From Planctomycetota bacterium (GTDB taxonomy: Bacteria; Planctomycetota; UBA8108; UBA1146; JAJFFE01), in contig JBFWWP010000024.1 in the NCBI GenBank assembly GCA_050246115.1, forward strand, positions 13,381 through 77,380: DNA of 64,000 bases. Direction: 5' to 3'. Of this stretch, positions 1-64,000 are shown piece by piece. How positions within the stretch are numbered: the first letter of the stretch is position 1; each line of letters opens with the position of its first letter. The notes below the pieces were generated by a model. The model did no database searches. It saw only the letters and a program-made list of their open reading frames with translations, and was not told where the DNA came from. The translations under genes were made by a program, and so were the position numbers.

Positions 1-57
1 GCTTGGGGGCTGATGGGCTTGGGGGGTGATGGCGATCCTCGTGCGCCCGCCCGAGGC

Positions 58-351
58 CTACTCGGCCTCGGCCACCGGAACCACCGGCGGTCGATAGTAG
101 TATGGCGTGCCTACGCCCTCGATGGCGTCTTTCCACCAGTAGACCGGGTTCACGAACAGGAGATCCCCAACGAGCGCGCCGGCGCCCCCCACGAGAATGA
201 AGGGGAGGCAGAGCTCCGAGACCAGCGGACTATTCACGTACAGCTGGTTGTATCCCTGGTCGAGACCGCGGCTGAGCTTGCTCGGCCCAGCACATGCACT
301 CGCCGTCAGTGCCAGGCCAATGAGGCCCGCGAGTTTCCATCGTGAAGACAC
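58..351 (-). CDS. small putative lipoprotein (97 aa)
   Basis: GTG at 349-351 is preceded by GGGGGA. The N-terminus VSSRWKLAGLIGLALTASAC has a lipobox-like LTASAC. The upstream part of the 267-aa track ORF 58..861 is Arg/Pro-rich and antisense to ribBA. Confidence 0.4.
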   Translation of the reverse strand: MSSRWKLAGLIGLALTASACAGPSKLSRGLDQGYNQLYVNSPLVSELCLPFILVGGAGALVGDLLFVNPVYWWKDAIEGVGTPYYYRPPVVPVAEAE

Positions 352-464
352 GAATCCCCCCTGCTTCAAAGTACGGTTGTGGCGACGGGCAATACCCACG
401 AATCGTCCCCTCGGGAGTACGTTTCGGTACCGCCCTCGGACTTCACCGGTCGAAGCGATAACGA

Positions 465-1700
465 TCACACCGCTTCGAACAGGTGCCCCAGCTTGCCCTT
501 CTTCGCTTGGAGATAGGACACGTTGGCGGGCCCCGACCCGACCTCGAGCGGCACGCGCTCGATCACATCGATGCCCAGCCGCTGCAGTCCTTGGATCTTG
601 TCCGGGTTGTTCGACAACAACCGAACGTGTGCAACCCCTAGCCAGCGCAGCGCGTCCGCGGCATCGTCGTAGCGCCGAAGGTCCGGTGGGAATCCGAGCG
701 CGCGGTTGGCTTCGACCGTGTCCATGCCCCCCTGCTGCAAGCGATAGGCCTCGATCTTCTTGGCCAGACCGATGCCCCGGCCCTCTTGAGGGAGGTACAC
801 CAGGATACCCCGCCCCTCTCGGCCGATGCACTCCATGGCAGCGTTCAACTGCCCGCCGCAATCACAGCGGAGCGAACCGAGGAGATCCCCGGTGAAACAC
901 GCGGAGTGGACACGCACCAGCACGGGATCGGTGAAGCTCCGGGGCCGCAAGCCGGCACCCAGAGTCAACGCGATCACGTCCTCGTCGCGGGCGTTGCGGA
1001 ACACGTGAATGATGAAGGTGCCCATGGGGGTCGGGAGTTCCGCGCTGCTCATGTGGCGCAGACCAACGAGCGGCACGGTCGCCACCACGGGATCGTGGAG
1101 CCGACGGTAGGCGATGAGACTCTCGATGCTCCCCAGGAGCAAACCGTGCTGCCGCGCCAGGAGTTCGAGGTCGGAGAGCCGCGCCATGGTGCCATCGTCG
1201 TTCATGACTTCGCAGATCACCCCGGCGGGACGCAACCCGGCGAGCCGAGCGAGGTCGACCGCAGCCTCGGTGTGCCCCGAACGCTCGAGCACCCCCCCCG
1301 CGCGCGCGCGCAGCGGAAACAGGTGTCCCGGCCGCTTGAAGTCCGACGGCTTCGAGTCCGGGTCGGCCAGGAGCTGCGAGGTGTTGGCACGGTCAGCAGC
1401 GGAAATCCCAGTACTGATACCCGCCACGGCGTCGACGGACACCGTGAAGGCGCAGTCCTCGGGATTCTCGGTGCCATCCCCCATCGGCGGCAGTTCGAGG
1501 CGTTGGATGATGTCCGGGGCCAGCGGAGCACAAATGAGCCCGCGCCCGACGGTCGCCATGAAGCGAATCGACTCTGGCGTCACCTTCTGGGCCGCCATCA
1601 CGAGGTCACCCTCGTTCTCCCGATCTTCGCTGTCCACAACGATCACCATGCGACCGTTGCGGATCTCGCGCAGCAGATCCTCGATGGGAGCAAAGGTCAT
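465..1700 (-). CDS. ribBA: bifunctional 3,4-dihydroxy-2-butanone-4-phosphate synthase / GTP cyclohydrolase II
   Basis: Motifs RENEGDLVMAAQ (DHBP synthase), HSACFTGDLLGSLRCDCGGQL and LPQEGRGIGL (GTP cyclohydrolase II). Start trimmed to ATG 1698-1700 (MTFAPIEDLL); the 77 upstream codons of the track ORF are Arg/Pro-rich. Confidence 0.93.
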   Translation of the reverse strand: MTFAPIEDLLREIRNGRMVIVVDSEDRENEGDLVMAAQKVTPESIRFMATVGRGLICAPLAPDIIQRLELPPMGDGTENPEDCAFTVSVDAVAGISTGISAADRANTSQLLADPDSKPSDFKRPGHLFPLRARAGGVLERSGHTEAAVDLARLAGLRPAGVICEVMNDDGTMARLSDLELLARQHGLLLGSIESLIAYRRLHDPVVATVPLVGLRHMSSAELPTPMGTFIIHVFRNARDEDVIALTLGAGLRPRSFTDPVLVRVHSACFTGDLLGSLRCDCGGQLNAAMECIGREGRGILVYLPQEGRGIGLAKKIEAYRLQQGGMDTVEANRALGFPPDLRRYDDAADALRWLGVAHVRLLSNNPDKIQGLQRLGIDVIERVPLEVGSGPANVSYLQAKKGKLGHLFEAV

Positions 1701-1846
1701 TGCTCTCCCGCTTTCCAGCCTAGTCCGGTCGTCCGAAGGTCCTCCGCGACCTCGACTCCCTCGGGAACGATATCGGACGACCCGCCTTCTGGAAAGAGGG
1801 CGCCGCCCGGAGCCCCGCCGATTCCGCCTCGGAGTTCGCGGCCGCT

Positions 1847-3358
1847 TCAGCCCAGGACGGTCCGGAGCTTGCCTTCGAGGTAGCTTCGGAACACACCCGG
1901 GTCCAACCGGGCGCCGGTGACTCGCTGACACAACTCATCCGCCGAGTAGCGCGCCCCGTGGACATGGATTCCCGCGCGCAACCACTCGCGCAGCGGTGTC
2001 AGCTCGCCCGCCGCGATCCCGTCCTCGAGCCCGGGCAACTCGCGCTGGGCGGCGGCATAGATCTGCGCGGCGAAGAGGTTGCCCAGGAAGTAGGTCGGGA
2101 AGTAGCCGAATGCCCCGAAGCTCCAGTGGATATCTTGCAGGACGCCCTCGCGATCGGTCGGCGGCACCAAGCCAAGGTCGGCGCGCATGCGCTCCTTCCA
2201 GATGCCGGGGAGATCGGCCACCGCGACCTCGCCCGCTACCAGTTGGCGCTCGAGTTCGAAGCGCAGCATGACGTGGAGGTTGTAGGTCACCTCGTCGGCT
2301 TCCACCCGAATCAACGACGGCTGCACCCGATTGACGGCCCGCAGAAGCGCACCGAGTCCCAGTCCCTGGAGATGCGGGAACTCGGCCTGTAGTTGCGGCA
2401 GGAAGAAGGTCCAGAACGGTCGCCCGCGCGCCACGATGTTCTCCCACATGCGCGACTGCGACTCGTGGATCCCGAGGGAGACCGCAGCGGCGAGTGGAGT
2501 CCCCTCCCAATTCCAGTCGAGCCCCTGTTCGTACAAACCGTGCCCGGCTTCGTGCACCAAGGTGAACAGCGACTCGATCGTGCTGTTGTCATAGCGAGCG
2601 GTCAGACGAACGTCACGAGGACTGATCCCCGAGCAGAACGGGTGCGTCGAAAGGTCGAGTCGGCCGCGTTCGAAGTCGAAGCCCATGCGCCGAATGACCT
2701 CGAGGCCGAACTTCCGCTGCCGCTCGACATCGAACGGACCGGCGAGGGCTGGGGTCCGCGCCGAGATGGGTGCATAGTGAGCCACCAACTCGACGAGCCA
2801 AGGCTTCACTTGGTCGACCAGTCCTTGGACGTGCACCGCGGTGAAGCCGGGTTCGTACTCGTCGAGCATGACATCGTAGGCCGACGGGGTGCCGCCGGTC
2901 GCCCACCCACTGCCGATGGCCTCGGCCTCGCGGCGCTTCAAGACGAGCAGCTTCTCCAAGTACGGCCGGAACGACTCGAAGTCGTCCTGGGCCCGCGCAG
3001 CGGCCCATTTCGACTGCGCTTCCGATGCGGTGCGCGCGATCTCTTCCGCCAACTCCGGGGGCACTTTGCAGGCCCGATCGTAGTCCCGCCGAACCTCGCG
3101 GCAGAGGGCCTTCGCGTCCAAGTCCTCGCCGGTTCGACAAACCGCCTCCGCGGCCGCGAGTTGGTCCCCCAACTCGGGCGCGGTCGCCATGCGGTGCACC
3201 ACCTCGGTCAAGTCGCCAATCGCCGCCGCGCGACTCGGAGTCCCGGCGGGCGGCATCATCGTCTCTTGATCCCAGCCGAGAAGACCCAGGGTGGAGCGCA
3301 AGCGCCCGATTCGGACGACGGACCGCGTCAACTGCAGCAGGGCCGGATGGTCGAACAT
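1847..3358 (-). CDS. M32 family carboxypeptidase (carboxypeptidase Taq-like)
   Basis: HEAGHGLYEQG (HExxH), HESQSRMWEN and IRVEADEVTYNLHVMLRFELE are typical of the M32 family. ATG start at 3356-3358. Confidence 0.9.
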   Translation of the reverse strand: MFDHPALLQLTRSVVRIGRLRSTLGLLGWDQETMMPPAGTPSRAAAIGDLTEVVHRMATAPELGDQLAAAEAVCRTGEDLDAKALCREVRRDYDRACKVPPELAEEIARTASEAQSKWAAARAQDDFESFRPYLEKLLVLKRREAEAIGSGWATGGTPSAYDVMLDEYEPGFTAVHVQGLVDQVKPWLVELVAHYAPISARTPALAGPFDVERQRKFGLEVIRRMGFDFERGRLDLSTHPFCSGISPRDVRLTARYDNSTIESLFTLVHEAGHGLYEQGLDWNWEGTPLAAAVSLGIHESQSRMWENIVARGRPFWTFFLPQLQAEFPHLQGLGLGALLRAVNRVQPSLIRVEADEVTYNLHVMLRFELERQLVAGEVAVADLPGIWKERMRADLGLVPPTDREGVLQDIHWSFGAFGYFPTYFLGNLFAAQIYAAAQRELPGLEDGIAAGELTPLREWLRAGIHVHGARYSADELCQRVTGARLDPGVFRSYLEGKLRTVLG

Positions 3359-3537
3359 GGCATTCCTCCCAAGGGACTCGAAATCACGAATCAGCAGTCG
3401 CGACGATAGCCGACGCCTGAAAGCAATTGCACGCCCAATTCTCGGCCGAACCGGCGGCGCGGCGCGCCACGATCGACCCGGCGAAGCCTTGGGCTGTCGC
3501 CGGTTTCGTGCGAGAGTATGGCCAGGGAGGCCAATCG

Positions 3538-5055
3538 ATGAAACTCGACTTCAACTTTGCGCTCCGAGCGCCGAGCGCGCCGCGGCCGCGCTCGAACAAC
3601 CCGTTCAAGGTGCTGATCCTCGCTGACCTCGGTGGACGCGGGAATCGCGAGCCGCCCGGAACCCTCGACGGGCGCCGCCCCCGAGCGTTGGACGTGGACA
3701 ACTTCGACCAGCGCCTGCGCGAGGTCGCACCACGAGTCGAGTTCGGCGCCCCCGGCGAGGCACCGGTCACTTTGACGTTCACCGACCTGGATGACTTCCA
3801 CCCCGACGCGATCTTCCGGCGCGTGGAGGGGTTCGAAGCCACGCGCGAAACTCGCCGGCGCTTGCACGATCCCAAGACCGCAGCGGCCGCAGCGGCAGCA
3901 CTCCGAGCGGACAGCACCGGCCTCATGGGCGGCCCCGCAGCGCCCCCGACCGCGCCCAGTTCACCGCCCGCGGAGCCGGAAGACGCGCTGTTCGATCGCC
4001 TCCTCGGGGCACCGCGAAGCACGGGAGCAACCGGCCCCGCGACTCCGCCGAGCCTCGACCGCTTCCTGCGCGCGATCATCGGGCCCTACCTCACACCGGG
4101 TCTCGAGTCCGATCACGCATCGCTCGTGGCTTCGGTCGACGCGGCCATCGGCGATCTCATGCGACGCATTCTCCACACCCCCGCGTTCCAGCAGGTCGAG
4201 TCCCTGTGGCGTGGACTCCGCGAGACCGTGGCCCGCGTGGAGACCGCCGAGGACTTGCAGCTCTTCGCCGTGGACATCACCCGCGAAGAGCTACGGCTCG
4301 ACCTCGAACTCGCGCGCGATGATCTGTCGCAGTCGGCGTTCCATCGCTGGGCGGTTCGCGAGGTGGAGTCTCCCGACGCCGAACCTTGGTCGCTCATCGT
4401 CGGGCACTACACGTTCGGTGCTCCCCCCGCTGACGCGAGTGCGAATCCGAACGAGGACGCCGTGTTCCTCGCGCGAATCGGCGCGATCGCAGCTCGCGCC
4501 CACGCCCCGTTCATCAGCGCCATCGATTCGCACTGGATCGGTTGCCACGCGATCGCCGAAGCGCCTGACCCGCGAGACTGGGCTCCGGTCGACCCGGGCT
4601 ACCAGGCGCTCCGCGCCGCGCCCATGGCTCCGTGGATCGGCCTCGCCCTACCGCGAGTGCTCCTCCGTTTGCCTTACGGAAAGGACGCCGACGCCATCGA
4701 CTCCTTCGCCTTCGAAGAACTCACGGGCGCCTCCCCTCATGAGGACTACCTCTGGGGCAACCCCGCCCTCGCCTGCGCCACGTTACTGGCGCAGTCGTTT
4801 CGCGAGCGCGGTGGTTCCGTCGACCCAGGCATGGCTCTCGACCTGGTAGACCTCCCCGCTCATACTCGCCGCCGCGACGGCGAAACTCACATGCAACCCT
4901 GCGCCGAAGTCGCCCTGCCGGAGAAGACCGTCGAAGCCCTATTGGCCCGAGGAGTGATCCCGGTCGTGAGCTTTGCACGTCAGAACCGAGCGCGCGTGGT
5001 CCGCTTTCAGAACATCGCCGACCCACCGACGCCGCTGCCGATTTCCGGCTCGTAG
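3538..5055 (+). CDS. single-chain TssB-like/TssC-like contractile sheath paralog (fusion, C-terminally short)
   Basis: ATG 3538 with GGAGG 9 nt upstream. The N-terminus matches the TssB of this window (FKVLILADLGG, LDVDNFDQRLREVAPRVEF, LTFTDLDDFHPDAI). An Ala/Pro linker follows, then a TssC-like part (FQQVESLWRGL, PRVLLRLPYGKDA, YLWGNPA). Confidence 0.75.
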   Translation: MKLDFNFALRAPSAPRPRSNNPFKVLILADLGGRGNREPPGTLDGRRPRALDVDNFDQRLREVAPRVEFGAPGEAPVTLTFTDLDDFHPDAIFRRVEGFEATRETRRRLHDPKTAAAAAAALRADSTGLMGGPAAPPTAPSSPPAEPEDALFDRLLGAPRSTGATGPATPPSLDRFLRAIIGPYLTPGLESDHASLVASVDAAIGDLMRRILHTPAFQQVESLWRGLRETVARVETAEDLQLFAVDITREELRLDLELARDDLSQSAFHRWAVREVESPDAEPWSLIVGHYTFGAPPADASANPNEDAVFLARIGAIAARAHAPFISAIDSHWIGCHAIAEAPDPRDWAPVDPGYQALRAAPMAPWIGLALPRVLLRLPYGKDADAIDSFAFEELTGASPHEDYLWGNPALACATLLAQSFRERGGSVDPGMALDLVDLPAHTRRRDGETHMQPCAEVALPEKTVEALLARGVIPVVSFARQNRARVVRFQNIADPPTPLPISGS

Positions 5056-5058
5056 ACC

Positions 5059-6873
5059 TCAGCATCCCTGCGCGCACGAAAGTGCGGACGCACCGGCACC
5101 GCAGGTTGGGAACGGCGCCGGCGGAGGTGGACCGCCATTGAAGGAGAAGCCGAGCAGATACACCACGTCAGCGATGTCGAGGCCCGAGTCGGCGTTCGCG
5201 TCCCCGGCGCTCGCACACGGTATGGCGCTCCCTTGGAACAAACCCGCGAGCAAGCTCACCGGATCCGAGATATTGATGGCGCCATCGTCGTTGACATCGC
5301 CACGCAGGAACGCCGGGGCCGCGGAATAGACCACGGTCAAGATCTGGTCCGCGGGGACATCTGCGAGGACCGTTTGTACACCGTTCGGCCAGTCGATGAG
5401 CACCTGGTCGATGACGCTCGTCGCTCCGAGGCCGAAGTGCGCGGACAGCTCGTTCTTCGACAGAAAGTTGTCGCCCGAGTCGATGGGGCGCGCCTGCTGT
5501 TGGGAGCCAATGAACAATCGCACCGTCGCCCCAACTCCGTGCGGGGCAACGTCCGGACTCCCGCCGTTCGACAAGAACACCCGCAACCAGTGTGTGTTGG
5601 GACCGGCAAGGTCGTTCCGAAACAGCGTCATCGGCCCATTGAAGGCGCAGATGACGAGGTCCTGATCTCCGTCGTTGTCGTGATCGATGCGGACCAGACC
5701 TCGTCCCTCGCCGAAGTGCGCGAGCCCTACGGTCAACGCCTGCTCCGTGAAGGTGCCGTCCGTGTTGTTGATCCAGAGGTAAGACTGTTCGTTGAGAAAC
5801 TGCCCCAACCCCCCGTTGGTCTCCACGAGGTCTTGCCAACCGTCATGATCGAGATCGACCGCCGCCGCACCCCAGCCGTAGCCTCCCTCGAACACGCCGG
5901 CCGCCACGGAGCGCTCCTGGAACGTACCGTTTCCGAGGTTCCGGTAGAGCTTGTTGCCGGTCCAGCTGATCGACGGTTGATAGATCGAGGTGGTGTACCA
6001 GTCGACGAGTCCATCGTTGTCGAAATCCCCGACCGTCTGGCCCATCCCATTCTCCTCGAGCGTGGTGCCCGAGGCGGCCGAGGCGTTGGTGAAAGTGCCA
6101 TTGCCGTTGTTGTGGTAGTACAGACTCGTCCCGAAGTCCGACACCAAGAGTAGCTCCGGGTAATGATCTCCATCCATATCCAGAAGGCGCGGTGCAAACC
6201 CATGCATGGTGAACGGCACACCGACGAACAAGCCGGCGGCGGCCGTGACGTTCGTGAACGTCTCGTCGCCGTTGTTGCGAAACAGGATACTCCCGGTGTT
6301 TCCGCTGGCCGTTCCCGACACGAACAAGTCGAGGTCCCCGTCGAGGTCGTAGTCACCGAAGCATGAGCCGAAACCGTCCTGCGAAGCCGTGGTCGTGAAG
6401 TTGACACCCGCGCTCGCGGCGATGTTGGTGAAAGTGCCGTTGCCGTTGTTTCGGTAGAGACGATGCTGACCCACGCTCGGGTTGGGATACGCGCCAGCGC
6501 TGGTGCAGTAGATATCCAACCAACCATCGTTGTTGAAGTCGCCGACCGTCGGTCCCTTACCCATGTGGGACGCCGTCAATCCCCACACCGCAGCCTGATT
6601 GGTGAACGCGCCGCTGCCGTCGTTGATGAACAAGTGCTCCGCGTCGCCGCCGACTCCATCCGAGGGCACGTACAGATCCTGCCAGCCATCACCGTTGAAG
6701 TCTCCAGCGGCCGCCCCGCTGCTGTAGTTCGAGTGCGCAAAGATGCCGACGCTATGCGTGTTCTGGACTCCCGCCGCCAGCGTCTGATCGCTGAAGGCAA
6801 GGGTCTGCGCACATGCGGGCGCCACGGTCACGAGAACGACGAACAGCACCACGCCGATGCACGAGCGGTCCAT
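5059..6873 (-). CDS. secreted FG-GAP/VCBS repeat protein (ASPIC/UnbV, CRTAC1-like) with C-terminal dockerin-like repeats
   Basis: Signal peptide MDRSCIGVVLFVVLVTVAPACAQ from ATG 6871-6873. Repeats GDFNGDGWQDL, GDFNNDGWLDI, GDYDLDGDLDL, GDFDNDGLVDW, VDLDHDGWQDL, IDHDNDGDQDL. UnbV-like HWLRVFL...GATVRLF...FGLG. C-terminal DVNDDGAINISD and DANADSGLDIADVV. Confidence 0.82.
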   Translation of the reverse strand: MDRSCIGVVLFVVLVTVAPACAQTLAFSDQTLAAGVQNTHSVGIFAHSNYSSGAAAGDFNGDGWQDLYVPSDGVGGDAEHLFINDGSGAFTNQAAVWGLTASHMGKGPTVGDFNNDGWLDIYCTSAGAYPNPSVGQHRLYRNNGNGTFTNIAASAGVNFTTTASQDGFGSCFGDYDLDGDLDLFVSGTASGNTGSILFRNNGDETFTNVTAAAGLFVGVPFTMHGFAPRLLDMDGDHYPELLLVSDFGTSLYYHNNGNGTFTNASAASGTTLEENGMGQTVGDFDNDGLVDWYTTSIYQPSISWTGNKLYRNLGNGTFQERSVAAGVFEGGYGWGAAAVDLDHDGWQDLVETNGGLGQFLNEQSYLWINNTDGTFTEQALTVGLAHFGEGRGLVRIDHDNDGDQDLVICAFNGPMTLFRNDLAGPNTHWLRVFLSNGGSPDVAPHGVGATVRLFIGSQQQARPIDSGDNFLSKNELSAHFGLGATSVIDQVLIDWPNGVQTVLADVPADQILTVVYSAAPAFLRGDVNDDGAINISDPVSLLAGLFQGSAIPCASAGDANADSGLDIADVVYLLGFSFNGGPPPPAPFPTCGAGASALSCAQGC

Positions 6874-7051
6874 CCCGGTCTCCTTTCGCGAGGCGGTGAG
6901 TCGCGGGTCCGGACGCCGCGAACTCGGTCGCCGGGAATCACCCGCGAACAGTCTACCGAGTCCCCCCGGAGCAGTCGCCGAAAACCACGACCTGCGCGTG
7001 CCCTCCCGGTTCGAATCGCCCGCGAACGCGCTCGATCGGCAGCGAGTCCCC

Positions 7052-9730
7052 TCAGCGGCGCCGATCGTCCGGCTGCGTCTCGGCGTTCTGCAGTTCGGCC
7101 CGAAACGCAGCCGCGCGTTCGGACTCGCCCAAGGCCTCGTAGGCGGCGACGAGATCGTTGCGGGCCGCGCGTAGCCAACTGACCCCCGGACTCGCTTGGG
7201 CCTTGACGATCTCGTAGCCCGCGAGGGTCTCCTCGGCGGCCTCGGCATAACGTCCCAAACCGAGCAGGGACCGGCCGAGCTTGATGCGCGCAATCCCAGT
7301 ACTCAAGTGGCCCGGCGCTAGCGTACGGCCGAAGATGCCGACCGCGCGTCGAAACAGCTCTTCCGCCCGTGCGAAGTCTTGCTGGCTCGTGAGTACGCTC
7401 GCCAAGTTCGAAGTCGCCGTCGCGACCAGCGAGTGCTCCTCCCCGTAGACACTCTGGTAGATCTCCAAAGTCCGTTGGAAGTACGCCGCCGCGTCGTCCA
7501 ACCGGTCCTCCTGGAGTGCTGCGGATCCCAAGTCGTTGAGGGCAGACGCGACTCGGGGGTGGACGGGACCGTGCACTCGCTCTTGGATGCTCGAAGACCG
7601 TTCGAGCAGAGCCTGCCCTTCGTCGAACTTCCGTTGGTAGACGAGCACTCGGCCCAGCATCGTCATCGCGGAGGCGCTGCGAAAGTGATCCGCACCGTAG
7701 AACGATTCGAGCCGCGCCAAGGCCAGGCGATAGAAGTTCTCGGCCTCGAGGTAGCGCCCGCGATCGGCCTGTGACGCGCCAAGATTGATGAGAACATCAG
7801 CCACCCGCGGGTGGACATCACCGTAGATTCTCCGAGCACAGGTAAGAACCTCGTGGTTGAGCTCATCGGCGGCCTCGTAGTGGCCGGCGTAGTAGTGCGC
7901 GTCCGCGAGTTGTCCGAGCGCCGACGCATACTCGGGGGACGTTCGATCTTGGCGCTCGTACACCGCCACCACTTCGGAGTTCACGCGAATCGCATCGTCG
8001 TACTGCCCCCGCGCCTCGAGCACTCTTCCCAGGGCACCCAGGGCACCAACGGTCATCGGATGCTCGCGGCCCACCACCTGGGTGGCCCAATCGAGGGCTT
8101 CGCGGACGAGGCCTTCCGCTTCCTCCAGGCGCGCTTGGTCCAGTCGGAGTAGACCCAGAGCCACCCGCGTCGTCATGGTTTCGAGGTGTCGTGAACCAAG
8201 CAGCTCCTGTTGTCGTGCAAGTGCGAGATCCAGAAGTTGGTTCGCACGCTCGAACTGTCCGAGCTTCTGGTGGATGGTCCCCAGAGTACGATACAGTTCG
8301 GCCTGCACCACCGGCTCCTGGTCGAGAGAACGAGCCTCGCCAATCCCGCGCTCGAGCAACGCGGTGACCCGGAGTTCCTCGGCTGGCCCGGCTTCATCTC
8401 CGCCTTCGAACAAGCTCCAAAGGAAGTGCTGGATGCGCTGGGTCCGAGCCGACTCTGCCAGCGCTTCGTCGCGAGCCGCGGCCAAGCGTGCAGCGTAGAA
8501 GACGCTCGCATAGGCCGCGACCGCCAACGCCAGCACCGAGGCCAGGACCGCTTTGCGGTTGCGACGCACGAACTTGCCGAGGCGATAGCGCACGGAGTCG
8601 GGTCGGGCTTCGAGCGGCTCGCCGCGCAAGAAATGATCGATGTCACGGGTCAAGGCATCGACCGTTGGATAGCGGCGCTCGGGGTCCCAGTGCATGGCCG
8701 TCGCGCACAGTACGTCCAGGTCCGCCCACGACAACCGGCCCGGTACCACACCGTCACGACGACGCAAACCCACGGGCTGGGTCGCCCGGCGTGCGACCAC
8801 CGATGGTCGCTCCGCCTCCCGTGGACCCATCGCGGCCCGAGCTGCTGCCTCCTCGGGGACACCCGTGTCGAAGGGCACTCGCCCGGTGAGGAGTTCGTAG
8901 GTGATCACACCGAGTGAGTACACGTCGGTGCGGATGCCGACGGGCTCTCCGCGAAGCTGTTCGGGTGACGCGTAGGCCGGGGTCATCAGCCGCAGCCCCG
9001 TGCGGGTCTGATCGACCGTCGCGTCGACACCCTCGAGATGCTTGGCGATTCCAAAGTCGAGGAGCTTCACGGTGCCGTCCGCGGTGACCAAGATGTTCGA
9101 GGGCTTCAGATCCCGGTGGATCACGGCTTGCGCGTGGGCATACTGCACGGCCTCACCGACGCTGCGCACGAGTTCCAAGCGCCCTTCGAGCGAGGTTTCG
9201 TGCCGCCGACAGTACTCGGTCAGCGGCTGCCCTTCGACGTACTCCATGACGAACCAAGAGGTGCCATCGGGCGTCGACTCGGCATCGTGAAGCTGTGCAA
9301 TCGACGGATGATTCAGGCGCGCGAGGGTTCGCTGTTCGGCCGCGAAGCGTTCGCGCCGCGCAGGCGAGAGCCAGCCGTCGCGGAGGATCTTGATCGCCGC
9401 GCGACTCCCGAGGTCGGCTCGCTCCGCGAGGTAGACGACTCCCATTCCTCCTTCGCCGAGAACGCGCAGCAACCGGTATGGTCCTAGCACACTCGGTACG
9501 CCAGCAGGGAGCGTTCCCGTCCGCGCGAGCACGCTGTCGGCGAGGTGTGCCACGCCTTGGTCGAGAAGCGTACAGGGCCTGGCGTCGGCGGCGAGCATCT
9601 GACGTACACATACCAGGAGTTCTGGGTCTCGAGGCTCGTGCGCCGCGAGCCACGACTCTCGCTCCGCGAGCGGGAGCTCGGCCACTCGATGGAACAGGGC
9701 CTGTGCACGCTCCCAGCGAACCGGATCCAT
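7052..9730 (-). CDS. Ser/Thr protein kinase with one TM segment and C-terminal TPR repeats
   Basis: Kinase motifs GEGGMGVVYLA, AIKIL, HRDLKPSNILV, DFGIAK, ASPEQ. TM segment AVLASVLALAVAAYASVFYAA. Long TPR-like C-terminus. ATG 9728-9730 (MDPVRWERAQALF). Confidence 0.9.
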   Translation of the reverse strand: MDPVRWERAQALFHRVAELPLAERESWLAAHEPRDPELLVCVRQMLAADARPCTLLDQGVAHLADSVLARTGTLPAGVPSVLGPYRLLRVLGEGGMGVVYLAERADLGSRAAIKILRDGWLSPARRERFAAEQRTLARLNHPSIAQLHDAESTPDGTSWFVMEYVEGQPLTEYCRRHETSLEGRLELVRSVGEAVQYAHAQAVIHRDLKPSNILVTADGTVKLLDFGIAKHLEGVDATVDQTRTGLRLMTPAYASPEQLRGEPVGIRTDVYSLGVITYELLTGRVPFDTGVPEEAAARAAMGPREAERPSVVARRATQPVGLRRRDGVVPGRLSWADLDVLCATAMHWDPERRYPTVDALTRDIDHFLRGEPLEARPDSVRYRLGKFVRRNRKAVLASVLALAVAAYASVFYAARLAAARDEALAESARTQRIQHFLWSLFEGGDEAGPAEELRVTALLERGIGEARSLDQEPVVQAELYRTLGTIHQKLGQFERANQLLDLALARQQELLGSRHLETMTTRVALGLLRLDQARLEEAEGLVREALDWATQVVGREHPMTVGALGALGRVLEARGQYDDAIRVNSEVVAVYERQDRTSPEYASALGQLADAHYYAGHYEAADELNHEVLTCARRIYGDVHPRVADVLINLGASQADRGRYLEAENFYRLALARLESFYGADHFRSASAMTMLGRVLVYQRKFDEGQALLERSSSIQERVHGPVHPRVASALNDLGSAALQEDRLDDAAAYFQRTLEIYQSVYGEEHSLVATATSNLASVLTSQQDFARAEELFRRAVGIFGRTLAPGHLSTGIARIKLGRSLLGLGRYAEAAEETLAGYEIVKAQASPGVSWLRAARNDLVAAYEALGESERAAAFRAELQNAETQPDDRRR

Positions 9731-9740
9731 GCCTTCACTT

Positions 9741-10352
9741 TCAGATCGGTCGGCGCAGTTCGTTCGCCAACCAGGCGCGGGCCGCGCGCCAGTCGCGAAG
9801 GACGGTAGCTTCGGAGACCTGCAGGAGCTGCGCGATCTCCGCCACCTCGAGGCCACCGAAGAAGCGGCCCTCGATCATGGCGGCTTGGCGTGGGTTCATC
9901 TTTCGTAGAGCCTCGAGCGCCGCGTCCAGCGCGAGCACATCCTCTCCCCCGGAGTCCGGCGACGCGGTCATGCGGTCGGCGGACGCCGGAGCGAGCGCCT
10001 CGTCGAAGACCACCGGAACGATCCCGGACCCACGCCGCTCGGCGTTGCGGCGGCGGGCCGCCTCGACCAGCACTTGACGGATGGCGCGGGCCGCAATGCG
10101 CTTGAAGTGGAGTACCGAGACCACGGTGAGCGGCGGCGACGACGCCAACTTGATCCACGCCTCGTTGACCAACGCCGTTGGATTCAACGTCGCCCGGGCA
10201 TCGGTCGCCCGCACGGTGGACGCGAGCCGGCGCAGTTCCTCATAGATCATGCTGAAGAGCTGGTCGAGGTGGGCACGATCGCCCGTCCAGCCGGCGAGAT
10301 CGCCGGACTCGAGCGCTCCGTCCTCGAAGTTCATCCACGGTCCGGGTTCCAT
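9741..10352 (-). CDS. ECF-type RNA polymerase sigma factor (kinase-paired, ECF43-like)
   Basis: LDQLFSMIYEELRRLAS (region 2 start) and C-terminal HTH LEVAEIAQLLQVSEATVLRDWRAARAWL. Its stop lies 10 nt upstream of the kinase start. Start is ATG 10352 or 10334. Confidence 0.85.
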   Translation of the reverse strand: MEPGPWMNFEDGALESGDLAGWTGDRAHLDQLFSMIYEELRRLASTVRATDARATLNPTALVNEAWIKLASSPPLTVVSVLHFKRIAARAIRQVLVEAARRRNAERRGSGIVPVVFDEALAPASADRMTASPDSGGEDVLALDAALEALRKMNPRQAAMIEGRFFGGLEVAEIAQLLQVSEATVLRDWRAARAWLANELRRPI

Positions 10353-10546
10353 CTCGCCCGATCCGATCCCCTGCGAGAGTCGACACTCACTGGGGCGGCA
10401 CCGGATCCGGCCCCGCCCCAATCTATCCATCAAAACTCGGATCGCAATGACGGGTCGCGCCTGCGGATTGCGCAATGCATGGGTGAAACCGGCAACGGCC
10501 GACGAGCCCGCTCAGCCGGACCCGTCCCCCAACTCGAGGAGGTCCC

Positions 10547-10870
10547 ATGCAACCCATCGAACGAAGCCCGTTCCTGAGCCTCGACCAACAACGTGTCGTC
10601 GGATTCCTGAGATCGATCGGGACCCGCGACCCCGACGTGCTCCACGCCCAGAAAGCCAACCTGGACTCGCTCGCGAAGTTTCCTAAGTACGTGGGCGTCT
10701 ACCTCATGGTGTTGGGGGGACTGCTCACGGCCACGGTCCTCGGCGCCTTCCTCGGCATCCCGCTGCTGATCTTCGGATGGTGGGTTCGTCGGCGCGGCGT
10801 TCGCAACATCGCAACGGTGGAAGCCGGCTACGGCGAATTCATGGCGAACTCCGGAGCGGCGGCCGCCTGA
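10547..10870 (+). CDS. hypothetical small membrane protein
   Basis: GAGGAGG lies just upstream of the ATG. Hydrophobic stretch VGVYLMVLGGLLTATVLGAFLGIPLLIFGWWV (two TM helices). No recognisable family. Confidence 0.5.
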   Translation: MQPIERSPFLSLDQQRVVGFLRSIGTRDPDVLHAQKANLDSLAKFPKYVGVYLMVLGGLLTATVLGAFLGIPLLIFGWWVRRRGVRNIATVEAGYGEFMANSGAAAA

Positions 10871-11137
10871 GCGAGTCCGTCCCCGGCAGCGCGCCGAGGT
10901 CCGAACACACCGTCGAAGATCACCCCGACGTGCAATGCGACCCCGGTCCTGCTCGGCGGCGCGCCCGTGAACGCGGGAGCTCGAGGAGGCGGCGGGCTGG
11001 GCGAAGCCCGCGGCGGCCGCGCGTCAGCCGCGGTGGGACTGGGGTCACGAAGCACGCTCGGGTCCGATCCGAGCCCGGGCGTCGCCCGGCCCCGTTTGCG
11101 GCGCCGATCCCCGGCCACCCGAGCGATGGAGCCGGCG

Positions 11138-13249
11138 TCAACCCTTGGGTTCGAGTTGGGGGAGCTCGGCGTCGGCGCGCACGAGCGGGTCCTGCGACAA
11201 CGCCCACGCACCCGCCACGCCGCCGCGCCGGCGCCCGGCCTCCCAAGGGTTGCGCAGTTCTCGCAGGTAGCGTTCTTCGAACGTGCGCAGGGCGCGGTCG
11301 ATTCCCGACAGCGAGAACCGCAGCCGTACCCCGTCGCTGCGCGCCAGGTGCCGCCCGGGCTCGCGGCTCCCGTCGGTCTTGGGGGAAGCTCGCTCCGCGA
11401 GCTGGCGAAAGACGTTCGCCCCGCCGCGAAGGAAGTAGAGGAATGTGTGGTGCGTCGAGATGGCGCCCGCCCACGGATAGCTCGCGAGTCGATATCGGTC
11501 GGCCAACCGATCGATGTGGTCCTCGAGTTCGCGCAGTTCTTCCGGCCTCAGCGCCGCGTCGCGGGTGCGGAAGCGCGCGTACAGACGAAAATCGTCGGCC
11601 TCGGAGAACATGACTTCGGCGACGCCGAAGCGGTCCGGCTCTTGCGCGACCAGCGAGCCGGGCTGCAGACCGAACTCGCCGACGATGAAGAGGCTCACGT
11701 CGTCGCGCTGTTCCTCGATCCAATGCACGGTGTCCAACGCCTCCGCGAGCGACTCCGTGGGGTGCCCCGTGAACGTCATCCACTCCGTCGCCACGCCGGC
11801 GCGTTGGAACCGTCGGCTCACGTCCGTGAGCACCGATCGATCCGCTCCCTTGTCCATGAGTTCCAAGATCCGGTTCGATCCGCTCTCCATCCCAAAAGCC
11901 GCGGACCGTAGTCCCGACTTGAACAACAGCTCACAACGCTGCGGCGTGAAGTAGTCGTCCAGCTTGAAGTCCGAAGACCAGTGGATCTTGAGCTTGCGGT
12001 CGACGATCGCCTGCGCGAATCGCACGGCATACGACGGGGAGAGCACGTCGCAGGAGATATAGAAGTTCCGCACCCCGTGCCGGCGGGCGAGGCGGGCGAG
12101 GTGGCTCGCCGCGACGTCCGGAGGCACCTCGCGATAACGCGCGGTGCCACGCTCGGTCAACCCGTAGTAGCAAAAGGAACAGCGTCCCCAGTAGCAGCCG
12201 CGGGTGGGTGCGTACAGCAGAGTGCGGCTCGGTGCCAAGTAGGCATCGAGGTCCAGGTCGGAGTAGTCGGGTAGCGGCGAGGTGCGAACGTCGAAAGCGC
12301 GCGTGGGCCCTTGCGCGAGCGTGCCCGTCGCCGCGTCTCGGTACAGCAAGTTGGGGACCTCCGCGAGGACCTGGGACCGGACGGCGGGGTCCGCACCGGT
12401 CCACTGGGGCAGCCGCTCGAAGAGCTCCGTCAGCGTCTCCTCGCCTTCGTACAAGCCCACGCCGTCGACGTAGTCGAAGAGCTGGGAACGACGCGCTTCG
12501 TCCATGTGCACGACCGCCTGGTGCAGGCACGGGCCACCCATCGCCAAGAATGCCTGGGGGGCGGCGGTGCGGAGGAAGCGGGCCAAGTGAAACGCCTCGG
12601 GGATCTGACTGGGGAACACCACGGACAGACCAACGAAGTCCACTCGGCTCAGGTCGACGGCGCCGTCCACGTCCTCGAGGTCATCGAACGTTGGCCTGAA
12701 GCGTTGCGCGTAGAACTCGCGCAACGGACTCCGGCCCGACTCACAGTAGGTCCTGAGCGTCGCGAATCCCCAGGGGAGGAAGCGGTGCGCGGCTTCGTTG
12801 AAACCGAATCGGTACGGAAAGTGAACCCCACCCAACAGGCGAAAGGCGATGTCGACTTGGCGCCGGGCAGCCTGGTATCGGTCCCATTGGTAGAAGTCGT
12901 CGGCATCGGCCAACGCGGCGACCGGTCCTGGCGCTCCGAGCAAACGTTCGCATTGCTCCAACGCCTCGGCCAGCTCGCGATATTGGAGCTGCTCCGAGAA
13001 CGTCAATCGCGCGGCCGCGTTGAGTCGCGCCAGTTGCTCGCGGGCCCGGTTCGTCAGGTCTTCGAGTGCAGCGGGCGCGAGCAGGTGGCGCACGGCTTCC
13101 AGGTTCAGGTCCATGACCGTGGTATGCCAGCCGCGCTCGGCGAGATATGCCTTGAGGGTCGGGAGGCTCAGGTACGGCTGAGTCGGGTCGGCGAACGCAG
13201 GGTGGATCAGCAACCGCTCCCGGACCACACTGCGCGCGGAGTCGAGCAC
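11138..13249 (-). CDS. B12-binding-domain radical SAM protein
   Basis: N-terminal B12-binding-like domain (LLIHPAF...YLSLPTLKAYL) and Cys cluster RGCYWGRCSFCYYG. Start placed at GTG 13247-13249 (GAGG 7 nt upstream) because a strong terminator hairpin lies inside the longer track ORF (to 13420). Start uncertain. Confidence 0.82.
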   Translation of the reverse strand: MLDSARSVVRERLLIHPAFADPTQPYLSLPTLKAYLAERGWHTTVMDLNLEAVRHLLAPAALEDLTNRAREQLARLNAAARLTFSEQLQYRELAEALEQCERLLGAPGPVAALADADDFYQWDRYQAARRQVDIAFRLLGGVHFPYRFGFNEAAHRFLPWGFATLRTYCESGRSPLREFYAQRFRPTFDDLEDVDGAVDLSRVDFVGLSVVFPSQIPEAFHLARFLRTAAPQAFLAMGGPCLHQAVVHMDEARRSQLFDYVDGVGLYEGEETLTELFERLPQWTGADPAVRSQVLAEVPNLLYRDAATGTLAQGPTRAFDVRTSPLPDYSDLDLDAYLAPSRTLLYAPTRGCYWGRCSFCYYGLTERGTARYREVPPDVAASHLARLARRHGVRNFYISCDVLSPSYAVRFAQAIVDRKLKIHWSSDFKLDDYFTPQRCELLFKSGLRSAAFGMESGSNRILELMDKGADRSVLTDVSRRFQRAGVATEWMTFTGHPTESLAEALDTVHWIEEQRDDVSLFIVGEFGLQPGSLVAQEPDRFGVAEVMFSEADDFRLYARFRTRDAALRPEELRELEDHIDRLADRYRLASYPWAGAISTHHTFLYFLRGGANVFRQLAERASPKTDGSREPGRHLARSDGVRLRFSLSGIDRALRTFEERYLRELRNPWEAGRRRGGVAGAWALSQDPLVRADAELPQLEPKG

Positions 13250-13297
13250 CGGACAACCTCGTCGTTGAGCAAGGCGGCGTGATCGGACCTGAGGACG

Positions 13298-13342
13298 CCA
13301 AGAACAAGAATACCGGGAGGCCCTTGGGCTTGGGCCTCCCGG
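13298..13342 (-). terminator. intrinsic terminator/attenuator between the small ORF and the radical SAM gene
   Basis: Perfect 11-bp stem CCGGGAGGCCC/GGGCCTCCCGG (13313-13323 and 13332-13342) with an 8-nt loop, followed on the minus strand by UAUUCUUGUUCUUGG. Confidence 0.55.
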
Positions 13343-13427
13343 CAGTGTTCTTAGCGCAGTAGGGAGTGGAGGTGAAGAGCTCTCGCGGCCAGGGTGGGCG
13401 GGCTCACCCTGCTCGCTCAAATCCCGC

Positions 13428-13550
13428 TTAGCGCTTCGGCCCCGGCTTCTGCGGGGCTGCGCCCGGCTTCGACGGGGTCGTCGGGGCGGGCGCCGGTTTG
13501 CCGGCCGGTTTGTTCGGTTGCGACTGCGAGCGGGGTTGGTTCTGGTTCAT
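13428..13550 (-). CDS. 40-aa Pro/Lys-rich small ORF (MNQNQPRSQSQPNKPAGKPAPAPTTPSKPGAAPQKPGPKR)
   Basis: Hand-translated; it is below the track length cutoff. ATG 13548-13550 with GAAGGAG 8 nt upstream. The third codon position is mostly G/C, as in real genes here. TAA stop at 13428-13430. Composition is also what GC-rich noise can give. Confidence 0.35.
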   Translation of the reverse strand: MNQNQPRSQSQPNKPAGKPAPAPTTPSKPGAAPQKPGPKR

Positions 13551-13593
13551 CGCGAGGACTCCTTCAGGATCTCACGTTGGACTCTCTTGGGCG

Positions 13594-13609
13594 GCTGTTT
13601 CCAAACAGC
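13594..13609. promoter_or_regulatory. dyad GCTGTTT-CC-AAACAGC in the divergent control region
   Basis: 7+7 bp inverted repeat 44-59 nt upstream of the small-ORF ATG, at the edge of an unusually AT-rich intergenic stretch (about 13650-13860). Confidence 0.2.
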
Positions 13610-13912
13610 GTCGACGCACGAAGAGCAAGTCCGCGCACAGAGCCGGAAGAATCTCCGCAAGCCACAATAATTTCACATTTTAGAGAAACTCGAGACAAGC
13701 CCATCGAGATGTCTGAAGGGGTATTTTCGGATGCTCTGTTCCGAATTGTTCGGCATTCAAAATCTGATTTCTTCGTGAACGACTCCCCAGAAACTCCCCG
13801 GCGCTCCCTGGAGACTCGCTGGACACAAACGCTAGTGAATGGAACCATAAGGGCTTGAGACGGTCCGCTGAAGTCGATCGGCACTCGCCGTCAAACCGGA
13901 AAGGGGATTCCG

Positions 13913-15346
<1,434 letters not shown>

Positions 15347-15349
<3 letters not shown>

Positions 15350-15540
15350 GGAGTCGCTCAAGAATAACTTCGACATCTTGCCGTCGATTTGGGTCAGATT
15401 CGGCCGATCCGGAAAGCTCGAAACCGGAGGCGTAGCCTTAGTTCCGGTGAGGATTTCGAGGTTTTCGGAGCGGTCGAAGATGGCCCGAAGCGACGAGCAA
15501 GAGGGTGAAGTTATTCTTGGGCGACTCCTAAGGAGTCGCC
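15347..15540. mobile_element. MITE-like element copy A (179 bp core 15350-15528, flanking TAA, plus a 9-nt extra end)
   Basis: Terminal inverted repeats GGAGTCGC(T/C)CAAGAATAACTTC ... GAAGTTATTCTTGGGCGACTCC. TAA on both sides (15347-15349 and 15529-15531). 6 substitutions in 179 bp versus the copy at 59040-59218. No ORF. The whole element is an imperfect long palindrome. Confidence 0.78.
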
Positions 15541-15579
15541 GTTGCCGTCGGTCGCGGTGCACCCGCCATAGGGTCAGTG

Positions 15580-18336
15580 TCAGTCGAACGAGTACCCGAA
15601 CTCGCTGTTCGCCGCGGTCACGTGCACGCGCTTCAGCTCCCGTCCGTCGAGCATTCGGGTCAGAATCTCCTCGCTGATCGTCGGCAGAACCGTGTTCGTG
15701 AGGATGGCGTCGATCATGCGCCCGCCGCTCTCGAGCTCCGTGCACCGCTTGACGATGGTCGCCACGACATCGTCATCGTACGTGAACGGAACCTTGTGAT
15801 TCGCCTCGATGCGCTTCTTGATCCGGCCGAGTTGCAGGCGCGTAATCGAGCCAACCACTTCGTCGGTCAGCGGGTAGTACGGAATCACCACCAGACGCCC
15901 GAGCAAGGCCGCTGGGAAAGTCTTGAGCAAGGGCTCGCGCAACGCCTTGGCAATACCCTCGGAACTCGGCGTCAACTCGGGGTCCTTGCACATCGACAGG
16001 ATCAGGTCGCTGCCGACGTTCGACGTCAGCAGGATCAAGGTGTTCTTGAAGTCGATGAAGCGACCCTCACCATCCTCCATCCACCCCTTGTCGAAGACCT
16101 GGAAGAAGATCTCGTGCACGTCGGGGTGAGCTTTCTCGACCTCGTCGAGCAATACCACCGAGTAGGGCTTGCGGCGAACCGCCTCGGTGAGGATCCCGCC
16201 TTCGCCATAACCCACGTAACCCGGAGGCGCGCCCTTGAGGGTCGAGACCGTATGCGCCTCCTGGAACTCGCTCATGTTGATGGTCACGACGTTGTGTTCA
16301 CCGCCGTACAAGATCTCCGACAGGGCGAGGGCGGTCTCGGTCTTGCCGACGCCCGACGGACCCGCAAGCAGGAACACGCCGATGGGCTTCTGCGGGTTGT
16401 CGAGGCTCGCACGCGAGGTCTGGACGCGACGCGCGATCTGCTCGAGGGCATGCCGCTGCCCGACAACCCGCTGATTCAAGAGCTCGGGTAGCCGGAGCAC
16501 GGTCTCGATCTCGTTCTTGACCATGCGCCCGACCGGAATGCCGGTCCAATCTGCGACCACCGACGCGACCGCTTGGCCATCGACCGACGGCAAGATCAAG
16601 GGACGCTCCCCTTGCAGTACCGCCAGCTCCGCTTGGAGAGTCGTCAACGTCGCGAGCTTCGCCGCTCGCTCGTCGTCCGTGAGCGCCTGCGGGGCTGCCG
16701 AGGTCACCGTATCCACGGCGGTGACATTGGCCGCCGCGTCGGCCTTCTTCTCGATCTCGCTGGCGGTGCCCTCGACCTTGCCCACGTGCCCCCGCAACTC
16801 GCCCCGGATCGCGAGCACCTGGTCTACCAGGCCCTTCTCGCGCTGCCAGCGATCGTCCAACTCCGCCAGACGCCCCTGCTCGGCCGCGAGCTTCTCGCGG
16901 GCCGCATGTTCCCGACTGGCCGTGGGAATCCCTACCGCGGTCTCGCGGCCAATGATCTCGAGTTCGGTCTCGAGCGCGGAAATCCGCTTGCGACAGTCAT
17001 CCACCTCGGCCGGCACCGAGTGCTGGCTGATCGCGACGCGCGCCGCGGTGGTGTCGAGCAAGCTCACGGACTTGTCGGGCAACTGCCGCGCCGGGATGTA
17101 GCGATGGGACAGTCGCACGGACGCCTCGAGCGCTTCGTCGAGAATCTGTACGCGGTGGTGCTTCTCGAGAGTCGAGGCAACCCCACGCATCATCAGAATC
17201 CCCTTCTCCTCGCTCGGCTCGTCCACCTGCACGACTTGGAAGCGACGCGTCAACGCCGGGTCCTTCTCAATGTGCTTCTTGTATTCAGCCCAGGTCGTGG
17301 CAGCGATGGTTCGCAAGGTGCCGCGCGCCAGAGCCGGCTTCAGGAGGTTCGCCGCATCGCCCGTGCCGGCGGCTCCACCAGCACCGATCAAGGTGTGTGC
17401 CTCATCGATGAACAAGATGATCGGCTTCTCGGACGACTGCACTTCCTCGATCACCTGCCGCAGCCGATTCTCGAACTCACCCTTCATGCTCGCGCCCGCT
17501 TGGAGCAGCCCGATGTCGAGCGACCGGAGCGTGACGTCCTTGATCGACGGGGGCACGTCTCCACGAGCGATCCGCAGGGCAAACCCCTCGACCACGGCCG
17601 TCTTCCCGACTCCAGCCTCACCCGTGAGGATCGGGTTGTTCTGCCGACGCCGCATGAGGATGTCGACGATCTGGCGGATCTCCTCGTCACGACCGACGAT
17701 GGGGTCGATCTCGCCCTGGCGCGCTCGCTCCGTGAGGTCGACCGAGTAGGTTCGGAGGGCCTCCTGCTTCCCCATCTGCGCGGGGGCCATCGCGCCGCTG
17801 GCCTCGCCCGGAACTGCGCCGCCACCCACCTGGGTGCCATCCTGAGCGTGCAACCCCGCCTCGATCGAGTCGCCGACGATCTTGTCGAAGTGTGAGGTCA
17901 GGTCGTCGACCGAGACCTTGTCGAACTCCGTCGAGATTCCCAGGAGCGCACTGCGAAGACCGCGGGTCTTCAACAACCCCACCAAGAGGTGTCCGCTCCG
18001 GACCTGCGAGTCACCGAACATCAGCGTGCCGTAGACCCAACCGCGCTCGACGGCTTCTTCCAAGTGGGCCGACAGATCCGAGATCGAGGTCGATCCCCGG
18101 GGCAGCCGATCGAGGGCGTCCGTGAAGTCCTTGGCTACGACCGAAGGATTGAGTTTGAAGTGGCGAATCACCCGCTGGAGATCGGAGTCCTGGAGCTGCA
18201 GGATCTGGTGCAACCAGTGCACGAGTTCGACGTAGGGGTTGCCCCGCATCTTGCAGAACACCGTCGCGCTCTCGATCGACTTGTAACCGACGCGGTTGAG
18301 CTTGCCAAAGAGCTTGGCCCGGCTGATCTCCGTCAT
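15580..18336 (-). CDS. tssH: T6SS AAA+ ATPase ClpV (TssH)
   Basis: ClpV-type N-domain (MTEISRAKLFGKLN...VELVHWLHQILQ) and two Walker A sites, GEAGVGKT and GPSGVGKT. 918 aa. Confidence 0.95.
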   Translation of the reverse strand: MTEISRAKLFGKLNRVGYKSIESATVFCKMRGNPYVELVHWLHQILQLQDSDLQRVIRHFKLNPSVVAKDFTDALDRLPRGSTSISDLSAHLEEAVERGWVYGTLMFGDSQVRSGHLLVGLLKTRGLRSALLGISTEFDKVSVDDLTSHFDKIVGDSIEAGLHAQDGTQVGGGAVPGEASGAMAPAQMGKQEALRTYSVDLTERARQGEIDPIVGRDEEIRQIVDILMRRRQNNPILTGEAGVGKTAVVEGFALRIARGDVPPSIKDVTLRSLDIGLLQAGASMKGEFENRLRQVIEEVQSSEKPIILFIDEAHTLIGAGGAAGTGDAANLLKPALARGTLRTIAATTWAEYKKHIEKDPALTRRFQVVQVDEPSEEKGILMMRGVASTLEKHHRVQILDEALEASVRLSHRYIPARQLPDKSVSLLDTTAARVAISQHSVPAEVDDCRKRISALETELEIIGRETAVGIPTASREHAAREKLAAEQGRLAELDDRWQREKGLVDQVLAIRGELRGHVGKVEGTASEIEKKADAAANVTAVDTVTSAAPQALTDDERAAKLATLTTLQAELAVLQGERPLILPSVDGQAVASVVADWTGIPVGRMVKNEIETVLRLPELLNQRVVGQRHALEQIARRVQTSRASLDNPQKPIGVFLLAGPSGVGKTETALALSEILYGGEHNVVTINMSEFQEAHTVSTLKGAPPGYVGYGEGGILTEAVRRKPYSVVLLDEVEKAHPDVHEIFFQVFDKGWMEDGEGRFIDFKNTLILLTSNVGSDLILSMCKDPELTPSSEGIAKALREPLLKTFPAALLGRLVVIPYYPLTDEVVGSITRLQLGRIKKRIEANHKVPFTYDDDVVATIVKRCTELESGGRMIDAILTNTVLPTISEEILTRMLDGRELKRVHVTAANSEFGYSFD

Positions 18337-18412
18337 GTGGATCCGCTCTTTCTATGCCTTGTCACGCAACTTCCGATACTCAGCACCGCCCGCTCGGCGC
18401 GGCGTTCGCAAC

Positions 18413-19411
18413 TCAGGCGAGCGGTAGGACGAGGTCGCCCGCGTCCGCTTCCTTTGGCCGGCTCACCAGCCACGAGGTCCGACCCAGCTGCTGAGTGCTC
18501 CCGAGCGCGAGCGGTGTGACCCCTTCACGCGCGAGGATCAGCCGCACGTCGTAGCCCAACTCGAATCCGATGTAGTTCCGCACCGCAGCGCGAAGTCGAG
18601 CGATACTGCGGCCTCCCGGCAACAGCCGAACATAGTCCGCCAGGCCCATGGGCCCGAGCACGATACGGAATTTCTGCGTACACTCCCAGACACGTCCGCC
18701 CAAGACCACGGAGGTCCCCAAGACCGCGGTGTTCGAACCAGCCCCGAGGCGCGTCACCGAGTCGGCCGGCAGCTCGAGCCAATGCCCCACGAACTGCTCG
18801 ACCCGAGCGGGAACGCGAAAGTAGTCCTCGAGCACGATGGCGAGGCCCTCCGCCGACCGTGTCGGGTGGGCGTAGAGACCGGCGTGGTACAGCTTCGCCT
18901 GATGCGGAAACTCGTCGCGCTCGCGCAGCGACTCGGGTCCACGCCCGCACACCGAACCCACGTAGAGCTGGAATCGATCGCTGCGCGGGCGATCCAGGTG
19001 AACCGTCGGCTGGGCATCGGCCCAGGCCCGGTAGAACAGGCTAATGAGACGGTGGTGAAAGATGTCGAGGAAGCGCGCGAAGGTGCGATCGGAGTGATTC
19101 TGAATGCGATCGATCGCATGCTCGGTGAGGTGGAGCGGCAGCGGGCCATTCGGACCGAACAACCCCGGGAACAACACCTTGAGCCAGGGCGTCTCGCCAC
19201 GGTCTTTCCCGAAGCGCTCGAGCGTGGTCGGCGCGAACCCGAGAGACGGAGTCTGCCCCAACCGTACGGGGTCGTCCCCCGCCCGGCGCGAAGTTCCCAG
19301 GCGCGGGTGGTCCGCGAACACGCACTCGAGCCGGCGCAAAGCCTGATCCAAGTGGAATCGATGCGGCTCGCGAGCCAGCGCCTGCATCAGTGCCAGTTCC
19401 GCGTCAGGCAA
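18413..19411 (-). CDS. tssG: T6SS baseplate subunit TssG
   Basis: PHRFHLDQALRRLE, DDPVRLGQTPSLGFAPTTL, and its position after tssF. Start is TTG 19411 or ATG 19387. Confidence 0.9.
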   Translation of the reverse strand: MPDAELALMQALAREPHRFHLDQALRRLECVFADHPRLGTSRRAGDDPVRLGQTPSLGFAPTTLERFGKDRGETPWLKVLFPGLFGPNGPLPLHLTEHAIDRIQNHSDRTFARFLDIFHHRLISLFYRAWADAQPTVHLDRPRSDRFQLYVGSVCGRGPESLRERDEFPHQAKLYHAGLYAHPTRSAEGLAIVLEDYFRVPARVEQFVGHWLELPADSVTRLGAGSNTAVLGTSVVLGGRVWECTQKFRIVLGPMGLADYVRLLPGGRSIARLRAAVRNYIGFELGYDVRLILAREGVTPLALGSTQQLGRTSWLVSRPKEADAGDLVLPLA

Positions 19412-19501
19412 CCTTGCCCCTCCTGATCCGGAGTCGCGGGCTCAGGGCGACCCCGCGCCGCTTGGGGTCCGCCTCCCCAGCCGGCGTTCGGGCCTTCCCA
19501 T

Positions 19502-21373
19502 TCACAGGATCGGCCTGCGGCCCAGTCGTGCCGGCCATCGCACCACCTCACCCCGCTCGACGGTCTCGAGCACGGTCTCCGTAAAGGAGTTGAGTGAGAC
19601 GTAACGCGAGAAGAACTGCTCGAGCACGAGCCCGAGCAGAAACACCCCGGAGCCCTCGAACGCTGCCTCTTCGCAGCGCAGCACGATCTCCAGTCCCCTC
19701 CCAAAGGCAATCGGTCCGCCCGTGGCCACCCTCCTGACCACCGGGCTCGATCGCACGCTCTTCACGCCGTCGATCTGCTTGCGGACCGGCGCCTCGGCCA
19801 CGTTCCCGTACAGCATGAGCAGGTCGCGCAACGCCACCGCTCCGAGTTGCGGGTCGTTGTCGACGAGCGAGAGGTAGTTGAGGGACAGGTGACTGATCAG
19901 GCGCCACGCGACCTCACCCTCGGCAAACGATGCTCGTGGTCGCGTCGGTCCGTTCAAGCAACGCACCGCCTTCACGGGCGCCCCGGACTCCATGGACAAG
20001 TCCGTCCGGCCCTGACCCACCGCCATCTGCAGGGGCAAGTCGCGGTTCGTGCACAACGTCGTCAGGGAAAGTTGACGCAGTTCCGTGGAGTAGGGCGCTT
20101 CCCGGGTATCCACGAGTGAGACGAACACCTCGCTGCCAATGTAGGTGGACCGCAACGCCCCTTTGCGCTGCTTGGCCGACAGCATGCGGGGTATCCGACT
20201 CGCCACATAGTAGGCACGCTCGTCCGCGGACTCATCGAAATCGTTGGCGGCGTAGAACGGCAAGAACGCGCGTTCCTGGTCGGCACTGGTTCCGTGCCCA
20301 GTGACACTCTGCACTTGATAGACCTCGAAGTCGATCGGACGCGTACGATCCGGGACGACATGAAACTCGGTCTGCCGCTCCGACACGTGGATTCGGTCCG
20401 TGCGTTTCGGAAAGAGATTGATCACCGGGGAGCAGAACAAGGCGAACTGCTCGGTGCTCACTGCGTTCTCGAGCCGTGGATCCAAGCGATCGAATAGAAC
20501 GATGAGCTCGAGTTCGCTCTCGTTGCAGCGACTCACGGCCGGGGCGAGTCCGCGGAACTGAACGAAGAGAAACCGCTCCGGAAACGCGAAGTACTCGTGC
20601 AGCAAGCGGTAGGCGCGAAACGAACGCGACGCCGCCGGCAGCAACGCATCTTCATCTTCGAATCCAACGGGTCGGATGGGCGCCGTCGTGATGACCTCCT
20701 GCCACGACTTCGACCTCGAAGTCGGCCGCACCACGACCGCCTTGGCGTTGACGAGGAGCTGCTCGTAGAGGTGCATCGCTTGTTCGCCCGCGCCGCGCAG
20801 ATAGAGCACGAGATTCTCGAGCGCGAGGTCGCTGAACTTGGTTCCGGCCGTACAGCGCAGGCGGAGGCGCAGACCGGAGCGAACCCCTTGCAGGCCCTGC
20901 ACCTCAACCGAGGCGACGTCGCGCGACGTGTACTCCGCGGAGACGAACTCGAGCGGCCACAAATCCACCGCGTGGGCCGTTCGGTACTCGCACGGCGTCT
21001 GGTCGCCCTTTCCCAGCACACTGCGCAGCACGCTCCCGCGCTCGATGCGAAAGCCGTCCTTCAGCGACCCCTCGTTCAGATCGGCCTGGAACTGCACCAC
21101 GGCCATCGACGGAGTCGGGGCGAGGTACTCCGGGTAGATGATCTCCAGCAGATTCTGGGTGAAGCGCGGGAACTCGGCATCTTGGCGTAGTTGAATCCGG
21201 GCGGCGAGGAACGCGAACCCCTCGAGAAGCCGCTCGACATAAGGGTCGGCACACTCGAAGCCCTCGAGCCCCAGACGCCCCGCGATCTTGGGGTACTCCT
21301 TCGCGAACTCGCCCCCCATTTCCCGGAGGTGGCGCAGCTCCCGGTCGTAGTAGCGAAGAAGGCGCGGATCCAC
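19502..21373 (-). CDS. tssF: T6SS baseplate subunit TssF
   Basis: The N-terminus MDPRLLRYYDRELRHLREMGGEFAKEYPKIAGRLGL is diagnostic. GTG start. Confidence 0.95.
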   Translation of the reverse strand: MDPRLLRYYDRELRHLREMGGEFAKEYPKIAGRLGLEGFECADPYVERLLEGFAFLAARIQLRQDAEFPRFTQNLLEIIYPEYLAPTPSMAVVQFQADLNEGSLKDGFRIERGSVLRSVLGKGDQTPCEYRTAHAVDLWPLEFVSAEYTSRDVASVEVQGLQGVRSGLRLRLRCTAGTKFSDLALENLVLYLRGAGEQAMHLYEQLLVNAKAVVVRPTSRSKSWQEVITTAPIRPVGFEDEDALLPAASRSFRAYRLLHEYFAFPERFLFVQFRGLAPAVSRCNESELELIVLFDRLDPRLENAVSTEQFALFCSPVINLFPKRTDRIHVSERQTEFHVVPDRTRPIDFEVYQVQSVTGHGTSADQERAFLPFYAANDFDESADERAYYVASRIPRMLSAKQRKGALRSTYIGSEVFVSLVDTREAPYSTELRQLSLTTLCTNRDLPLQMAVGQGRTDLSMESGAPVKAVRCLNGPTRPRASFAEGEVAWRLISHLSLNYLSLVDNDPQLGAVALRDLLMLYGNVAEAPVRKQIDGVKSVRSSPVVRRVATGGPIAFGRGLEIVLRCEEAAFEGSGVFLLGLVLEQFFSRYVSLNSFTETVLETVERGEVVRWPARLGRRPIL

Positions 21374-21488
21374 TACTGCTCGGTTTCGTCGGTTCGCCGG
21401 ACCTGGCGGCGACGCGCCACGTACGGAGCGAAGTCGGTTTCTCGCGGGCTCGACCGTCGCGAAACCGCGACCCGCACAGCGAGGTACA

Positions 21489-22022
21489 CTAGGACGCCCC
21501 CCGCCCCGTGTGATCCTCGAGACTGATGTTGCCCGTCTCGAGGTCGAGTTGGGTCTTCAGGAACACGCGCTCCGACAGCGGCTGCGCCCAGAGTTCGCCT
21601 TCGATCTCGATCATCATCGCGTTGCGCCCCATGTCACCGTGGGCAACGTGCACGCGAACGTTCAACGTGCGCGGCACGAGCCGAGGCTCGAAGTTCAAGA
21701 GCACCCTCTTCAAAGCCGCCTCGATGGCCACGGGGTCGCTCCCAGAAAGCGTTCGACCGGCGAGATCGGGCATGCCGTAGTTGAGGACCGAACTCCTCAC
21801 GTCAGGGTAGTGATCGAGTTCGTTGGTTTGGTCAGCCTTGGGAGTCGCGGCCAGATTCGTGGTGTTCAGCAGCCAGACGAGATCCCGCAGCACGCCGGCT
21901 CGCATCTGCCGAACGGAGAGCACCCGGCGCTCCCGCGGCTCCTGCGTCTTGTCCGGTTCATCGTCGAGCAGCCGATCGAGGAGCGAGGGCTGAAGGCGCT
22001 CCTGAGGCGTCAGTTCAGCCAT
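21489..22022 (-). CDS. tssE: T6SS baseplate subunit TssE (gp25-like)
   Basis: From ATG 22020-22022: MAELTPQERLQPSLLDRLLDDEP...VLRDLVWLLNT. The upstream track-ORF extension overlaps tagJ. Confidence 0.9.
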   Translation of the reverse strand: MAELTPQERLQPSLLDRLLDDEPDKTQEPRERRVLSVRQMRAGVLRDLVWLLNTTNLAATPKADQTNELDHYPDVRSSVLNYGMPDLAGRTLSGSDPVAIEAALKRVLLNFEPRLVPRTLNVRVHVAHGDMGRNAMMIEIEGELWAQPLSERVFLKTQLDLETGNISLEDHTGRGAS

Positions 22023-22899
22023 CGATCCCCTCGTTGGCCTCGGCGTTGGTCGGCGGATTGTGCAGTTCGATCGTTCGTAGGTCCATGAGCGGGAACTCAC
22101 CCGACTCGGTGGCGAGCATTCGCTGACCCAGTCCGTGAAACACGCCCTCGCCCACTTCGAGCCAATCCGTGCGGCGCGCGAGCCGCAGTAGACCCTCGGG
22201 CTGCGACTCCGACCCGGGGTAGCGGGTAGGAACGAGCCCAACCACAGTGCCGCCGTTGACCCACGTGAATCGGGCCGGAGTCCAGACCGCATCGCGCAAG
22301 TCCGTTGGCGCCTCGAACTCGATGCGGTGGATCCGTTCGAACGGGATCCAGTAGTACTTCCCGTTTACCACCGCCTCGAGAACCGGCCCCAGACGCATGT
22401 CGGCGTCGGCGATCCACTCGAACTCCACACGGCGAGGTGCGCTGCTCGCCTCGTCACCGGGATCCACGACGGTCAGCGCGCCCGCAGATGGCGCCGCGGC
22501 CTCGAGAGCTCCTTCGCGCACCCGCTGCGCTTCCCCGTGGCGACCCGCGACCGTCAAAGCCAGCGCTTGATTCACCAACGCCATCCACTCGGCAGGCTGA
22601 CCGAAGAAGACCGGCGTCCGACGACCCGCGAAGACCTCGGCACGAAACGCCTCGCAGGCGATCGCCTCCTGATAGGTCTGGGCCATCACCAAGGTGCTCG
22701 CGTCCATCTCCCGACAGACGTTCAGCTGATTGAGAGCCCGGTCCCACTGCCCGGCCACACACAGCAGTTGGAACAAGAAGATGCGGTGCTTGACGACCGC
22801 CGGCTGCTCTCGGACCTGCGCCTGAAGCGCCGCCAAGGCCTCGTCCACTTTCCCTTGGTGCAGGAACTCCGTTGGACTTGCGGACACATGGCCCCCCAT
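22015..22899 (-). CDS. tagJ: T6SS accessory protein TagJ (ImpE family)
   Basis: RIFLFQLLCVAGQWDRALNQLNV and FEWIADADMRLGPVLEAVVNGKYYWIPFERIHRIEFEAPTDLRD...TRYPGSE. ATG 22897-22899. Confidence 0.85.
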   Translation of the reverse strand: MGGHVSASPTEFLHQGKVDEALAALQAQVREQPAVVKHRIFLFQLLCVAGQWDRALNQLNVCREMDASTLVMAQTYQEAIACEAFRAEVFAGRRTPVFFGQPAEWMALVNQALALTVAGRHGEAQRVREGALEAAAPSAGALTVVDPGDEASSAPRRVEFEWIADADMRLGPVLEAVVNGKYYWIPFERIHRIEFEAPTDLRDAVWTPARFTWVNGGTVVGLVPTRYPGSESQPEGLLRLARRTDWLEVGEGVFHGLGQRMLATESGEFPLMDLRTIELHNPPTNAEANEGIDG

Positions 22900-23133
22900 C
22901 CTGGAACGGCGTCCGCGACTGGACACCCTCGAGTTTCGCATGCGCTACGGCAGCCGCGGTACTGTGCTCGAGTCGGTCGAACGCGGTTTACGAGCGCGTC
23001 CGAGGTTGCGGCGTTCGTTACAGCCCACGTCCTACTTTGCACTCAAAGCCAGGAGCCCGACGGCTCTTCACAGGCCGTCGAGTTCCTGGCTCTCATCGAA
23101 GCGTTGTCGAAATCGCCCGTACCCGTGCGCCGC

Positions 23134-23619
23134 TTAGGCGTCGGCGTTGGCCGCGATGTCCCACGAGAAGACCTTCTCGGGCCCGCCGGAGCCGTCCGGC
23201 TTCTGCTCCTTGTACTTCACCGCGACCTCGGCGAAGTTCAGAATGATGTTCTCGGTCAACTTGTCTTCCCCGCCGCTGCCGCCCGTGCTCACTGCGGTGA
23301 CCATGACCTTCTTCATCTCGATCACCAGATACTCCAAAGGTACCTTGCCAGCCTTGCGCACCACGAGCTTCGCGGACTCGAAGTGATCGCCGTTCGCACA
23401 GAAGAGCTGCAACACGGTCGTGGCGTTGTCGACCCACTTGGTGATCGAAATGTCTTGGAAGCTGGCCTTGCCGGATCCGCCGCCGCCACCGGTGTGGAAC
23501 GACCCCGAGTTGGACATGCCCCAGCTCCACGCGAGGACGTCGATCGCCCCCTTGTAAGTCTTGTCCTGGGACTCGCCGCTGATCTTGCCCTCGATGACGA
23601 GGAACATATCGACTGCCAT
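23134..23619 (-). CDS. hcp: T6SS tube protein Hcp (TssD)
   Basis: MAVDMFLVIEGKISGESQDKTYKGAIDVLAWSWGMSNSG... 161 aa. Confidence 0.95.
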   Translation of the reverse strand: MAVDMFLVIEGKISGESQDKTYKGAIDVLAWSWGMSNSGSFHTGGGGGSGKASFQDISITKWVDNATTVLQLFCANGDHFESAKLVVRKAGKVPLEYLVIEMKKVMVTAVSTGGSGGEDKLTENIILNFAEVAVKYKEQKPDGSGGPEKVFSWDIAANADA

Positions 23620-23756
23620 GGCCGGTTTTCCTTTCCGAGGAAGGGCCGATGTTCACGCCCCTACCCAAAACTACGTTTCGCTCAGCCCCGCTCGACAGGC
23701 CCGGCCCTGCCGGACCCGGCGGGGAACCGCCCCCGCCCTCCACGACACGCGCTTCC

Positions 23757-23772
23757 GTGCACGCGCGTCGCC
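23757..23772 (-). promoter_or_regulatory. candidate sigma-54 promoter upstream of hcp
   Basis: The minus strand reads CTGGCGACGCGCGTGCAC. This gives TGGC-N8-TGCA with GG-N10-GC spacing exact, about 140 nt upstream of the hcp ATG. Confidence 0.35.
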
Positions 23773-23886
23773 AGGCCAAAGCACATGTCCTAAGTCACTT
23801 CACTCGAACGACTAAGCGCGAGCCACCGAACGAGCGCGGGTGTCGCGCGCCCAGAATTCGGACACTCCGCCAGTCCATCTCGTCGG

Positions 23887-25383
23887 CTACCCGCCCTTGG
23901 CGGAAGGCAGCTTCGAGACCAAACGCAGCGAGACCGTGAGCCCCTCGAGCTGGTAGTGGGGACGAAGGAAAAACCGTGAGGTGTAGTAGCCCGGATTCCC
24001 CTCGACTTCCTCGACGACCACTTCGGCCGCGGCCAACGGCTTCTTCGCCTTGGTCGTCTCCGACGAGTTGGCGGGATCCCCGTCGACGTAGTTGTTGATC
24101 CACTTCTGGAGCCACGCTTGCATGTCGGCGCGCTCCTTGAAGGAGCCGATCTTGTCGCGAACGATGCACTTCAGATAGTGCGCAAAGCGACAACTCGCGA
24201 ACAGGTACGGCAGACGTGCTGCGAGGTTCGCATTGGCCGTGGCGTCGGGATCATCGTACTCCGCCGGCTTCTGAACCGATTGGGCGCCGATGAACGCGGC
24301 GAAGTCGCTGTTCTTCTTGTGAATCAGCGGCATGAAACCGTTCTTCGCGAGTTCTGCCTCTCGGCGATCCGTAATCGCGATCTCGGTGGGACACTTCATG
24401 TCCACCCCGCCGTCGTCGGTGGGGAAGGTATGCGTCGGCAGCCCTTCGACGGCGCCGCCCGACTCGATGCCGCGAATCCGCGTACACCAGCCGTACATCT
24501 TGAACGCGCGGTTGACGTTCACCGCCATGGCGTACGCCGAGTTCGACCACGTGTAGTTGTTGTGGTCGCCGCCGACTTCCTCCTCGAAGTCGAACTCTTC
24601 GACCGGTGCCGTCTTCGCACCGTAGGGCAGTCGCGCCAGGAAGCGCGGCATGGCGAGCCCCAAGTAGCGCGAGTCTTCGGACTCGCGCAACGACCGCCAC
24701 GCAGCGTACTCCGGAGTCTGGAAGATCTTGGTCAGATCCCGCGGCCCACTCAGCTCGTTCCACGAATCCATGTTCATGACCGTTGGCGCCGCGCCGGCCA
24801 GGAAGGGGCAGTGCGAAGCAGCGCTCACCTGCGCCATCTCCGACAGTAGTTCTACATCCGGTGGAGTGTGGTCGAAGTGATAGTCCCCGACCAAGCACCC
24901 AAAGGGCTCGCCGCCGAACGTACCGTACTCGTTCTCGTACACCATCCGGAAGATGGGGCTCTGATCCCAGGCGGTACCCTTGAACTTCTTCAGGGTCTTG
25001 CCGAGATCCTTCTTCGAGATGTTGAGCACGCGGATCTTCAGCATCTCGTCGGTCTCGGTGTTGTTCACCAAGTGGTGAAGCCCGCGCCAGGCCCCCTCGA
25101 GTTTCTGGAACTCCGCGTTGTGCAGAATCTGATTCACCTGTTCGGTGAGCTTCTGGTCGATCGCCGCGATCATGGCCTCGATGGTCTTGACCGCATCGGT
25201 GGAGACGAGCTCACTCCGGTCCAGCACTTGCGAGGCGAGGGTGGCGACCGCTGCCTGCACCGCTTCCTGAGCGCGATCGGACTTGGGCTTGAACTCCTTC
25301 TTCAGGAGTGAGGCGAACTCGTCCTTCTCGATCGTGACCGCTTCGCCTTGCTGCTGCTGTTGCTGTGGATTTTCTTGTGCCAT
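23887..25383 (-). CDS. tssC: T6SS contractile sheath large subunit TssC
   Basis: 498 aa. [28 protein letters not shown]-terminal [27 protein letters not shown]. Confidence 0.97.
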
Positions 25384-25392
25384 CGATTCCTC

Positions 25393-25911
25393 CTACGCCG
25401 GGGCGTCGCCGGACTCTTCGGGTTTCGGGGCCGCAACCAAAGACTGCAGTAGGGTCGGATCTTTGATCGCCCGCGAAATCAGTTCCTCAGCCCCGGTCTT
25501 CCCGTCCATGTAGGTGAGTAGGTTCGAGAGCTGGGTTCGCGCATCGAGCAACTTGCTGAGCGCGCCCACCTTCCGAGCAACCGCCGCCGGCGAGAAGTCG
25601 TCCATGCTTTCGAAGGTCAAGTCCACCGCCAGCTCACCCTCGCCAGTGAGCGTGTTGGGCACCCGGAACGACACTCGCGGTTTCATGGATTTGAGGCGCT
25701 CGTCGAAATTGTCGACGTCGATCTCGAGGAACTTCCGGTCCGCGACCGCCGGCAGCGCCTCCTCCGGGTTGCCCGACAAGTCTGCGAGCACGCCCATGAC
25801 GAAGGGCAGCTGGACCTTCTTCTCGGCGCCATACACCTCGACGTCGTACTCGATCTGTACGCGCGGCGCGCGATTGCGTGCCACGAACTTCTGACTACTC
25901 TGCTTGGCCAA
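25393..25911 (-). CDS. tssB: T6SS contractile sheath small subunit TssB
   Basis: AKQSSQKFVARNRAPRVQIEYDVEVYGAEKKVQLPFVMGVLADLSG, IDVDNFDERL. TTG start at 25909-25911. Confidence 0.93.
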   Translation of the reverse strand: MAKQSSQKFVARNRAPRVQIEYDVEVYGAEKKVQLPFVMGVLADLSGNPEEALPAVADRKFLEIDVDNFDERLKSMKPRVSFRVPNTLTGEGELAVDLTFESMDDFSPAAVARKVGALSKLLDARTQLSNLLTYMDGKTGAEELISRAIKDPTLLQSLVAAPKPEESGDAPA

Positions 25912-26130
25912 GGCAACCCCCTAGGGTCTGGGGCCCGCCGTTGGGCCCGGTGGTGATGACGGTAGCAGCAACCGGAGCTTTGCGAGCCAGTCGGACTCGC
26001 CCAAAATCCCTTGGACGGAACCGGTCCGCGCAACTCCCAACCTTTGGACGAATCGAACTCGAGCAGCATCCGCGACCATCGGACGGAACTGGCCCCGCCC
26101 CCCCTCACACCAGAGCGGCCGGACACCGAA

Positions 26131-27201
26131 TCATCCGCCCTCGCCGGGTCCATGTCCACGGATTATCTGGGCTTGTGGCAATCCGTCGGGCGCGAGGTCC
26201 GACAGGATGTCCATGAAGTTCTTGGATACCAACCCTTTGGCTCGACGGAGCAGGATCGGGACCGGACTCGATGGTTCGCTGCGTTCGAAGTATGTGCAAA
26301 TCTGATCCAACAGCCGGACCACATCTTCGCGGCTCGTGATCTCGCCCGTCACTCGCTGAACCGGCGCGCCAGCGCGAACCCCAGCTCCCTGCGGGCCGGC
26401 CTCGCCCCCAGCGCCGTCACCGACAGCAGCCGCGAGGTCTCCGCCGCCGACACCGCGCCGGGCCAGGCGCTCCACCACGACCTTCTCGGCCGCCGCGAGC
26501 GCGCGCGCCAGAGAATCGAAGCTGATGGCCCGCCCCCCGCCGACCTGCGCGGTGAGCTGGGCCTCGAGGTCCTTCACTTGTCCCCGAGCCCCCGCGAGCG
26601 CCGCGCGTGTTTGCTCCAAGGAATCGAGGTCTCCGTCCATGAACGCCGCGTCGATCATCGCCATCGTGGGCGGCTCGGCCGGCGCCGGCGGGGGTGGCAG
26701 CTCGCCACTGGCGACCTGCACGTGAACCATGGCAAAGCTGCCGAGCCCACGGCTCGACACCAAGGGGGCGCGCTGGACCGCGTCGAGGGTAGCCTCTCGG
26801 TCCGCGAGGGCCCCCAGGATGTTCACTCGCATTGTTGGATCCAGCTGATCGTCAGGATCGAGCTCGGGGTGCACCGTACTCCAGAAGTCGGCGACCAATC
26901 GCACCACCAGCGCCAAGCCGCGCTCCAACCCCTTGAAACCGTCGGTGTGGATGAGGGCTCGCGTCAGATACACGGCGGCGCGCAGGTCCTTGCTGCGGCC
27001 GAGAACCTCGATGGCCTGTTGCTTGACGACGCGCCAATCCGGTGGCACGGCTTCGATCTTCTGCTCCCCCATGACCCGCTCCGGCTGACCCTGCGCTGCC
27101 TGCTCCATGGCCGTGAACGCGGGGTCGTACTCGAGATTGGTTCCGCTCGGGGCGTCGCCACTCACCGGCAGCAGCAATTTGTCGACGTCGATCACGCTCA
27201 T
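26131..27201 (-). CDS. tssA: T6SS protein TssA (ImpA N-terminal domain)
   Basis: LLLPVSGDAPSGTNLEYDPAFTAMEQAA...PPDWRVVKQQAIEVLGRSKDLRAAVYLTRAL. Confidence 0.87.
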   Translation of the reverse strand: MSVIDVDKLLLPVSGDAPSGTNLEYDPAFTAMEQAAQGQPERVMGEQKIEAVPPDWRVVKQQAIEVLGRSKDLRAAVYLTRALIHTDGFKGLERGLALVVRLVADFWSTVHPELDPDDQLDPTMRVNILGALADREATLDAVQRAPLVSSRGLGSFAMVHVQVASGELPPPPAPAEPPTMAMIDAAFMDGDLDSLEQTRAALAGARGQVKDLEAQLTAQVGGGRAISFDSLARALAAAEKVVVERLARRGVGGGDLAAAVGDGAGGEAGPQGAGVRAGAPVQRVTGEITSREDVVRLLDQICTYFERSEPSSPVPILLRRAKGLVSKNFMDILSDLAPDGLPQAQIIRGHGPGEGG

Positions 27202-27202
27202 A

Positions 27203-27802
27203 TCATGCTCCCCCGAGGATCTGCTCGTTCATCGTCTCGAGCCCGAGCTTCTCCACGTAGTGAATGTAGCAGGTCGGTTGATACAACTCTTCGGCCCCGA
27301 GCTGCTTGCTCGGCCCCGCCAGTGTCGCCTGCCCGCCCAGAGACTTCAGGTTGAAGATCGCTTTCCGATTGCAGAACGCACAGGTCGTCTTGACCTCTTC
27401 GACCGTGTCCGCCAGTTCGATCAAACGACGGCTCCCGGGAAACAGATGCGTTCGGAAGTCTGTCCGCAGGCCGTAGCAGATGACGGGAATGTCGAGCTTA
27501 CGCGTCACTTCACGCAATTGATCGACGACGCTGGGCGAGAGGAACTGCGCTTCGTCGACCAACACGCACTGACTGCCCGAGATCCGGTCGAGATCGAGCT
27601 GGGTGTCGTCCTGCACCGTGATGTGAGCGGCGCGGCTGAGGCCCGCGCGCGAGACCACTTCGTCGGCACCGAAACGAGTGTCGAAGCTCGGCTTGATCAC
27701 GACGCAGGCCTTGCCCTGGCGCTCATAGTTATGAGCCACGGCCAGCAGGTTGAGGGTCTTGGCGCTGCCCACGGTTCCATAACGAAAGTAGAGTTTGGCC
27801 AT
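27203..27802 (-). CDS. tdk: thymidine kinase (type II, E. coli Tdk-like)
   Basis: MAKLYFRYGTVGSAKT, CVLVDEAQFL, DIPVICYGLRTDFR, and C-terminal CAFCNRKA...CYIHY zinc-ribbon-like segment. Its stop lies 1 nt before the tssA ATG. Confidence 0.9.
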   Translation of the reverse strand: MAKLYFRYGTVGSAKTLNLLAVAHNYERQGKACVVIKPSFDTRFGADEVVSRAGLSRAAHITVQDDTQLDLDRISGSQCVLVDEAQFLSPSVVDQLREVTRKLDIPVICYGLRTDFRTHLFPGSRRLIELADTVEEVKTTCAFCNRKAIFNLKSLGGQATLAGPSKQLGAEELYQPTCYIHYVEKLGLETMNEQILGGA

Positions 27803-27842
27803 GATTGCCCATCCCTATCGCGACGGGCGGCGCTACGGTGCG

Positions 27843-28811
27843 CTACCGGTCGATTTCGAACTCGAGCACCGCCCCGACCGAAGCGCCTGGCTGAAACGGG
27901 CCCGACTCGATCCGCCGCCGGAAGTCCCCGAAGCCATCGATCGGCAGCTTGCCCTTGCCGCGTACCAGATCACAAACGGAGCCGTCGGGGAACTCCCCGC
28001 CTAGAGAAGCCGCGAAGTCTTCAGCACCCGGCACGCGGTAAACGAGGTCGACAGTGGTCGCCCGTCCCGCCATGGGCGCACACCACACCGTCGGCAAAGC
28101 CGAGAAAGACGGGTGCAGTTTGCGCAAGACCTCGATCCACAGGTCGACCTCGCGGGCACACGAAGTCGCGTCGCCCGTCACGGGGACGCGCGCCGCGCGC
28201 AGCACCGGCCCCGGCGCTGCATTCGCGAAGTGCCGCACCCACGATCGCAGCCGCCATAGACCCCGCACCCACAGGTCGGGCGCGTCCTGGGCGTACAAGC
28301 GATCGACCCAAGTGGCCGCCGGTGAAGTCCGGAACTCCCGCGCACGCGCCTCGACCGCCGAGTCGGAGTCGGGCTCGCCCTGTAACACCGATCCGCGAAT
28401 CTGTTCGTAGAAACTGTCCGGGCTCGGACACCGGCGCAGTTCGGCGAGGCGCGTCTCGAGTGCGCCCCACAGCGGCTCCAAGCGAGTCGTCGAGCCGTGG
28501 AGACCGAGATCGGCCCGCGCCAACGTGACGAACACCGCGAACGGAAACCGGCGCGTACCACTCGCGTCGTGGCTATCGACCACGCACGCGACAATGACCT
28601 GAGCGCCGCCCGGGCTCGTGAACGTCCAACGCCGCGTGCGTTCATCGTGCCCCGGGAGCGCATCGCGCGCCGACGCGAAGTCGTTGCCGGCGTCCAGCCA
28701 CTGCTTGAACTGCAGGGGCAGGCCGTCGTAACACCCATGGCGCAAGAACTCCTTGGACAGCGAGAGCTTGCCGTAGGCCCCCAAATCGTAGGATTTCAAC
28801 GCGTCGCCCAT
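27843..28811 (-). CDS. tagF: T6SS-associated protein TagF (ImpM/DUF2094-like)
   Basis: From ATG 28809-28811: MGDALKSYDLGAYGKLSLSKEFLRHG, resembling the GFYGKLP..GDF start of TagF. It sits directly after tssM (16-nt overlap). Confidence 0.72.
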   Translation of the reverse strand: MGDALKSYDLGAYGKLSLSKEFLRHGCYDGLPLQFKQWLDAGNDFASARDALPGHDERTRRWTFTSPGGAQVIVACVVDSHDASGTRRFPFAVFVTLARADLGLHGSTTRLEPLWGALETRLAELRRCPSPDSFYEQIRGSVLQGEPDSDSAVEARAREFRTSPAATWVDRLYAQDAPDLWVRGLWRLRSWVRHFANAAPGPVLRAARVPVTGDATSCAREVDLWIEVLRKLHPSFSALPTVWCAPMAGRATTVDLVYRVPGAEDFAASLGGEFPDGSVCDLVRGKGKLPIDGFGDFRRRIESGPFQPGASVGAVLEFEIDR

Positions 28812-31800
28812 CCCGTCCAGCCGAAGTCGGGGCGCTCGGGAAGGCCGCGTCCCTCCGGGAAGCGAATCAGGTGCAGCGCGATCGGCACGTTGACTTCGTC
28901 CGTCGACTTCCGCAGCTCGTGCAGAAGCAGCCATACCTCCCGGTTCTTGTCGGCAGCATGGAGCTCATCGTGATCCCAGAGTGCGCGGGCGAGGGCCAAC
29001 CATCCCTTGCGCCGCCCTTCCTCGATGGGGAAGGGGTGATCACTCAACTCGGTCTGCCCGCGCACCATGGTCAGCACCAATCGCCCGGCGTCGCTGCCTC
29101 CGCGGTAGAGCCACTGGAACTCCTTCGTCCGGGCCGAGCCATCGACCGTGCCGGTCGCGTTCAGTGAAGCGTTCGCGTTGCCGAAGACGACGTTGAAACC
29201 GCTGATCCGTTCGGTCTCGCTGGCGATGGCGTACTGACCCACGGGCGGGAACCGCAGTTCACCGTACTCCCGTTCCTTCAAGTTCGCGGTGAACGTGAAC
29301 TTCAGGTCGGCCGCCGTCCCGTCCAAGTACATGTGGCGCCCCAACCCAAGGACAGAGTCGATGAACCTTCGCACGCTCCCCAAGTTCGGGTCGGGCTCGA
29401 GACGGAGACTGATCTTGGTCGCACCGGCGTCGCGGTAGAACACTCCCCATTGATCATCGGCTTCGCGGATCGCCTGGAGAAAGCGATTGAAGCCTTCACT
29501 GTCGATGTCTCGCGCGGGCCGCTGGGTGCCGTTGTCGGCCACGCGATCGGCGAACGGGGCCCGTTCCCAAAGGCGCTGACCTGCGAAGCGTTCGCCCAAC
29601 GCATGCCAGAGGGTTCGAAACTCCGCGAGGAGCTTGTCCTCGACGAGCGCTTGCCCGCGGCTCACAATGTCGTTGACGCGCCGCCCGATGAGATCTTGCT
29701 CGAGCGCTGGCCGGTCGACGAACAGTTGCGCGCACGCTGCAATCTGATCGCGACGGGTGATCTCGCCGGCCTTCTCGAGCAACTGCTCGCGAAACCGGCT
29801 CGGCTCGGAGAGTCGCGTCATGCCGTCGCGAAACTTCTCGAACGCGGTCGCCAACGCCGGCAGCGTATCGGGGTCGTAGGCCTGGAGCAGCTGCGCAAAC
29901 TTGCGTCGCAGTTCGCCGAGGCTGCTATCGAGAGCGCCGAGCGGAGCGTACGGGTCGCTCGGTAGCTTGCCCTCGGGCAGCGAATGAAACTGCGGGATGT
30001 CACTGAAGTCGACGTGCCGCCGCAGGGTTTCTACAGCGCGCCTCAACGCCTCCGAAAAGCTGCCGCTCGCCGCCAGCCCGAAGCCATTCCTCAACGCCTC
30101 GCGATACTTGTCGAAGTCCAAGTCCTCGAGGCCGCGGGTGGGATCGAGCGGCTCCCGCCACTGCGCATCCCACTCCTGTGCATAGCCCTCGAAGTACTGC
30201 CGAAGCAGATCCTGCGCTTGCGCGCGGAGCGCCTGCCGCGCGGGGTCAGTCAAGAGGCGCGCAAGGTCTGGATCCTCGGCACGCCCCAGGAGCGAGTCGC
30301 CATGACGCAGAACTCGCTCCGCAACTTCACGGGTGTGTCGGGCTTCGACGGTCCACGCCCGTGCCAAACGCAAGACTTCGACCTTCGTGCTCGCTTGCGG
30401 GCAGAAGTCGGCGAGCACTTGCTGCGGGCCGCGCTGGACGACGACGCGGGGGTAGCCGACGAGCGACCGAGCCACGAGCACCTGTCGCGCCAGCTCGGTG
30501 ACTGCGCTCACGTGCTCGGAGAGTCGTTGGAAGGTACCGTTCGGATCCTCGAGGCGCTTTCGCGCCGCTCCCAGCGCTTGGTCCAGGCTGGCGAGCCGCG
30601 TGCTCAGCGCCTGGTCGAGTGCGTGAATCCGCTCCGGCGCCGAGTGCGACTCGTCCACGACCGCATCGCGGACCGCAACGTAGCAGCTCTCGAGGGCCTC
30701 CGATCGAGTTCCCTGTTCGGCGGTGAAAACGAGTTTGTAGGGTCCGGTTGCGTTGGTACTGTCCGAGCTCAGTGCGAATCCTCGGCGATCGGCGCTGAAG
30801 AAGCGCTCACGCACCGCGTCGCTTTGGCCGCCGAACTTGGACGCGAGGCTCGTGGCATGACCCGCCTGCTGCATGACGGCGGCGTAGCCCCACTCCTCAC
30901 CGGTCGGCGACAGCGCGGCCAGGGCCTGCAGTCGCTCGGCGCAGGTGTCGCGAAGTTTGTTGATGGTCGTGTGGTGTTCACCGAGCGCCTGCGACTGAGT
31001 GAAGGCGACGTAGCCTTGGGCCTCGCGGATCCGCGCGAAGAAAGTCTCCGACGCCGCCCCGAGCTTCGAGAGATCGTCGACCCAGCGCTTCACCCGTTCA
31101 TAGCCAACGCTCAGCTCGGTCACCGCGCCCAGTCCACGACTGTCGAAGAGGCCGAGCACTTCGGTGTACGCCGTCTCACAAGTGCGATCGATGGCGCATG
31201 CACGGATCCACGCTGCGCCAGCCACGACCTCACGATCGGGAGCTGGGACGCCCGGCTGTGCGTCCACGCCGAGGAGACCCGTACTCCCATCGTCCCGGAG
31301 GCCGACGATGGTGGCCTCGCCGTCCGCCGCCAGTTGCCAGTAGCTCGCGTAGTCTGCAATCAAGCGGCCGAGTCGTGCCTGGATCTCGGCATCCGTGGCG
31401 ACCGGCTGCAGCTGACCGCGGAAGAACGCGTCTCTCAGCTGCGGCCGCCCCAACCGCGACGCCGAGCAAACGTCCAGGAGCTGCTGATACTGCTCCTCGA
31501 GGATCTTCACCTCGTCGGCGCTGAGCGCGCCCCGGCCGAGCAACAGCGCGGTGAGCGGCTGCAGGGTCCATGGAAGCGCCTGGCGTTCGGCCCGCGCTGC
31601 GGGCACGGTCGGATCGCCGGCCGGTTCCTTCGTCAGCATGACGATGAGCTGCAGCGCTTGGTGGTAGGCCTCTTGCTCGGGCCAGTTGCGCGGTCGGCCT
31701 TTGTCGAACGCCTGGATCGCGCGGTCGCCGAGCAACCGGAAAGTGGTCGACTCCACGAGTTTCCGGTACGCGTCGCCCAGGCGCGGGAGGGTCCGTCCTT

Positions 31801-33439
31801 CTTCCACGAACCCCACGAGGAGCCCAGGGGCAAGCGATCCCTTCGCCTCGGCGTTACAGATCGCATCACGCAGCGCGGTGGCTTTTGCGAGCGGCAGATC
31901 GGCAAACCCCAGCGTCGGACGTGCGACGGTCTCGGCCACGGCCTTCTCGAACTCGTCCAACGCGCCCGACAGACCGGACACGCCGCGGTTCTGGACGACG
32001 CCGCCGTAGATGAGCAACCCCAGCAAGAGCAAGCCGACTCCGGCCGCCGCGCCGTAACCGACGCGCTCGATCGTGCGCCGTCGCTTGAGCGCCAACCGCG
32101 TCGGTTGCACGAGGCCACGCTCCTTGAAGAGCTTCTTGCGATAGAAGTCGCGAACGAAGAACGCGGTGGACTTCTGGAAGATCGATGACAGGTCGGCTTC
32201 GTCCGGGCCGCCCGCGGCGGCGCGCAGCAGGTTGGCGCACGCCTTGACGATGGGCTTCCCCTTCTGCAGCCCACTCGAGAAGTACAGTCCCCGGAAGAAC
32301 ACCGGGTCGAGATAGCGATTCTCGACGAAGATCTCGCCCAAGTACCGCTGGACCGGCTCTTCGAGCGCGCCGAACTCGTCCGGGAAGGCGTACAAACGGT
32401 CGACGTCCGGCGCCTCGGGGTCGTCAGCCAAGAACCGGTTCCGCCACAGATGGAGCCGCTGCCGAACCCCGCGAAAAACACCGGGCCACGCCTCCGGCCG
32501 AAACGCTTCGTCGTACGGAGCCGGCTTGGACCACCCGAAGAGTTGGCGCTGCTCGAGTGCCGGCAGCCGCTGGAAGAACTCGGTGAACCCGAGCACCAGG
32601 TCGCACTTGGTCACGACGATGTAGACGGGAAACTGCACTTCCAATTCTTGCTGCAGCTGCGTCAGCTTGTCGCGGATCGTCTTCGCCTTCTGCTCCATCT
32701 CGGAAGGCGTGTCGCCGAGCAGGGAGGTCGCCGGGATCGCGACGATCACGCCGTTGATCGGACACCGCGGCCGATAGCGACGCAGGAGGCCGAGGAACTC
32801 TTTCCACTCCTGCGCATCGGGAGCGTTGCGCTCTTCGAAGGTGAACCGTCCGGCGGTGTCGAGGATGACCGCCTCGTTGGTGAACCACCAATCGCAATTG
32901 CGAGTTCCGCCGGCGCCGCTGAGGGCCTCGGTGCCGACCGGAAACTCCAGGCCCGAGTTCTTCAGAGTCGTGCTCTTGCCGCACGCGGGCTCGCCGATGA
33001 GCATGTACCACGGGAGGCTGTAGAGATTCATCCCCGTGGCCTTGAGCTCGTTCACGGCGCGATTCCACTGCTCGCGGACCTCGGCAATGGCTTGGCGGCG
33101 TTCCTCGTCGGCGACGCCTGCGCCCCCGTCACCGCTCTCGAGCGCGCTGGCGAGTTCTGCGCTGCGACGCTTCTCGAAGCGCTTGAGCACCCACTGGATC
33201 ACGAACAACGCCAGCGCAACGAGCGCGATCACGACCAAGACCGCGATCGCCACCTTGGTGTTCCAGAGGCTCGCGAGACCCGCGGCTACGCCGCTGCCGG
33301 CGACGACGATCACCGCTTGGTAGAGGAGCGGTAGCTCTCGGAATGTGCCGACCAACCGACCCAGCATTCGACGCCTCCCCTGCCCACTTGGCTCGACGAC
33401 CTTCGTGCCTCCACGGTCACCGGAGGCCGCGTCCCCCAC
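28796..33439 (-). CDS. tssM: T6SS membrane complex protein TssM (IcmF), unusually long
   Basis: N-terminal TM pair, Walker A GEPACGKST, ILDTAGR, a third TM VGYGAAAGVGLLLLGLLIYGGVV, then about 1070 aa predicted to be periplasmic. Start is GTG 33439 or ATG 33367. Confidence 0.93.
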   Translation of the reverse strand: MGDAASGDRGGTKVVEPSGQGRRRMLGRLVGTFRELPLLYQAVIVVAGSGVAAGLASLWNTKVAIAVLVVIALVALALFVIQWVLKRFEKRRSAELASALESGDGGAGVADEERRQAIAEVREQWNRAVNELKATGMNLYSLPWYMLIGEPACGKSTTLKNSGLEFPVGTEALSGAGGTRNCDWWFTNEAVILDTAGRFTFEERNAPDAQEWKEFLGLLRRYRPRCPINGVIVAIPATSLLGDTPSEMEQKAKTIRDKLTQLQQELEVQFPVYIVVTKCDLVLGFTEFFQRLPALEQRQLFGWSKPAPYDEAFRPEAWPGVFRGVRQRLHLWRNRFLADDPEAPDVDRLYAFPDEFGALEEPVQRYLGEIFVENRYLDPVFFRGLYFSSGLQKGKPIVKACANLLRAAAGGPDEADLSSIFQKSTAFFVRDFYRKKLFKERGLVQPTRLALKRRRTIERVGYGAAAGVGLLLLGLLIYGGVVQNRGVSGLSGALDEFEKAVAETVARPTLGFADLPLAKATALRDAICNAEAKGSLAPGLLVGFVEEGRTLPRLGDAYRKLVESTTFRLLGDRAIQAFDKGRPRNWPEQEAYHQALQLIVMLTKEPAGDPTVPAARAERQALPWTLQPLTALLLGRGALSADEVKILEEQYQQLLDVCSASRLGRPQLRDAFFRGQLQPVATDAEIQARLGRLIADYASYWQLAADGEATIVGLRDDGSTGLLGVDAQPGVPAPDREVVAGAAWIRACAIDRTCETAYTEVLGLFDSRGLGAVTELSVGYERVKRWVDDLSKLGAASETFFARIREAQGYVAFTQSQALGEHHTTINKLRDTCAERLQALAALSPTGEEWGYAAVMQQAGHATSLASKFGGQSDAVRERFFSADRRGFALSSDSTNATGPYKLVFTAEQGTRSEALESCYVAVRDAVVDESHSAPERIHALDQALSTRLASLDQALGAARKRLEDPNGTFQRLSEHVSAVTELARQVLVARSLVGYPRVVVQRGPQQVLADFCPQASTKVEVLRLARAWTVEARHTREVAERVLRHGDSLLGRAEDPDLARLLTDPARQALRAQAQDLLRQYFEGYAQEWDAQWREPLDPTRGLEDLDFDKYREALRNGFGLAASGSFSEALRRAVETLRRHVDFSDIPQFHSLPEGKLPSDPYAPLGALDSSLGELRRKFAQLLQAYDPDTLPALATAFEKFRDGMTRLSEPSRFREQLLEKAGEITRRDQIAACAQLFVDRPALEQDLIGRRVNDIVSRGQALVEDKLLAEFRTLWHALGERFAGQRLWERAPFADRVADNGTQRPARDIDSEGFNRFLQAIREADDQWGVFYRDAGATKISLRLEPDPNLGSVRRFIDSVLGLGRHMYLDGTAADLKFTFTANLKEREYGELRFPPVGQYAIASETERISGFNVVFGNANASLNATGTVDGSARTKEFQWLYRGGSDAGRLVLTMVRGQTELSDHPFPIEEGRRKGWLALARALWDHDELHAADKNREVWLLLHELRKSTDEVNVPIALHLIRFPEGRGLPERPDFGWTGWATR

Positions 33440-33482
33440 GTCACTCCGACCCGACCCACCGGACCGTCTCCGTGTACTGCAC

Positions 33483-34175
33483 CTAGCGCGACGCCACTCC
33501 CAAGATGCGATCGAGCGCTTGGTGTAACATCTCGAAGTTCGACTGGGTCACGAAGTGCGCGCTCCCCATCGCGAGCAAGATGGCGCCCGCCAGGATCACG
33601 GCGTAGCGCGCCGCGCTCACCACGGGCAGCTTCGTCATGTCCCGCTCGACGTTCTGTTCGTAGACCCCCGGACTCAGCAGATCGGACTTCTTCGTGATCC
33701 GGTTGGGGATCTGGCTGTAGAGTCGTTGCTGCAGCTCCTGACGCTCCTCGGGACGCGACCGATAGCGTCCGCGGAAGCCGAGAGACAAGCAGATGAAGTA
33801 GATCTCAGCGAGCTGATCCTCGTCCGGACGAACTTCCTTGAGCCGCTCGAAGAAGTCCTCGCCCGCGATCGAGGTTCCGAAGAAGTGTTGCTCGAGGAGT
33901 TCGTCTTCCCACTCCTGCTGCCCGCGCCAGGAGGTGTTCAACGCGACCTCGTCCGCGAGCGCAACGATGGGGTAGCGCGCCTTCTGGTAGATCGTCTTCA
34001 GATCCGGGTAGGCGCGTAGCTCCGCCTCCTGCTCTTCGACGAGTTGCACCAAGTTGCGTCGCAGCCAGGTGGCGTCGGTCTCGATTCGACCCGCGTTACG
34101 CCTGAACGTGGTCAGGAACAGGAAGAACTTCGCGCAGACATCGGCGACCCGAGGCTCGTGTGTTTCACTCGTCAT
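33483..34175 (-). CDS. tssL: T6SS membrane protein TssL (DotU family)
   Basis: FFLFLTTFRRNA, YPIVALADEVAL, FFGTSIAGEDFFERL, IYFICLSLGFRGRY, and C-terminal TM AVILAGAILLAMG. Confidence 0.87.
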   Translation of the reverse strand: MTSETHEPRVADVCAKFFLFLTTFRRNAGRIETDATWLRRNLVQLVEEQEAELRAYPDLKTIYQKARYPIVALADEVALNTSWRGQQEWEDELLEQHFFGTSIAGEDFFERLKEVRPDEDQLAEIYFICLSLGFRGRYRSRPEERQELQQRLYSQIPNRITKKSDLLSPGVYEQNVERDMTKLPVVSAARYAVILAGAILLAMGSAHFVTQSNFEMLHQALDRILGVASR

Positions 34176-35545
34176 GGAGAGGCGTCCTTCCCGCTCACGA
34201 CGAACAAGGAGTACTTCACCTTACCCTCCTCGATCCCGCGTCCGAACAGCGCGAGATCTCGCCCCTCGCGGGCGGCGAGCCAGAACTTACCCTCGCGGCG
34301 AATCTGCCAGTACAGCAGCCCCTTGCGGTCCGGGAGTTGCGACGGGATCCGCTCGACGCGGACCTTCTCGATGCCGCTCAATCGATCGCGCTGCACCTCG
34401 GCCACGTCGGCACGCGAGGCGAGCTTCAGCCGCCCCACGGCTTGCTCGGTGGCCTGCACCTCCTGATCCGCCTCCGCGCCCAGGTAGAGGGCAACGTCAT
34501 GCGCGAACCAGCCTTCGTCCAGCGGACAATGCTGGCCTTCGTCGTAGGCCTCGAACGGTCGGCGCACGAAGGAAGTCGGGACGACGCTGTCCAGGAGCCG
34601 CCGCGCCTCCTGCGCAGCCTCGGTGAAGCAGTCTCCGAGTGCGTCGTGATCGTAGCCCATGAGTTCCGGCGGCGTCCGATTCGTGTCGAAGATCGCCAGC
34701 TGACCGATCAGTCCACACAATTGAAGGTAGATGTTGAGAGGACGCAATCCGGGGAGCGCAACCAGCGGTCGGAAAACGGCGAGCGCCGAGTTGACCACGT
34801 GCAGCTTCATCATGAGTTCCGCATCGCCCCCACCCCCCTCACCGGCCCAGGTGATCCTACGGGCCGCGACCTGTTCTCCCAGCGCTCGCGACTTCGCAGC
34901 CAATACGCTGGTGAGATCTCGAAACAGCCCCGTCAGTCGGGCCGACGCGGCGAGCCTCGTCACGGGTGGGACTACGGTCTGGAGCAGCGTCGGCAGTGGC
35001 TCCTCCTCGCCGGCAAGCAACACCGCGCCCAAGCGCAGGGTCTGGAACCCGGCCCGATCTTCGGAGTCGAGGAGCACGCGCGCCTGGAGCTGCCGGTAGG
35101 CGATGGGGTACTCGTTGCTCCCCGTGTTTTCGTCCATCTCGCGCAGGATCTTCACGCGATAACGACGAACTCCTTGCTCCTGCTCCGCGTCCTCGTAGAC
35201 GTTCGGGCTGCGCTGTCGTAACTCGGGTACGCCGACGTACAGAGTCAGCGTCTCGCCGCCGTCCGTGAAGAACTCGCGGATCTCGCGACTGGGAACCTCG
35301 GTCTCGTCGGGGACCCGAATTCGCGTCCCGTCCTCGAGAATCGCATCGAGCCGCTTCACCCGCACGACGTAGTTCTTGAGCGCTTCGGTGTCGAGTTCCA
35401 AGGTCGAGATGCCCCACCCGAACGGGTCGGCGCCGAGCGCGTCCTGCGCCAACCGGCCGTGGACGTGCTTGGTGAACGCCTGCATGTGCTGCGGCGTCAG
35501 GAACATCCCTTCCGACCAGTGGAGTGGCGCGGGACCAAAGGTCAT
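34172..35545 (-). CDS. tssK: T6SS baseplate protein TssK
   Basis: MTFGPAPLHWSEGMFLTPQHMQAF. ATG 35543-35545 overlaps the tssJ stop (ATGA). The track ORF starts 5 codons earlier at a GTG. Confidence 0.9.
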   Translation of the reverse strand: MTFGPAPLHWSEGMFLTPQHMQAFTKHVHGRLAQDALGADPFGWGISTLELDTEALKNYVVRVKRLDAILEDGTRIRVPDETEVPSREIREFFTDGGETLTLYVGVPELRQRSPNVYEDAEQEQGVRRYRVKILREMDENTGSNEYPIAYRQLQARVLLDSEDRAGFQTLRLGAVLLAGEEEPLPTLLQTVVPPVTRLAASARLTGLFRDLTSVLAAKSRALGEQVAARRITWAGEGGGGDAELMMKLHVVNSALAVFRPLVALPGLRPLNIYLQLCGLIGQLAIFDTNRTPPELMGYDHDALGDCFTEAAQEARRLLDSVVPTSFVRRPFEAYDEGQHCPLDEGWFAHDVALYLGAEADQEVQATEQAVGRLKLASRADVAEVQRDRLSGIEKVRVERIPSQLPDRKGLLYWQIRREGKFWLAAREGRDLALFGRGIEEGKVKYSLFVVSGKDASP

Positions 35546-36036
35546 TGGATCAGTCCCCACAGCTTCTTGGGCGACCCGGGGTCGAGTTCGATCGTGGTGT
35601 CGCCCAATCGCAGCACCAGGTGGCAGTGAGTGCTCAGCGGCGGCACCTTGCGATTGCGCACCAAGCGCAACTGGGAGTCTTTCTCGCCCGGTTGCTCGTA
35701 GAAGGCGTAGATCACGAACCCCGTCACGGGGTAACCCTTCGGCGGTCGCACCTTTGCGTCCGGGAACGTGAACTTGCCCTCACCCGGACTCACGGATTGC
35801 GTGACGACCAATCCATCGTACTCGTCCTCGTCGTGCATGCGATTCTCGAACCACTCGTGAGCACTCGTCTCTTCGAGCTTCTTCGAGTTCTCAGCCGTCG
35901 TCCACACGAGGTCGACCCGCACCGCGTCTTTGACCCCGCGATTCATCCCAGGCTCCGGGAGTAGGTCGATCTTGTAGCCCCGACACGCGCACCCACAAAG
36001 CCCCGCGAGGAGTAGCACTGTTCCTAGCCTGAGCAC
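35542..36036 (-). CDS. tssJ: T6SS outer-membrane lipoprotein TssJ-like
   Basis: Lipobox LLLAGLCGC, about 160 aa, located between fha and tssK. Sequence similarity to SciN was not verified. Confidence 0.65.
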   Translation of the reverse strand: MLRLGTVLLLAGLCGCACRGYKIDLLPEPGMNRGVKDAVRVDLVWTTAENSKKLEETSAHEWFENRMHDEDEYDGLVVTQSVSPGEGKFTFPDAKVRPPKGYPVTGFVIYAFYEQPGEKDSQLRLVRNRKVPPLSTHCHLVLRLGDTTIELDPGSPKKLWGLIQ

Positions 36037-36186
36037 GTCACGCCCTCTCCGAGAAGTCAGGGATCGAGTTCACATCGTCACTCGTCTTCGCCCCAGCGAA
36101 CGCCCATCGGTCACTCGACGGTAGCCGCTCCCCTGCCGACGACCGACTCGAGTCGATCGGGTCGTTCGCCCGGCCACGGAAGCGCA

Positions 36187-37464
36187 TCAAGCGACCCCCT
36201 CACGCTGCGCCATCTTGAGCGCGAGGTCGGCGGTCAGCCGATCGATCTCATCCATCGCGATGTCGTGGGTGAGATCCTCCATGAGACTTCGGTACCGCTT
36301 CCAGTAGGCGTCGGCGTCCAAGCCCACCGCCTTCTTGATCGCGGACACCGAAACCTCTCTCTCAATATGGGAAGGAGCTATCCGAAGCAACATTTCCTTG
36401 TACCACTCACCGACGGCCTGTCGCGGAGCCGTGAGACAAGTGATCCACCAGACCCGGGTTTTCTGCAGGTAGGAGTCGAGCTCACGGCGCCGCTCTTCGC
36501 CTCCCTTGAGGAGCAACCCGTTCACCGCGCGTGACAGGTTCCCGCCGATTCCGGGCAACATGGTCTGATCGAGCTGGGCGCCGCGATACTCCTGAGCGAT
36601 CCTCGTGACCACCTTCTCCACGTCGCGACCGAAGCGATAGAGCTTGCCCAGTGCGAAGCCGAGATTCGCGGCCAGGTCGGGATGCGCGCTCACCGACTCG
36701 ACGAGCGCGGGCTCGAGGTCGGCTCCCGACTCGATGAACCAGCTCAGAGTGTCGCCGACGGTCAGCCCCGTCGCGTCGGACGCGACCACTCGCGGGGCCG
36801 CTCGCTGCGCCTCGGCCGCCAGTCGCTGAGTGTGCACCTCGGCCTCGAGCTCGGCGATTCGGCCGCGCAGAGAAGCCACTTCGGCAGTCGTCGCCTCCCG
36901 GCTCTCTCGCACCGGAACCGCTGCGTTCACGACCTTGTCGATCTCACCTTCCAGCAACTCGACTTGACGGATGCGCGTCTCGAGTTGAGTGGTGAGCTCG
37001 GCCACGCGCCCTTCGAGATCATCCACGAGCGACGCGCGAGCGCTGGCCGCCTGCAGGTCGCGGCGCACATCGGTGAGTTCCAGGTTGCGCTCGGCAAGTT
37101 CCTGCTGCAACGCGGCCACGCGATCGCCCTGAGCGGCACCGTCCTCGCCGGCGTCGGTCTTCGTCTTCGGAGCGCCTTCGCTCACCCCGATGCGGAAGGC
37201 CACGTTCTGATCGCGCCCCAGCTTGACGATATCGCCGAAGGCCACCGCCTTCTCGACGATCTGTTCTTCGCCCACCCAAGTCCCGTTGCGGCTTCCCAAA
37301 TCGGAGACCACCGCCTGCAGCACCACCTGCGTGTTGCGGCCCGAGATGTAGGGATCCTTGACGGTGTGATCGCACGAGTCGCTCCGTCCCAACACGAAGG
37401 GTTCGCCGGTGAGGGCGTACTGCCGTGGGAGCTTCCCCTGCTCGTAGATCTCGATGTACACCAT
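36187..37464 (-). CDS. fha: T6SS-associated FHA domain protein (Fha/TagH-like)
   Basis: N-terminal FHA domain (FVLGRSDSCDHTV...ISGRNTQVV...DLGSRNGTWV), a coiled-coil middle and a conserved-looking C-terminal domain. First gene of the locus. Confidence 0.82.
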   Translation of the reverse strand: MVYIEIYEQGKLPRQYALTGEPFVLGRSDSCDHTVKDPYISGRNTQVVLQAVVSDLGSRNGTWVGEEQIVEKAVAFGDIVKLGRDQNVAFRIGVSEGAPKTKTDAGEDGAAQGDRVAALQQELAERNLELTDVRRDLQAASARASLVDDLEGRVAELTTQLETRIRQVELLEGEIDKVVNAAVPVRESREATTAEVASLRGRIAELEAEVHTQRLAAEAQRAAPRVVASDATGLTVGDTLSWFIESGADLEPALVESVSAHPDLAANLGFALGKLYRFGRDVEKVVTRIAQEYRGAQLDQTMLPGIGGNLSRAVNGLLLKGGEERRRELDSYLQKTRVWWITCLTAPRQAVGEWYKEMLLRIAPSHIEREVSVSAIKKAVGLDADAYWKRYRSLMEDLTHDIAMDEIDRLTADLALKMAQREGVA

Positions 37465-37616
37465 CCGGACGTCCCTACTGCCCTTCGTTGCGAAGAAGTG
37501 CTCGCCGCGTTCAGGTCACCACCCGAGCACCAGCCCTTCGGTACGCCTCCGGGGCCGACGAGGCGGCACGGCGAGCGCGCGCCGCGACACCATCGCGGCC
37601 GCATCGGCCGTCCGCG

Positions 37617-38945
37617 TCAGAACCTCCCTCGTCGCGTGGTTGCGTCCCGCCGAATCCGCTCGCCGTACTTCTCGTACAGTGAGGTGTGGCGGTTCGCCAA
37701 GTCGACCGGAGTTCCATCGAGCCACAGCCGCAGGACCTTCGTCGTGATTTCCAGCGGATCGCCGTCGGTGAGCTGCAGCGAGGCCACCTTGCCCACCGCG
37801 ATGGAGCCCAGGCGGTCGGCCAAGCCGAAGATCTCCGCGGGCGCCTGGGTGATCGCACGCAACGCGACTTCCGGCGGCAATCCATGGGCAGCCGCCGTTG
37901 CCGCTTCGTACGGAAGATTGCGTGCGTTGCTGGTATCGAACGAGGCGATCGCGAACTTCACCCCCGCTTCGTGGAGGCGCAGAGGCCCGACGAAAGCCTC
38001 GTCGAATGGATCGGACCGATGCCGTGGCAGGTCGTGAACCGGGCCATAGATCACGGGCACGTCGTGCGCGCGCAGAAGCGACGCGACCCGAGGCGCATCC
38101 CGTCCCCCGACCAGCACGCAGCGCAAACCACTCTCGACCGCCCAGCGCACCGCTGCCTCGATGTCCCGCCAGGCATTGGCGTGCAAGAACACCGGCACTT
38201 CTCCACGGACGACGGGAATGAGGGCCTCGCAGCGCAGGTCGATCTCGCTGGCACCCGGTTTGGCCCGCTCGTACGCGCGTGCACGCGCGAACAACTCGTG
38301 GATGCGGGCCAAGTCGCGATCGCGCTGCGCGCGTCGTTCCTCGGTTTTGTCTTCGGGTTCGGCGATCCGCATGGTGGGCCATTGGACGTGCACCCCGACC
38401 GGCGCCTTCACGACCATCTCTTCCCACGTCCACCCGTCGAGCCGCAGCAGGGCAGAACTCCCGGACACCAAGCCTCCGCTCGGCATGGTCTGGACCAACC
38501 CGACGCCCCCGGCGCGCGTCACCGGAATCAGCTCGCTGTCCGGGTTGACCGCGATTTCGGCCCGAACGTTGGGGTTGAGCTCTCCCACCTCACTCGTGTC
38601 GCGGGTGGCGCGCACAGCCTCGATCTCGATCAGACCGAGTTGCGTCCCGCACGCAATGAATGCCGGGTACACCCGAGCCCCGGCTGCGTCGATGCGTTGC
38701 GCGGACGCCGGCACCTCGAGGTCGCGCCCGACGGCCGTGATCACCCCGCGCTCCCAGACAACGGTGCCACGCTCGACCACGGGGCCGTCCACCGGATAGA
38801 TGTCTACGTTCACCAACGCCACGGGACCGTCGTGGCTCGGCGCCGGCACCGGCCCGGCGAACGCAGCCCCCACGATCGCCACGGCGAGGGCCGCGGTCAC
38901 GAGCGCGTTCCGTCCGCCAAGGACGCTACGCGGGCCGCGAGTCAT
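37617..38945 (-). CDS. secreted amidohydrolase family protein
   Basis: Signal-like N-terminus MTRGPRSVLGGRNALVTAALAVAIVGAAFA. Amidohydrolase-fold C-terminal part. ATG 38943-38945 overlaps the upstream stop (ATGA). Confidence 0.78.
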   Translation of the reverse strand: MTRGPRSVLGGRNALVTAALAVAIVGAAFAGPVPAPSHDGPVALVNVDIYPVDGPVVERGTVVWERGVITAVGRDLEVPASAQRIDAAGARVYPAFIACGTQLGLIEIEAVRATRDTSEVGELNPNVRAEIAVNPDSELIPVTRAGGVGLVQTMPSGGLVSGSSALLRLDGWTWEEMVVKAPVGVHVQWPTMRIAEPEDKTEERRAQRDRDLARIHELFARARAYERAKPGASEIDLRCEALIPVVRGEVPVFLHANAWRDIEAAVRWAVESGLRCVLVGGRDAPRVASLLRAHDVPVIYGPVHDLPRHRSDPFDEAFVGPLRLHEAGVKFAIASFDTSNARNLPYEAATAAAHGLPPEVALRAITQAPAEIFGLADRLGSIAVGKVASLQLTDGDPLEITTKVLRLWLDGTPVDLANRHTSLYEKYGERIRRDATTRRGRF

Positions 38946-41900
38946 CGAGGACAACACTGATAGTGCTCCTTGTCTTCCTGGGGCAATGCGTTCTTGCCCG
39001 TTGCCCCACCGGCGTCATCGCCCTCGAGCGCCCGCTGGATGAGGAACCCTCGCCGCGCCTCGTCCGCACGCCGCGCTGCGGCCTCCTCAGCGCGTGAGAA
39101 GTAGCGAGCCCCGTCGATCCACGTCTCGAGACAGACGCTATAGGTCGACAACGGGTCGCCGCTCCAGATCACGAAATCAGCGTCCTTGCCGGGTTCGAGC
39201 GAACCGACCCGATGTTCGATTCCGAGCTGCCGAGCCGGGTTCAGGGTCACGAAGCACAGGGCTTCCTCGCGGGCCACCCCACCGTACTTCACGGCCTTCG
39301 CTGCCTCGGTGTTCAGCCGACGCGCCAGTTCATCGGAGTCGGAGTTGAACGACGTCGTCACTCCTGCCCGATGCAGCAACGCGCCATTGTGCGGGATCGC
39401 GTCGTAGACCTCGAACTTGTACGCCCACCAGTCGCTGAAGGACGATCCGCCGGCACCGTGGCGCGCCATCTCGGGCGCCACTTTGTAGCCCTCGAGTACG
39501 TGCTGGAAAGTGCCGACCCGAAAGCCAAAATCCTCGGCGATGCGAAGAAGCGCCAAGATCTCGTCCTGACGATACGAGTGGCAGTGGATCCAGCGCTTCC
39601 CCTCGAGGATCTCGACGAGCGCCTCGAGTTCGAGGTCGCGGCGCTGCGGTTTGCCCGTTGCGCGCTGATAGGCCCGCGCGGCCGCGAACGAGTCGCGCAA
39701 GATCTGCTCGACGCCCATGCGCGTTTGTGGATACCGCGTCACGAAACCGTCGCCCCAGTTCGATTGCTTGACGTTCTCACCGAGCGCGAACTTGATGGTC
39801 GGCTTGGCATCCGGAATCAGCAACCGCTCCGGGCCCTCCCCCCAACGCAACTTGATCGTCGCCGCTTGCCCGCCGATCGGATTGGCCGAGCCATGGAGCA
39901 ACTGCGCGGCGGTCACCCCGCCAGCCAACTGCCGGTAGATGTTGATGTCGTCGGGATCGATCACGTCGCGGATGCGCACTTCGGACGTCACGGCCTGAGT
40001 CGCCTCGTTGACTCCACCGATGATGGCGGTGTGCGAGTGGGCGTCGACGAGGCCCGGGGTGATATGACTGCCGGGCACGTCGACCACCAAGTCGACCGCG
40101 CCGCCGCCGACCTCGCGCCCGACCGCGACGATCTTCCCGTTCTCGATGAGCACTTCGCCGTCGCGCACCAAACCCTGCGGCCCGCACGTCCACACCTGCG
40201 CGCCACGGACCCGGAGTCGACGGGGACGCACCGGGGCTTCGAGTCGCCCGCGGGCGCCAAGCGGCTGGGCCAAGCGCTCGTCGCTGCGTCCAGGCGGCAC
40301 CTTCGCCGGCCCTGACGCCGGGGCTGGCGACTCCGCCGCTGCTGCCGTGGGCCCCGTCGCTGGCGACCGGCGCCGGGCCTCGAAGGGCGCGGGCGGACCG
40401 TGGCTGCCGGCCGCGAGCCCAGCCCAGCGTTGACCACCGGCTTGCAGAGTACCGTCCGACCGCCACGTGTGGGCGGCCTCAGCCCCGGAAAGCACGAGGG
40501 CGATACGTCCGGCATCCTCGCGCATCCGAGCGTGCGTGAAACGACCGTCGCCTCCCGCCACTTCCACCTTGGGCGCGCCCGGCGAGCCCGTGATCGTCAC
40601 GGTGTACTCGCGCGCATCCACGGTGAACAGCCACTGCCCCCGCAGGTCGCTCGGCGCAAGCACACTGCGCGGATACCGGACGCCATCGATCCAGACCTCT
40701 CGGACCTGCACTCCTTTGGCAAACGGTTGGCCGTCGAGGATCGTCAAGTGCGCCGCCTTGCCCGGCTCGATCGTCCCCCAACGATCGGTGCGCCCGAGCC
40801 AGGCAGCGGGAACGGTCGTGACCGCGGCCAGAGCAGCGGCCCGCGACAATCCGCGATCGCACGCTTCGTGTACGCGGTCCCCGAAGTGTCCGACCGCGTC
40901 GAGACCCCGTGGAGTCAACGCGAACTCGAGTCCGGCGCGTTCGAGACGCGCGGGGTTCTCGGGTGCCCGCGCCCAGAGTTCGAGCGCGCGCAGCGAGACC
41001 TCCCGCTCATCCGCCAACAGATCCACGACCGGCGCCCGCGGGAAGGCGACCGGGATCACGCAGCGAGGTCGATGCGGCACCAAGAGATCGAGCCAGGTGA
41101 ACTCCGTCCCGCTCCCCGCATACCACCCCGCGGAAAGGCCGAATTCCTGCGCGAACTCGATCGCGCGCAGGAACTCCAACGGGTCGCTCACTCGCATGAC
41201 CCAGGGCATCTCTCGGGCCAGCACCGGCGCCAAAGCAGCCAGAGAGAGATCGAGATCGGGCGGCTCCTGCCCACTGCGCGAAGCTTCAGCCCGCGCTTCC
41301 TGGTACCACTGCGCGTCGTAGAACGCTTGCCGCAACAGAGCCATGGCTCCCATGCGCGATCCAGGGTACGACGACGAGTCGTCGCGATGCCTTGCAAACG
41401 AGCCGAACGACGCTACCGAACCTCCCTGGAGGCGCGGCGCCCGTGGAGAGTCGTCGCCGAAGGCGAAGATGGCGCCAGTCCCCGAGAACACCTTGTCAGC
41501 CGGGGAAACGAGCCCCAGAACGAAGCCGGCCTCGCGCCGCTGGCGGAGTTGCTCCGGCTCCGGAACCCAATCGGCCGCCGAACGCTCGGGCCGGACGAAG
41601 TCGTTCCAATAGCGACCCGCGGCGGTGCTGGCGGAAGGCGGCGAGTCCGAGTTCTCGGCGTCAGAGTTCTCGGTCCGCGTTGGCGCCTGGCCACGCCCAG
41701 CCGGCGCCAGCTCCACGCGAACGTCGAGATCGATCCACCCGGCCGTCGCGACGCATCCGGACAGATCGACGATGACGGCGTCGGGAGGTGGCTCCACGGC
41801 ACCGACCGCTTCGATCCTGCCATCGCGCACCACCACCGTGGCGTCGGAGAGTTGGCGGTGGGGCGTCACCCAGAGTTCGAGTCCGCGAAGCGCGTAAACC

Positions 41901-42016
41901 TGGGGAGCCCGATCTTCGATGCCCACGCGCGGGGTGGTCTGCGCTGTGACCCGGGGCCCGATCGAGTCGGTAAGGACGCCGAGAATCGCAAGCACGAGCA
42001 CGACGGGGCGCTGCAT
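38942..42016 (-). CDS. large secreted amidohydrolase family protein
   Basis: Signal peptide MQRPVVLVLAILGVLTDSIGPRVTAQ from ATG 42014-42016. Metal-binding VDAHSHTAI. About 1020 aa. Confidence 0.8.
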   Translation of the reverse strand: MQRPVVLVLAILGVLTDSIGPRVTAQTTPRVGIEDRAPQVYALRGLELWVTPHRQLSDATVVVRDGRIEAVGAVEPPPDAVIVDLSGCVATAGWIDLDVRVELAPAGRGQAPTRTENSDAENSDSPPSASTAAGRYWNDFVRPERSAADWVPEPEQLRQRREAGFVLGLVSPADKVFSGTGAIFAFGDDSPRAPRLQGGSVASFGSFARHRDDSSSYPGSRMGAMALLRQAFYDAQWYQEARAEASRSGQEPPDLDLSLAALAPVLAREMPWVMRVSDPLEFLRAIEFAQEFGLSAGWYAGSGTEFTWLDLLVPHRPRCVIPVAFPRAPVVDLLADEREVSLRALELWARAPENPARLERAGLEFALTPRGLDAVGHFGDRVHEACDRGLSRAAALAAVTTVPAAWLGRTDRWGTIEPGKAAHLTILDGQPFAKGVQVREVWIDGVRYPRSVLAPSDLRGQWLFTVDAREYTVTITGSPGAPKVEVAGGDGRFTHARMREDAGRIALVLSGAEAAHTWRSDGTLQAGGQRWAGLAAGSHGPPAPFEARRRSPATGPTAAAAESPAPASGPAKVPPGRSDERLAQPLGARGRLEAPVRPRRLRVRGAQVWTCGPQGLVRDGEVLIENGKIVAVGREVGGGAVDLVVDVPGSHITPGLVDAHSHTAIIGGVNEATQAVTSEVRIRDVIDPDDINIYRQLAGGVTAAQLLHGSANPIGGQAATIKLRWGEGPERLLIPDAKPTIKFALGENVKQSNWGDGFVTRYPQTRMGVEQILRDSFAAARAYQRATGKPQRRDLELEALVEILEGKRWIHCHSYRQDEILALLRIAEDFGFRVGTFQHVLEGYKVAPEMARHGAGGSSFSDWWAYKFEVYDAIPHNGALLHRAGVTTSFNSDSDELARRLNTEAAKAVKYGGVAREEALCFVTLNPARQLGIEHRVGSLEPGKDADFVIWSGDPLSTYSVCLETWIDGARYFSRAEEAAARRADEARRGFLIQRALEGDDAGGATGKNALPQEDKEHYQCCPR

Positions 42017-42277
42017 GGTGCCCTTTCGGTTGGGTCCGGTCACGGCAGCCCTCGCGGCGCGCGGTCTGCGCGAGCGGCTGAGCTTCGTCGCCGAGTCGAT
42101 CGTTCCGACCGAGGCCGGTGGGCGGAATGCTACTGTGGGGCGCCGGGGACTGCCAGACTTCGGACGCGGGCCAAGAACTTTCTGCGGTGACGGCGTGCCT
42201 GAGGAGCAGGCGGTCCCGGGTCCTGTCCTTGGCGGGAACTCGACAGCGAGCGCGGGCACTGAACCGGGCGTCGCCGA

Positions 42278-42760
42278 CTACTGGAGCATCGCGGCCAATT
42301 CTTGGATGCTGCAGACGTCGCGCCCGAACAGCAGAGTGGCGGCCCCGACGTTACGAACCTCGTCGATGTTGGCCGGATAGTCGTCCACGAACAGCGTATC
42401 GCGCGGGTCGATCTGTTCTTGGTCGAGATCGCGGAAGGCTTTCAGGATGTTCAGCACCGCAGTGCCCTTCTCCTGCCAACCGTACTGCGGATAGCGGAAG
42501 TGATGGCGGATCTCGAACAGCGTCAGCAGTTCCTCGCACACCGCCGCATCACTACGACTCGCGAGCGAGATGAACTTGTGCTTCCGCTCGAGATTGCGGA
42601 GCAAGGCCCGCACCCCGGGGAACAGGCTCACGAGCGCACTGCTCGACTCGACGTCGTGGGTCCCCACCCGGCGAAACGGTCCGCGCAGCGGCTCCAGGCT
42701 CTTCTGTTGCACGGTCCAAAGGGTCTCGTCGAGATCGAAGACGAAGAGACGATAACGCAT
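42278..42760 (-). CDS. HAD-superfamily phosphatase (MDP-1-like)
   Basis: N-terminal FVFDLDETLW (DxDxT motif) and LFVDDYPANI near the C-terminus. Confidence 0.75.
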   Translation of the reverse strand: MRYRLFVFDLDETLWTVQQKSLEPLRGPFRRVGTHDVESSSALVSLFPGVRALLRNLERKHKFISLASRSDAAVCEELLTLFEIRHHFRYPQYGWQEKGTAVLNILKAFRDLDQEQIDPRDTLFVDDYPANIDEVRNVGAATLLFGRDVCSIQELAAMLQ

Positions 42761-42768
42761 TCGCGCCT

Positions 42769-43335
42769 CTACTCCTGCTCGTGGGGGGACGGGTTCCAGG
42801 ACTCGAACAACGGCAGCACCTCATAGAGAATGCAATCGGAGACCTCGACCCACGACTGAAGCTCGATCTGCTGGGACAGCCCTCGCAACGCCTCCGGAAT
42901 CCGCTCGAGTTGAATCGGCGGCTCCTCGGACCGAGCGGCGTACACCATTTGCAGCCCCGCGAGTGCGACTCGGAGTTCCTCGAGCAGAGCCGGCAACTGA
43001 GCCAGTCCCGTTCGCCAGTCCCCGCGTGAGAACCGTTCCCCCAATTCGGTGAGCTGCGAGCGAAATGCCGGCATCGCGGCCGCAATCTGCCGCTCGATGT
43101 GGTCGGCCTGGAACTCCGCGGGGCCAGCCTCGACGACGATCTCCTGAACCCCGGTGGGAGCGAGTCGCTCCAAGCGCTCCAGCGAGGTCTCGACCCCATT
43201 CACGCGCACCCCCAGCAGACTCCAGCCCCGTTCGGTCACGTGGGCTCGCAAGCGAGCGACCCACTCTGGCCACGCCGCGGAGGTCGTCGGTATCGCCTCC
43301 CAGAGCTGCCCGTTCAGTACTGCGCGCGTCGGCAA
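42769..43335 (-). CDS. hypothetical protein
   Basis: 188-aa ORF with TTG start and GGAGGAG upstream. Normal amino-acid composition. No recognisable motif. Confidence 0.45.
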   Translation of the reverse strand: MPTRAVLNGQLWEAIPTTSAAWPEWVARLRAHVTERGWSLLGVRVNGVETSLERLERLAPTGVQEIVVEAGPAEFQADHIERQIAAAMPAFRSQLTELGERFSRGDWRTGLAQLPALLEELRVALAGLQMVYAARSEEPPIQLERIPEALRGLSQQIELQSWVEVSDCILYEVLPLFESWNPSPHEQE

Positions 43336-43448
43336 GTGACCTGCTCTCCTCCCGGTGGGGCCCAGAAGATGGTACGGGCCGAGAATCCGCGCAAGGGTCT
43401 ACCCGAAAGCACCGATAGCGAGAAGGAAAACCAGAGTCGGGGGGTCTC

Positions 43449-44483
43449 GTGAAACGTCAACGCTCTCTCTTCATCATTTCTTGCCTGAGTCTTTGCGCCG
43501 CAGCGCCGTCAGGGTGCCACAGCACCGGGTATCGCGACCCCATCACGGCGTTGCCCACCATCGCCGACGTTCCGGGTACCGCCGACGATCAGCCCTACGG
43601 CCCTTGGCATCGCGTCACGGACGGCGAGATCGGCGAGGACCTGTTCCCGGCGCCGCTGCCCGACGGATCGGGCGTGGTGTTTGCCTCCAATCGACACAGC
43701 GAGTACTTCAAGCTCTACTTCCAGGCCGAGCCAGCGGGCCACGTCGTGCGTCAGATCACGCACGGGCCCGGCCACGACGTCCACCCCGCGGTCGCTCCCG
43801 ACGGCGTGCGCGTAGCCTTCGCGTCCAACCGCACGGGCGACTGGCGGCTGTACGTGGCGGCTCACCTCGAAGACCGCTCTCCGAAGCGACTCTCGGACGA
43901 AGAAGTCGCGGAGATCCATCCGCGCTGGTCGCCGGATGGGCGCAGCCTCGTGTACTCGCGGCTGTCGCCGGTGAGCGGCCAATGGGAGGTCTGGATCCGA
44001 GATCTCGAAGGGGCCGCCCGCCGGATCACGGAAGGCCTCTTTCCCGAGATCCACCCGGACGGCGATCGCGTGGTGTTCCAACGACCGCGCCGACGCGGCG
44101 ACATGTGGTACTCGATCTGGACCGTTGCGCTCGATGGGACCCGTGAGACCGAGATCGTGTCTGGGCAACATCACGGCGTGACCCACCCGAGTTGGTCGGC
44201 TGACGGACAGTGGATCGTCTACAGTACCGCGAGCGGTGATGGGTTCGAGGCTGGCGCCCGGGGAACCCCTCCCGGCGGGAGCGGCGCTCGCACCGTGGGC
44301 CGGGACGAAGCGGGCACAACCCGGGGTCGTGATCTCTACATGATCCGCGTGGACGGTCTCCACGAGCGTCGTTTGACCTTCCAAGACGCCCCGGAGTGGG
44401 GTCCGGTATGGGCGCGCGACGGCTGGGTCTACTTCTGCGCGGAGGAAGGCGGCACGACCGCCCTCTGGCGCTTGCGGCCCTGA
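43449..44483 (+). CDS. TolB-like beta-propeller lipoprotein (PD40/WD40-like repeats)
   Basis: Lipobox SLCAAAPSGC. Repeats HPAVAPDGVRVAFASNRTGDWRLY, HPRWSPDGRSLVYSR, HPSWSADGQWIVYS. Confidence 0.8.
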   Translation: MKRQRSLFIISCLSLCAAAPSGCHSTGYRDPITALPTIADVPGTADDQPYGPWHRVTDGEIGEDLFPAPLPDGSGVVFASNRHSEYFKLYFQAEPAGHVVRQITHGPGHDVHPAVAPDGVRVAFASNRTGDWRLYVAAHLEDRSPKRLSDEEVAEIHPRWSPDGRSLVYSRLSPVSGQWEVWIRDLEGAARRITEGLFPEIHPDGDRVVFQRPRRRGDMWYSIWTVALDGTRETEIVSGQHHGVTHPSWSADGQWIVYSTASGDGFEAGARGTPPGGSGARTVGRDEAGTTRGRDLYMIRVDGLHERRLTFQDAPEWGPVWARDGWVYFCAEEGGTTALWRLRP

Positions 44484-44551
44484 GAGCGCCTCCCGACCCG
44501 ATTCCTCGAGCGAGCGCTGGTTCGAGCACGAAGCGCTGCCGGGAACGCGAC

Positions 44552-44998
44552 TCACCCTTGCACGGAGAAGGTCGAACTCGCGGGCGGCTTGGAAACGGGC
44601 GATTGCTTCTCGCGGCGGGCCTTCTCGACGGCTTCGCGCCACATGTCACGAATCTGGCGCAGCACCTGGATTCCCTCGTCGATCTTCACGATGTCACCCT
44701 CGATGTTGCCTTCGAAGAAGCGCGTGAAGGTGAACTGATACAGGCTCTGTAGCCTCTGAAACAGCTCGAGGCCGATGGCCGGACTCAAGGCTCCCATCAG
44801 CTCGAGAACGATCTTCTGCGCGCGAACGAGTTGGTCGTGGCGACGATCCGCTTCACCCTCCGCCCCCTTCTCGAGTTCGAGCCGGGCGCCTTCGGCAAAG
44901 CGCACGCCGCCGTCGAGGAGGAGCAGGAGTAGGTCATCCTTGGCCGCGGTCTCGATCTGGACCTGACGATAGCGTTGCGTGGGGTGGTGTCCGCTCAC
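44552..44998 (-). CDS. fliS: flagellar export chaperone FliS
   Basis: YRQVQIETAAKDDLLLLLLDGGVRF...LVRAQKIVLELMGAL...LQSLYQFTFTRF. Confidence 0.88.
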   Translation of the reverse strand: MSGHHPTQRYRQVQIETAAKDDLLLLLLDGGVRFAEGARLELEKGAEGEADRRHDQLVRAQKIVLELMGALSPAIGLELFQRLQSLYQFTFTRFFEGNIEGDIVKIDEGIQVLRQIRDMWREAVEKARREKQSPVSKPPASSTFSVQG

Positions 44999-45006
44999 GG
45001 CGAGGC

Positions 45007-48000
45007 CTACCGGCCGCCCCCGAGGCCAGACAGCGCCGCGGTGAGACGCTGCAGCGTCGCTTGCGATGACTGCATGACCTGCTCGAGGTTGGCGAACTGA
45101 CGCCGGAGCCGACCCTCGCGCTGGGTGAGGCGCTCCTCGGCGGCCTCGATGCGCTTCTCGAGCGCCTCGATGATTTGGTCGAAACCGTCCGAACGTGTCT
45201 GGATCACGCCATCCGTGGTGTTCACGAGCGCCTCGACCGCATCCGACAAGCGACCCCCGACCCCGACGTCCCCCGAGAGATCGATCGCAAAGCCGGTCAG
45301 CGTGGAACCGCCGGTGACGTTCGCCGAACGATTGAGGCCCAGATCGTTGAAGGCCGTGGAGCCGCCGACCGCGGTCACTCGCAAGCTGCTGCCCCCGGTC
45401 GTGAGGTCTTCGAGCACGATCGAGTTGCCGGTCGCAGCGAGAGCCGCGGTCACATTGCCGCCGCCGGCGTTATTGATCGCCTCCAGGACATCCTCCAGCG
45501 TGACCGCTCCGTCGAGGTCGACGTCGACCTGGCTACCGTCGCGCAGTTGAATCCGGAACTCCGCGCCCGATCCGGTCGTGTCCACGCCCTGACCGTTGTT
45601 GAAGTCGGCGAGGGGCGTGGTGCCGGTGAGGGTTCGTGGAGCGGTGAAGAAGCGCTCTACCGCAGCGGGGTCCGCCGCGAGCGCCGCGGCGAACTCCGTG
45701 CGATCGAGAGTCACACGGTCCCCGGTCACGCGCAATCCGAGCTGCGCGGCGAGAGAGTAGCGGTTGCCGGTCTCGGCCAGGGGGCGCGTGAGGCTGCGCA
45801 GCAAGTTGTCCTTCAGACCGCGCAGCGTACCATCGCCAACCAGCAGCCCTTGAGTGTTGGCCTCGAGATCGAAGGCGGTGAGGTCGTTGATCACGCTCAG
45901 CACATCGTTGAAGCGCGCCAACAACTCCTCGACTTCATCGACGACCGCCTCCGAGTCGCGCTGAATCGTCACTCGCACCGGTGATGCGTCTACTTCCTGG
46001 GCCGTGATGGTCAGTCCTTCGACGACGTTCGAGTAGCTGTTCGAGCGGCTGCGCAGCAGCACCGGTTGCGTTCCGGCCCCACTCTCTCCATAGAAGACCA
46101 CGCCGTCTTGCGCCCGCGCGGTCTCCTGGAAGCTGAGGTTGCTCCCGACGACATCGACGAGCAAACGCGACCCCGCGCCCGTTTGGTTGCTCACGAGGCT
46201 GAGCCGAAACGGGTTCTGCCCCGAACCATCGTTGACGACGCTCACCGCGACATCGAGACCGAGATCGGCGATGGCAGCTCTGACGTCGTCCAGCGTGTCG
46301 TCGGCGCCGATCGTGATCGACTTCTCGAAAGCTCCGTCGATCACATTGGGAGTTCCAGCTTCGGCGCTACCGAGAATGTTGAGGTCGCGCGCCGTGCGGC
46401 CACCGGCAACCTCTTCGATGCGAAGCGTGCCGGCACCGGCCGAGGACGTGATCAGGAGGCCGTTTCCGTCGGCGTTGATGCCCACGGTGACGGCGCTACC
46501 GACCACCGACGCCGCACCCTGGATGTCGCGGATGATCTCGCCGATCGTGTCTTCCTGCGACAGGTCCACCGTGAAGGCGATCCCCGCGGAATCGACGATC
46601 CGAACCGACCCACCCGCGACGCCACGCCCTCCGTTCAGACTCGACAACCGCGTGTTCTCGTGGATGTAGCGTGGATCGAGGTCGGTCCCCTGCAACGTGG
46701 TAGTCGTGACCGGGCCGACCAATAGACCCAGGTCTGCCGCGGTCGTACTGCCGGCTTCGGAAACCTGCAGGGCGCCGTTCCCGCCGGAGGTGTCGCGCAA
46801 GAGCAAGCCGTTGCCATTGGGGGTCGTGCTCGCCGTGACTCCAGCGCCTGCAGCATTGATGGCGCGAATCACGTCCTGGAGCGTCTCCGCGGCCGACAGG
46901 TCGATCGCCGTGCTGGCGCCGGCCCGGTTCTGGACCAGAATCGAGCCGCTCGCGACACCGCTACCACCGCGAAGTGTCGCGAGCAGGACATCGTTCAGGC
47001 CCGCGAGTACGCGCGTGCCGTTCGCGGTCCCACCGCCGTGCGTGCCGGCCAAGCCAAGGTCGCTGGCTGCGCTGCCGACCGTGGCGTTCGCGACGACGAG
47101 GGAGCCGCCCCCACCGGATGTGTCCAGAAGATCGAAGCCGTCGCCGGTGGCATTGACCGAGAGCGTGAGGTTCCCGCCGGTTGCCGTGGTCACGGCGTCG
47201 ATCAGGTCCTGCACCGTGCTCAACGAGTCGACGTCCACGCCTGCCGTGGATCCGTCCGTCAGGGTGAACAGCAGGTCGGCGGCGGCGCTGCCGCTGCCGC
47301 GCAGGCCCAGCCCGTCGCCCAGCCCCGAGAGGAGCGAGTCCACGCCGAGGGTGCGAATCGCACTGCCCGCGAGCGTTCCCACCGCGCTGCCGAGAATCCC
47401 GAGGTCGGCAGCGGTTTGCCCGGTGCCGATCTCCTCGACCTGCAACGAACCGGGGCCCCCGGATTGATCGACCAACACCAGGGCGCGGCCCACGTTGGTG
47501 GTGCCCGTGCCCGCAACCTGCGCGACGACGTCAACTCCGGTCGCGTCGTTGATCGCAGCGATGACGTCGTCGACCGTGATCGCGGTGCTGAGGTCGACCA
47601 CCGCCGTGTTGCCCGCGCCATCCGTGACGCGAATCGACCCCCGTGCGACCCCTAGCCCCCCGTTGAGCGCATCGAGTTCGGTAGCACCGTCTACGAAGCC
47701 ACCCCCCAGCTCCAAGCTGAGCGTCCCGGCGCCGACCGGTGAAGCGTCGGCCGTGGCAAAGCCCCGTGACACGAACTGACTACCGCGGGCAAGCTGCGCG
47801 ACCCGGAAGCTGTAGGTGCCCGGCGGAACCCCGGGCCCGGCGGAGGCCACGAGGGTCTCCGGTCGAGTCGAGCTCACAGAGACTGCCTTGAACGTCGAGG
47901 GGTTTGCCAAGCGCCCGGCGGAAACCTGTAGGTTCAGCAAGCGTGCCGAGAGATCGAGGAACGCCGTCTGACGGCTCCGCGCCAACTCCACCTGGTTGGT

Positions 48001-48096
48001 GATGAGTTGAATTGGCCGCCGTTCGAGCGAGAGAATGTCGTTGATGATTCCCGTCGTGTCCAACCCCGACACGAGTCCGTCGATCGTTATTGGCAC
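45007..48096 (-). CDS. fliD: flagellar filament cap protein FliD (hook-associated protein 2), about 1030 aa
   Basis: GTG 48094-48096 (GGAGAGG upstream): VPITIDGLVSGLDTTGIINDILSLERRPI. C-terminal RLTQREGRLRRQFANLEQVMQSSQATLQRL. At least 6 internal repeats of about 55 aa. Confidence 0.86.
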   Translation of the reverse strand: MPITIDGLVSGLDTTGIINDILSLERRPIQLITNQVELARSRQTAFLDLSARLLNLQVSAGRLANPSTFKAVSVSSTRPETLVASAGPGVPPGTYSFRVAQLARGSQFVSRGFATADASPVGAGTLSLELGGGFVDGATELDALNGGLGVARGSIRVTDGAGNTAVVDLSTAITVDDVIAAINDATGVDVVAQVAGTGTTNVGRALVLVDQSGGPGSLQVEEIGTGQTAADLGILGSAVGTLAGSAIRTLGVDSLLSGLGDGLGLRGSGSAAADLLFTLTDGSTAGVDVDSLSTVQDLIDAVTTATGGNLTLSVNATGDGFDLLDTSGGGGSLVVANATVGSAASDLGLAGTHGGGTANGTRVLAGLNDVLLATLRGGSGVASGSILVQNRAGASTAIDLSAAETLQDVIRAINAAGAGVTASTTPNGNGLLLRDTSGGNGALQVSEAGSTTAADLGLLVGPVTTTTLQGTDLDPRYIHENTRLSSLNGGRGVAGGSVRIVDSAGIAFTVDLSQEDTIGEIIRDIQGAASVVGSAVTVGINADGNGLLITSSAGAGTLRIEEVAGGRTARDLNILGSAEAGTPNVIDGAFEKSITIGADDTLDDVRAAIADLGLDVAVSVVNDGSGQNPFRLSLVSNQTGAGSRLLVDVVGSNLSFQETARAQDGVVFYGESGAGTQPVLLRSRSNSYSNVVEGLTITAQEVDASPVRVTIQRDSEAVVDEVEELLARFNDVLSVINDLTAFDLEANTQGLLVGDGTLRGLKDNLLRSLTRPLAETGNRYSLAAQLGLRVTGDRVTLDRTEFAAALAADPAAVERFFTAPRTLTGTTPLADFNNGQGVDTTGSGAEFRIQLRDGSQVDVDLDGAVTLEDVLEAINNAGGGNVTAALAATGNSIVLEDLTTGGSSLRVTAVGGSTAFNDLGLNRSANVTGGSTLTGFAIDLSGDVGVGGRLSDAVEALVNTTDGVIQTRSDGFDQIIEALEKRIEAAEERLTQREGRLRRQFANLEQVMQSSQATLQRLTAALSGLGGGR

Positions 48097-48328
48097 TGCG
48101 CGCCGCCTCTCCGTTCGTGAGCACGATTCGACCCCGACCCGCGCGATCGACGCACCTCGCGACCGCCCGAGACGCAACGTGGCGGTTCGATGTCCGTAGT
48201 CCAGCGCGCCATGCCCCGGCAAGCGCGGCATGCGCTTGATTCGGGACCTAGGAGACTGTCGGAAAGCCCATTCCGACGCGAATCGCCGATGAACGCGCCA
48301 ACTCCGAAAGATGCTCAGCTCGACGTGT

Positions 48329-48730
48329 TTAGGCCCGATCGTCGAGCAACGCGCCGGTCAGGTCCTGAAAGAACGACCTCAGGCCCCGGAGTCGGTCCGG
48401 CGGGATTTCCCTGATCACTTCATCGGATCCCTTGTCGACGACCTGAACCACCAGGTCCTTGCCCTCGCCCGAAACGTCGAACCGAATCCCCCGCTCCCGC
48501 GGAACCTTGAGATTGATCTCGGCAACCAGCTTCTGCAGCGCCTCGAGATCGAGTCCCTGCCGCGCCGGCGGCGAGGCGGTTTCCGTCGCCGCGGACTGCG
48601 GTCGCGCCTGACCCTCCGCGGCCGCTGCCGCCGACCCTGTCTTCAAGGGGGCGTGACCGGACGTGGCGCGAGTCGGACTTGCTGCCGCCGCACGCCCGCC
48701 ATCGAGTGCGTTCAACCCTAGATCGTTCAT
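48329..48730 (-). CDS. flaG: flagellar protein FlaG
   Basis: C-terminal IRFDVSGEGKDLVVQVVDKGSDEVIREIPPDRL is typical of FlaG. It lies between the flagellin genes and fliD. Confidence 0.75.
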   Translation of the reverse strand: MNDLGLNALDGGRAAAASPTRATSGHAPLKTGSAAAAAEGQARPQSAATETASPPARQGLDLEALQKLVAEINLKVPRERGIRFDVSGEGKDLVVQVVDKGSDEVIREIPPDRLRGLRSFFQDLTGALLDDRA

Positions 48731-48814
48731 TGTGTCGCTCCTTGATCTGTTGGAGTCGCAACCGCCCCCGCCGCGCCGGGGTCGGCGAGACGGGGGCCGA
48801 CTCCTCTACTGCGT

Positions 48815-50266
48815 TTAGCCGAGCAGCGTCAGGACGGACTGCGAGATCAGATTCGACTGGGCCAGCACCGAGATGCCGGACTGGTACAGAATCTGGTTCC
48901 GCGTGAACGCCGCGGTCTCCGCGGCGAAGTCCAAGTCACGAATCGACGACTCCGACGCCGTCAGGTTCTCGGTCGCGACGGCGAGCGACGACAGGTTCGA
49001 GTCCACCGTCTGCGCCTTGAAGGCACCGAGATAGGCGCGCAGGTCTGTTACCTGGTTGATCGCGGCATCGACGATCCGCAAAGCGTTGTTGGCATTCGCG
49101 GTGAGATCGTTGCTGCCGCCCGAGACGAGCGATGACAAGAAGCCACCGATCGTCACGGTGCTGCCGGCAATGCCGTTGACCGTCCGCGTCTCGTTGCCCA
49201 ACAGGCTCGAGTGCACGCTGCGGATCCCGAGTTGCTCGCGGTCGCTGGCGGCCCCGGTCTCGTTCAATTGGAACGTGAGCCCCGAGTTCTTGAGCGTGAA
49301 GGTGTGGTTACCCGCCGCAACCCCGTCGGCCAGCGTGATGTCCCCGGTCAGGATGTCCGACACGACCCGCAGGTTGTGACCATCGGCGCTGAACTGCACG
49401 CCGTTGATGTTGCCTCCGATGTCGCGCCCGACGTCGGTCTGGACCCCGCTGGCGCTGGTCAAACCACCACCCGCGTTGAGGGTTCCCGTCACGACCTCGA
49501 CCGTAACCGAGTTCTTGCTGCCGTAGTCGACGCTGAACAGGCGACCCGACGACGCGAACACGCCCGTGTCCGCGGTGTAGATATTGACCGCGTCATCGAA
49601 CTGGACGACGGTGGTGCTGCTCGCGATCACAATGTCTTGCGTACCCGCGGAGCCCGTCAGGCGGATGGTCGCCCCGTTCGCCGACGTGCCGCCGTAGGCG
49701 GCGCCGGCAAAGAGCGTGGCTTGGCTGGCGATCTGCGACACGGTGACCGTGAACTGTTGCGAGGTTTGACCGTCGAAGGTCACACTCTGAACGTTCACGC
49801 TCTGAACCCCGGCGGCCTGTGAGGTCACCTGCAGCGCCGAACTGCCGTCGAGCAGCCGGCGCGAAGCGAACTTCGTGGTTTGGGCAATGCGGTCGATCGA
49901 ACGGATCGAGTTGTCGATGGCGTCCTGTTCCGCGTCGATCTGCTCGGGCGAACTGGTGCCGGTGCTGAGCGCGAAGATGGCGGACTCTCGAATCCGAATC
50001 AGCAGGCTGTTGACCTCGTTGAGCGCGGCCTCGGTGGTGGATACGATGTTGGCCGCGTTCTGCGAGTTCTCAATGGCTTGCTGCATGGAAGTGATCTGCG
50101 CTCGCAGCTGCTCGGAGATCACCAAGCCGGACGGGTCGTCCGACGCCCGGTTCACGCGCAGGCCCGTCGACAACCGCTCGAGCGACTTCTGTTGCGACGC
50201 GTCCGAGCTGCGCAGGTTCCGGAGTGCCGTGATGGCCGGCACGTTCGTATTGATGCGAAGACCCAT
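48815..50266 (-). CDS. fliC: flagellin (copy 1)
   Basis: MGLRINTNVPAITALRNL...LSTGLRVNRASDDPSGLVISEQLRAQ. C-terminal ILYQSGISVLAQSNLISQSVLTLLG. Confidence 0.95.
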   Translation of the reverse strand: MGLRINTNVPAITALRNLRSSDASQQKSLERLSTGLRVNRASDDPSGLVISEQLRAQITSMQQAIENSQNAANIVSTTEAALNEVNSLLIRIRESAIFALSTGTSSPEQIDAEQDAIDNSIRSIDRIAQTTKFASRRLLDGSSALQVTSQAAGVQSVNVQSVTFDGQTSQQFTVTVSQIASQATLFAGAAYGGTSANGATIRLTGSAGTQDIVIASSTTVVQFDDAVNIYTADTGVFASSGRLFSVDYGSKNSVTVEVVTGTLNAGGGLTSASGVQTDVGRDIGGNINGVQFSADGHNLRVVSDILTGDITLADGVAAGNHTFTLKNSGLTFQLNETGAASDREQLGIRSVHSSLLGNETRTVNGIAGSTVTIGGFLSSLVSGGSNDLTANANNALRIVDAAINQVTDLRAYLGAFKAQTVDSNLSSLAVATENLTASESSIRDLDFAAETAAFTRNQILYQSGISVLAQSNLISQSVLTLLG

Positions 50267-50312
50267 GGGAAATCCTCCTTGATTCCGCGTGTAGCCGTCG
50301 ATCCTTGACGGC
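50267..50312 (-). promoter_or_regulatory. flagellin 5' leader with two CsrA-type GGA sites
   Basis: The minus strand reads GCCGUC-AAGGAUC-GACGGC (6-bp stem with GGA in a 7-nt loop, 50294-50312). It is followed by AUCAAGGAGGAUUUCCCAUG, with GGA in the Shine-Dalgarno. Confidence 0.4.
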
Positions 50313-50670
50313 TTGGTCTGCCCTTACGGGCTAGGAGCAGGGCACCGACTTCGGGCCCGCCCTTCGAGATTCGTTCGTGGGTGTCGGTTTCCTCCTCTTT
50401 CGTCAGGTGCGTCCCGCGAAGGTCCGATTCGCGAACCGTCGCGCTCTGGCTCCAAGCCACGTGGCTTGGGGGTCCGGCGCCGTGCCCGTGGGTCCGGAAC
50501 GCGTGCGGGCAGCGCTGTCGGAACTATCGGTGGTGTTTCGAAGGAAACTTGGGTCGGGGGGGAGGGAGCGCGGCAAGCCCATGGTCGACAGCCACTTGCG
50601 GAAGTGACAATCTCTGTCGCGGAGCGAATCGGCGCGCGCCATTCGACGGCAACGGGTGACCGCGAGCGAG

Positions 50671-50710
50671 CGGCCCGCGAGCGAGGAGGGCAGCGCACCG
50701 CGCCCGCCAA
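50671..50710 (-). terminator. GC-rich hairpin downstream of flagellin copy 2 (possible terminator, no U tract)
   Basis: 10-bp stem GCGAGGAGGG/CCCTCCTCGC with a 20-nt loop, 25 nt after the stop at 50735. Confidence 0.25.
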
Positions 50711-50734
50711 CCCTCCTCGCCGCGGGCGCGCGGG

Positions 50735-52186
50735 TTACTGCAAGAGCTGCAACACGCTCTGCGACAGCGCGTTGGTCTGGGCCAGCACGGAGATCCCGGA
50801 CTGGAACAGGACCTGACCACGAGCCAGCTCCGAGGTCTCGGCCGCGAAGTCGAGATCCCGGATGGTCGACTCACTCGCGGTGAGGTTCTCGATCGCGACC
50901 GACAGCTCGCGAATGCCTGGCTCGATGTTGTCGTGCACGAACGCACCCAGGAAGGCGCGGATGCTCGACACCTGGTCGATCGCCACGTCGATGATCTTCA
51001 GAGCATTCCCGGGGTCGTTGTGCAGATCGTTGTCACCCCCCGCGGTAAGCGTCGACAGAAAGCCGTAGGACTCCACGCCACCGGTCGTCGTGACCGTTCG
51101 CCCGAGGTTGTTCGAGTAGATGTTGGGGATGCCGATGACCGCTTGATCGGTCGGCACCGCGCGATTCGACAGCTGGAACAACAGGCCCGAGTTGCGAATG
51201 GTGAAATTGTACGAACCCGCCGCGGACTGCGGTGCCAGGTTGATCGCACCCGAGAACACACTCGCGACGACGCTGAGACTGTTGCCCACCGCACGCACGG
51301 GTACCCCGTTGAGCGTCGCTCGGGCGTCGACACCGAAGTCGTCGACGAACTCGCCGACGCTGGTGACGGCGCCGGCCGCCCCGGTGAACCTGCCCGTGCC
51401 GCTCACCTGCTCGATGCGAATCACGCCGGCGGACCCGAAGTCTTCACTGAACAGCATGCCCGCGCTCGCATAGATGCCGGTGTTCCCGCGGAGGATGTTG
51501 ACCGCATCCTGAAAGGTAGTGAGCGTCGCGCCCGACGGGATCACGATGTCTTCGGTACCCAGGTTGCCGGTCACGCGCAACGTAACCGGCCCGCCGGAGG
51601 CCGCGACCCCGGTCGCACCCACCGCCGAGAGAATGGCCTGACTCGCGTTCTGACTGACGAGCAGACTAAACGTGGTCTCCGACGACCGCTGGTCGAACGT
51701 GACCGAGATGGGCTGGAGGTCGGTGATCTCGGACGAGCGCGCGCGAATGTCGAACGCGCTGTCGCCGTTCAACAAACTACGCGTGGCAAACCGCGTCGTC
51801 GCGGCCACCCGATCGATGGCCTCGAGCAGTTGATCCACCGCGTCTTGCTCGGCATTGATCTGCTCGACCGAAGCGCCCCCGGTGTTGAGGGCGAACACCG
51901 CAGACTCCCGGATCTCGATGAGCATGGCGTTCACTTCGTTGAGCGCCGCCTCACTGGTATTGAGGAGGTTCGCGGCGAAGGACGCGTTCTCGGTGGCCTT
52001 GCGGAGGCTCGTCACCTGCGCACGGAGTTGTTCCGAGATCACGAGACCCGAGGGATCGTCGGCAGCCCGATTGATGCGGAAGCCGGTCGAGAGCCGTTGG
52101 AGACTGGTGTTCAGACGCTTGTCGTTCTGGCCTAGCAACCGCAAGGCCGTCAGCGACGAGGTGTTGGTGTTAATCCTGAGTCCCAT
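50735..52186 (-). CDS. fliC: flagellin (copy 2)
   Basis: ATG 52184-52186 (AAAGGAGG upstream): MGLRINTNTSSLTALRLL...RINRAADDPSGLVISEQLRAQ. C-terminal VLFQSGISVLAQTNALSQSVLQLLQ. Confidence 0.95.
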   Translation of the reverse strand: MGLRINTNTSSLTALRLLGQNDKRLNTSLQRLSTGFRINRAADDPSGLVISEQLRAQVTSLRKATENASFAANLLNTSEAALNEVNAMLIEIRESAVFALNTGGASVEQINAEQDAVDQLLEAIDRVAATTRFATRSLLNGDSAFDIRARSSEITDLQPISVTFDQRSSETTFSLLVSQNASQAILSAVGATGVAASGGPVTLRVTGNLGTEDIVIPSGATLTTFQDAVNILRGNTGIYASAGMLFSEDFGSAGVIRIEQVSGTGRFTGAAGAVTSVGEFVDDFGVDARATLNGVPVRAVGNSLSVVASVFSGAINLAPQSAAGSYNFTIRNSGLLFQLSNRAVPTDQAVIGIPNIYSNNLGRTVTTTGGVESYGFLSTLTAGGDNDLHNDPGNALKIIDVAIDQVSSIRAFLGAFVHDNIEPGIRELSVAIENLTASESTIRDLDFAAETSELARGQVLFQSGISVLAQTNALSQSVLQLLQ

Positions 52187-52514
52187 GACCTGCCTCCTTT
52201 CCTTTCGACTTTCCCTTGTTCCCGCGCCGGGCCGGCGCGAGGTCGGTAGCGCTCGCCCGACCGCGGCTCGCAGGGAGGAGCCCAGCGTTCCCGCGCAGTA
52301 GCTGTTGAGCACGCTCGAGTCCGACGGCATCGACGGCCAAGGACTCGCGGTTCGCGTTCATGATCTCGAGATAGACTTCCTGGCGGTGTACGCTGACGTC
52401 CGCCGGTGCCTGCACCCCGAGGCGCACGCGGTCGCCCTTCACGTTGAGCACGCGGACGACGATGTCGTCGCCGATACGGATCTCTTGGTCGCAGGTTCGG
52501 GTCAGGACGAGCAT
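52170..52514 (-). CDS. csrA: carbon storage regulator CsrA with a long C-terminal extension
   Basis: MLVLTRTCDQEIRIGDDIVVRVLNVKGDRVRLGVQAPADVSVHRQEVY. 114 aa in total. The ORF runs over the leader and first 17 nt of flagellin copy 2. Confidence 0.9.
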   Translation of the reverse strand: MLVLTRTCDQEIRIGDDIVVRVLNVKGDRVRLGVQAPADVSVHRQEVYLEIMNANRESLAVDAVGLERAQQLLRGNAGLLPASRGRASATDLAPARRGNKGKSKGKEAGHGTQD

Positions 52515-52996
52515 TCGGCACCGCCCTCCGACCCGGCGAAGAGTCGCGCACGCACCGGGTATTCATCGCCCGCCAGCACCAACTGGACGCCCACGGACGT
52601 ATGCGGGTTCACGACCAACGGACCGCGCAGGTTCGCCGTGATCTGCTGCGGATCTTGCGGGACCACCAGAATCACACAGACCAGGCCGTCCTCGGGGTCC
52701 TGGACCGCAAGCGCAGCCTGATCCTCCTTCGACAGTGGCACCACGTACTCGGGAAAGAAGTGGCGCGGCTCGCACACCACGAAGGCCAGACCGGGGTCGT
52801 CCGCGGACTGCATCCAGAAGAACGGACCGCTGTCTTCGTGATCGTGGAGAAATACGAAGCGCCGCGCCTGCGGCAGGCCCACGAGGCCGCGCGGGAACTC
52901 CAGAATCCTCTCTGGTGGAACCTCGACCTCACCGAAACGAACGGTCGAGACGGTGACCATCTCGGCCTCTCGCGTGGTGGTCATCTGCTCATCCAT
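52502..52996 (-). CDS. fliW: flagellar assembly factor FliW
   Basis: ATG 52994-52996 (GGAAGGA upstream). RFGEVEVPPERILEFPRGLVGLPQARRFVFL...FFWMQS...NLRGPLVVN. Confidence 0.9.
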   Translation of the reverse strand: MDEQMTTTREAEMVTVSTVRFGEVEVPPERILEFPRGLVGLPQARRFVFLHDHEDSGPFFWMQSADDPGLAFVVCEPRHFFPEYVVPLSKEDQAALAVQDPEDGLVCVILVVPQDPQQITANLRGPLVVNPHTSVGVQLVLAGDEYPVRARLFAGSEGGAECSS

Positions 52997-53152
52997 GGCA
53001 ATCCTTCCGCGGCTGGGCGGCATTCGCGACGATCCGCGATCGACGACACCCGAGCCAGTTCCCTCTACCCACGTTGCCTTCACTCCTCGTCGCCCGGTCG
53101 CAGCAGGAGGCGTCCGCCGAGGCCGGGTCCCCGACGTACACTCCGTCGTGCC

Positions 53153-55051
53153 CTACACCAGGAAGTCCAAAATCGATGACTGAAGTAAGCGCGCTGAGGT
53201 CTGCAGCGCAGCCTGGTACGTCGTCTGCTGTTCATTGAAACGCACGATGGCAGCGGCGAGGTCGGTGTCGCCCTCCTGGGAGATCAGCGCCTGGAACTCG
53301 AACACCTCGAGCTGTGTCCGACGCTCCGAGATCTCGAGACGGCGAATGCGTCCGCCGATCGTGGCCCGCGCCTCCAGCACCCGGCTCGCAGCGGCGTCGA
53401 GCGCGTCGATGGCGCGACGGATCGTGACTTCGTCCGACTCGACCAGACCCTCGTACAACAGTCCGAAGCCGTCGAATGCGCTCTCGAGTCGCACGCCGCC
53501 GGGCGCCAGTGAGGCGCCGTCGATCGTGCCCGTGGCCGACGACGTCTCCAGTCCGAGGCCGCCCGCGGCGAACGAACCGTTCAGCCCGACTACCGACAGC
53601 TCGCCGGCGCCTCCCGAGACGTCCGTGAGCACCAAGCGCACCGGACCGTCTCGCGCCTCGACCTGCAGCTTGCCGCCGTTCGCAGGGTGATCCGCAATCT
53701 GCGCGACCACGTCGCCAAGGGTCTCGGCGTCGGCAATGTCGATGTCCAGGACGGTGCCGTCCTGCAGCTCGATGCGAAAGTCGTCGCCGTCGACGGACTG
53801 CACGCCGCGGCCACCATGGAGGCGAGCGAGCGGGGTCGCAGGCGCGTCGACATGCCAGCCGAGATCGCGGGCTGTCGAGCCCCCCGCTTCCTCGACGAAG
53901 AAGTCCGCTCCCGCGAGATGCGACAGAACCTCGAGTCCGCGGCCGTCGGGGGCCAGTCGGGCTACCACCGCGGTTCCGGAGGTGTTGATGGCGTTGAGCA
54001 GGTCCTCGACGGTGTCCAGCCCGGCGAGCGAGATCGTGGCTTCGAGGTTGCCATTGCGGATGGTGAAGCCTGCGGGGTCTACGCCCACGCCCGAGTACAG
54101 CTCCGCGAGCGGCGTCGTCGCCTGGAGCAACGGGTCGACATCCTGCCCCACGAGCACTCCGCCGGTCCCCGCCGCGGCAATCCCAAGATCCCTGGCGGTG
54201 GTCGCACCGTTTACTTCGAACACCGACAGGTTCGCGCCCGGCCGGCTGATCTCCAAGCCCTTGCCGTCCGACTTGACCAACGCCGCAGCGAAGCCCGATT
54301 CGTTGACCGCGTCCACGACGTCGCCGACGGTCTTCGCACGACTCAGGTCGACGACCACACTCGCACCCAAACCGTCGTGGATCTCGATGGCCCCGGAGGA
54401 GACCCCGCGCCCGCCATTCAACAGGCGAACTGGCGTGTCCCGTGTGACCATCGGATCCAGATCCGCACGCCCCCGGATCTCGCTCGAGAAGCCACCGAAG
54501 GCCCGAACCCCGCTGACCGAGGTCTCGAACAGCATGCCCGGCGCGATCTCCGAGACCGACTCGCTGTCATCGCCCGCGTAGGAGACATAGCTCCCGACCC
54601 GCGAGAACGGAGCACCGTCGGCGCGACTGCCGCCGAACAGGAATCGATCCCCGAACTGCCGGTTGCCCAGCAGCACCGCTTCCCGTACCAACGCGTCGAT
54701 CTCGACCGCTGAGTTGCGACGGGTCTCGGGGGTCGCCGACGCATTGATCTGTCCCAGAGCGATCTCGCGGGCGCGCTCGATGAGGCTGCTGAGTTCGTCC
54801 AGGGCCGACTCGCTCGCGGACAGGCGCGAGGAACCAAAGCTGATGTTGCTCTCGTACTTCTCGTTGCGTTCCACCCACCGCTGCCACGTGACCAGTCGCC
54901 GGGTGGCGAGCGGGTTGTCCGACAGCACGGCGTACTTCTGGCCCGACGAGATCCGGCGATCCTCTTCGGCAATCGATCGCAGCGTCCCCTGGATCGAACG
55001 CAGTGACTGCTGCGATAGCAACGAGTCCGTTACACGGCTGAGTGCGGTCAT
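53153..55051 (-). CDS. flgL: flagellar hook-associated protein 3 FlgL, 632 aa
   Basis: N-terminal RVTDSLLSQQSLRSIQGTLRSIAEEDRRISSGQKYAVLSDNP. C-terminal TTYQAALQTSARLLQSSILDFLV. Three internal FliD-like repeats. Confidence 0.86.
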   Translation of the reverse strand: MTALSRVTDSLLSQQSLRSIQGTLRSIAEEDRRISSGQKYAVLSDNPLATRRLVTWQRWVERNEKYESNISFGSSRLSASESALDELSSLIERAREIALGQINASATPETRRNSAVEIDALVREAVLLGNRQFGDRFLFGGSRADGAPFSRVGSYVSYAGDDSESVSEIAPGMLFETSVSGVRAFGGFSSEIRGRADLDPMVTRDTPVRLLNGGRGVSSGAIEIHDGLGASVVVDLSRAKTVGDVVDAVNESGFAAALVKSDGKGLEISRPGANLSVFEVNGATTARDLGIAAAGTGGVLVGQDVDPLLQATTPLAELYSGVGVDPAGFTIRNGNLEATISLAGLDTVEDLLNAINTSGTAVVARLAPDGRGLEVLSHLAGADFFVEEAGGSTARDLGWHVDAPATPLARLHGGRGVQSVDGDDFRIELQDGTVLDIDIADAETLGDVVAQIADHPANGGKLQVEARDGPVRLVLTDVSGGAGELSVVGLNGSFAAGGLGLETSSATGTIDGASLAPGGVRLESAFDGFGLLYEGLVESDEVTIRRAIDALDAAASRVLEARATIGGRIRRLEISERRTQLEVFEFQALISQEGDTDLAAAIVRFNEQQTTYQAALQTSARLLQSSILDFLV

Positions 55052-55064
55052 AGGGTCTCCGTCT

Positions 55065-56762
55065 TCACACCGAGTTGATCAGCGTATCGAGCAGACTGTC
55101 GACGACGCTCAAGAACCTGGCCGACCCCTGGTAGGCCCGCTGCAGCTGAATCAGCTGAATCGCCTCCTCGTCGACGTTCACCCCTGAGAGCGCCTCACGC
55201 TGATTCCTCACGTTCGCGGTGATCGCGTCCTGGTTGCGCGCCAGATCACGAGCTTCGGCCCCCTCGACGCCAATGCGTCCGATCAAGCTCTGGTAGAAGC
55301 CTTCGATCGTCTCGTCGTGTGGCCCGACGACCCCTTGATCTCGCAAGGCGAGGAGTTCTAGCACGACCGAGTTGTCGCCGGCATCGCCCGTCCGCCCGCT
55401 CGCGAGGAGCGCGCGGTTCTGGTCCAAGACTGTGGATACGCCGAGGTCGCGCGCGTTGGTGCCCGTGAAGAAGGTGCCCAGGCCGGCCGCCGCCAAGAAC
55501 CCGGTCGTATCTTCACGGAAGGTGAAACGGATCGAGTCGGCCGCGGACTCGATCTGCAGGTGTCCGTCGAGCGTCACCTGGGCGCTGATCTCGGGGTGGT
55601 CGGCGCCGATCGCGTCGATCTGGGCGGCCAGGTCGAGCAGCGTCGTGTCCGCCGTGATCGCTATCGCATAGGTCTCGCGCGTGTCGTTGCCCTCGTTGTA
55701 CACCTGGAACTGAAACGACCCGGTACCGACAGCGAAGGGCAGTGCGCCGGACACCAGCGGCGCGTTGCGATCGCGGGTTGCATGAGTCGCGAGGAGCGAG
55801 CCGTAGCGTTCGAGCCCTTCCCCGCTGGCATGGATCACGTTGAAGTCGACGAGAAAGGCCTGGGCAATCTGGTCGAGTTGGCCACGGAGGTCCGCAACCG
55901 TCGCATCCCGTCCCTCGACGATTCCCGCGAGTCTGCCGGAGCGCGGCGTGAGCCGCTTGCCGTCATCGGTGAAGCGCGCTTCGTGCCTCAGGATGTCGCC
56001 ATCCGAGATACTGCGCAGCTCGAGGGTGCGCGCCCGACTGTCCTGCACCAGCACGTCGCTCCCGGTCACGACCTGCACTGCGCCGCCACGACTCTCGACG
56101 ACGCGAATGTCGATCAACCCCGACAACTCGCCGAGGGCCGCAGCGCGCAGCGTGCGAAGATCGTTCGCGGTGTCGGGGGACGCACCACCGTCTTCCGCGA
56201 GCATGATGCTGCGGTTCAGGTCCGCGATCTGTACCGACAGACGATTGATGTCCTGGACCACGCCCACGAAGTCCTCGTCGAGCGCTTGCCGCAGGTCGCG
56301 GATACCGCGGTCCATGAAGTTCACGGTCTCGGTGAGGGTGCGACCCTCCTCGATGACGAGCCCGCGCGCGGTCGGATCGAACGGCGAGTTGGCCCAGTCC
56401 TCCAGGGAATCGAAGAAGCGCCCGAGGGCCGCCGACAGACCACCGCCGTCGAGATCCCCGAACACCGCCTCGACCATGGAGTAGATGCGATCGCGTTCCT
56501 GATAGAGCCCCAGGTCGGTGGTCGCCTCCCGGACCGTGGTTTCCAGGTGCTCGTCGACGATCCGCTCGATCCGCGCGATCTGCACTCCGGTTCCCACACG
56601 GGCGAACACCAGATCATCCGAGGGCGTCGGCGTGAACAGGACCCGCTGCCGGGCGTATCCTTCGGTGTTCGCGTTCGCGATGTTCTGGCCCACCGTCTGG
56701 ATGGCGGCCTGGTGAGCCCCGAGTGACAACCGCGCCAGGTTGAGGGACGCGAAGAGCGACAT
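55065..56762 (-). CDS. flgK: flagellar hook-associated protein 1 FlgK
   Basis: MSLFASLNLARLSLGAHQAAIQTVGQNIANANTEGYARQRV. C-terminal LIQLQRAYQGSARFLSVVDSLLDTLI. Confidence 0.92.
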   Translation of the reverse strand: MSLFASLNLARLSLGAHQAAIQTVGQNIANANTEGYARQRVLFTPTPSDDLVFARVGTGVQIARIERIVDEHLETTVREATTDLGLYQERDRIYSMVEAVFGDLDGGGLSAALGRFFDSLEDWANSPFDPTARGLVIEEGRTLTETVNFMDRGIRDLRQALDEDFVGVVQDINRLSVQIADLNRSIMLAEDGGASPDTANDLRTLRAAALGELSGLIDIRVVESRGGAVQVVTGSDVLVQDSRARTLELRSISDGDILRHEARFTDDGKRLTPRSGRLAGIVEGRDATVADLRGQLDQIAQAFLVDFNVIHASGEGLERYGSLLATHATRDRNAPLVSGALPFAVGTGSFQFQVYNEGNDTRETYAIAITADTTLLDLAAQIDAIGADHPEISAQVTLDGHLQIESAADSIRFTFREDTTGFLAAAGLGTFFTGTNARDLGVSTVLDQNRALLASGRTGDAGDNSVVLELLALRDQGVVGPHDETIEGFYQSLIGRIGVEGAEARDLARNQDAITANVRNQREALSGVNVDEEAIQLIQLQRAYQGSARFLSVVDSLLDTLINSV

Positions 56763-56765
56763 GGC

Positions 56766-57293
56766 TCAGATCCTCCGGTCCATGAACAGCGAGCCCCGCC
56801 CGTCGCCCGCCGAGGCTCCGCGCTGGTCGTACTGCCCCCCCATTTGCTCGTGCACGACCTTCGACAGGAACACGTGAACGTGCCCGATCGAGTGTTCGAT
56901 CAACGCCCGGTTCACCGCGTTCTGGCGCGAGAGACAAAGCGCGACCTCGCGCAAGGACTCGCGCCGCTCGGCGAGACGCTCGCTGAGGTCTCCCGGTAGG
57001 TGCGGTAGCATCTCCGACAGCCGGATGCGCGAAGGTGCTTCATGATCGAGCAGATCACCGACCTCCTCGGTAACCAAGAGGCGTTCCTTCTCTTCCTCGA
57101 TGAGGCCGCGAATCAGCTCCTCCTCGACGGGTTTGAGCTCGGCGAGTTCGTCGAGCCGCACTTGGGTCAGTGCGTTCTCCTTGGCCACGAGGGTCTCCAG
57201 GAGGCGGTCATGGAGTTGCTCGATGCGCCCGAGCACCTCGCACAGCTCCTCGACCGACATCCGAAGGCGCGCATCCCGTTGCGCTGCGTTCAT
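56766..57293 (-). CDS. flgN: FlgN-like flagellar chaperone
   Basis: 175-aa helical protein directly upstream of flgK. The pattern (LLETLVAKENALTQVRLDELAEL...) fits the FlgN family. Assignment is mainly by position. Confidence 0.6.
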   Translation of the reverse strand: MNAAQRDARLRMSVEELCEVLGRIEQLHDRLLETLVAKENALTQVRLDELAELKPVEEELIRGLIEEEKERLLVTEEVGDLLDHEAPSRIRLSEMLPHLPGDLSERLAERRESLREVALCLSRQNAVNRALIEHSIGHVHVFLSKVVHEQMGGQYDQRGASAGDGRGSLFMDRRI

Positions 57294-57622
57294 CCGTGAT
57301 TCTCTCCTTCTGCCGCGACCCGCGGCCCCACTGAGGGTTGTGCTGACGAACGACCGTCCTGTTCCGCCAGCGAGCGCTCGATCTGCTTCGCGATGCCGAG
57401 CGGCCGCGACTTGGCGATCTGATCCGCAAGGATCTGTCGGAACATTCCGGAGAAGGTCCGCCCGGCCGCGCCCTCGCCAAAGAAACTCGCGCCACTCTTC
57501 TCCAGCGGCTCGAGCATCTGGAACACGAACAACGATTCGAAGCCATCGGCGACGCTCTGCGGCGACCGACCCGGGAGCGCGGCCCGGTGCACGGTCGATT
57601 CCATGCCGGGGAACTGCGTCAT
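57290..57622 (-). CDS. flgJ: rod-binding protein (FlgJ N-terminal domain only)
   Basis: FESLFVFQMLEPLEKS...FRQILADQIAKSRPLGIAKQIERSL matches the rod-binding domain pattern. No muramidase domain. An alternative GTG start at 57637 overlaps the flgI stop. Confidence 0.7.
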   Translation of the reverse strand: MTQFPGMESTVHRAALPGRSPQSVADGFESLFVFQMLEPLEKSGASFFGEGAAGRTFSGMFRQILADQIAKSRPLGIAKQIERSLAEQDGRSSAQPSVGPRVAAEGENHG

Positions 57623-57633
57623 GCCGTCGAGCC

Positions 57634-58671
57634 TCACAGTTCCTCCAAGCTTCCGATCAGAGCCCCCGAACGATGGATGTTCCGAATCACCTCCGGAATC
57701 TGCTCCGGAGTGAACCCTTCGCCCCGCAGCGCTTGGATGACGTCGATCAAGAGCGGATGCTGGAGCGCTCTGGTGCCGTCACCCGGGATGCGAATCTGCG
57801 CATCCCCGAGGATCACCACGACTGGCGCTACGCGCACATTGCCATTGACGGTGACCATTCGCGTACGACGATCGATGACGACCTTGGCTTCCTGGTCCAC
57901 ATCGGGCACTTCCACTTCGCCCATGATGCGCGAGATCAGCTCTACCGCGCCGTCGCCCCGGTAGGCTTCGGGGATCTTGACTTCGATCGCGCCGCTATCG
58001 ACCGCTTGCGCGATCTGGTGCTGATCTCCCAAGGTGAAACGCAGGAACGGGAACTCGTTGATCGCACGGGCCACCCGGCTCGCCGTCGAGAAGTCCGGCC
58101 GGTGGAGAATGATGCGGAAGCGATCGCCCTCCGGGTTGAACGGAATGGAGATGTCCTCCTCGAGGATCGCGGTGCCGGTTCCCACGGTCTCGGAGTCGGG
58201 GTGCCCGACGATCGGCCCTTGGGCGACGGCGTACACGGTCTTGTCGCCGGTGCCCGGCCCGTACAGGACGGTCTCGAGGAGGCGCCCGCCCCGAATCGAC
58301 TTGGCATCGCCAATGCTCGCGAGCGTGACCTCGATGTTCGAGCCTCGTTTGATCGTCGACGGCGCGAGCGCCTCGACCATGACCACCGCAATGTTGCGCG
58401 ACTTCAGGTCCTCCTCCGAGATCGGGATGTCGAGGTTCTCGAGCAAGTTGCTGTAGAGCTTGCGGGTGAGACTGAAGCGCGTGCTATCCCCGGTGCCGGC
58501 CAAGCCCGTCACCAAGCCGATCCCCTTCATCTGCTGCAGTCGAATACCCTCGACGCGAGCGATGTCCTTGATGCGTTGCGCGTGCACCGGCGAGGCCGAC
58601 ATGGCCACGAACGCCAAGGCGAGGACGGGAATGGAGATCAGCGGCACAGCCGTTCGAAGCGACCGATCCAA
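57634..58671 (-). CDS. flgI: flagellar P-ring protein FlgI
   Basis: RIKDIARVEGIRLQQMKGIGLVTGLAGTGDS. Start placed at TTG 58669-58671 (GAAAGGA 9 nt upstream), which gives the signal peptide MDRSLRTAVPLISIPVLALAFVAMSASPVHA. The track ORF extends to 58767. Confidence 0.9.
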   Translation of the reverse strand: MDRSLRTAVPLISIPVLALAFVAMSASPVHAQRIKDIARVEGIRLQQMKGIGLVTGLAGTGDSTRFSLTRKLYSNLLENLDIPISEEDLKSRNIAVVMVEALAPSTIKRGSNIEVTLASIGDAKSIRGGRLLETVLYGPGTGDKTVYAVAQGPIVGHPDSETVGTGTAILEEDISIPFNPEGDRFRIILHRPDFSTASRVARAINEFPFLRFTLGDQHQIAQAVDSGAIEVKIPEAYRGDGAVELISRIMGEVEVPDVDQEAKVVIDRRTRMVTVNGNVRVAPVVVILGDAQIRIPGDGTRALQHPLLIDVIQALRGEGFTPEQIPEVIRNIHRSGALIGSLEEL

Positions 58672-59027
58672 GCTCGAAGTCCTTTCACCGAAGACCTGCC
58701 CACGAACCGCCACCCCAAAGCACGGGCCGTTCCACATCGCGAAATCGCGCGCGAACGCCCTGAGCACGGGTCATCAGGGGCAACGGGCCGACCTCGCTTC
58801 GTTCGCGGCACCCCGCTGGCCGGCAGGTGTTGCCGGCGTTGCGGGATTCGGCCGCTCGACCGGCGCGCAGGTTCCCGGGTCAGAGACGTGAGGCTCGGTC
58901 GGCGAAGTCCACCCGGTCGCCGGCAGGCGACGGCCCACCGAGCGTGCGCACGCGCGCTCGGGACAGGGCAGTTTCGATCAAGCCTGGACACCGGGATGCG
59001 ACGCAGGGAGGTGCAGGATGGGCGTGG

Positions 59028-59221
59028 GGCGACTCCTAAGGAGTCGCCCAAGAATAACTTCGACATCTTGCCGTCGATTTGGGTTAGATTCGGCCGATCC
59101 GGGAAGCTCGGAACCGGAGGCGTAGCCTTGGTTCCGGTGAGGATTTCGAGGTTTTCGGATCGGTCGAAGATGGCCCGAAGCGACGAGCAAGAGGGTGAAG
59201 TTATTCTTGGGCGACTCCTAA
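59028..59221. mobile_element. MITE-like element copy B (179 bp core 59040-59218, flanking TAA, plus a 9-nt extra end)
   Basis: Same terminal inverted repeats as copy A. TAA at 59037-59039 and 59219-59221. An extra GGCGACTCC at 59028-59036 forms the 21-nt palindrome GGCGACTCC-TAA-GGAGTCGCC. Confidence 0.78.
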
Positions 59222-59399
59222 GTCTTCTTCTGGCAAGGAAGAGCAGCGAAGTCGACCGGAGGTGACCTGGGTTTGGTCATTGAGGATCGAATTCGCTGCA
59301 ATGACGAAGCCAGAGCGAGACTTCGGTCCTCCGCAGCCGAGCGCTCACGAATCATGCGGGTTAGGCCAATGGCTCACGGCGACAGACACCGACCATGGC

Positions 59400-59422
59400 T
59401 AAAACTGCAAGACGAGTGCAGC
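59400..59422 (-). terminator. weak terminator-like hairpin after flgH
   Basis: The minus strand reads CUGCA-CUCGUCU-UGCAG-UUUU, starting 7 nt after the flgH stop. The stem is only 5 bp. Confidence 0.25.
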
Positions 59423-59427
59423 GCGGT

Positions 59428-60090
59428 TCAGAACGGCCAGATCTTGTCGATGATCCAACCGAGCCAGGTCCACGCCGTGTTGGCGGATACCGGACCTTCG
59501 CCGCTGTACGCCAGTTTCATGTCGGCGAGGCGATCACTGGGTACGGTGTAGTCGTCGGAGATATCCTGGGATCGGAGCACGCCGCTCAACGAAACGACGG
59601 TCTCCTCCGCGTTGATCCGCTTCTGCTTGCGCGCCTCGACCATGAGGGTTCCGTTCGGCAACACGTCGACGACACGGGCCGCGATGCGCAAGCGCACGGA
59701 CTCCCGTCGATCGGTGCGGCCGCGTGCCTTGAGGTCGCGGTTCGCAGAGAACTCGATCTCCGGATGCGGGCCGTTGTCCGGCAGCACGTCGAGCCCCGAG
59801 AGACGCGCAAACTTGTCGATGAGGATCTCGGCCTCGAGTTCGCGCCGAGAGTCCAGGCGCGCGTCGTTCGAGGCGCTCGCATCCTCGGTCACGAGCACGA
59901 GCACGATGTCGTTCACCTGGATCGGCGGACGCTGGGTTGCAGGGCGGACGTAGATCGAGCGCACACCGCGGTCGGCGCTACCCGCCTTGGAGCGTTCCCA
60001 CAACGATTGGGCCCCGAGCGGACTCGCGCCGCACAGAGCGACGATCGCGGGGGCAAAGAGCAAGCGTCTCCTCAACAGCTCCTGAGTCAC
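59428..60090 (-). CDS. flgH: flagellar L-ring lipoprotein FlgH
   Basis: GTG 60088-60090 (GAGAGG upstream; overlaps the upstream stop as GTGA). Lipobox AIVALCGAS. VNDIVLVLV..., RLRIAARVVDVLPNGTLMVEARK, MKLAYSGEG. Confidence 0.9.
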   Translation of the reverse strand: MTQELLRRRLLFAPAIVALCGASPLGAQSLWERSKAGSADRGVRSIYVRPATQRPPIQVNDIVLVLVTEDASASNDARLDSRRELEAEILIDKFARLSGLDVLPDNGPHPEIEFSANRDLKARGRTDRRESVRLRIAARVVDVLPNGTLMVEARKQKRINAEETVVSLSGVLRSQDISDDYTVPSDRLADMKLAYSGEGPVSANTAWTWLGWIIDKIWPF

Positions 60091-60434
60091 GGCGAAACCT
60101 CTCGTTCGAAGGCGCACAACGCCGGACCGGCGAGGCCCACACGATCGGCGGGCAAGCCGGCCCCAGCGAGCCGGTGCAAGACGAGCCCCCAGGTGACACA
60201 CTCCTGGCCGACGGTCGGCAAGATCGTCGCTCTCACGAGCGGCCACACACCGGCCGGGTCTCGCACCGGCACAGCAACCTCCTCGAGCCGAAGCCAATGC
60301 CCGGCTGCGGGCTGGGGAACCGATGGCAGTAACGCCAGCTGGAACTCCACCCGTGCTGCGGGCGTGGTTCGCGGCGGCGGCTCAGGGGCCGTCGCCAGGG
60401 TCAGGGTCGACGTCAGGATGAGGAGGAGCGACAT
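60087..60434 (-). CDS. hypothetical secreted protein in the flgA position
   Basis: ATG with AGGAGGAG nearby. Signal-like MSLLLILTSTLTLATA. It lies between flgG and flgH and is translationally coupled to flgH. At 115 aa it is too short for a typical FlgA, and no SAF motif was recognised. Confidence 0.4.
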   Translation of the reverse strand: MSLLLILTSTLTLATAPEPPPRTTPAARVEFQLALLPSVPQPAAGHWLRLEEVAVPVRDPAGVWPLVRATILPTVGQECVTWGLVLHRLAGAGLPADRVGLAGPALCAFEREVSP

Positions 60435-60441
60435 CGGGATC

Positions 60442-61245
60442 TTAGCCTCTCAGGTTGTTCGCCACCTGCAGCGCCTCATCAGCGGTCTGGATGACGTTGG
60501 AGTTGATCTCATAGGCGCGCTGCCCTTGGATCAGTTGGATCAACTCCGTGATCGCGTTCACGTTCGATCCTTCGACCGCGAACTGCAGGAGGCTGGGCAC
60601 GCCGTCCTCCCCGGCCACCAATTCCTGCGGAGCCCCGGAGGCCGCGGATTCGGCGAACAGGTTGTCACCCAGCGGACGCAGCCCGGCAGGGTTCACGAAG
60701 CGAGTCAGCGTGATCTGACCCGCCTGTTGGCCATCGGGATCGGTACCGTCGTAGACCTGAACGATGCCGTTGGCCGTGATCGTGATGTTCTGAGTCTCTG
60801 CCGGGATGGTGATCTGAGGATCCAGGAAGTGACCGGCCGGCGTCACCATGCGCCCCTCACCATCACGCACGAAGTTGCCTGCCCGCGAGTATGCGAGCGA
60901 CCCGTCTGCCTTCTGAATGCGGAAGAACAGGTTGCCCTCTCCCTGTCCCTGGATGGCGACGTGAAGGGGGTTCCCGGTCTGCACGATGCCGCCGGGAGCG
61001 AAAGTCTTTTCGGTCGACACCACACGAACCCCATGGCCGACATGAACTCCCGACGGCTGAATCGTGCCACTGGCGCCAACGGCCCCGACCAGCGCTTGAT
61101 GATGGTAGAAGAGGTCCGCGAAGTTGACCCGGTCGCGCCTGTAGCCTTCGGTGTTGAGGTTGGCGACGTTGTTCGCAATGACGTCGATGTTGCGCAACTG
61201 GGCGTCCATACCCGTCGCGGCGGTGTAGAGCGCGTGTATTCCCAC
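60442..61245 (-). CDS. flgG: flagellar distal rod protein FlgG
   Basis: ALYTAATGMDAQLRNIDVIANNVANLNTEGYRRDRV. C-terminal LIQGQRAYEINSNVIQTADEALQVANNLRG. Confidence 0.93.
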   Translation of the reverse strand: MGIHALYTAATGMDAQLRNIDVIANNVANLNTEGYRRDRVNFADLFYHHQALVGAVGASGTIQPSGVHVGHGVRVVSTEKTFAPGGIVQTGNPLHVAIQGQGEGNLFFRIQKADGSLAYSRAGNFVRDGEGRMVTPAGHFLDPQITIPAETQNITITANGIVQVYDGTDPDGQQAGQITLTRFVNPAGLRPLGDNLFAESAASGAPQELVAGEDGVPSLLQFAVEGSNVNAITELIQLIQGQRAYEINSNVIQTADEALQVANNLRG

Positions 61246-61329
61246 AGCGTACTCACTCTCCGATTCCTGCGAGCGACCGGCGGACCGTGCCCGCGCGATC
61301 TCATGTCATGGTGTCGGGCTCGATCCGGC

Positions 61330-62088
61330 CTAGCCCACGCGTCCGACGTCGTTCACCACGCGACCCAGAGCCTGGTCTTGCTGCGTGATCATGCGCTGAT
61401 TGGCCTCGTATGCGCGGGACGTGCGAATCAAGGTGACCATCTCTTGCACCGCGCTGACCGTGCTGCGCTCCAGGAAGCCCTGGTGGACTCGAGCAGCCGC
61501 CGGTCCGGGCGCAGCGCCATCGACCAACGCGTAGCGATTCCCTCCCACGGGCTGGTAGCGCTTCGGGTCCGCCGAGCCTTGGATCCACAGCTTGGCGACG
61601 ACTTCACCATCGACGCTCACTTGTCCGTCCTCCGCGATGGCGAGTTGACCATCGGGCACGCGGATCGGACGACCGCGATCATCGAGCACCTGAGCGGCAC
61701 CGTCGGCCATCACCAGGAGCCCTGACTCGGACTTCGCGAAGTTGCCGGCACGCGTGAAGAGCCGGTCGTCCCCGGCGGCGACCGTGAACCAACCGTCCCC
61801 TTCGAGTGCGACATCGAGCGAGTTCCCGGTCTGCTGCATCAGGCCGTTCGCGGGGTCGAAAGCGACCTCGTGGACGAACAGTCCGCCGCCCACCCGATCT
61901 AAGATCTGACGACGCGAGACCTCGAGTCGCGGCGGCTCCTTGGCCTCGTTCAGGCGCTCCTGGAACACCGCGAACGAGCGCTTGAAGCCGGGCGTGTCGA
62001 CGTTCGCCAGGTTGTTGGCGACGACGTCCATGCGCGTCTCCGCGGCGAGCGATCCTGCCGCGCTGAGGTACATCCCGAGAGAAGACAC
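61330..62088 (-). CDS. flgF: flagellar proximal rod protein FlgF
   Basis: MYLSAAGSLAAETRMDVVANNLANVDTPGFKR. C-terminal LIRTSRAYEANQRMITQQDQALGRVVNDV. Start is GTG 62088 or ATG 62073. Confidence 0.86.
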   Translation of the reverse strand: MSSLGMYLSAAGSLAAETRMDVVANNLANVDTPGFKRSFAVFQERLNEAKEPPRLEVSRRQILDRVGGGLFVHEVAFDPANGLMQQTGNSLDVALEGDGWFTVAAGDDRLFTRAGNFAKSESGLLVMADGAAQVLDDRGRPIRVPDGQLAIAEDGQVSVDGEVVAKLWIQGSADPKRYQPVGGNRYALVDGAAPGPAAARVHQGFLERSTVSAVQEMVTLIRTSRAYEANQRMITQQDQALGRVVNDVGRVG

Positions 62089-62229
62089 GGGTCGAAGTCC
62101 CTTTCACGATGAGAGGTCCGGAGCGGGTGACGTTCCGGAGCCCGGAAGCAGCGCCCGTGCCGTGGCGGCGCGATTTCTCCCGGGGACGCGCCCCAACGAC
62201 CCGCAAATGTTCTCACCATAGGACGTTAT

Positions 62230-62620
62230 GGATGATCGACCCGCGCCGGGGGCCGTTTGGGGGAGGCCCGTCGCCAGCGACTTGGATACGGCAGGAACCG
62301 CCGGTCGAGCCAGGTTCTGCCCCTTCGCTCGAGCCCGGGGGCGCGCTGAGACTCCTGCTCCGTGTCGGACCCGCCGACACGTTTCCATGGAGTTCCTGAG
62401 CCCCAGCTCGGCGCGGGTTCCGCAGTGCTACTCCAAGCCTCGCGTGATCGCCCACTTACACGAACCACGCACTTTGGCGCGCCGTCTGCTCTTAGTCGGG
62501 TCCAACCTGCAATGGCCCCCTTGTCCCGGGGAGTGGGCTCCCTGCCTCGTTCTGCGGCAACCCGGGTTTCTTCAGAACAGCAAGGCGACGGCGGCAACCC
62601 GTCGCCTTGTTTTTTTCTTT
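62230..62620 (+). ncRNA. candidate structured non-coding transcript of unknown family (5' end not defined)
   Basis: No credible ORF on either strand. Several stable hairpins (62290-62321, 62361-62381, 62526-62575). Ends in a canonical plus-strand intrinsic terminator that no protein gene can account for. Confidence 0.3.
62581..62620 (+). terminator. strong Rho-independent terminator
   Basis: 11-bp stem CAAGGCGACGG/CCGTCGCCTTG with a 7-nt loop, followed by TTTTTTTCTTT. Confidence 0.8.
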
Positions 62621-62848
62621 GGCGAGGCGCGTTCTGTCGACGCGGCACGCCAGCCGAACCGCTCCCTCCGAAGGTGTGACGCACGGCGGCTGCCGCTCGA
62701 GGTCTGCGCGGGAGCGGCGGAGCACTTCAGACGAAAGTGCGCACCGACATGCGTTGCGAGTTCACCAGCGGAACGGTACCGTGCCCCGATCGCACTCAGA
62801 GTCTGGCACGAGTTGGACACCTCGGAGGGTGACTCGTGCGCCCGCCGT

Positions 62849-62933
62849 GCGAGGGTGGCGAAATTGGCAGACGCGCAGGGTTTAGGTTCCTGTCCCGAAA
62901 GGGGTGGGGGTTCAAGTCCCCCCCTTCGCACCA
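62849..62933 (+). tRNA. tRNA-Leu (anticodon TAG)
   Basis: 85-nt cloverleaf. Acceptor GCGAGGG/CCTTCGC (one G-U), D-arm GGCGAAATTGGCAGACGC, anticodon loop TT-TAG-GT, long variable arm, T-arm GGGGGTTCAAGTCCCCC, and an encoded CCA. Confidence 0.92.
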
Positions 62934-62970
62934 CTTCTCTGAGTTGCCCAGTTTCTCAGGCGTCGAATTC

Positions 62971-64000
62971 TCAGGCGCCGAATTTGTCGAGCCGACCCGC
63001 GTGCGCCAGCGCGAGCGGCAGTAGCTCCTGCGCGCACAGCGTCTGCAAGTCCCCGCCCAACACTGCGCGCTCGTCGAACGACACCGGCATGGGCACACTC
63101 GAGCGCGAGTGGAGAATCACCGGAACCGGGTGCCACGAGTGTTCGCGATGGAGCGTCGGCGTCGAGTGATCTCCGGTGATGATCAACGCGTCCGCACCGA
63201 GCGCCTCGAGCAACGGAACGTCGCGATCGATGGTCTCGAGGGCTGCGACCTTGCCTCGGAAGTCCCCGCTGTGCCCCGCGGTGTCGGCGTCCTTGGTATG
63301 GATGAAGAAGAAGTCGTAATGGTCCCAGTGCTCACGGGCCACCGCGATCTGATCCGCGAGAGACTTGCCCGGACTGAGGATCTTCATCCCCACGAGGCTC
63401 GCCACTCCGCGGTACATCGGGTAGATCGCGATCGCGGCGGCGCGCAGGCCATAGCGCTCCGCGAAGGTCTCGATCACCGGCCGGGACGAGAAGCCGCGCA
63501 GCAGCAGACCCGACGCGTTCGTCTCGCCTCGCAGCAGCGCACACGCCTGCTTCAGAAAGTCGTCGACGAGCCCGGCCGTGCGTTGCGACGGAACGTCGAG
63601 GCCCACGATCGGCAACGGCGCCTTGCCCTCGACCTGCGGATCGTTGTCGTTGAGTCGGTGTCCCAACCCGTCGCCCCGCAACACCAACGTGAAGCGGTGC
63701 TGCTTCCCCGGCAAGATCACGAAGTCCCCGTCCCGGAGGCGCACGCCGGCGCGCAGGCGCTCGCACAGGCGCTGGCACTCGGCGTCAGTGGGACGTCCCG
63801 CACGACGATCGCGAATGTTGCCTGCGGCGTCGAGCGTGCAGAAGTTGCCGCGCGCCGCAATCTCCCCGGGGGCCAACGGATAGTCGGACCCCAAAGCCTC
63901 GAGGAGCCCGCGCCCGAAGTCGATGCGACGCGGGTCGTAGCCAAAGAGGGACAGGTGCCCCGGACCGGAGCCCGGCGTGAGACCAGCGTCGAGGATGCGC
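62971..64000 (-). CDS. apgM: cofactor-independent phosphoglycerate mutase, archaeal-type (ApgM family), 5' end outside the window
   Basis: FFFIHTKDADTAGHSGDF, ALIITGDHSTPTLHREHSWHPVPVILHS. The reading frame stays open upstream of the track start (…ILDAGLTPGSGPGHLSLFGYDPRRIDFGRGLLEALGSDYP) to the window edge. Confidence 0.85.
   Translation of the reverse strand, partial: RILDAGLTPGSGPGHLSLFGYDPRRIDFGRGLLEALGSDYPLAPGEIAARGNFCTLDAAGNIRDRRAGRPTDAECQRLCERLRAGVRLRDGDFVILPGKQHRFTLVLRGDGLGHRLNDNDPQVEGKAPLPIVGLDVPSQRTAGLVDDFLKQACALLRGETNASGLLLRGFSSRPVIETFAERYGLRAAAIAIYPMYRGVASLVGMKILSPGKSLADQIAVAREHWDHYDFFFIHTKDADTAGHSGDFRGKVAALETIDRDVPLLEALGADALIITGDHSTPTLHREHSWHPVPVILHSRSSVPMPVSFDERAVLGGDLQTLCAQELLPLALAHAGRLDKFGA

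Follow-up and report, generated by a model that had tools for sequence, protein, structure and literature searches.

A fused, C-terminally short TssB–TssC-like protein found in many bacterial phyla as a candidate accessory of the T6SS sheath

In the 64-kb stretch of planctomycetotal DNA analyzed here ("the window"), we identified a gene that joins a TssB-like and a TssC-like part in one chain and whose product, judged by its sequence, is the short and widespread form of a module named "TssCL" in roseobacters. We consider it about an even bet (probability roughly 0.5) that the protein is a T6SS accessory, a single-chain mimic of one TssB–TssC protomer that does not polymerize and tunes the sheath. 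The features of the gene and its surroundings are collected in Table 1.

Table 1. Coordinates of the fused gene, its parts, and the neighboring features within the window
Feature	Position	Strand	Basis
Fused TssB'-linker-TssC' gene, 505 aa, no C-terminal domain	3538..5055	+	Pfam, NCBIfam, family alignment
Shine–Dalgarno-like AGGGAGG; ATG at 3538 comes 7 nt later	3524..3530	+	Read off sequence
N-terminal arm, residues 1–21, alternating hydrophobics KLDFNFAL	3538..3600	+	Family consensus RMEFEFRF
TssB/VipA-like part, residues 22–123	3601..3906	+	Pfam PF05591, BLASTP, hhalign
Ala/Pro-rich linker, residues 124–194, diverged TssC N-terminal region	3907..4119	+	AF2, profile alignment
Conserved short motif EPEDALFDRLLG, residues 146–157, at TssC N-terminal (ClpV-handle) helix position	3973..4008	+	Family conservation
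TssC/VipB-like part, residues 195–496, equivalent to TssC 63–374	4120..5025	+	PF05943, BLASTP, hhalign, Foldseek
C-terminal end, residues 497–505 and stop codon	5026..5055	+	Family consensus PxxPLAGPW
M32 peptidase, flank of fused gene	1847..3358	-	
FG-GAP/ASPIC protein, flank of fused gene	5059..7293	-	
Non-T6SS genes separating fused gene from clpV, about 10.5 kb	5059..15745	-	
H1-class T6SS cluster	15580..37464	-	Pfam; TssC, TssB, and ClpV sequence marks
Canonical tssB, comparison paralogue	25393..25911	-	
Canonical tssC, comparison paralogue	23887..25383	-	

The two halves of the protein were recovered independently by domain, pairwise, and profile searches. The TssB-like part matches PF05591 (VipA; residues 22–123, E 5e-15, 56 bits against a Pfam cut-off of 24) and is 40% identical to the window's own TssB (residues 22–111 vs. 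36–130, E 2e-17, BLASTP), and hhalign pairs family columns 23–124 with TssB 34–136; it adds strands to sheath domain 2 and a helix matching the TssB share of domain 3. The TssC-like part matches PF05943 (VipB; residues 196–485, E 2e-51) and shows 28% identity to the window TssC (195–496 vs. 70–373, E 5e-31, BLASTP). In the profile comparison with the same TssC (probability 100, E 2e-45), family columns 198–504 correspond to TssC 63–374 of 498 and, as the columns end there, about 124 TssC residues are left without a counterpart. The AF2 model of the protein (pLDDT 84) supports a sheath fold, its best Foldseek matches being VipB/TssC chains (5myu_A, E 8e-18; also 5n8n_B and 3j9g). A reading made from the sequence alone had described a one-chain TssB–TssC-like protein with an Ala/Pro-rich linker that ends about 125 residues before TssC does, and the profile and structure searches bear this out.

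The missing C-terminal part corresponds to a separate Pfam domain. PF18945 (VipB_2), found at residues 381–492 of the window TssC, is absent from the fused protein and likewise from each of six further proteins scanned that belong or are related to the family, and a check of every frame downstream of the fused gene revealed no VipB_2 remnant. At the opposite end, the N-termini of the family line up at the ATG at 3538. A scan of positions 3200–5400 gave no sigma-70-like promoter, and the single terminator-like site within the same interval is at chance level. The N-terminal arm retains F at three alternate positions in 65–79 of 120 members, the profile-to-PDB alignments of the family begin at TssB residues 10–18, and the arm is unstructured in the monomer model (pLDDT about 60); we infer that it corresponds to the beta1 donor strand of TssB.

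The same architecture of about 500 residues occurs in at least 538 species-level genomes from many phyla, the carriers including Proteobacteria, Acidobacteriota, Planctomycetota, Desulfobacterota, Rokubacteria, and Nitrospirota. In two sets, of 38 and 120 members, the proteins align from end to end and share the conserved C-terminus RFQSxAxPxxPLAGPW, with cross-phylum identities to relatives of 37–62%; the window subclade ends in PTPLPISGS and has lost the terminal Trp and the otherwise conserved GPW. The alignments thus identify the C-terminal shortness, earlier taken for a truncation, as a trait of the family. In an NJ tree, all fused proteins form one clade separate from canonical TssC and ImpD, which points to a single origin, and across the shared region their identity to canonical TssC is only 25–38%. 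Annotation pipelines label the genes "contractile sheath large subunit" or ImpC; such labels are annotation errors that inflate tssC counts and mask the family.

In relatives, the fused gene is a regular member of T6SS loci. T6SS genes are present in the available flanks of 54 of 80 loci and lie no more than 1.2 kb away in 39 of the 80; where at least 8 kb is available on both sides, 35 of 45 loci place the gene in or beside a T6SS locus, and in about 10 of the 45 the nearest 10 kb contain no T6SS gene. The placements are recurrent: divergent from vgrG, between clpV and vgrG in the order clpV>gene>vgrG, or ahead of the sheath and tube genes as gene>tssB-tssC-hcp, and the gene sometimes adjoins tssK. 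Canonical tssB and tssC accompany it in every cluster seen. The initial suggestion that the protein may belong to something outside the T6SS does not fit these loci, and the term "orphan" describes the window genome but not the relatives. A restriction of the family to H1-class or TagJ systems is ruled out, as Acidobacteriota and Desulfobacterota also carry the gene in clusters of the LLDxI class.

Within the window, the flanking genes are an M32 peptidase and an FG-GAP protein, as first described, and the distance to the T6SS of about 10 kb was also correct, the 3' end of clpV at 15580 being 10.5 kb off. The cluster has the order clpV, tssG, tssF, tssE, tagJ, hcp, tssC, tssB, tssA, tagF, tssM, tssL, tssK, a 164-aa ORF, and fha, and carries H1-class marks in the TssC N-terminus (EFASLL), in TssB (SSQKFVARNRAPRVQ), and in ClpV (R6/D87); vgrG is absent from the 64-kb window. 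This is most likely the system that the fused gene serves. The intervening stretch encodes the FG-GAP/ASPIC protein, a Ser/Thr kinase-TPR protein, an ECF sigma factor, a B12-radical SAM protein, and a 637-aa protein that has no family match. A relative with 50% identity shows the order M32 peptidase, HEAT protein, fused gene, small ORF, clpV, tssG, tssF (locus L086); because it combines the M32 flank with a fused gene near clpV, the 10.5-kb stretch is probably a local insertion into an ancestral junction between the fused gene and clpV. The GC profile of positions 1–40000 is flat (62–68%), and composition gives no foreign signature for the stretch.

The linker appears to hold more than spacer sequence. 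The sequence-only reading had stated that the first 60 or so residues of TssC, and with them the ClpV handle, are missing. The BLAST alignment indeed stops at TssC 70, but the family profile aligns linker positions 143–199 to TssC residues 6–60 of the solved sheaths 9n4v_A, 5urw_1B, and 5ojq_A, and the window sequence ALFDRLLG occupies the position homologous to the TssC N-terminal helix, so that the handle claim is not supported. The motif is well conserved among 120 members (E146 in 97, R154 in 101, L155 in 101, L156 in 117, and G157 in 109) and lies in a linker modeled with low confidence (residues 124–194, pLDDT 41–68). All 15 members found beside ClpV1-class (R6/D87) or "FASLL" clusters have a motif of the [LFI]xRLLG type, that of one of them, from Massilia, being literally GDFASLLG, and all 17 beside "LLDxI" clusters have one of the GSLLDEMIEQT type that resembles the cognate TssC SLLDQIVEQG; the members behind both counts are phylogenetically non-independent. 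The motif type thus appears to co-vary with the T6SS class of the neighboring cluster, suggesting that the family has retained a class-matched, putative ClpV handle. In VipB, the LLDEIM helix binds ClpV-N; for the H1 class, the groove of the ClpV1 N-domain is reported to be blocked, and in two-hybrid assays the HsiC1 N-terminus was dispensable for ClpV1 binding (PMC4239648).

These features suggest how the protein may act. The mimic would keep domain 2, the middle-layer fold normally built jointly by TssB and TssC, as well as the outer helices of domain 3, a TssB-like N-terminal arm, and the TssC N-terminal handle motif within a flexible linker, and it would be without the inner gp25-like domain 1, the acceptor of interlocking strands, and without the C-terminal donor strand. 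In canonical sheaths, domain 1 is made of the C-terminal strands of TssC and the donor strands from TssB beta1 and TssC beta13 (PMC5807055). As the interlocking C-terminal domain is absent, no normal sheath extension is expected, in agreement with what the sequence had first suggested, and the formation of HsiB1C1 tubules is reported to require the HsiC1 C-terminus (PMC3597794). Presumably unable to propagate the lattice, the mimic could dock on sheath subunits through its donor arm and its domain 2/3 surfaces, likeliest at the sheath end or surface, or at the baseplate. A constitutively exposed handle would let the partner of the TssC N-terminus, in LLDEII-class systems the ClpV N domain, reach both the mimic and any structure capped by it, and at low stoichiometry the mimic may tune the length, stability, or turnover of the sheath. 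In the window genome, the 10.5-kb insertion would have parted the gene from the clpV end of the H1-class cluster. A Rosetta-stone case comes from roseobacters, in which a full TssB copy precedes the module in the same polypeptide (sequence; PMC9515649). Against the mimic reading stand the blocked ClpV1 N-domain groove in H1-class systems, the low-confidence model of the arm, the full-flank loci that have no T6SS gene nearby, the loss of GPW in the window subclade, and the phylogenetic non-independence of the co-variation counts.

Several other readings could account for parts of these data. The protein might be a baseplate partner of TssE forming a "ring 0", its arm entering the TssE sheet and domains 2 and 3 being added, so that a ring of pseudo-protomers primes the first true ring. 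The domain contents are complementary, TssE being a stand-alone gp25-like domain and hence exactly what the mimic misses; Pfam annotates VipB_2, the absent piece, as gpW/gp25-like, the fused gene is frequently beside vgrG and sometimes beside tssK, and eCIS machines have specialized sheath paralogues such as Afp4/Pvc4 for their first ring. We still regard this as unlikely, as direct adjacency to tssE was seen in none of the 80 loci and, to our knowledge, canonical T6SSs prime their sheaths without such a protein. We judge it equally unlikely that the protein is a soluble factor, either decoy or adaptor, that targets ClpV (or, in the H1 class, the partner of the TssC N-terminus) and works outside the sheath by titrating or pre-positioning the unfoldase. 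The handle motif in a disordered linker that matches the class of the neighboring system would suit such a role, as would the position of the gene immediately 3' of clpV in 11 of 80 loci and the extra acidic LDDLL-type repeats and tails of the roseobacter and Eleftheria forms; however, a complete and well-conserved domain 2/3 fold with an N-terminal arm would be superfluous for a mere decoy peptide, and the fusion of the module to a full TssB in TssCL speaks for a protein that is physically associated with the sheath.

The frequent proximity to vgrG, seen in about 25 of 80 loci with the gene either divergent from vgrG or placed directly upstream, might indicate an adaptor or cargo that is loaded with, or chaperones, the adjacent spike. 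That role looks improbable, as placements at clpV or tssB are equally frequent and Pfam and NCBIfam searches found no toxin, PAAR, or known adaptor domain; moreover, clpV and vgrG meet at one and the same site in these clusters, so that adjacency to vgrG is non-specific. An alternative sheath subunit that still polymerizes, with domain 1 provided in trans or not needed, would agree with the retained domain 2/3 fold and the co-existence with tssB and tssC in all clusters seen. Yet the protein has neither the acceptor sheet nor the C-terminal donor strand, tubules need the HsiC1 C-terminus (PMC3597794), and the constant presence of canonical tssBC itself speaks against a substitute, making this very improbable. 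The distance of the window gene from the T6SS cluster and its degenerate terminal motif might finally suggest a functionless, decaying duplicate or an assembly artefact, but family conservation effectively refutes this: the proteins are conserved from end to end across phyla at the identities given above, the start is intact and preceded by a Shine–Dalgarno sequence, and an identical protein is found on an independent public contig (P0001). Together with the conserved stop position and the lack of a frameshifted VipB_2 remnant, the end-to-end conservation rules out truncation, frameshift, and artefact.

In the literature, searches on T6SS proteins that are fused, paralogous, or sheath-like gave no match, and a search on Leisingera then led to the sole published relative found, TssCL of roseobacters, which was reported to be absent outside Alphaproteobacteria (Suria et al. 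2022, Front Microbiol; PMC9515649). The sequence-only reading had allowed that the architecture might prove a common and already characterized family; it is common, but its only named form is this TssCL, without characterization. The C-terminal module of TssCL resembles the window protein in consisting of a divergent VipA, a linker, and a VipB without VipB_2, covers 97–99% of the window protein at 27–30% identity (E down to 3e-34; tblastn, plasmids of Leisingera, Phaeobacter, and Qingshengfaniella), and groups with the window family in one clade of the NJ tree. TssCL proteins are larger, from 1,063 to about 1,680 aa (the Leisingera ORF has 1,630 aa) against 505 aa, and have two VipA domains, one of them a near-identical full-length copy of TssB, against one, a long region of acidic repeats, and an acidic tail ending in MDAELAALLxxL; the window protein, in contrast, is the core-only form of about 500 aa present in many phyla. 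TssCL genes lie in group-3 (H1-like) T6SS clusters beside vgrG; for the window gene, an H1-class cluster is found at a distance of 10.5 kb, and its 50% relative and the majority of the other relatives are located within clusters.

With canonical TssB/TssC (VipA/VipB, HsiB1/HsiC1), the window protein shares homologous VipA and VipB domains, the domain 2/3 fold, the TssB-like N-terminal arm, and the TssC-type N-terminal motif. It differs in being one chain instead of two, in lacking domain 1 and the C-terminal donor strand, in its separate clade, and in scoring below both NCBIfam equivalog cut-offs (TIGR03358, TssB: 52.6 vs. 97.25; TIGR03355, TssC: 166.6 bits vs. 271.5, the window TssC reaching 734). 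A second TssC-like protein alongside canonical TssBC is also found in T6SS clusters of Agrobacterium and Rhizobium (TssC40/ImpD), and in A. tumefaciens TssC40 is non-redundant with TssC41 and needed for Hcp secretion (Lin et al. 2013, PMC3702570). ImpD of R. leguminosarum (462 aa) has VipB and VipB_2 (PF05943 and PF18945) but no VipA (PF05591) and no N-terminal handle region, a truncation opposite to that of the window protein; this architecture and the clustering with canonical TssC rule out membership of TssC40/ImpD in the same family. The 646-aa "T6SS-associated protein" of Ralstonia SL3022 also belongs to another family, being a full TssB, TssC, and VipB_2 fusion at the normal tssBC position. 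T6SS clusters also encode the accessories TagJ, TagB, and TagA, which have a role in assembling the sheath or recruiting ClpV without being core parts (PMC7896307, PMC4239648); TagJ is encoded in the window cluster. Unlike the window protein, none of the three is derived from the sheath subunits, and their folds are unrelated: TagJ is an ImpE/TPR protein, TagA has ImpA_N, and TagB is a protein of 30 kDa. Identity with TagB is ruled out by description, TagB being a 30-kDa protein without stated sheath-subunit domains (PMC7896307).

A bolder view, which we find rather doubtful, would make the family an ancient and overlooked near-core part of group-3-like T6SSs, a terminal piece of the sheath that ClpV can address. 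Through a one-sided handshake onto the terminal ring or TssE, as a split pseudo-protomer, and being unable to accept further strands, such a piece would set where the sheath starts or stops; the permanently exposed, class-matched handle would serve as the entry for the unfoldase, and roseobacter TssCL would represent this device in a form covalently linked to a sheath subunit. More generally, the family is widespread and almost unstudied, normally lies inside T6SS loci, and probably regulates the sheath instead of forming it. It bears on two unsettled matters, the termination and stabilization of sheaths in short-TssA (H1-like) systems (PMC7896307) and the recognition of sheaths by ClpV1-class unfoldases (PMC4239648), and direct tests are feasible in cultured carriers. 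In or beside the T6SS loci of hundreds of species, these proteins appear to have kept the handle and one donor arm and have lost the lattice-forming domain, which makes them obvious candidates for an end-binding or recycling factor that is still missing.

The open frame around the fused gene contains an ATG at 3538 that is preceded by AGGGAGG 7 nt upstream and at which the N-termini of 38 relatives align, and we therefore assigned the gene a product of 505 aa. In Pfam searches, residues 22-123 matched VipA/TssB (E 5e-15) and residues 196-485 the N-terminal domain of VipB/TssC (E 2e-51); there was no match to the C-terminal VipB_2 (gp25-like) domain, which occupies residues 381-492 of the window's TssC. 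In NCBIfam the two halves fell short of equivalog status, the first scoring 52.6 against a cut-off of 97.25 and the second 166.6 against 271.5. The matches to the window's own TssB and TssC that the sequence-only reading had seen by eye were recovered in formal pairwise alignments, at 40% identity to TssB (E 2e-17) and 28% identity to TssC residues 70-373 (E 5e-31). The observation is genuine and well outside the range of chance. With probability 100, the family profile matched residues 63-374 of the 498-residue TssC, which leaves about 124 residues at the TssC C-terminus unmatched in the fused protein; a tblastn search found no remnant of them nearby.

An AlphaFold2 model built on 38 relatives (pLDDT 84, pTM 0.84) was confident except for residues 1-20 and about 125-190. 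Its best PDB matches were VipB/TssC chains from solved T6SS sheaths, led by 5myu_A (E 8e-18, target-normalised TM-score 0.60) and followed by 5n8n_B, 3j9g, 5urx and 9n4v, and its N-terminal part was matched by TssB1 (5n8n_A). The P. aeruginosa sheath has three domains: an inner layer (domain 1) with a "handshake" sheet of TssC beta11-12 and the donor strands TssB beta1 and TssC beta13, a middle layer (domain 2) with a sheet shared by TssB beta2-3 and TssC beta1-4 and beta8, and an outer layer (domain 3) of helices that the C-terminus of TssB and the N-terminus of TssC contribute (PMC5807055). Mapped on this scheme, the fused protein retains domains 2 and 3 and lacks both the acceptor sheet of domain 1 and the C-terminal donor strand, while its N-terminal segment keeps the alternating pattern of TssB beta1 (KLDFNFAL in the window, RMEFEFRF in the family consensus, RVQIEYDV in TssB). 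The sheath-chain matches and the missing VipB_2 thus bear out the fold and the absent interlocking domain as first proposed. Because HsiB1C1 polymerisation goes through the HsiC C-terminus, according to PMC3597794, there is good reason to infer that the fused protein is unable to extend the sheath lattice.

The protein search gave 2,351 matches, the best 120 of which were analysed. These were 458-541 aa long and 39-62% identical to the window protein; 118 carried both PF05591 and PF05943, and 2 had PF05943 alone on record. Truncation was ruled out, as the members align over their whole length and conservation at the C-terminus extends as far as the stop (RFQSxAxPxxPLAGPW), with a near-invariant PLAGPW end whose W is found in 108 of the 120. 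The subclade of the window protein and two relatives (P0002 and P0003) has PLPISGS, PLPIRGA or PLPFGRG in place of PLAGPW. Scanning one genome per GTDB species confirmed 538 of 600 candidates, and the family is encoded in at least 538 stretches from Beta-, Gamma- and "Delta"-proteobacteria, Acidobacteriota, Planctomycetota, Rokubacteria, Nitrospirota, Eisenbacteria and others. NJ trees built on the TssC-like region that these proteins share, crude and without support values, gathered every fused protein into one clade, the divergent roseobacter and Eleftheria forms included; ImpD and the canonical TssC of either class fell outside it. This points to one ancient origin and not to local fusions that recurred. 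The family is common, databases mislabel its members "sheath large subunit", and the literature searched holds one naming of it, TssCL.

TssCL is a 1,684-aa roseobacter protein with two VipA domains and one VipB domain, named by Suria et al. 2022, who viewed it as a TssB-TssC fusion found only in Alphaproteobacteria and left its function open (PMC9515649). We reached these proteins independently on plasmids of Leisingera and Qingshengfaniella. The Leisingera frame is uninterrupted over 1,630 aa, of which the gene table annotates no more than the final 656 aa, and comprises a full TssB copy, an acidic stretch of about 900 aa (about 18% each of A, E and D), a fused module as in the window and an acidic tail. 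At least nine strict LD[DSA]L[LM]G repeats occur in the acidic stretch, and these LDDLLG-like repeats are similar to the linker motif that occurs once in the short family. A 592-aa form in Eleftheria has the tail …MDAELAALLASLD, as in Leisingera. Whereas the main family ends in PLAGPW, the divergent clade of Eleftheria and roseobacters shares, at the very C-terminus, a conserved peptide …D(M/L)DAEL(A/Q)ALL..L-stop with LDDLL motifs ahead of it, which suggests a second short docking motif. The window protein is a short form of the TssCL module, with the core only, and belongs to a type much more widespread than TssCL itself. Since the module is covalently joined to a genuine TssB in roseobacters, evidence of the Rosetta-stone type, it probably works at the sheath. 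The other known "second TssC", TssC40/ImpD, which A. tumefaciens needs for Hcp secretion, is the opposite of the fused protein, having VipB and VipB_2 without VipA, and groups with canonical TssC. TagB proved unrelated and was discarded as a match. An annotated 646-aa Ralstonia protein at the normal tssB-tssC position was likewise excluded from the family, being a complete TssB+TssC+VipB_2 fusion, either a real full-length one or an assembly or annotation join.

The TssC handle, the N-terminal helix recognised by ClpV, had been thought lost. In a profile-to-PDB search, however, family positions 143-199 were paired with residues 6-60 of TssC in three solved sheaths, and the linker carries a short, strongly conserved motif, E-D-D-A-A-[TLM]-[LF]-E-R-L-L-G (EPEDALFDRLLG in the window protein), with L156, G157 and R154 present in 117, 109 and 101 of the 120 members. 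This motif lies at the position of the TssC N-terminal helix, which in V. cholerae (19-LLDEIM-24) binds the ClpV N domain (PMC4239648). It is also matched to T6SS class: [LFI]x[RQ]L[LI][GK]-type motifs were found in 15 of 15 members beside ClpV1-class clusters (R6/D87, TssC "FASLL") and GSLLDEMIEQT-type motifs in 17 of 17 beside clusters whose TssC starts with SLLDQIVEQG, counts that are not phylogenetically independent. The HsiC1-type motif of a Massilia member, GDFASLLGG, is identical to the N-terminal motif of H1-class TssC (EFASLL/DFASLL) and ties the family motif directly to the TssC handle. As the motif follows the T6SS class while the fused cores form one clade, no closer to their cognate TssC (33% identity) than to the other class (35%), the simplest reading is that it co-evolves with the partner of the TssC N-terminus. 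In the H1-class, ClpV1-N is a doubtful candidate for this partner, since its groove is blocked in the crystal structure and ClpV1 binding in two-hybrid assays did not need the N-terminus of HsiC1 (PMC4239648).

Judged by its sequences, the window's T6SS is itself H1-class, because the N-termini of TssC (EFASLL) and TssB (SSQKFVARNRAPRVQ) and the ClpV residues R6, F10, I85, D87 and L88 are those by which HsiC1, HsiB1 and ClpV1 of P. aeruginosa are recognised (PMC4239648). The cluster is complete apart from vgrG and PAAR, homologues of which were found nowhere in the 64-kb window, and the spike genes must therefore be elsewhere in the genome. The ORF between tssK and fha had no Pfam or NCBIfam match; its position is that of tssJ (lip) in the P. 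aeruginosa H1 cluster.

Coordinates of the fused gene, its surroundings and related loci
Feature	Position	Strand	Description
Open frame	window 3427..5055	+	
Fused gene	window 3538..5055	+	TssB'-linker-TssC'
Subclade C-terminus	window 5026..5052		replaces PLAGPW
FG-GAP/ASPIC protein			between fused gene and clpV
Kinase and sigma factor	window 7052..10475	-	934-aa Ser/Thr kinase with TPR repeats; adjoining PF07638-type ECF sigma factor
Radical SAM protein	window 11138..13420	-	760 aa, B12-binding
ORF directly 3' of clpV	window 13832..15745	-	637 aa
T6SS cluster	window 15580..37464		clpV-tssG-tssF-tssE-tagJ-hcp-tssC-tssB-tssA-tagF-tssM-tssL-tssK-(164 aa)-fha
ORF between tssK and fha	window 35542..36036	-	164 aa
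Flagellar filament cluster	window 45007..57293	-	unusually long FliD (1,074 aa), FlgK, three flagellin-like genes (483, 531, 632 aa)
L004	14938..16878		Ralstonia solanacearum SL3022 megaplasmid CP023017.1
L005	11905..16797	+	Leisingera caerulea plasmid NZ_CP081065.1; TssCL of PMC9515649
L059	10001..11470		Massilia sp. Root351, NZ_LMDJ01000005.1; fused gene
L090	10498..13689		Qingshengfaniella alkalisoli plasmid; TssCL of PMC9515649
L091	11992..13770		Eleftheria terrae plasmid NZ_CP106952.1

We searched 80 related loci with the window's T6SS proteins and a VgrG (tblastn). T6SS genes were present in the available flanks of 54, including 35 of the 45 loci whose flanks reached 8 kb or more on each side, and lay within 1.2 kb of the fused gene in 39 of the 80. 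The fused gene was divergent from vgrG in 17 loci, convergent with clpV in 10, part of a same-strand order clpV > fused gene > vgrG in others (clpV upstream in 11, vgrG downstream in 8), and directly 5' of tssB-tssC-hcp-tagJ-tssA-tssE in 8, from Acidobacteriota. Precomputed gene calls of Sedimenticola and a JGI contig gave the same picture of a T6SS-locus gene. A contig with a 50%-identical relative has the order M32 peptidase, HEAT protein, fused gene, 86-aa ORF, clpV, tssG, tssF. With this neighbourhood and the full-flank counts, the idea of an orphan gene outside the T6SS does not hold. Because the relative's gene is near clpV beside the same M32 neighbour as in the window, where 10.5 kb intervene, we read this stretch, with its genes for the FG-GAP/ASPIC protein, the kinase, the ECF sigma factor, the radical SAM protein and the 637-aa protein, as an insertion into the ancestral junction of fused gene and clpV; its composition gives no sign of foreign origin. 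The kinase and the ECF sigma factor in it may form a regulatory pair, in the vicinity of a T6SS equipped with Fha and TagF as well. The radical SAM protein came closest to the family of RiPP-maturation C-methyltransferases (TIGR03975), below threshold with 109 bits where the cut-off is 282, and the ORF next to clpV, without Pfam or NCBIfam match, could encode an effector associated with the cluster or a protein related to the spike.

These data can be read in several ways. The handle-like motif would also suit a soluble ClpV decoy, and the protein could be a partner of TssE; we consider both unlikely, and to a similar degree. An adaptor of VgrG, although proximity to vgrG is frequent among the loci, is a still weaker candidate. 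An alternative polymer, for which domains 2 and 3 are in place and the domain 1 sheet is missing, seems very improbable, and a dead gene, with the C-terminus conserved across the family, scarcely credible.

We favour, with a probability of about one half, the general reading that the fused protein is a non-polymerising protomer mimic acting on the sheath. Such a mimic would give one strand and accept none, and could thus bind the sheath end or surface, or TssE, without propagating the lattice. As part of a flexible linker, its handle would be exposed at all times, whereas that of canonical TssC is regarded as out of reach of ClpV while the sheath is extended (PMC5807055). A few copies of the mimic would in this way control where the sheath starts or stops, or its turnover.

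Follow-up and report, generated by a model that had tools for sequence, protein, structure and literature searches.

What is a thymidine kinase gene doing in the middle of a type VI secretion system (T6SS) cluster? The question is raised by a 64,000-nt stretch of a planctomycetal genome, hereafter the window, in which tdk lies between tagF and tssA (Table 1). The initial annotation of this locus suggested a passenger captured at the junction of two H1-type blocks and offered two alternatives, a salvage function co-regulated with the T6SS and a repurposed NTPase. Our analysis indicates that tdk is very probably a vertically inherited housekeeping passenger, enclosed by T6SS blocks that were reshuffled in this lineage.

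Table 1. Features of the tdk locus and its flanks, with window coordinates
Feature	Position	Strand	Basis
ribBA	465..1931	minus	PF00926, PF00925; next in the conserved tdk-M32-ribBA row; same order in G004
M32 carboxypeptidase gene	1847..3358	minus	PF02074, E 1.2e-165
T6SS sheath/baseplate block: tssB, tssC, hcp, tagJ, tssE, tssF, tssG, clpV	15580..25911	minus	Pfam matches
tssA, 356 aa	26131..27201	minus	TIGR03363, 255.3 bits; PF06812; homologs align from residue 1
tdk, TK1-type thymidine kinase, 199 aa	27203..27802	minus	PF00265, E 1.9e-38
Putative Shine-Dalgarno-like GGGGGAG for tssA	27208..27214	minus	Read directly; function putative
tagF-tdk spacer, 40 nt	27803..27842	minus	Read directly
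tagF-like gene, longest ORF 363 aa	27843..28934	minus	PF09867 (TagF_N), 33.2 bits
T6SS membrane-complex block, fha to tssM	28796..37464	minus	Pfam matches
tssM	28796..33439	minus	Pfam match
tssL	33483..34175	minus	Pfam match
tssK	34172..35560	minus	Pfam match
164-aa ORF at the tssJ position, no family match	35542..36036	minus	
fha	36187..37464	minus	Pfam match
fliS	44552..44998	minus	PF02561; conserved upstream flank
fliD	45007..48231	minus	PF07195, PF02465; conserved upstream flank

The cluster runs along one strand from 37464 to 15580 in the order fha, the 164-aa ORF, tssK, tssL, tssM, tagF, tdk, tssA, tssB, tssC, hcp, tagJ, tssE, tssF, tssG, and clpV. Direct reading of the junctions confirms the 40-nt and 1-nt spacings given in the initial annotation and places all three genes on the minus strand, which had gone unstated. 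The tagF stop codon (TAG, 27843 to 27845) is followed by the spacer and by the tdk ATG at 27802; the tdk stop codon (TGA, 27203 to 27205) is separated by the single base 27202 from the tssA ATG (27201 to 27199). The tagF-like gene scores 35.4 bits against TIGR03373, under the cut-off of 41.2. Homolog alignments of its longest ORF start only at residue 40 to 51, and the true start is likely an in-frame ATG at 28811 that overlaps the tssM stop codon (28796 to 28798). Placed side by side, unaligned, and compared by eye, the 40-nt spacer and the tdk upstream regions of relatives show no evident similarity. Base composition shows no step at tdk and none at the T6SS borders.

The H1-T6SS of Pseudomonas aeruginosa consists of fha1-tssJKLM-tagF and following genes and of tssA1-B1-C1-hcp1-tagJ1-tssE1F1G1-clpV1. 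Both blocks are present here with the same gene content and internal order. Whereas they are divergent in the H1-T6SS, in the window they follow one another on a single strand, separated by tdk. A third arrangement is seen in a relative, G001, where the blocks are also in tandem but in the order opposite to that of the window, and tdk is not between them.

The genome (G000) is metagenome-assembled, in 68 contigs and 93% complete, and its origin would fit a chimera in which the tagF-tdk-tssA joins arose during binning or assembly. However, the reading frames are clean on either side, and Logan contigs of four public runs, one of them possibly the source of this DNA, contain the same joins when compared with window positions 25500 to 29500. 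One 16,309-nt contig from a second sample of the same study (run X2) covers the whole 4 kb with 6 differences. In an independent study, each junction is crossed by contigs that are identical or nearly so (0 to 3 differences per record): tdk/tssA is bridged by record 21 of X3 (26968 to 27532) and record 27 of X4 (27165 to 27595), and tagF/tdk by record 23 of X3 (27511 to 28467) and record 28 of X4 (27578 to 27873). Because both junctions recur in the contigs of an independent study, we reject an assembly artifact, the probability of which we consider close to nil. The presence of the same arrangement in samples of two studies further indicates that it is stable in the population.

The gene product is a full-length member of the thymidine kinase family. 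A Pfam profile search matches it to PF00265 over profile positions 2 to 176 of 176, with 132.5 bits against a cut-off of 20.6. Against the NCBIfam thymidine kinase equivalog NF003300 it scores 191.6 bits, a marginal miss of 3.4 bits at a cut-off of 195, and it falls still further below the cut-offs of four other tdk equivalog models in NCBIfam. Thymidine kinase families are its sole matches in Pfam and NCBIfam, and no T6SS protein family profile in either collection matches it. Together with the TagF_N match on one side and the TIGR03363 match on the other, and with all four sequence motifs quoted in the initial annotation present in the protein, these results uphold the reading of a full-length Tdk homolog between tagF and tssA.

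The nearest solved structures are all thymidine kinases. The top one is 2orw, the Thermotoga maritima enzyme, with an E value of 1.9e-15 from the single sequence and of 1e-24 from a 21-sequence profile. The full-length match to the TK1-type bacterial kinases, of which 2orw and 1xx6 are solved examples, includes the P-loop domain and the zinc-binding lasso domain. The Asp-Glu pair of the VDExQF strand, the GLRxDF loop, and the CxxC...C..H/C zinc ligands all align with the solved enzymes, at an identity of about 25 to 30%, estimated from the alignments and not a computed figure. The catalytic acidic pair, D83-E84, aligns with IDEVQF of 2orw. In an alignment of 21 Tdk sequences that took in Planctomycetota, Bdellovibrionota, Chlamydiota, Acidobacteriota, and others, the invariant positions are G9, G12, S13, A14, K15, D83, E84, R113, C141, C144, and C178. 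The last three are zinc ligands of the lasso domain, aligned to the Cys pairs of solved thymidine kinases; the fourth ligand is H181, which is His or Cys in relatives. At 199 aa, the protein is among the shortest of eight compared (198 to 211 aa), and the length of the C-terminal tail varies among relatives. The pattern of P-loop, catalytic acidic pair, and zinc ligands reads as that of a working enzyme family.

TK1/Tdk-type enzymes convert thymidine and ATP to dTMP. A profile search of the 93% complete genome yields a single PF00265 match, so this is the sole tdk found, with no second copy elsewhere. A thyA gene is present on another contig, and neither a dNK-type kinase nor thyX was found in the genome. 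The presence of thyA implies that dTMP is also made de novo and that Tdk is a salvage enzyme. By these features, Tdk is predicted to be an ordinary salvage thymidine kinase of a known family, with the enzyme itself unchanged.

With the Tdk protein as query, one ortholog each was found in 32 of 40 related genomes, at 59 to 75% identity. All four same-family genomes have one, and these are the best matches (66 to 75%); in the neighboring family f2, 27 of 28 genomes do. TssA has a far narrower distribution in this set, being found in 4 of the 40 genomes (G001, G002, G003 with a weak match, and G035) and in 0 of 28 in f2. The presence of tdk in nearly all of f2, where TssA is not found, indicates that the tdk lineage is independent of the T6SS. 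A maximum-likelihood tree built from 36 Tdk sequences pairs G000 with G004 as sisters (support 96/90), G004 being a member of the same family that gave no TssA match. The terminal branch of G000 is 0.15 long versus 0.5 for G004, and the five family f1 rows do not resolve as one clade. No closer relatives emerged: none exceeds 75% identity among the related genomes, which included no other species of this genus, and none exceeds 72% in scans of genome contigs and metagenome contigs, which may omit records of this genome or of one very near it.

The P-loop is the one feature that departs from the textbook motif. As noted initially, it reads GTVGSAKT (G9-T-V-G-S-A14-K15-T16), with the first Gly and the Lys-Thr present and Ala at the second Gly position of the Walker A consensus GxxxxGK[ST]; the corresponding stretch of 2orw is G-P-M-Y-S-G-K-T. 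This departure, along with the position of the gene between tagF and tssA, would be consistent with a Tdk-like protein that has lost kinase function and serves the T6SS as an accessory or regulatory ATPase. However, the form G-x-x-[GS]-S-A-K-[TS] is shared by all 109 rows of related Tdk sequence, drawn from relatives' loci and genome-contig loci with some genomes counted twice. Among the best 80 metagenome relatives of Tdk, the position is Ala in 77, Gly in 2, and Ser in 1. The Ala form is found across Planctomycetota, Bdellovibrionota, Chlamydiota, and others, with T6SS genes near almost none of them. As far as the sequences go, the P-loop Ala characterizes the Tdk subfamily as a whole and is no peculiarity of the present gene. 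Further, the catalytic Asp-Glu pair, the Arg-rich loop, and the zinc ligands are invariant, and the Tdk branch of G000 is shorter than that of its sister. Loss of kinase activity would also abolish thymidine salvage, since this is the only tdk in the genome. Repurposing as an NTPase finds no support in these data, and we consider it extremely unlikely. The Ala-Walker-A subfamily may be of specialist interest in its own right: it is widespread, appears biochemically uncharacterized, and to our knowledge has no assayed member.

The position of tdk is best understood by comparison with its relatives. Its conserved downstream neighbor is the M32 carboxypeptidase gene, which directly adjoins tdk in 28 of 29 relatives' loci, in 21 of 80 genome-contig loci, and in 10 of 80 metagenome loci. 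In the window, the two genes are about 24 kb apart, and the adjacency in nearly all relatives implies that this separation is derived. The intervening stretch holds tssA to clpV together with genes for a sigma-54 activator, a radical-SAM protein, an ECF sigma factor, a Ser/Thr kinase, an FG-GAP protein, and a sheath-like fusion. The order in G004 is fliD-fliS-HAD-PD40, 3 kb, and tdk-M32-ribBA; fliD-fliS precede tdk by about 6 kb, with no T6SS between. In the window, fliD-fliS and M32-ribBA flank the entire T6SS region and keep the same orientation relative to tdk as in G004.

Two other family members locate the T6SS relative to these flanks. In G001, one contig carries, all on one strand, tssA-tssB-tssC-hcp-tagJ-tssE-tssF-tssG-clpV, 10 kb of other sequence, fha-tssK-tssL-tssM-tagF, a kinase gene, 8 kb, and tdk-M32. 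In G002, one contig carries tagF, a kinase gene, 5.5 kb, and tdk-M32, and another carries fliS-PD40, 7 kb, and tssA-tssB-tssC. In both, the T6SS island lies entirely upstream of tdk, at 5 to 9 kb from it. These layouts indicate that the T6SS island of the family sits between the flagellar genes and tdk.

By contrast with G000, no T6SS gene is found beside tdk in any of the 29 relatives' loci, the 80 genome-contig loci, or the 80 metagenome loci. Of these 80 metagenome loci, 44 extend 1 kb or more to either side of tdk and 18 do so to one side only. The reciprocal search gives the same picture. Apart from G000, 21 of 400 sampled Planctomycetota genomes yielded a TssA match; among the 23 tssA loci formed by these 21 and those of G001 and G002, none has tdk or tagF within about 1.5 kb upstream of tssA, a few having a shorter upstream stretch. 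The recurrent co-location across genomes that would mark tdk as a T6SS component is thus missing. Within the sampled genomes, tdk lies inside the T6SS here and nowhere else, the pattern that the initial annotation had set in advance as pointing to rearrangement only and against a functional link.

The same comparisons bear on whether tdk could be a xenolog, brought in horizontally along with a T6SS block to take the place of the native copy. Transfer of T6SS clusters is common, and TssB and TssC of G000 are slightly nearer to those of G035, a genome of another family (82%), than to those of family members (76 to 80%). The tdk gene itself tells a different story: its best matches are the four same-family genomes, its sister in the tree is one of them, and its orientation relative to both conserved flanks is retained. 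We regard replacement by a xenolog as very unlikely. Tdk appears to be a vertically inherited ortholog of the tdk of related Planctomycetota, and nothing suggests horizontal arrival or accelerated change.

In this family, the T6SS island lies between the late flagellar genes fliD-fliS and the tdk-M32-ribBA row. We propose that, in the lineage of this genome, tdk stayed in its ancestral neighborhood while the T6SS modules were re-ordered around it, so that fha to tagF came to end 40 nt before tdk, and tssA to clpV, with its accessory genes, came to lie between tdk and M32. Arrival of the tssA-clpV block downstream of a tdk that already lay just beyond tagF is more likely than movement of tdk into the T6SS. 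Rearrangement of T6SS genes around tdk makes the gene most likely a passenger and no new secretion component. The synteny data agree with the first suggestion of the initial annotation insofar as tdk is a passenger at the junction of two H1-type blocks; the word captured probably does not hold, as tdk seems never to have moved into the T6SS. The accessory genes around the T6SS blocks show no homology between G000 and G001, and this complete difference leaves room for fresh acquisition of one block; a second, independent acquisition may thus have contributed.

Housekeeping genes are known to become enclosed in genomic islands after local rearrangement, and tdk resembles such cases: inherited vertically, it retains its wider synteny, and it is the modules of the island that have changed order around it. 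It differs from the usual enclosed passenger in its unusually tight fit, with a 1-nt gap and the putative ribosome-binding site of the next gene in its last codons. The close packing and the tssA Shine-Dalgarno-like sequence inside tdk show an arrangement trimmed and tolerated, one that is also compatible with selection for co-expression. More generally, the locus cautions that tight operon packing with a secretion system may stem from a lineage-specific reshuffle around a housekeeping gene and is no evidence of shared function.

A repeat search at the block borders found no repeats or mobile-element traces flanking tdk. The sole strong repeat near a block border is a 187-nt sequence present in the window at 15346 to 15532 and 59036 to 59222, in copies that are 97% identical and have 36-nt terminal inverted arms 115 nt apart. 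It resembles a miniature inverted-repeat element, and one copy separates clpV from the sigma-54 activator gene where the two converge. It has 125 copies (at least 150 nt, at least 90% identity), spread over 41 contigs of the genome, and so marks no breakpoint in particular. At the other edge of the island, the HAD phosphatase and PD40 pair (42278 to 44483) is inverted in order and orientation relative to G004, a second small rearrangement.

The junctions also have consequences for expression. The initial annotation saw no room for a promoter or terminator between the three genes, and our scans agree. A consensus scan, with the promoter types of Planctomycetota lying outside that consensus, found no promoter-like site on the strand of the gene from tagF to tssA. 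No credible terminator was seen: one weak terminator-like hairpin lies inside tagF, against 2.3 expected in shuffles, and none lies in the 40-nt spacer. A search for the sigma-54 consensus TGGCAC-N5-TTGC with up to 2 mismatches gave 47 matches versus 51 expected, with none upstream of tdk or tssA, and is uninformative. In relatives, tssA is preceded by free intergenic DNA; in 23 of 23 other Planctomycetota loci it heads its block and has a free upstream region, and here that region has been lost. With an upstream region of their own missing for both tdk and tssA, the two genes would probably be transcribed from the fha-to-tagF unit or from a promoter inside a coding region, and tdk is probably co-transcribed with T6SS genes. 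The Shine-Dalgarno-like GGGGGAG lies 6 nt before the tssA ATG, inside the final tdk codons (..L-G-G-A-stop), and may allow tssA to be translated by coupling to tdk. Judged by its sequence context, tssA here must depend on upstream transcription and probably also on translational coupling to tdk.

Such an arrangement could reflect selected co-regulation, with tdk fixed in the T6SS operon so that salvage can use thymidine from lysed prey. The shared strand, the narrow spacing, the lack of a terminator-like site between the genes, and the tssA Shine-Dalgarno-like sequence in the tail of tdk are in line with this idea, as are an intact and conserved tdk and the recurrence of the arrangement in samples of two studies. 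However, the arrangement is confined to this genome among all the tdk and tssA loci surveyed, family members with the same T6SS hold tdk at a distance with unrelated genes between, and tight packing is the usual outcome of deletion after rearrangement, for which selection is unneeded. Among the papers listed on thymidine kinase and type VI secretion, none points to a functional link between tdk and the T6SS in its title or the opening lines of its abstract; in those parts, they concern the genetics or effectors of Bacteroides, Prevotella, and Acinetobacter, in whose genetics tdk serves as a counter-selection marker. The suggestion that salvage is co-regulated with the T6SS gained no support, given that none of the other loci surveyed shows this gene order, and we consider selected co-regulation unlikely. 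It is decidedly unlikely that thymidine salvage is here under T6SS regulation, through the operon and the coupling to tssA, with uptake-side nucleotide recycling switched on just when neighbors are lysed; if true, this would be a first case of a T6SS operon functionally recruiting a metabolic salvage gene.

Several other genes in and around the cluster deserve mention. A gene for a sigma-54-dependent response regulator or activator (13913 to 15349, plus strand; Sigma54_activat, HTH_8) is convergent with clpV and is a candidate regulator of the T6SS cluster. A minus-strand ORF overlapping it (13832 to 15745) has no family match and is probably no gene. Between clpV and M32, the minus strand (5059 to 13420) encodes a 760-aa B12-binding radical-SAM protein, the ECF sigma factor, a 934-aa Ser/Thr kinase that contains TPR repeats, and a 744-aa FG-GAP/ASPIC protein. 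The kinase gene that follows tagF in G001 and G002 is different from this Ser/Thr kinase gene. Directly upstream of fha and on the same strand lie two large amidohydrolase-family genes (37617 to 42259, minus strand; 446 aa and 1105 aa), for neither of which a homolog was found in the T6SS region of G001. No vgrG is found in the main T6SS cluster within the window; the genome has five VgrG-like (Phage_GPD) matches, on contigs C8, C31, C4, C3, and C2, all outside that cluster.

The window also contains a 542-aa ORF (3427 to 5055, plus strand) in which a T6SS_VipA domain (residues 59 to 160) is fused to a VipB N-terminal domain (residues 233 to 522), with no match to the VipB_2 C-terminal domain. 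It is only 28 to 39% identical to tssB and tssC of the cluster and is possibly a divergent sheath-like protein made as a single chain. The genome has one other match to it, at 31% identity, on contig C3, a few kilobases from the VgrG-like match of that contig. A second, very divergent tssB/tssC-like pair (28 to 29% identity) occurs in another Planctomycetota genome (G298, locus L210, 2788 to 3921), divergently placed upstream of tssA.
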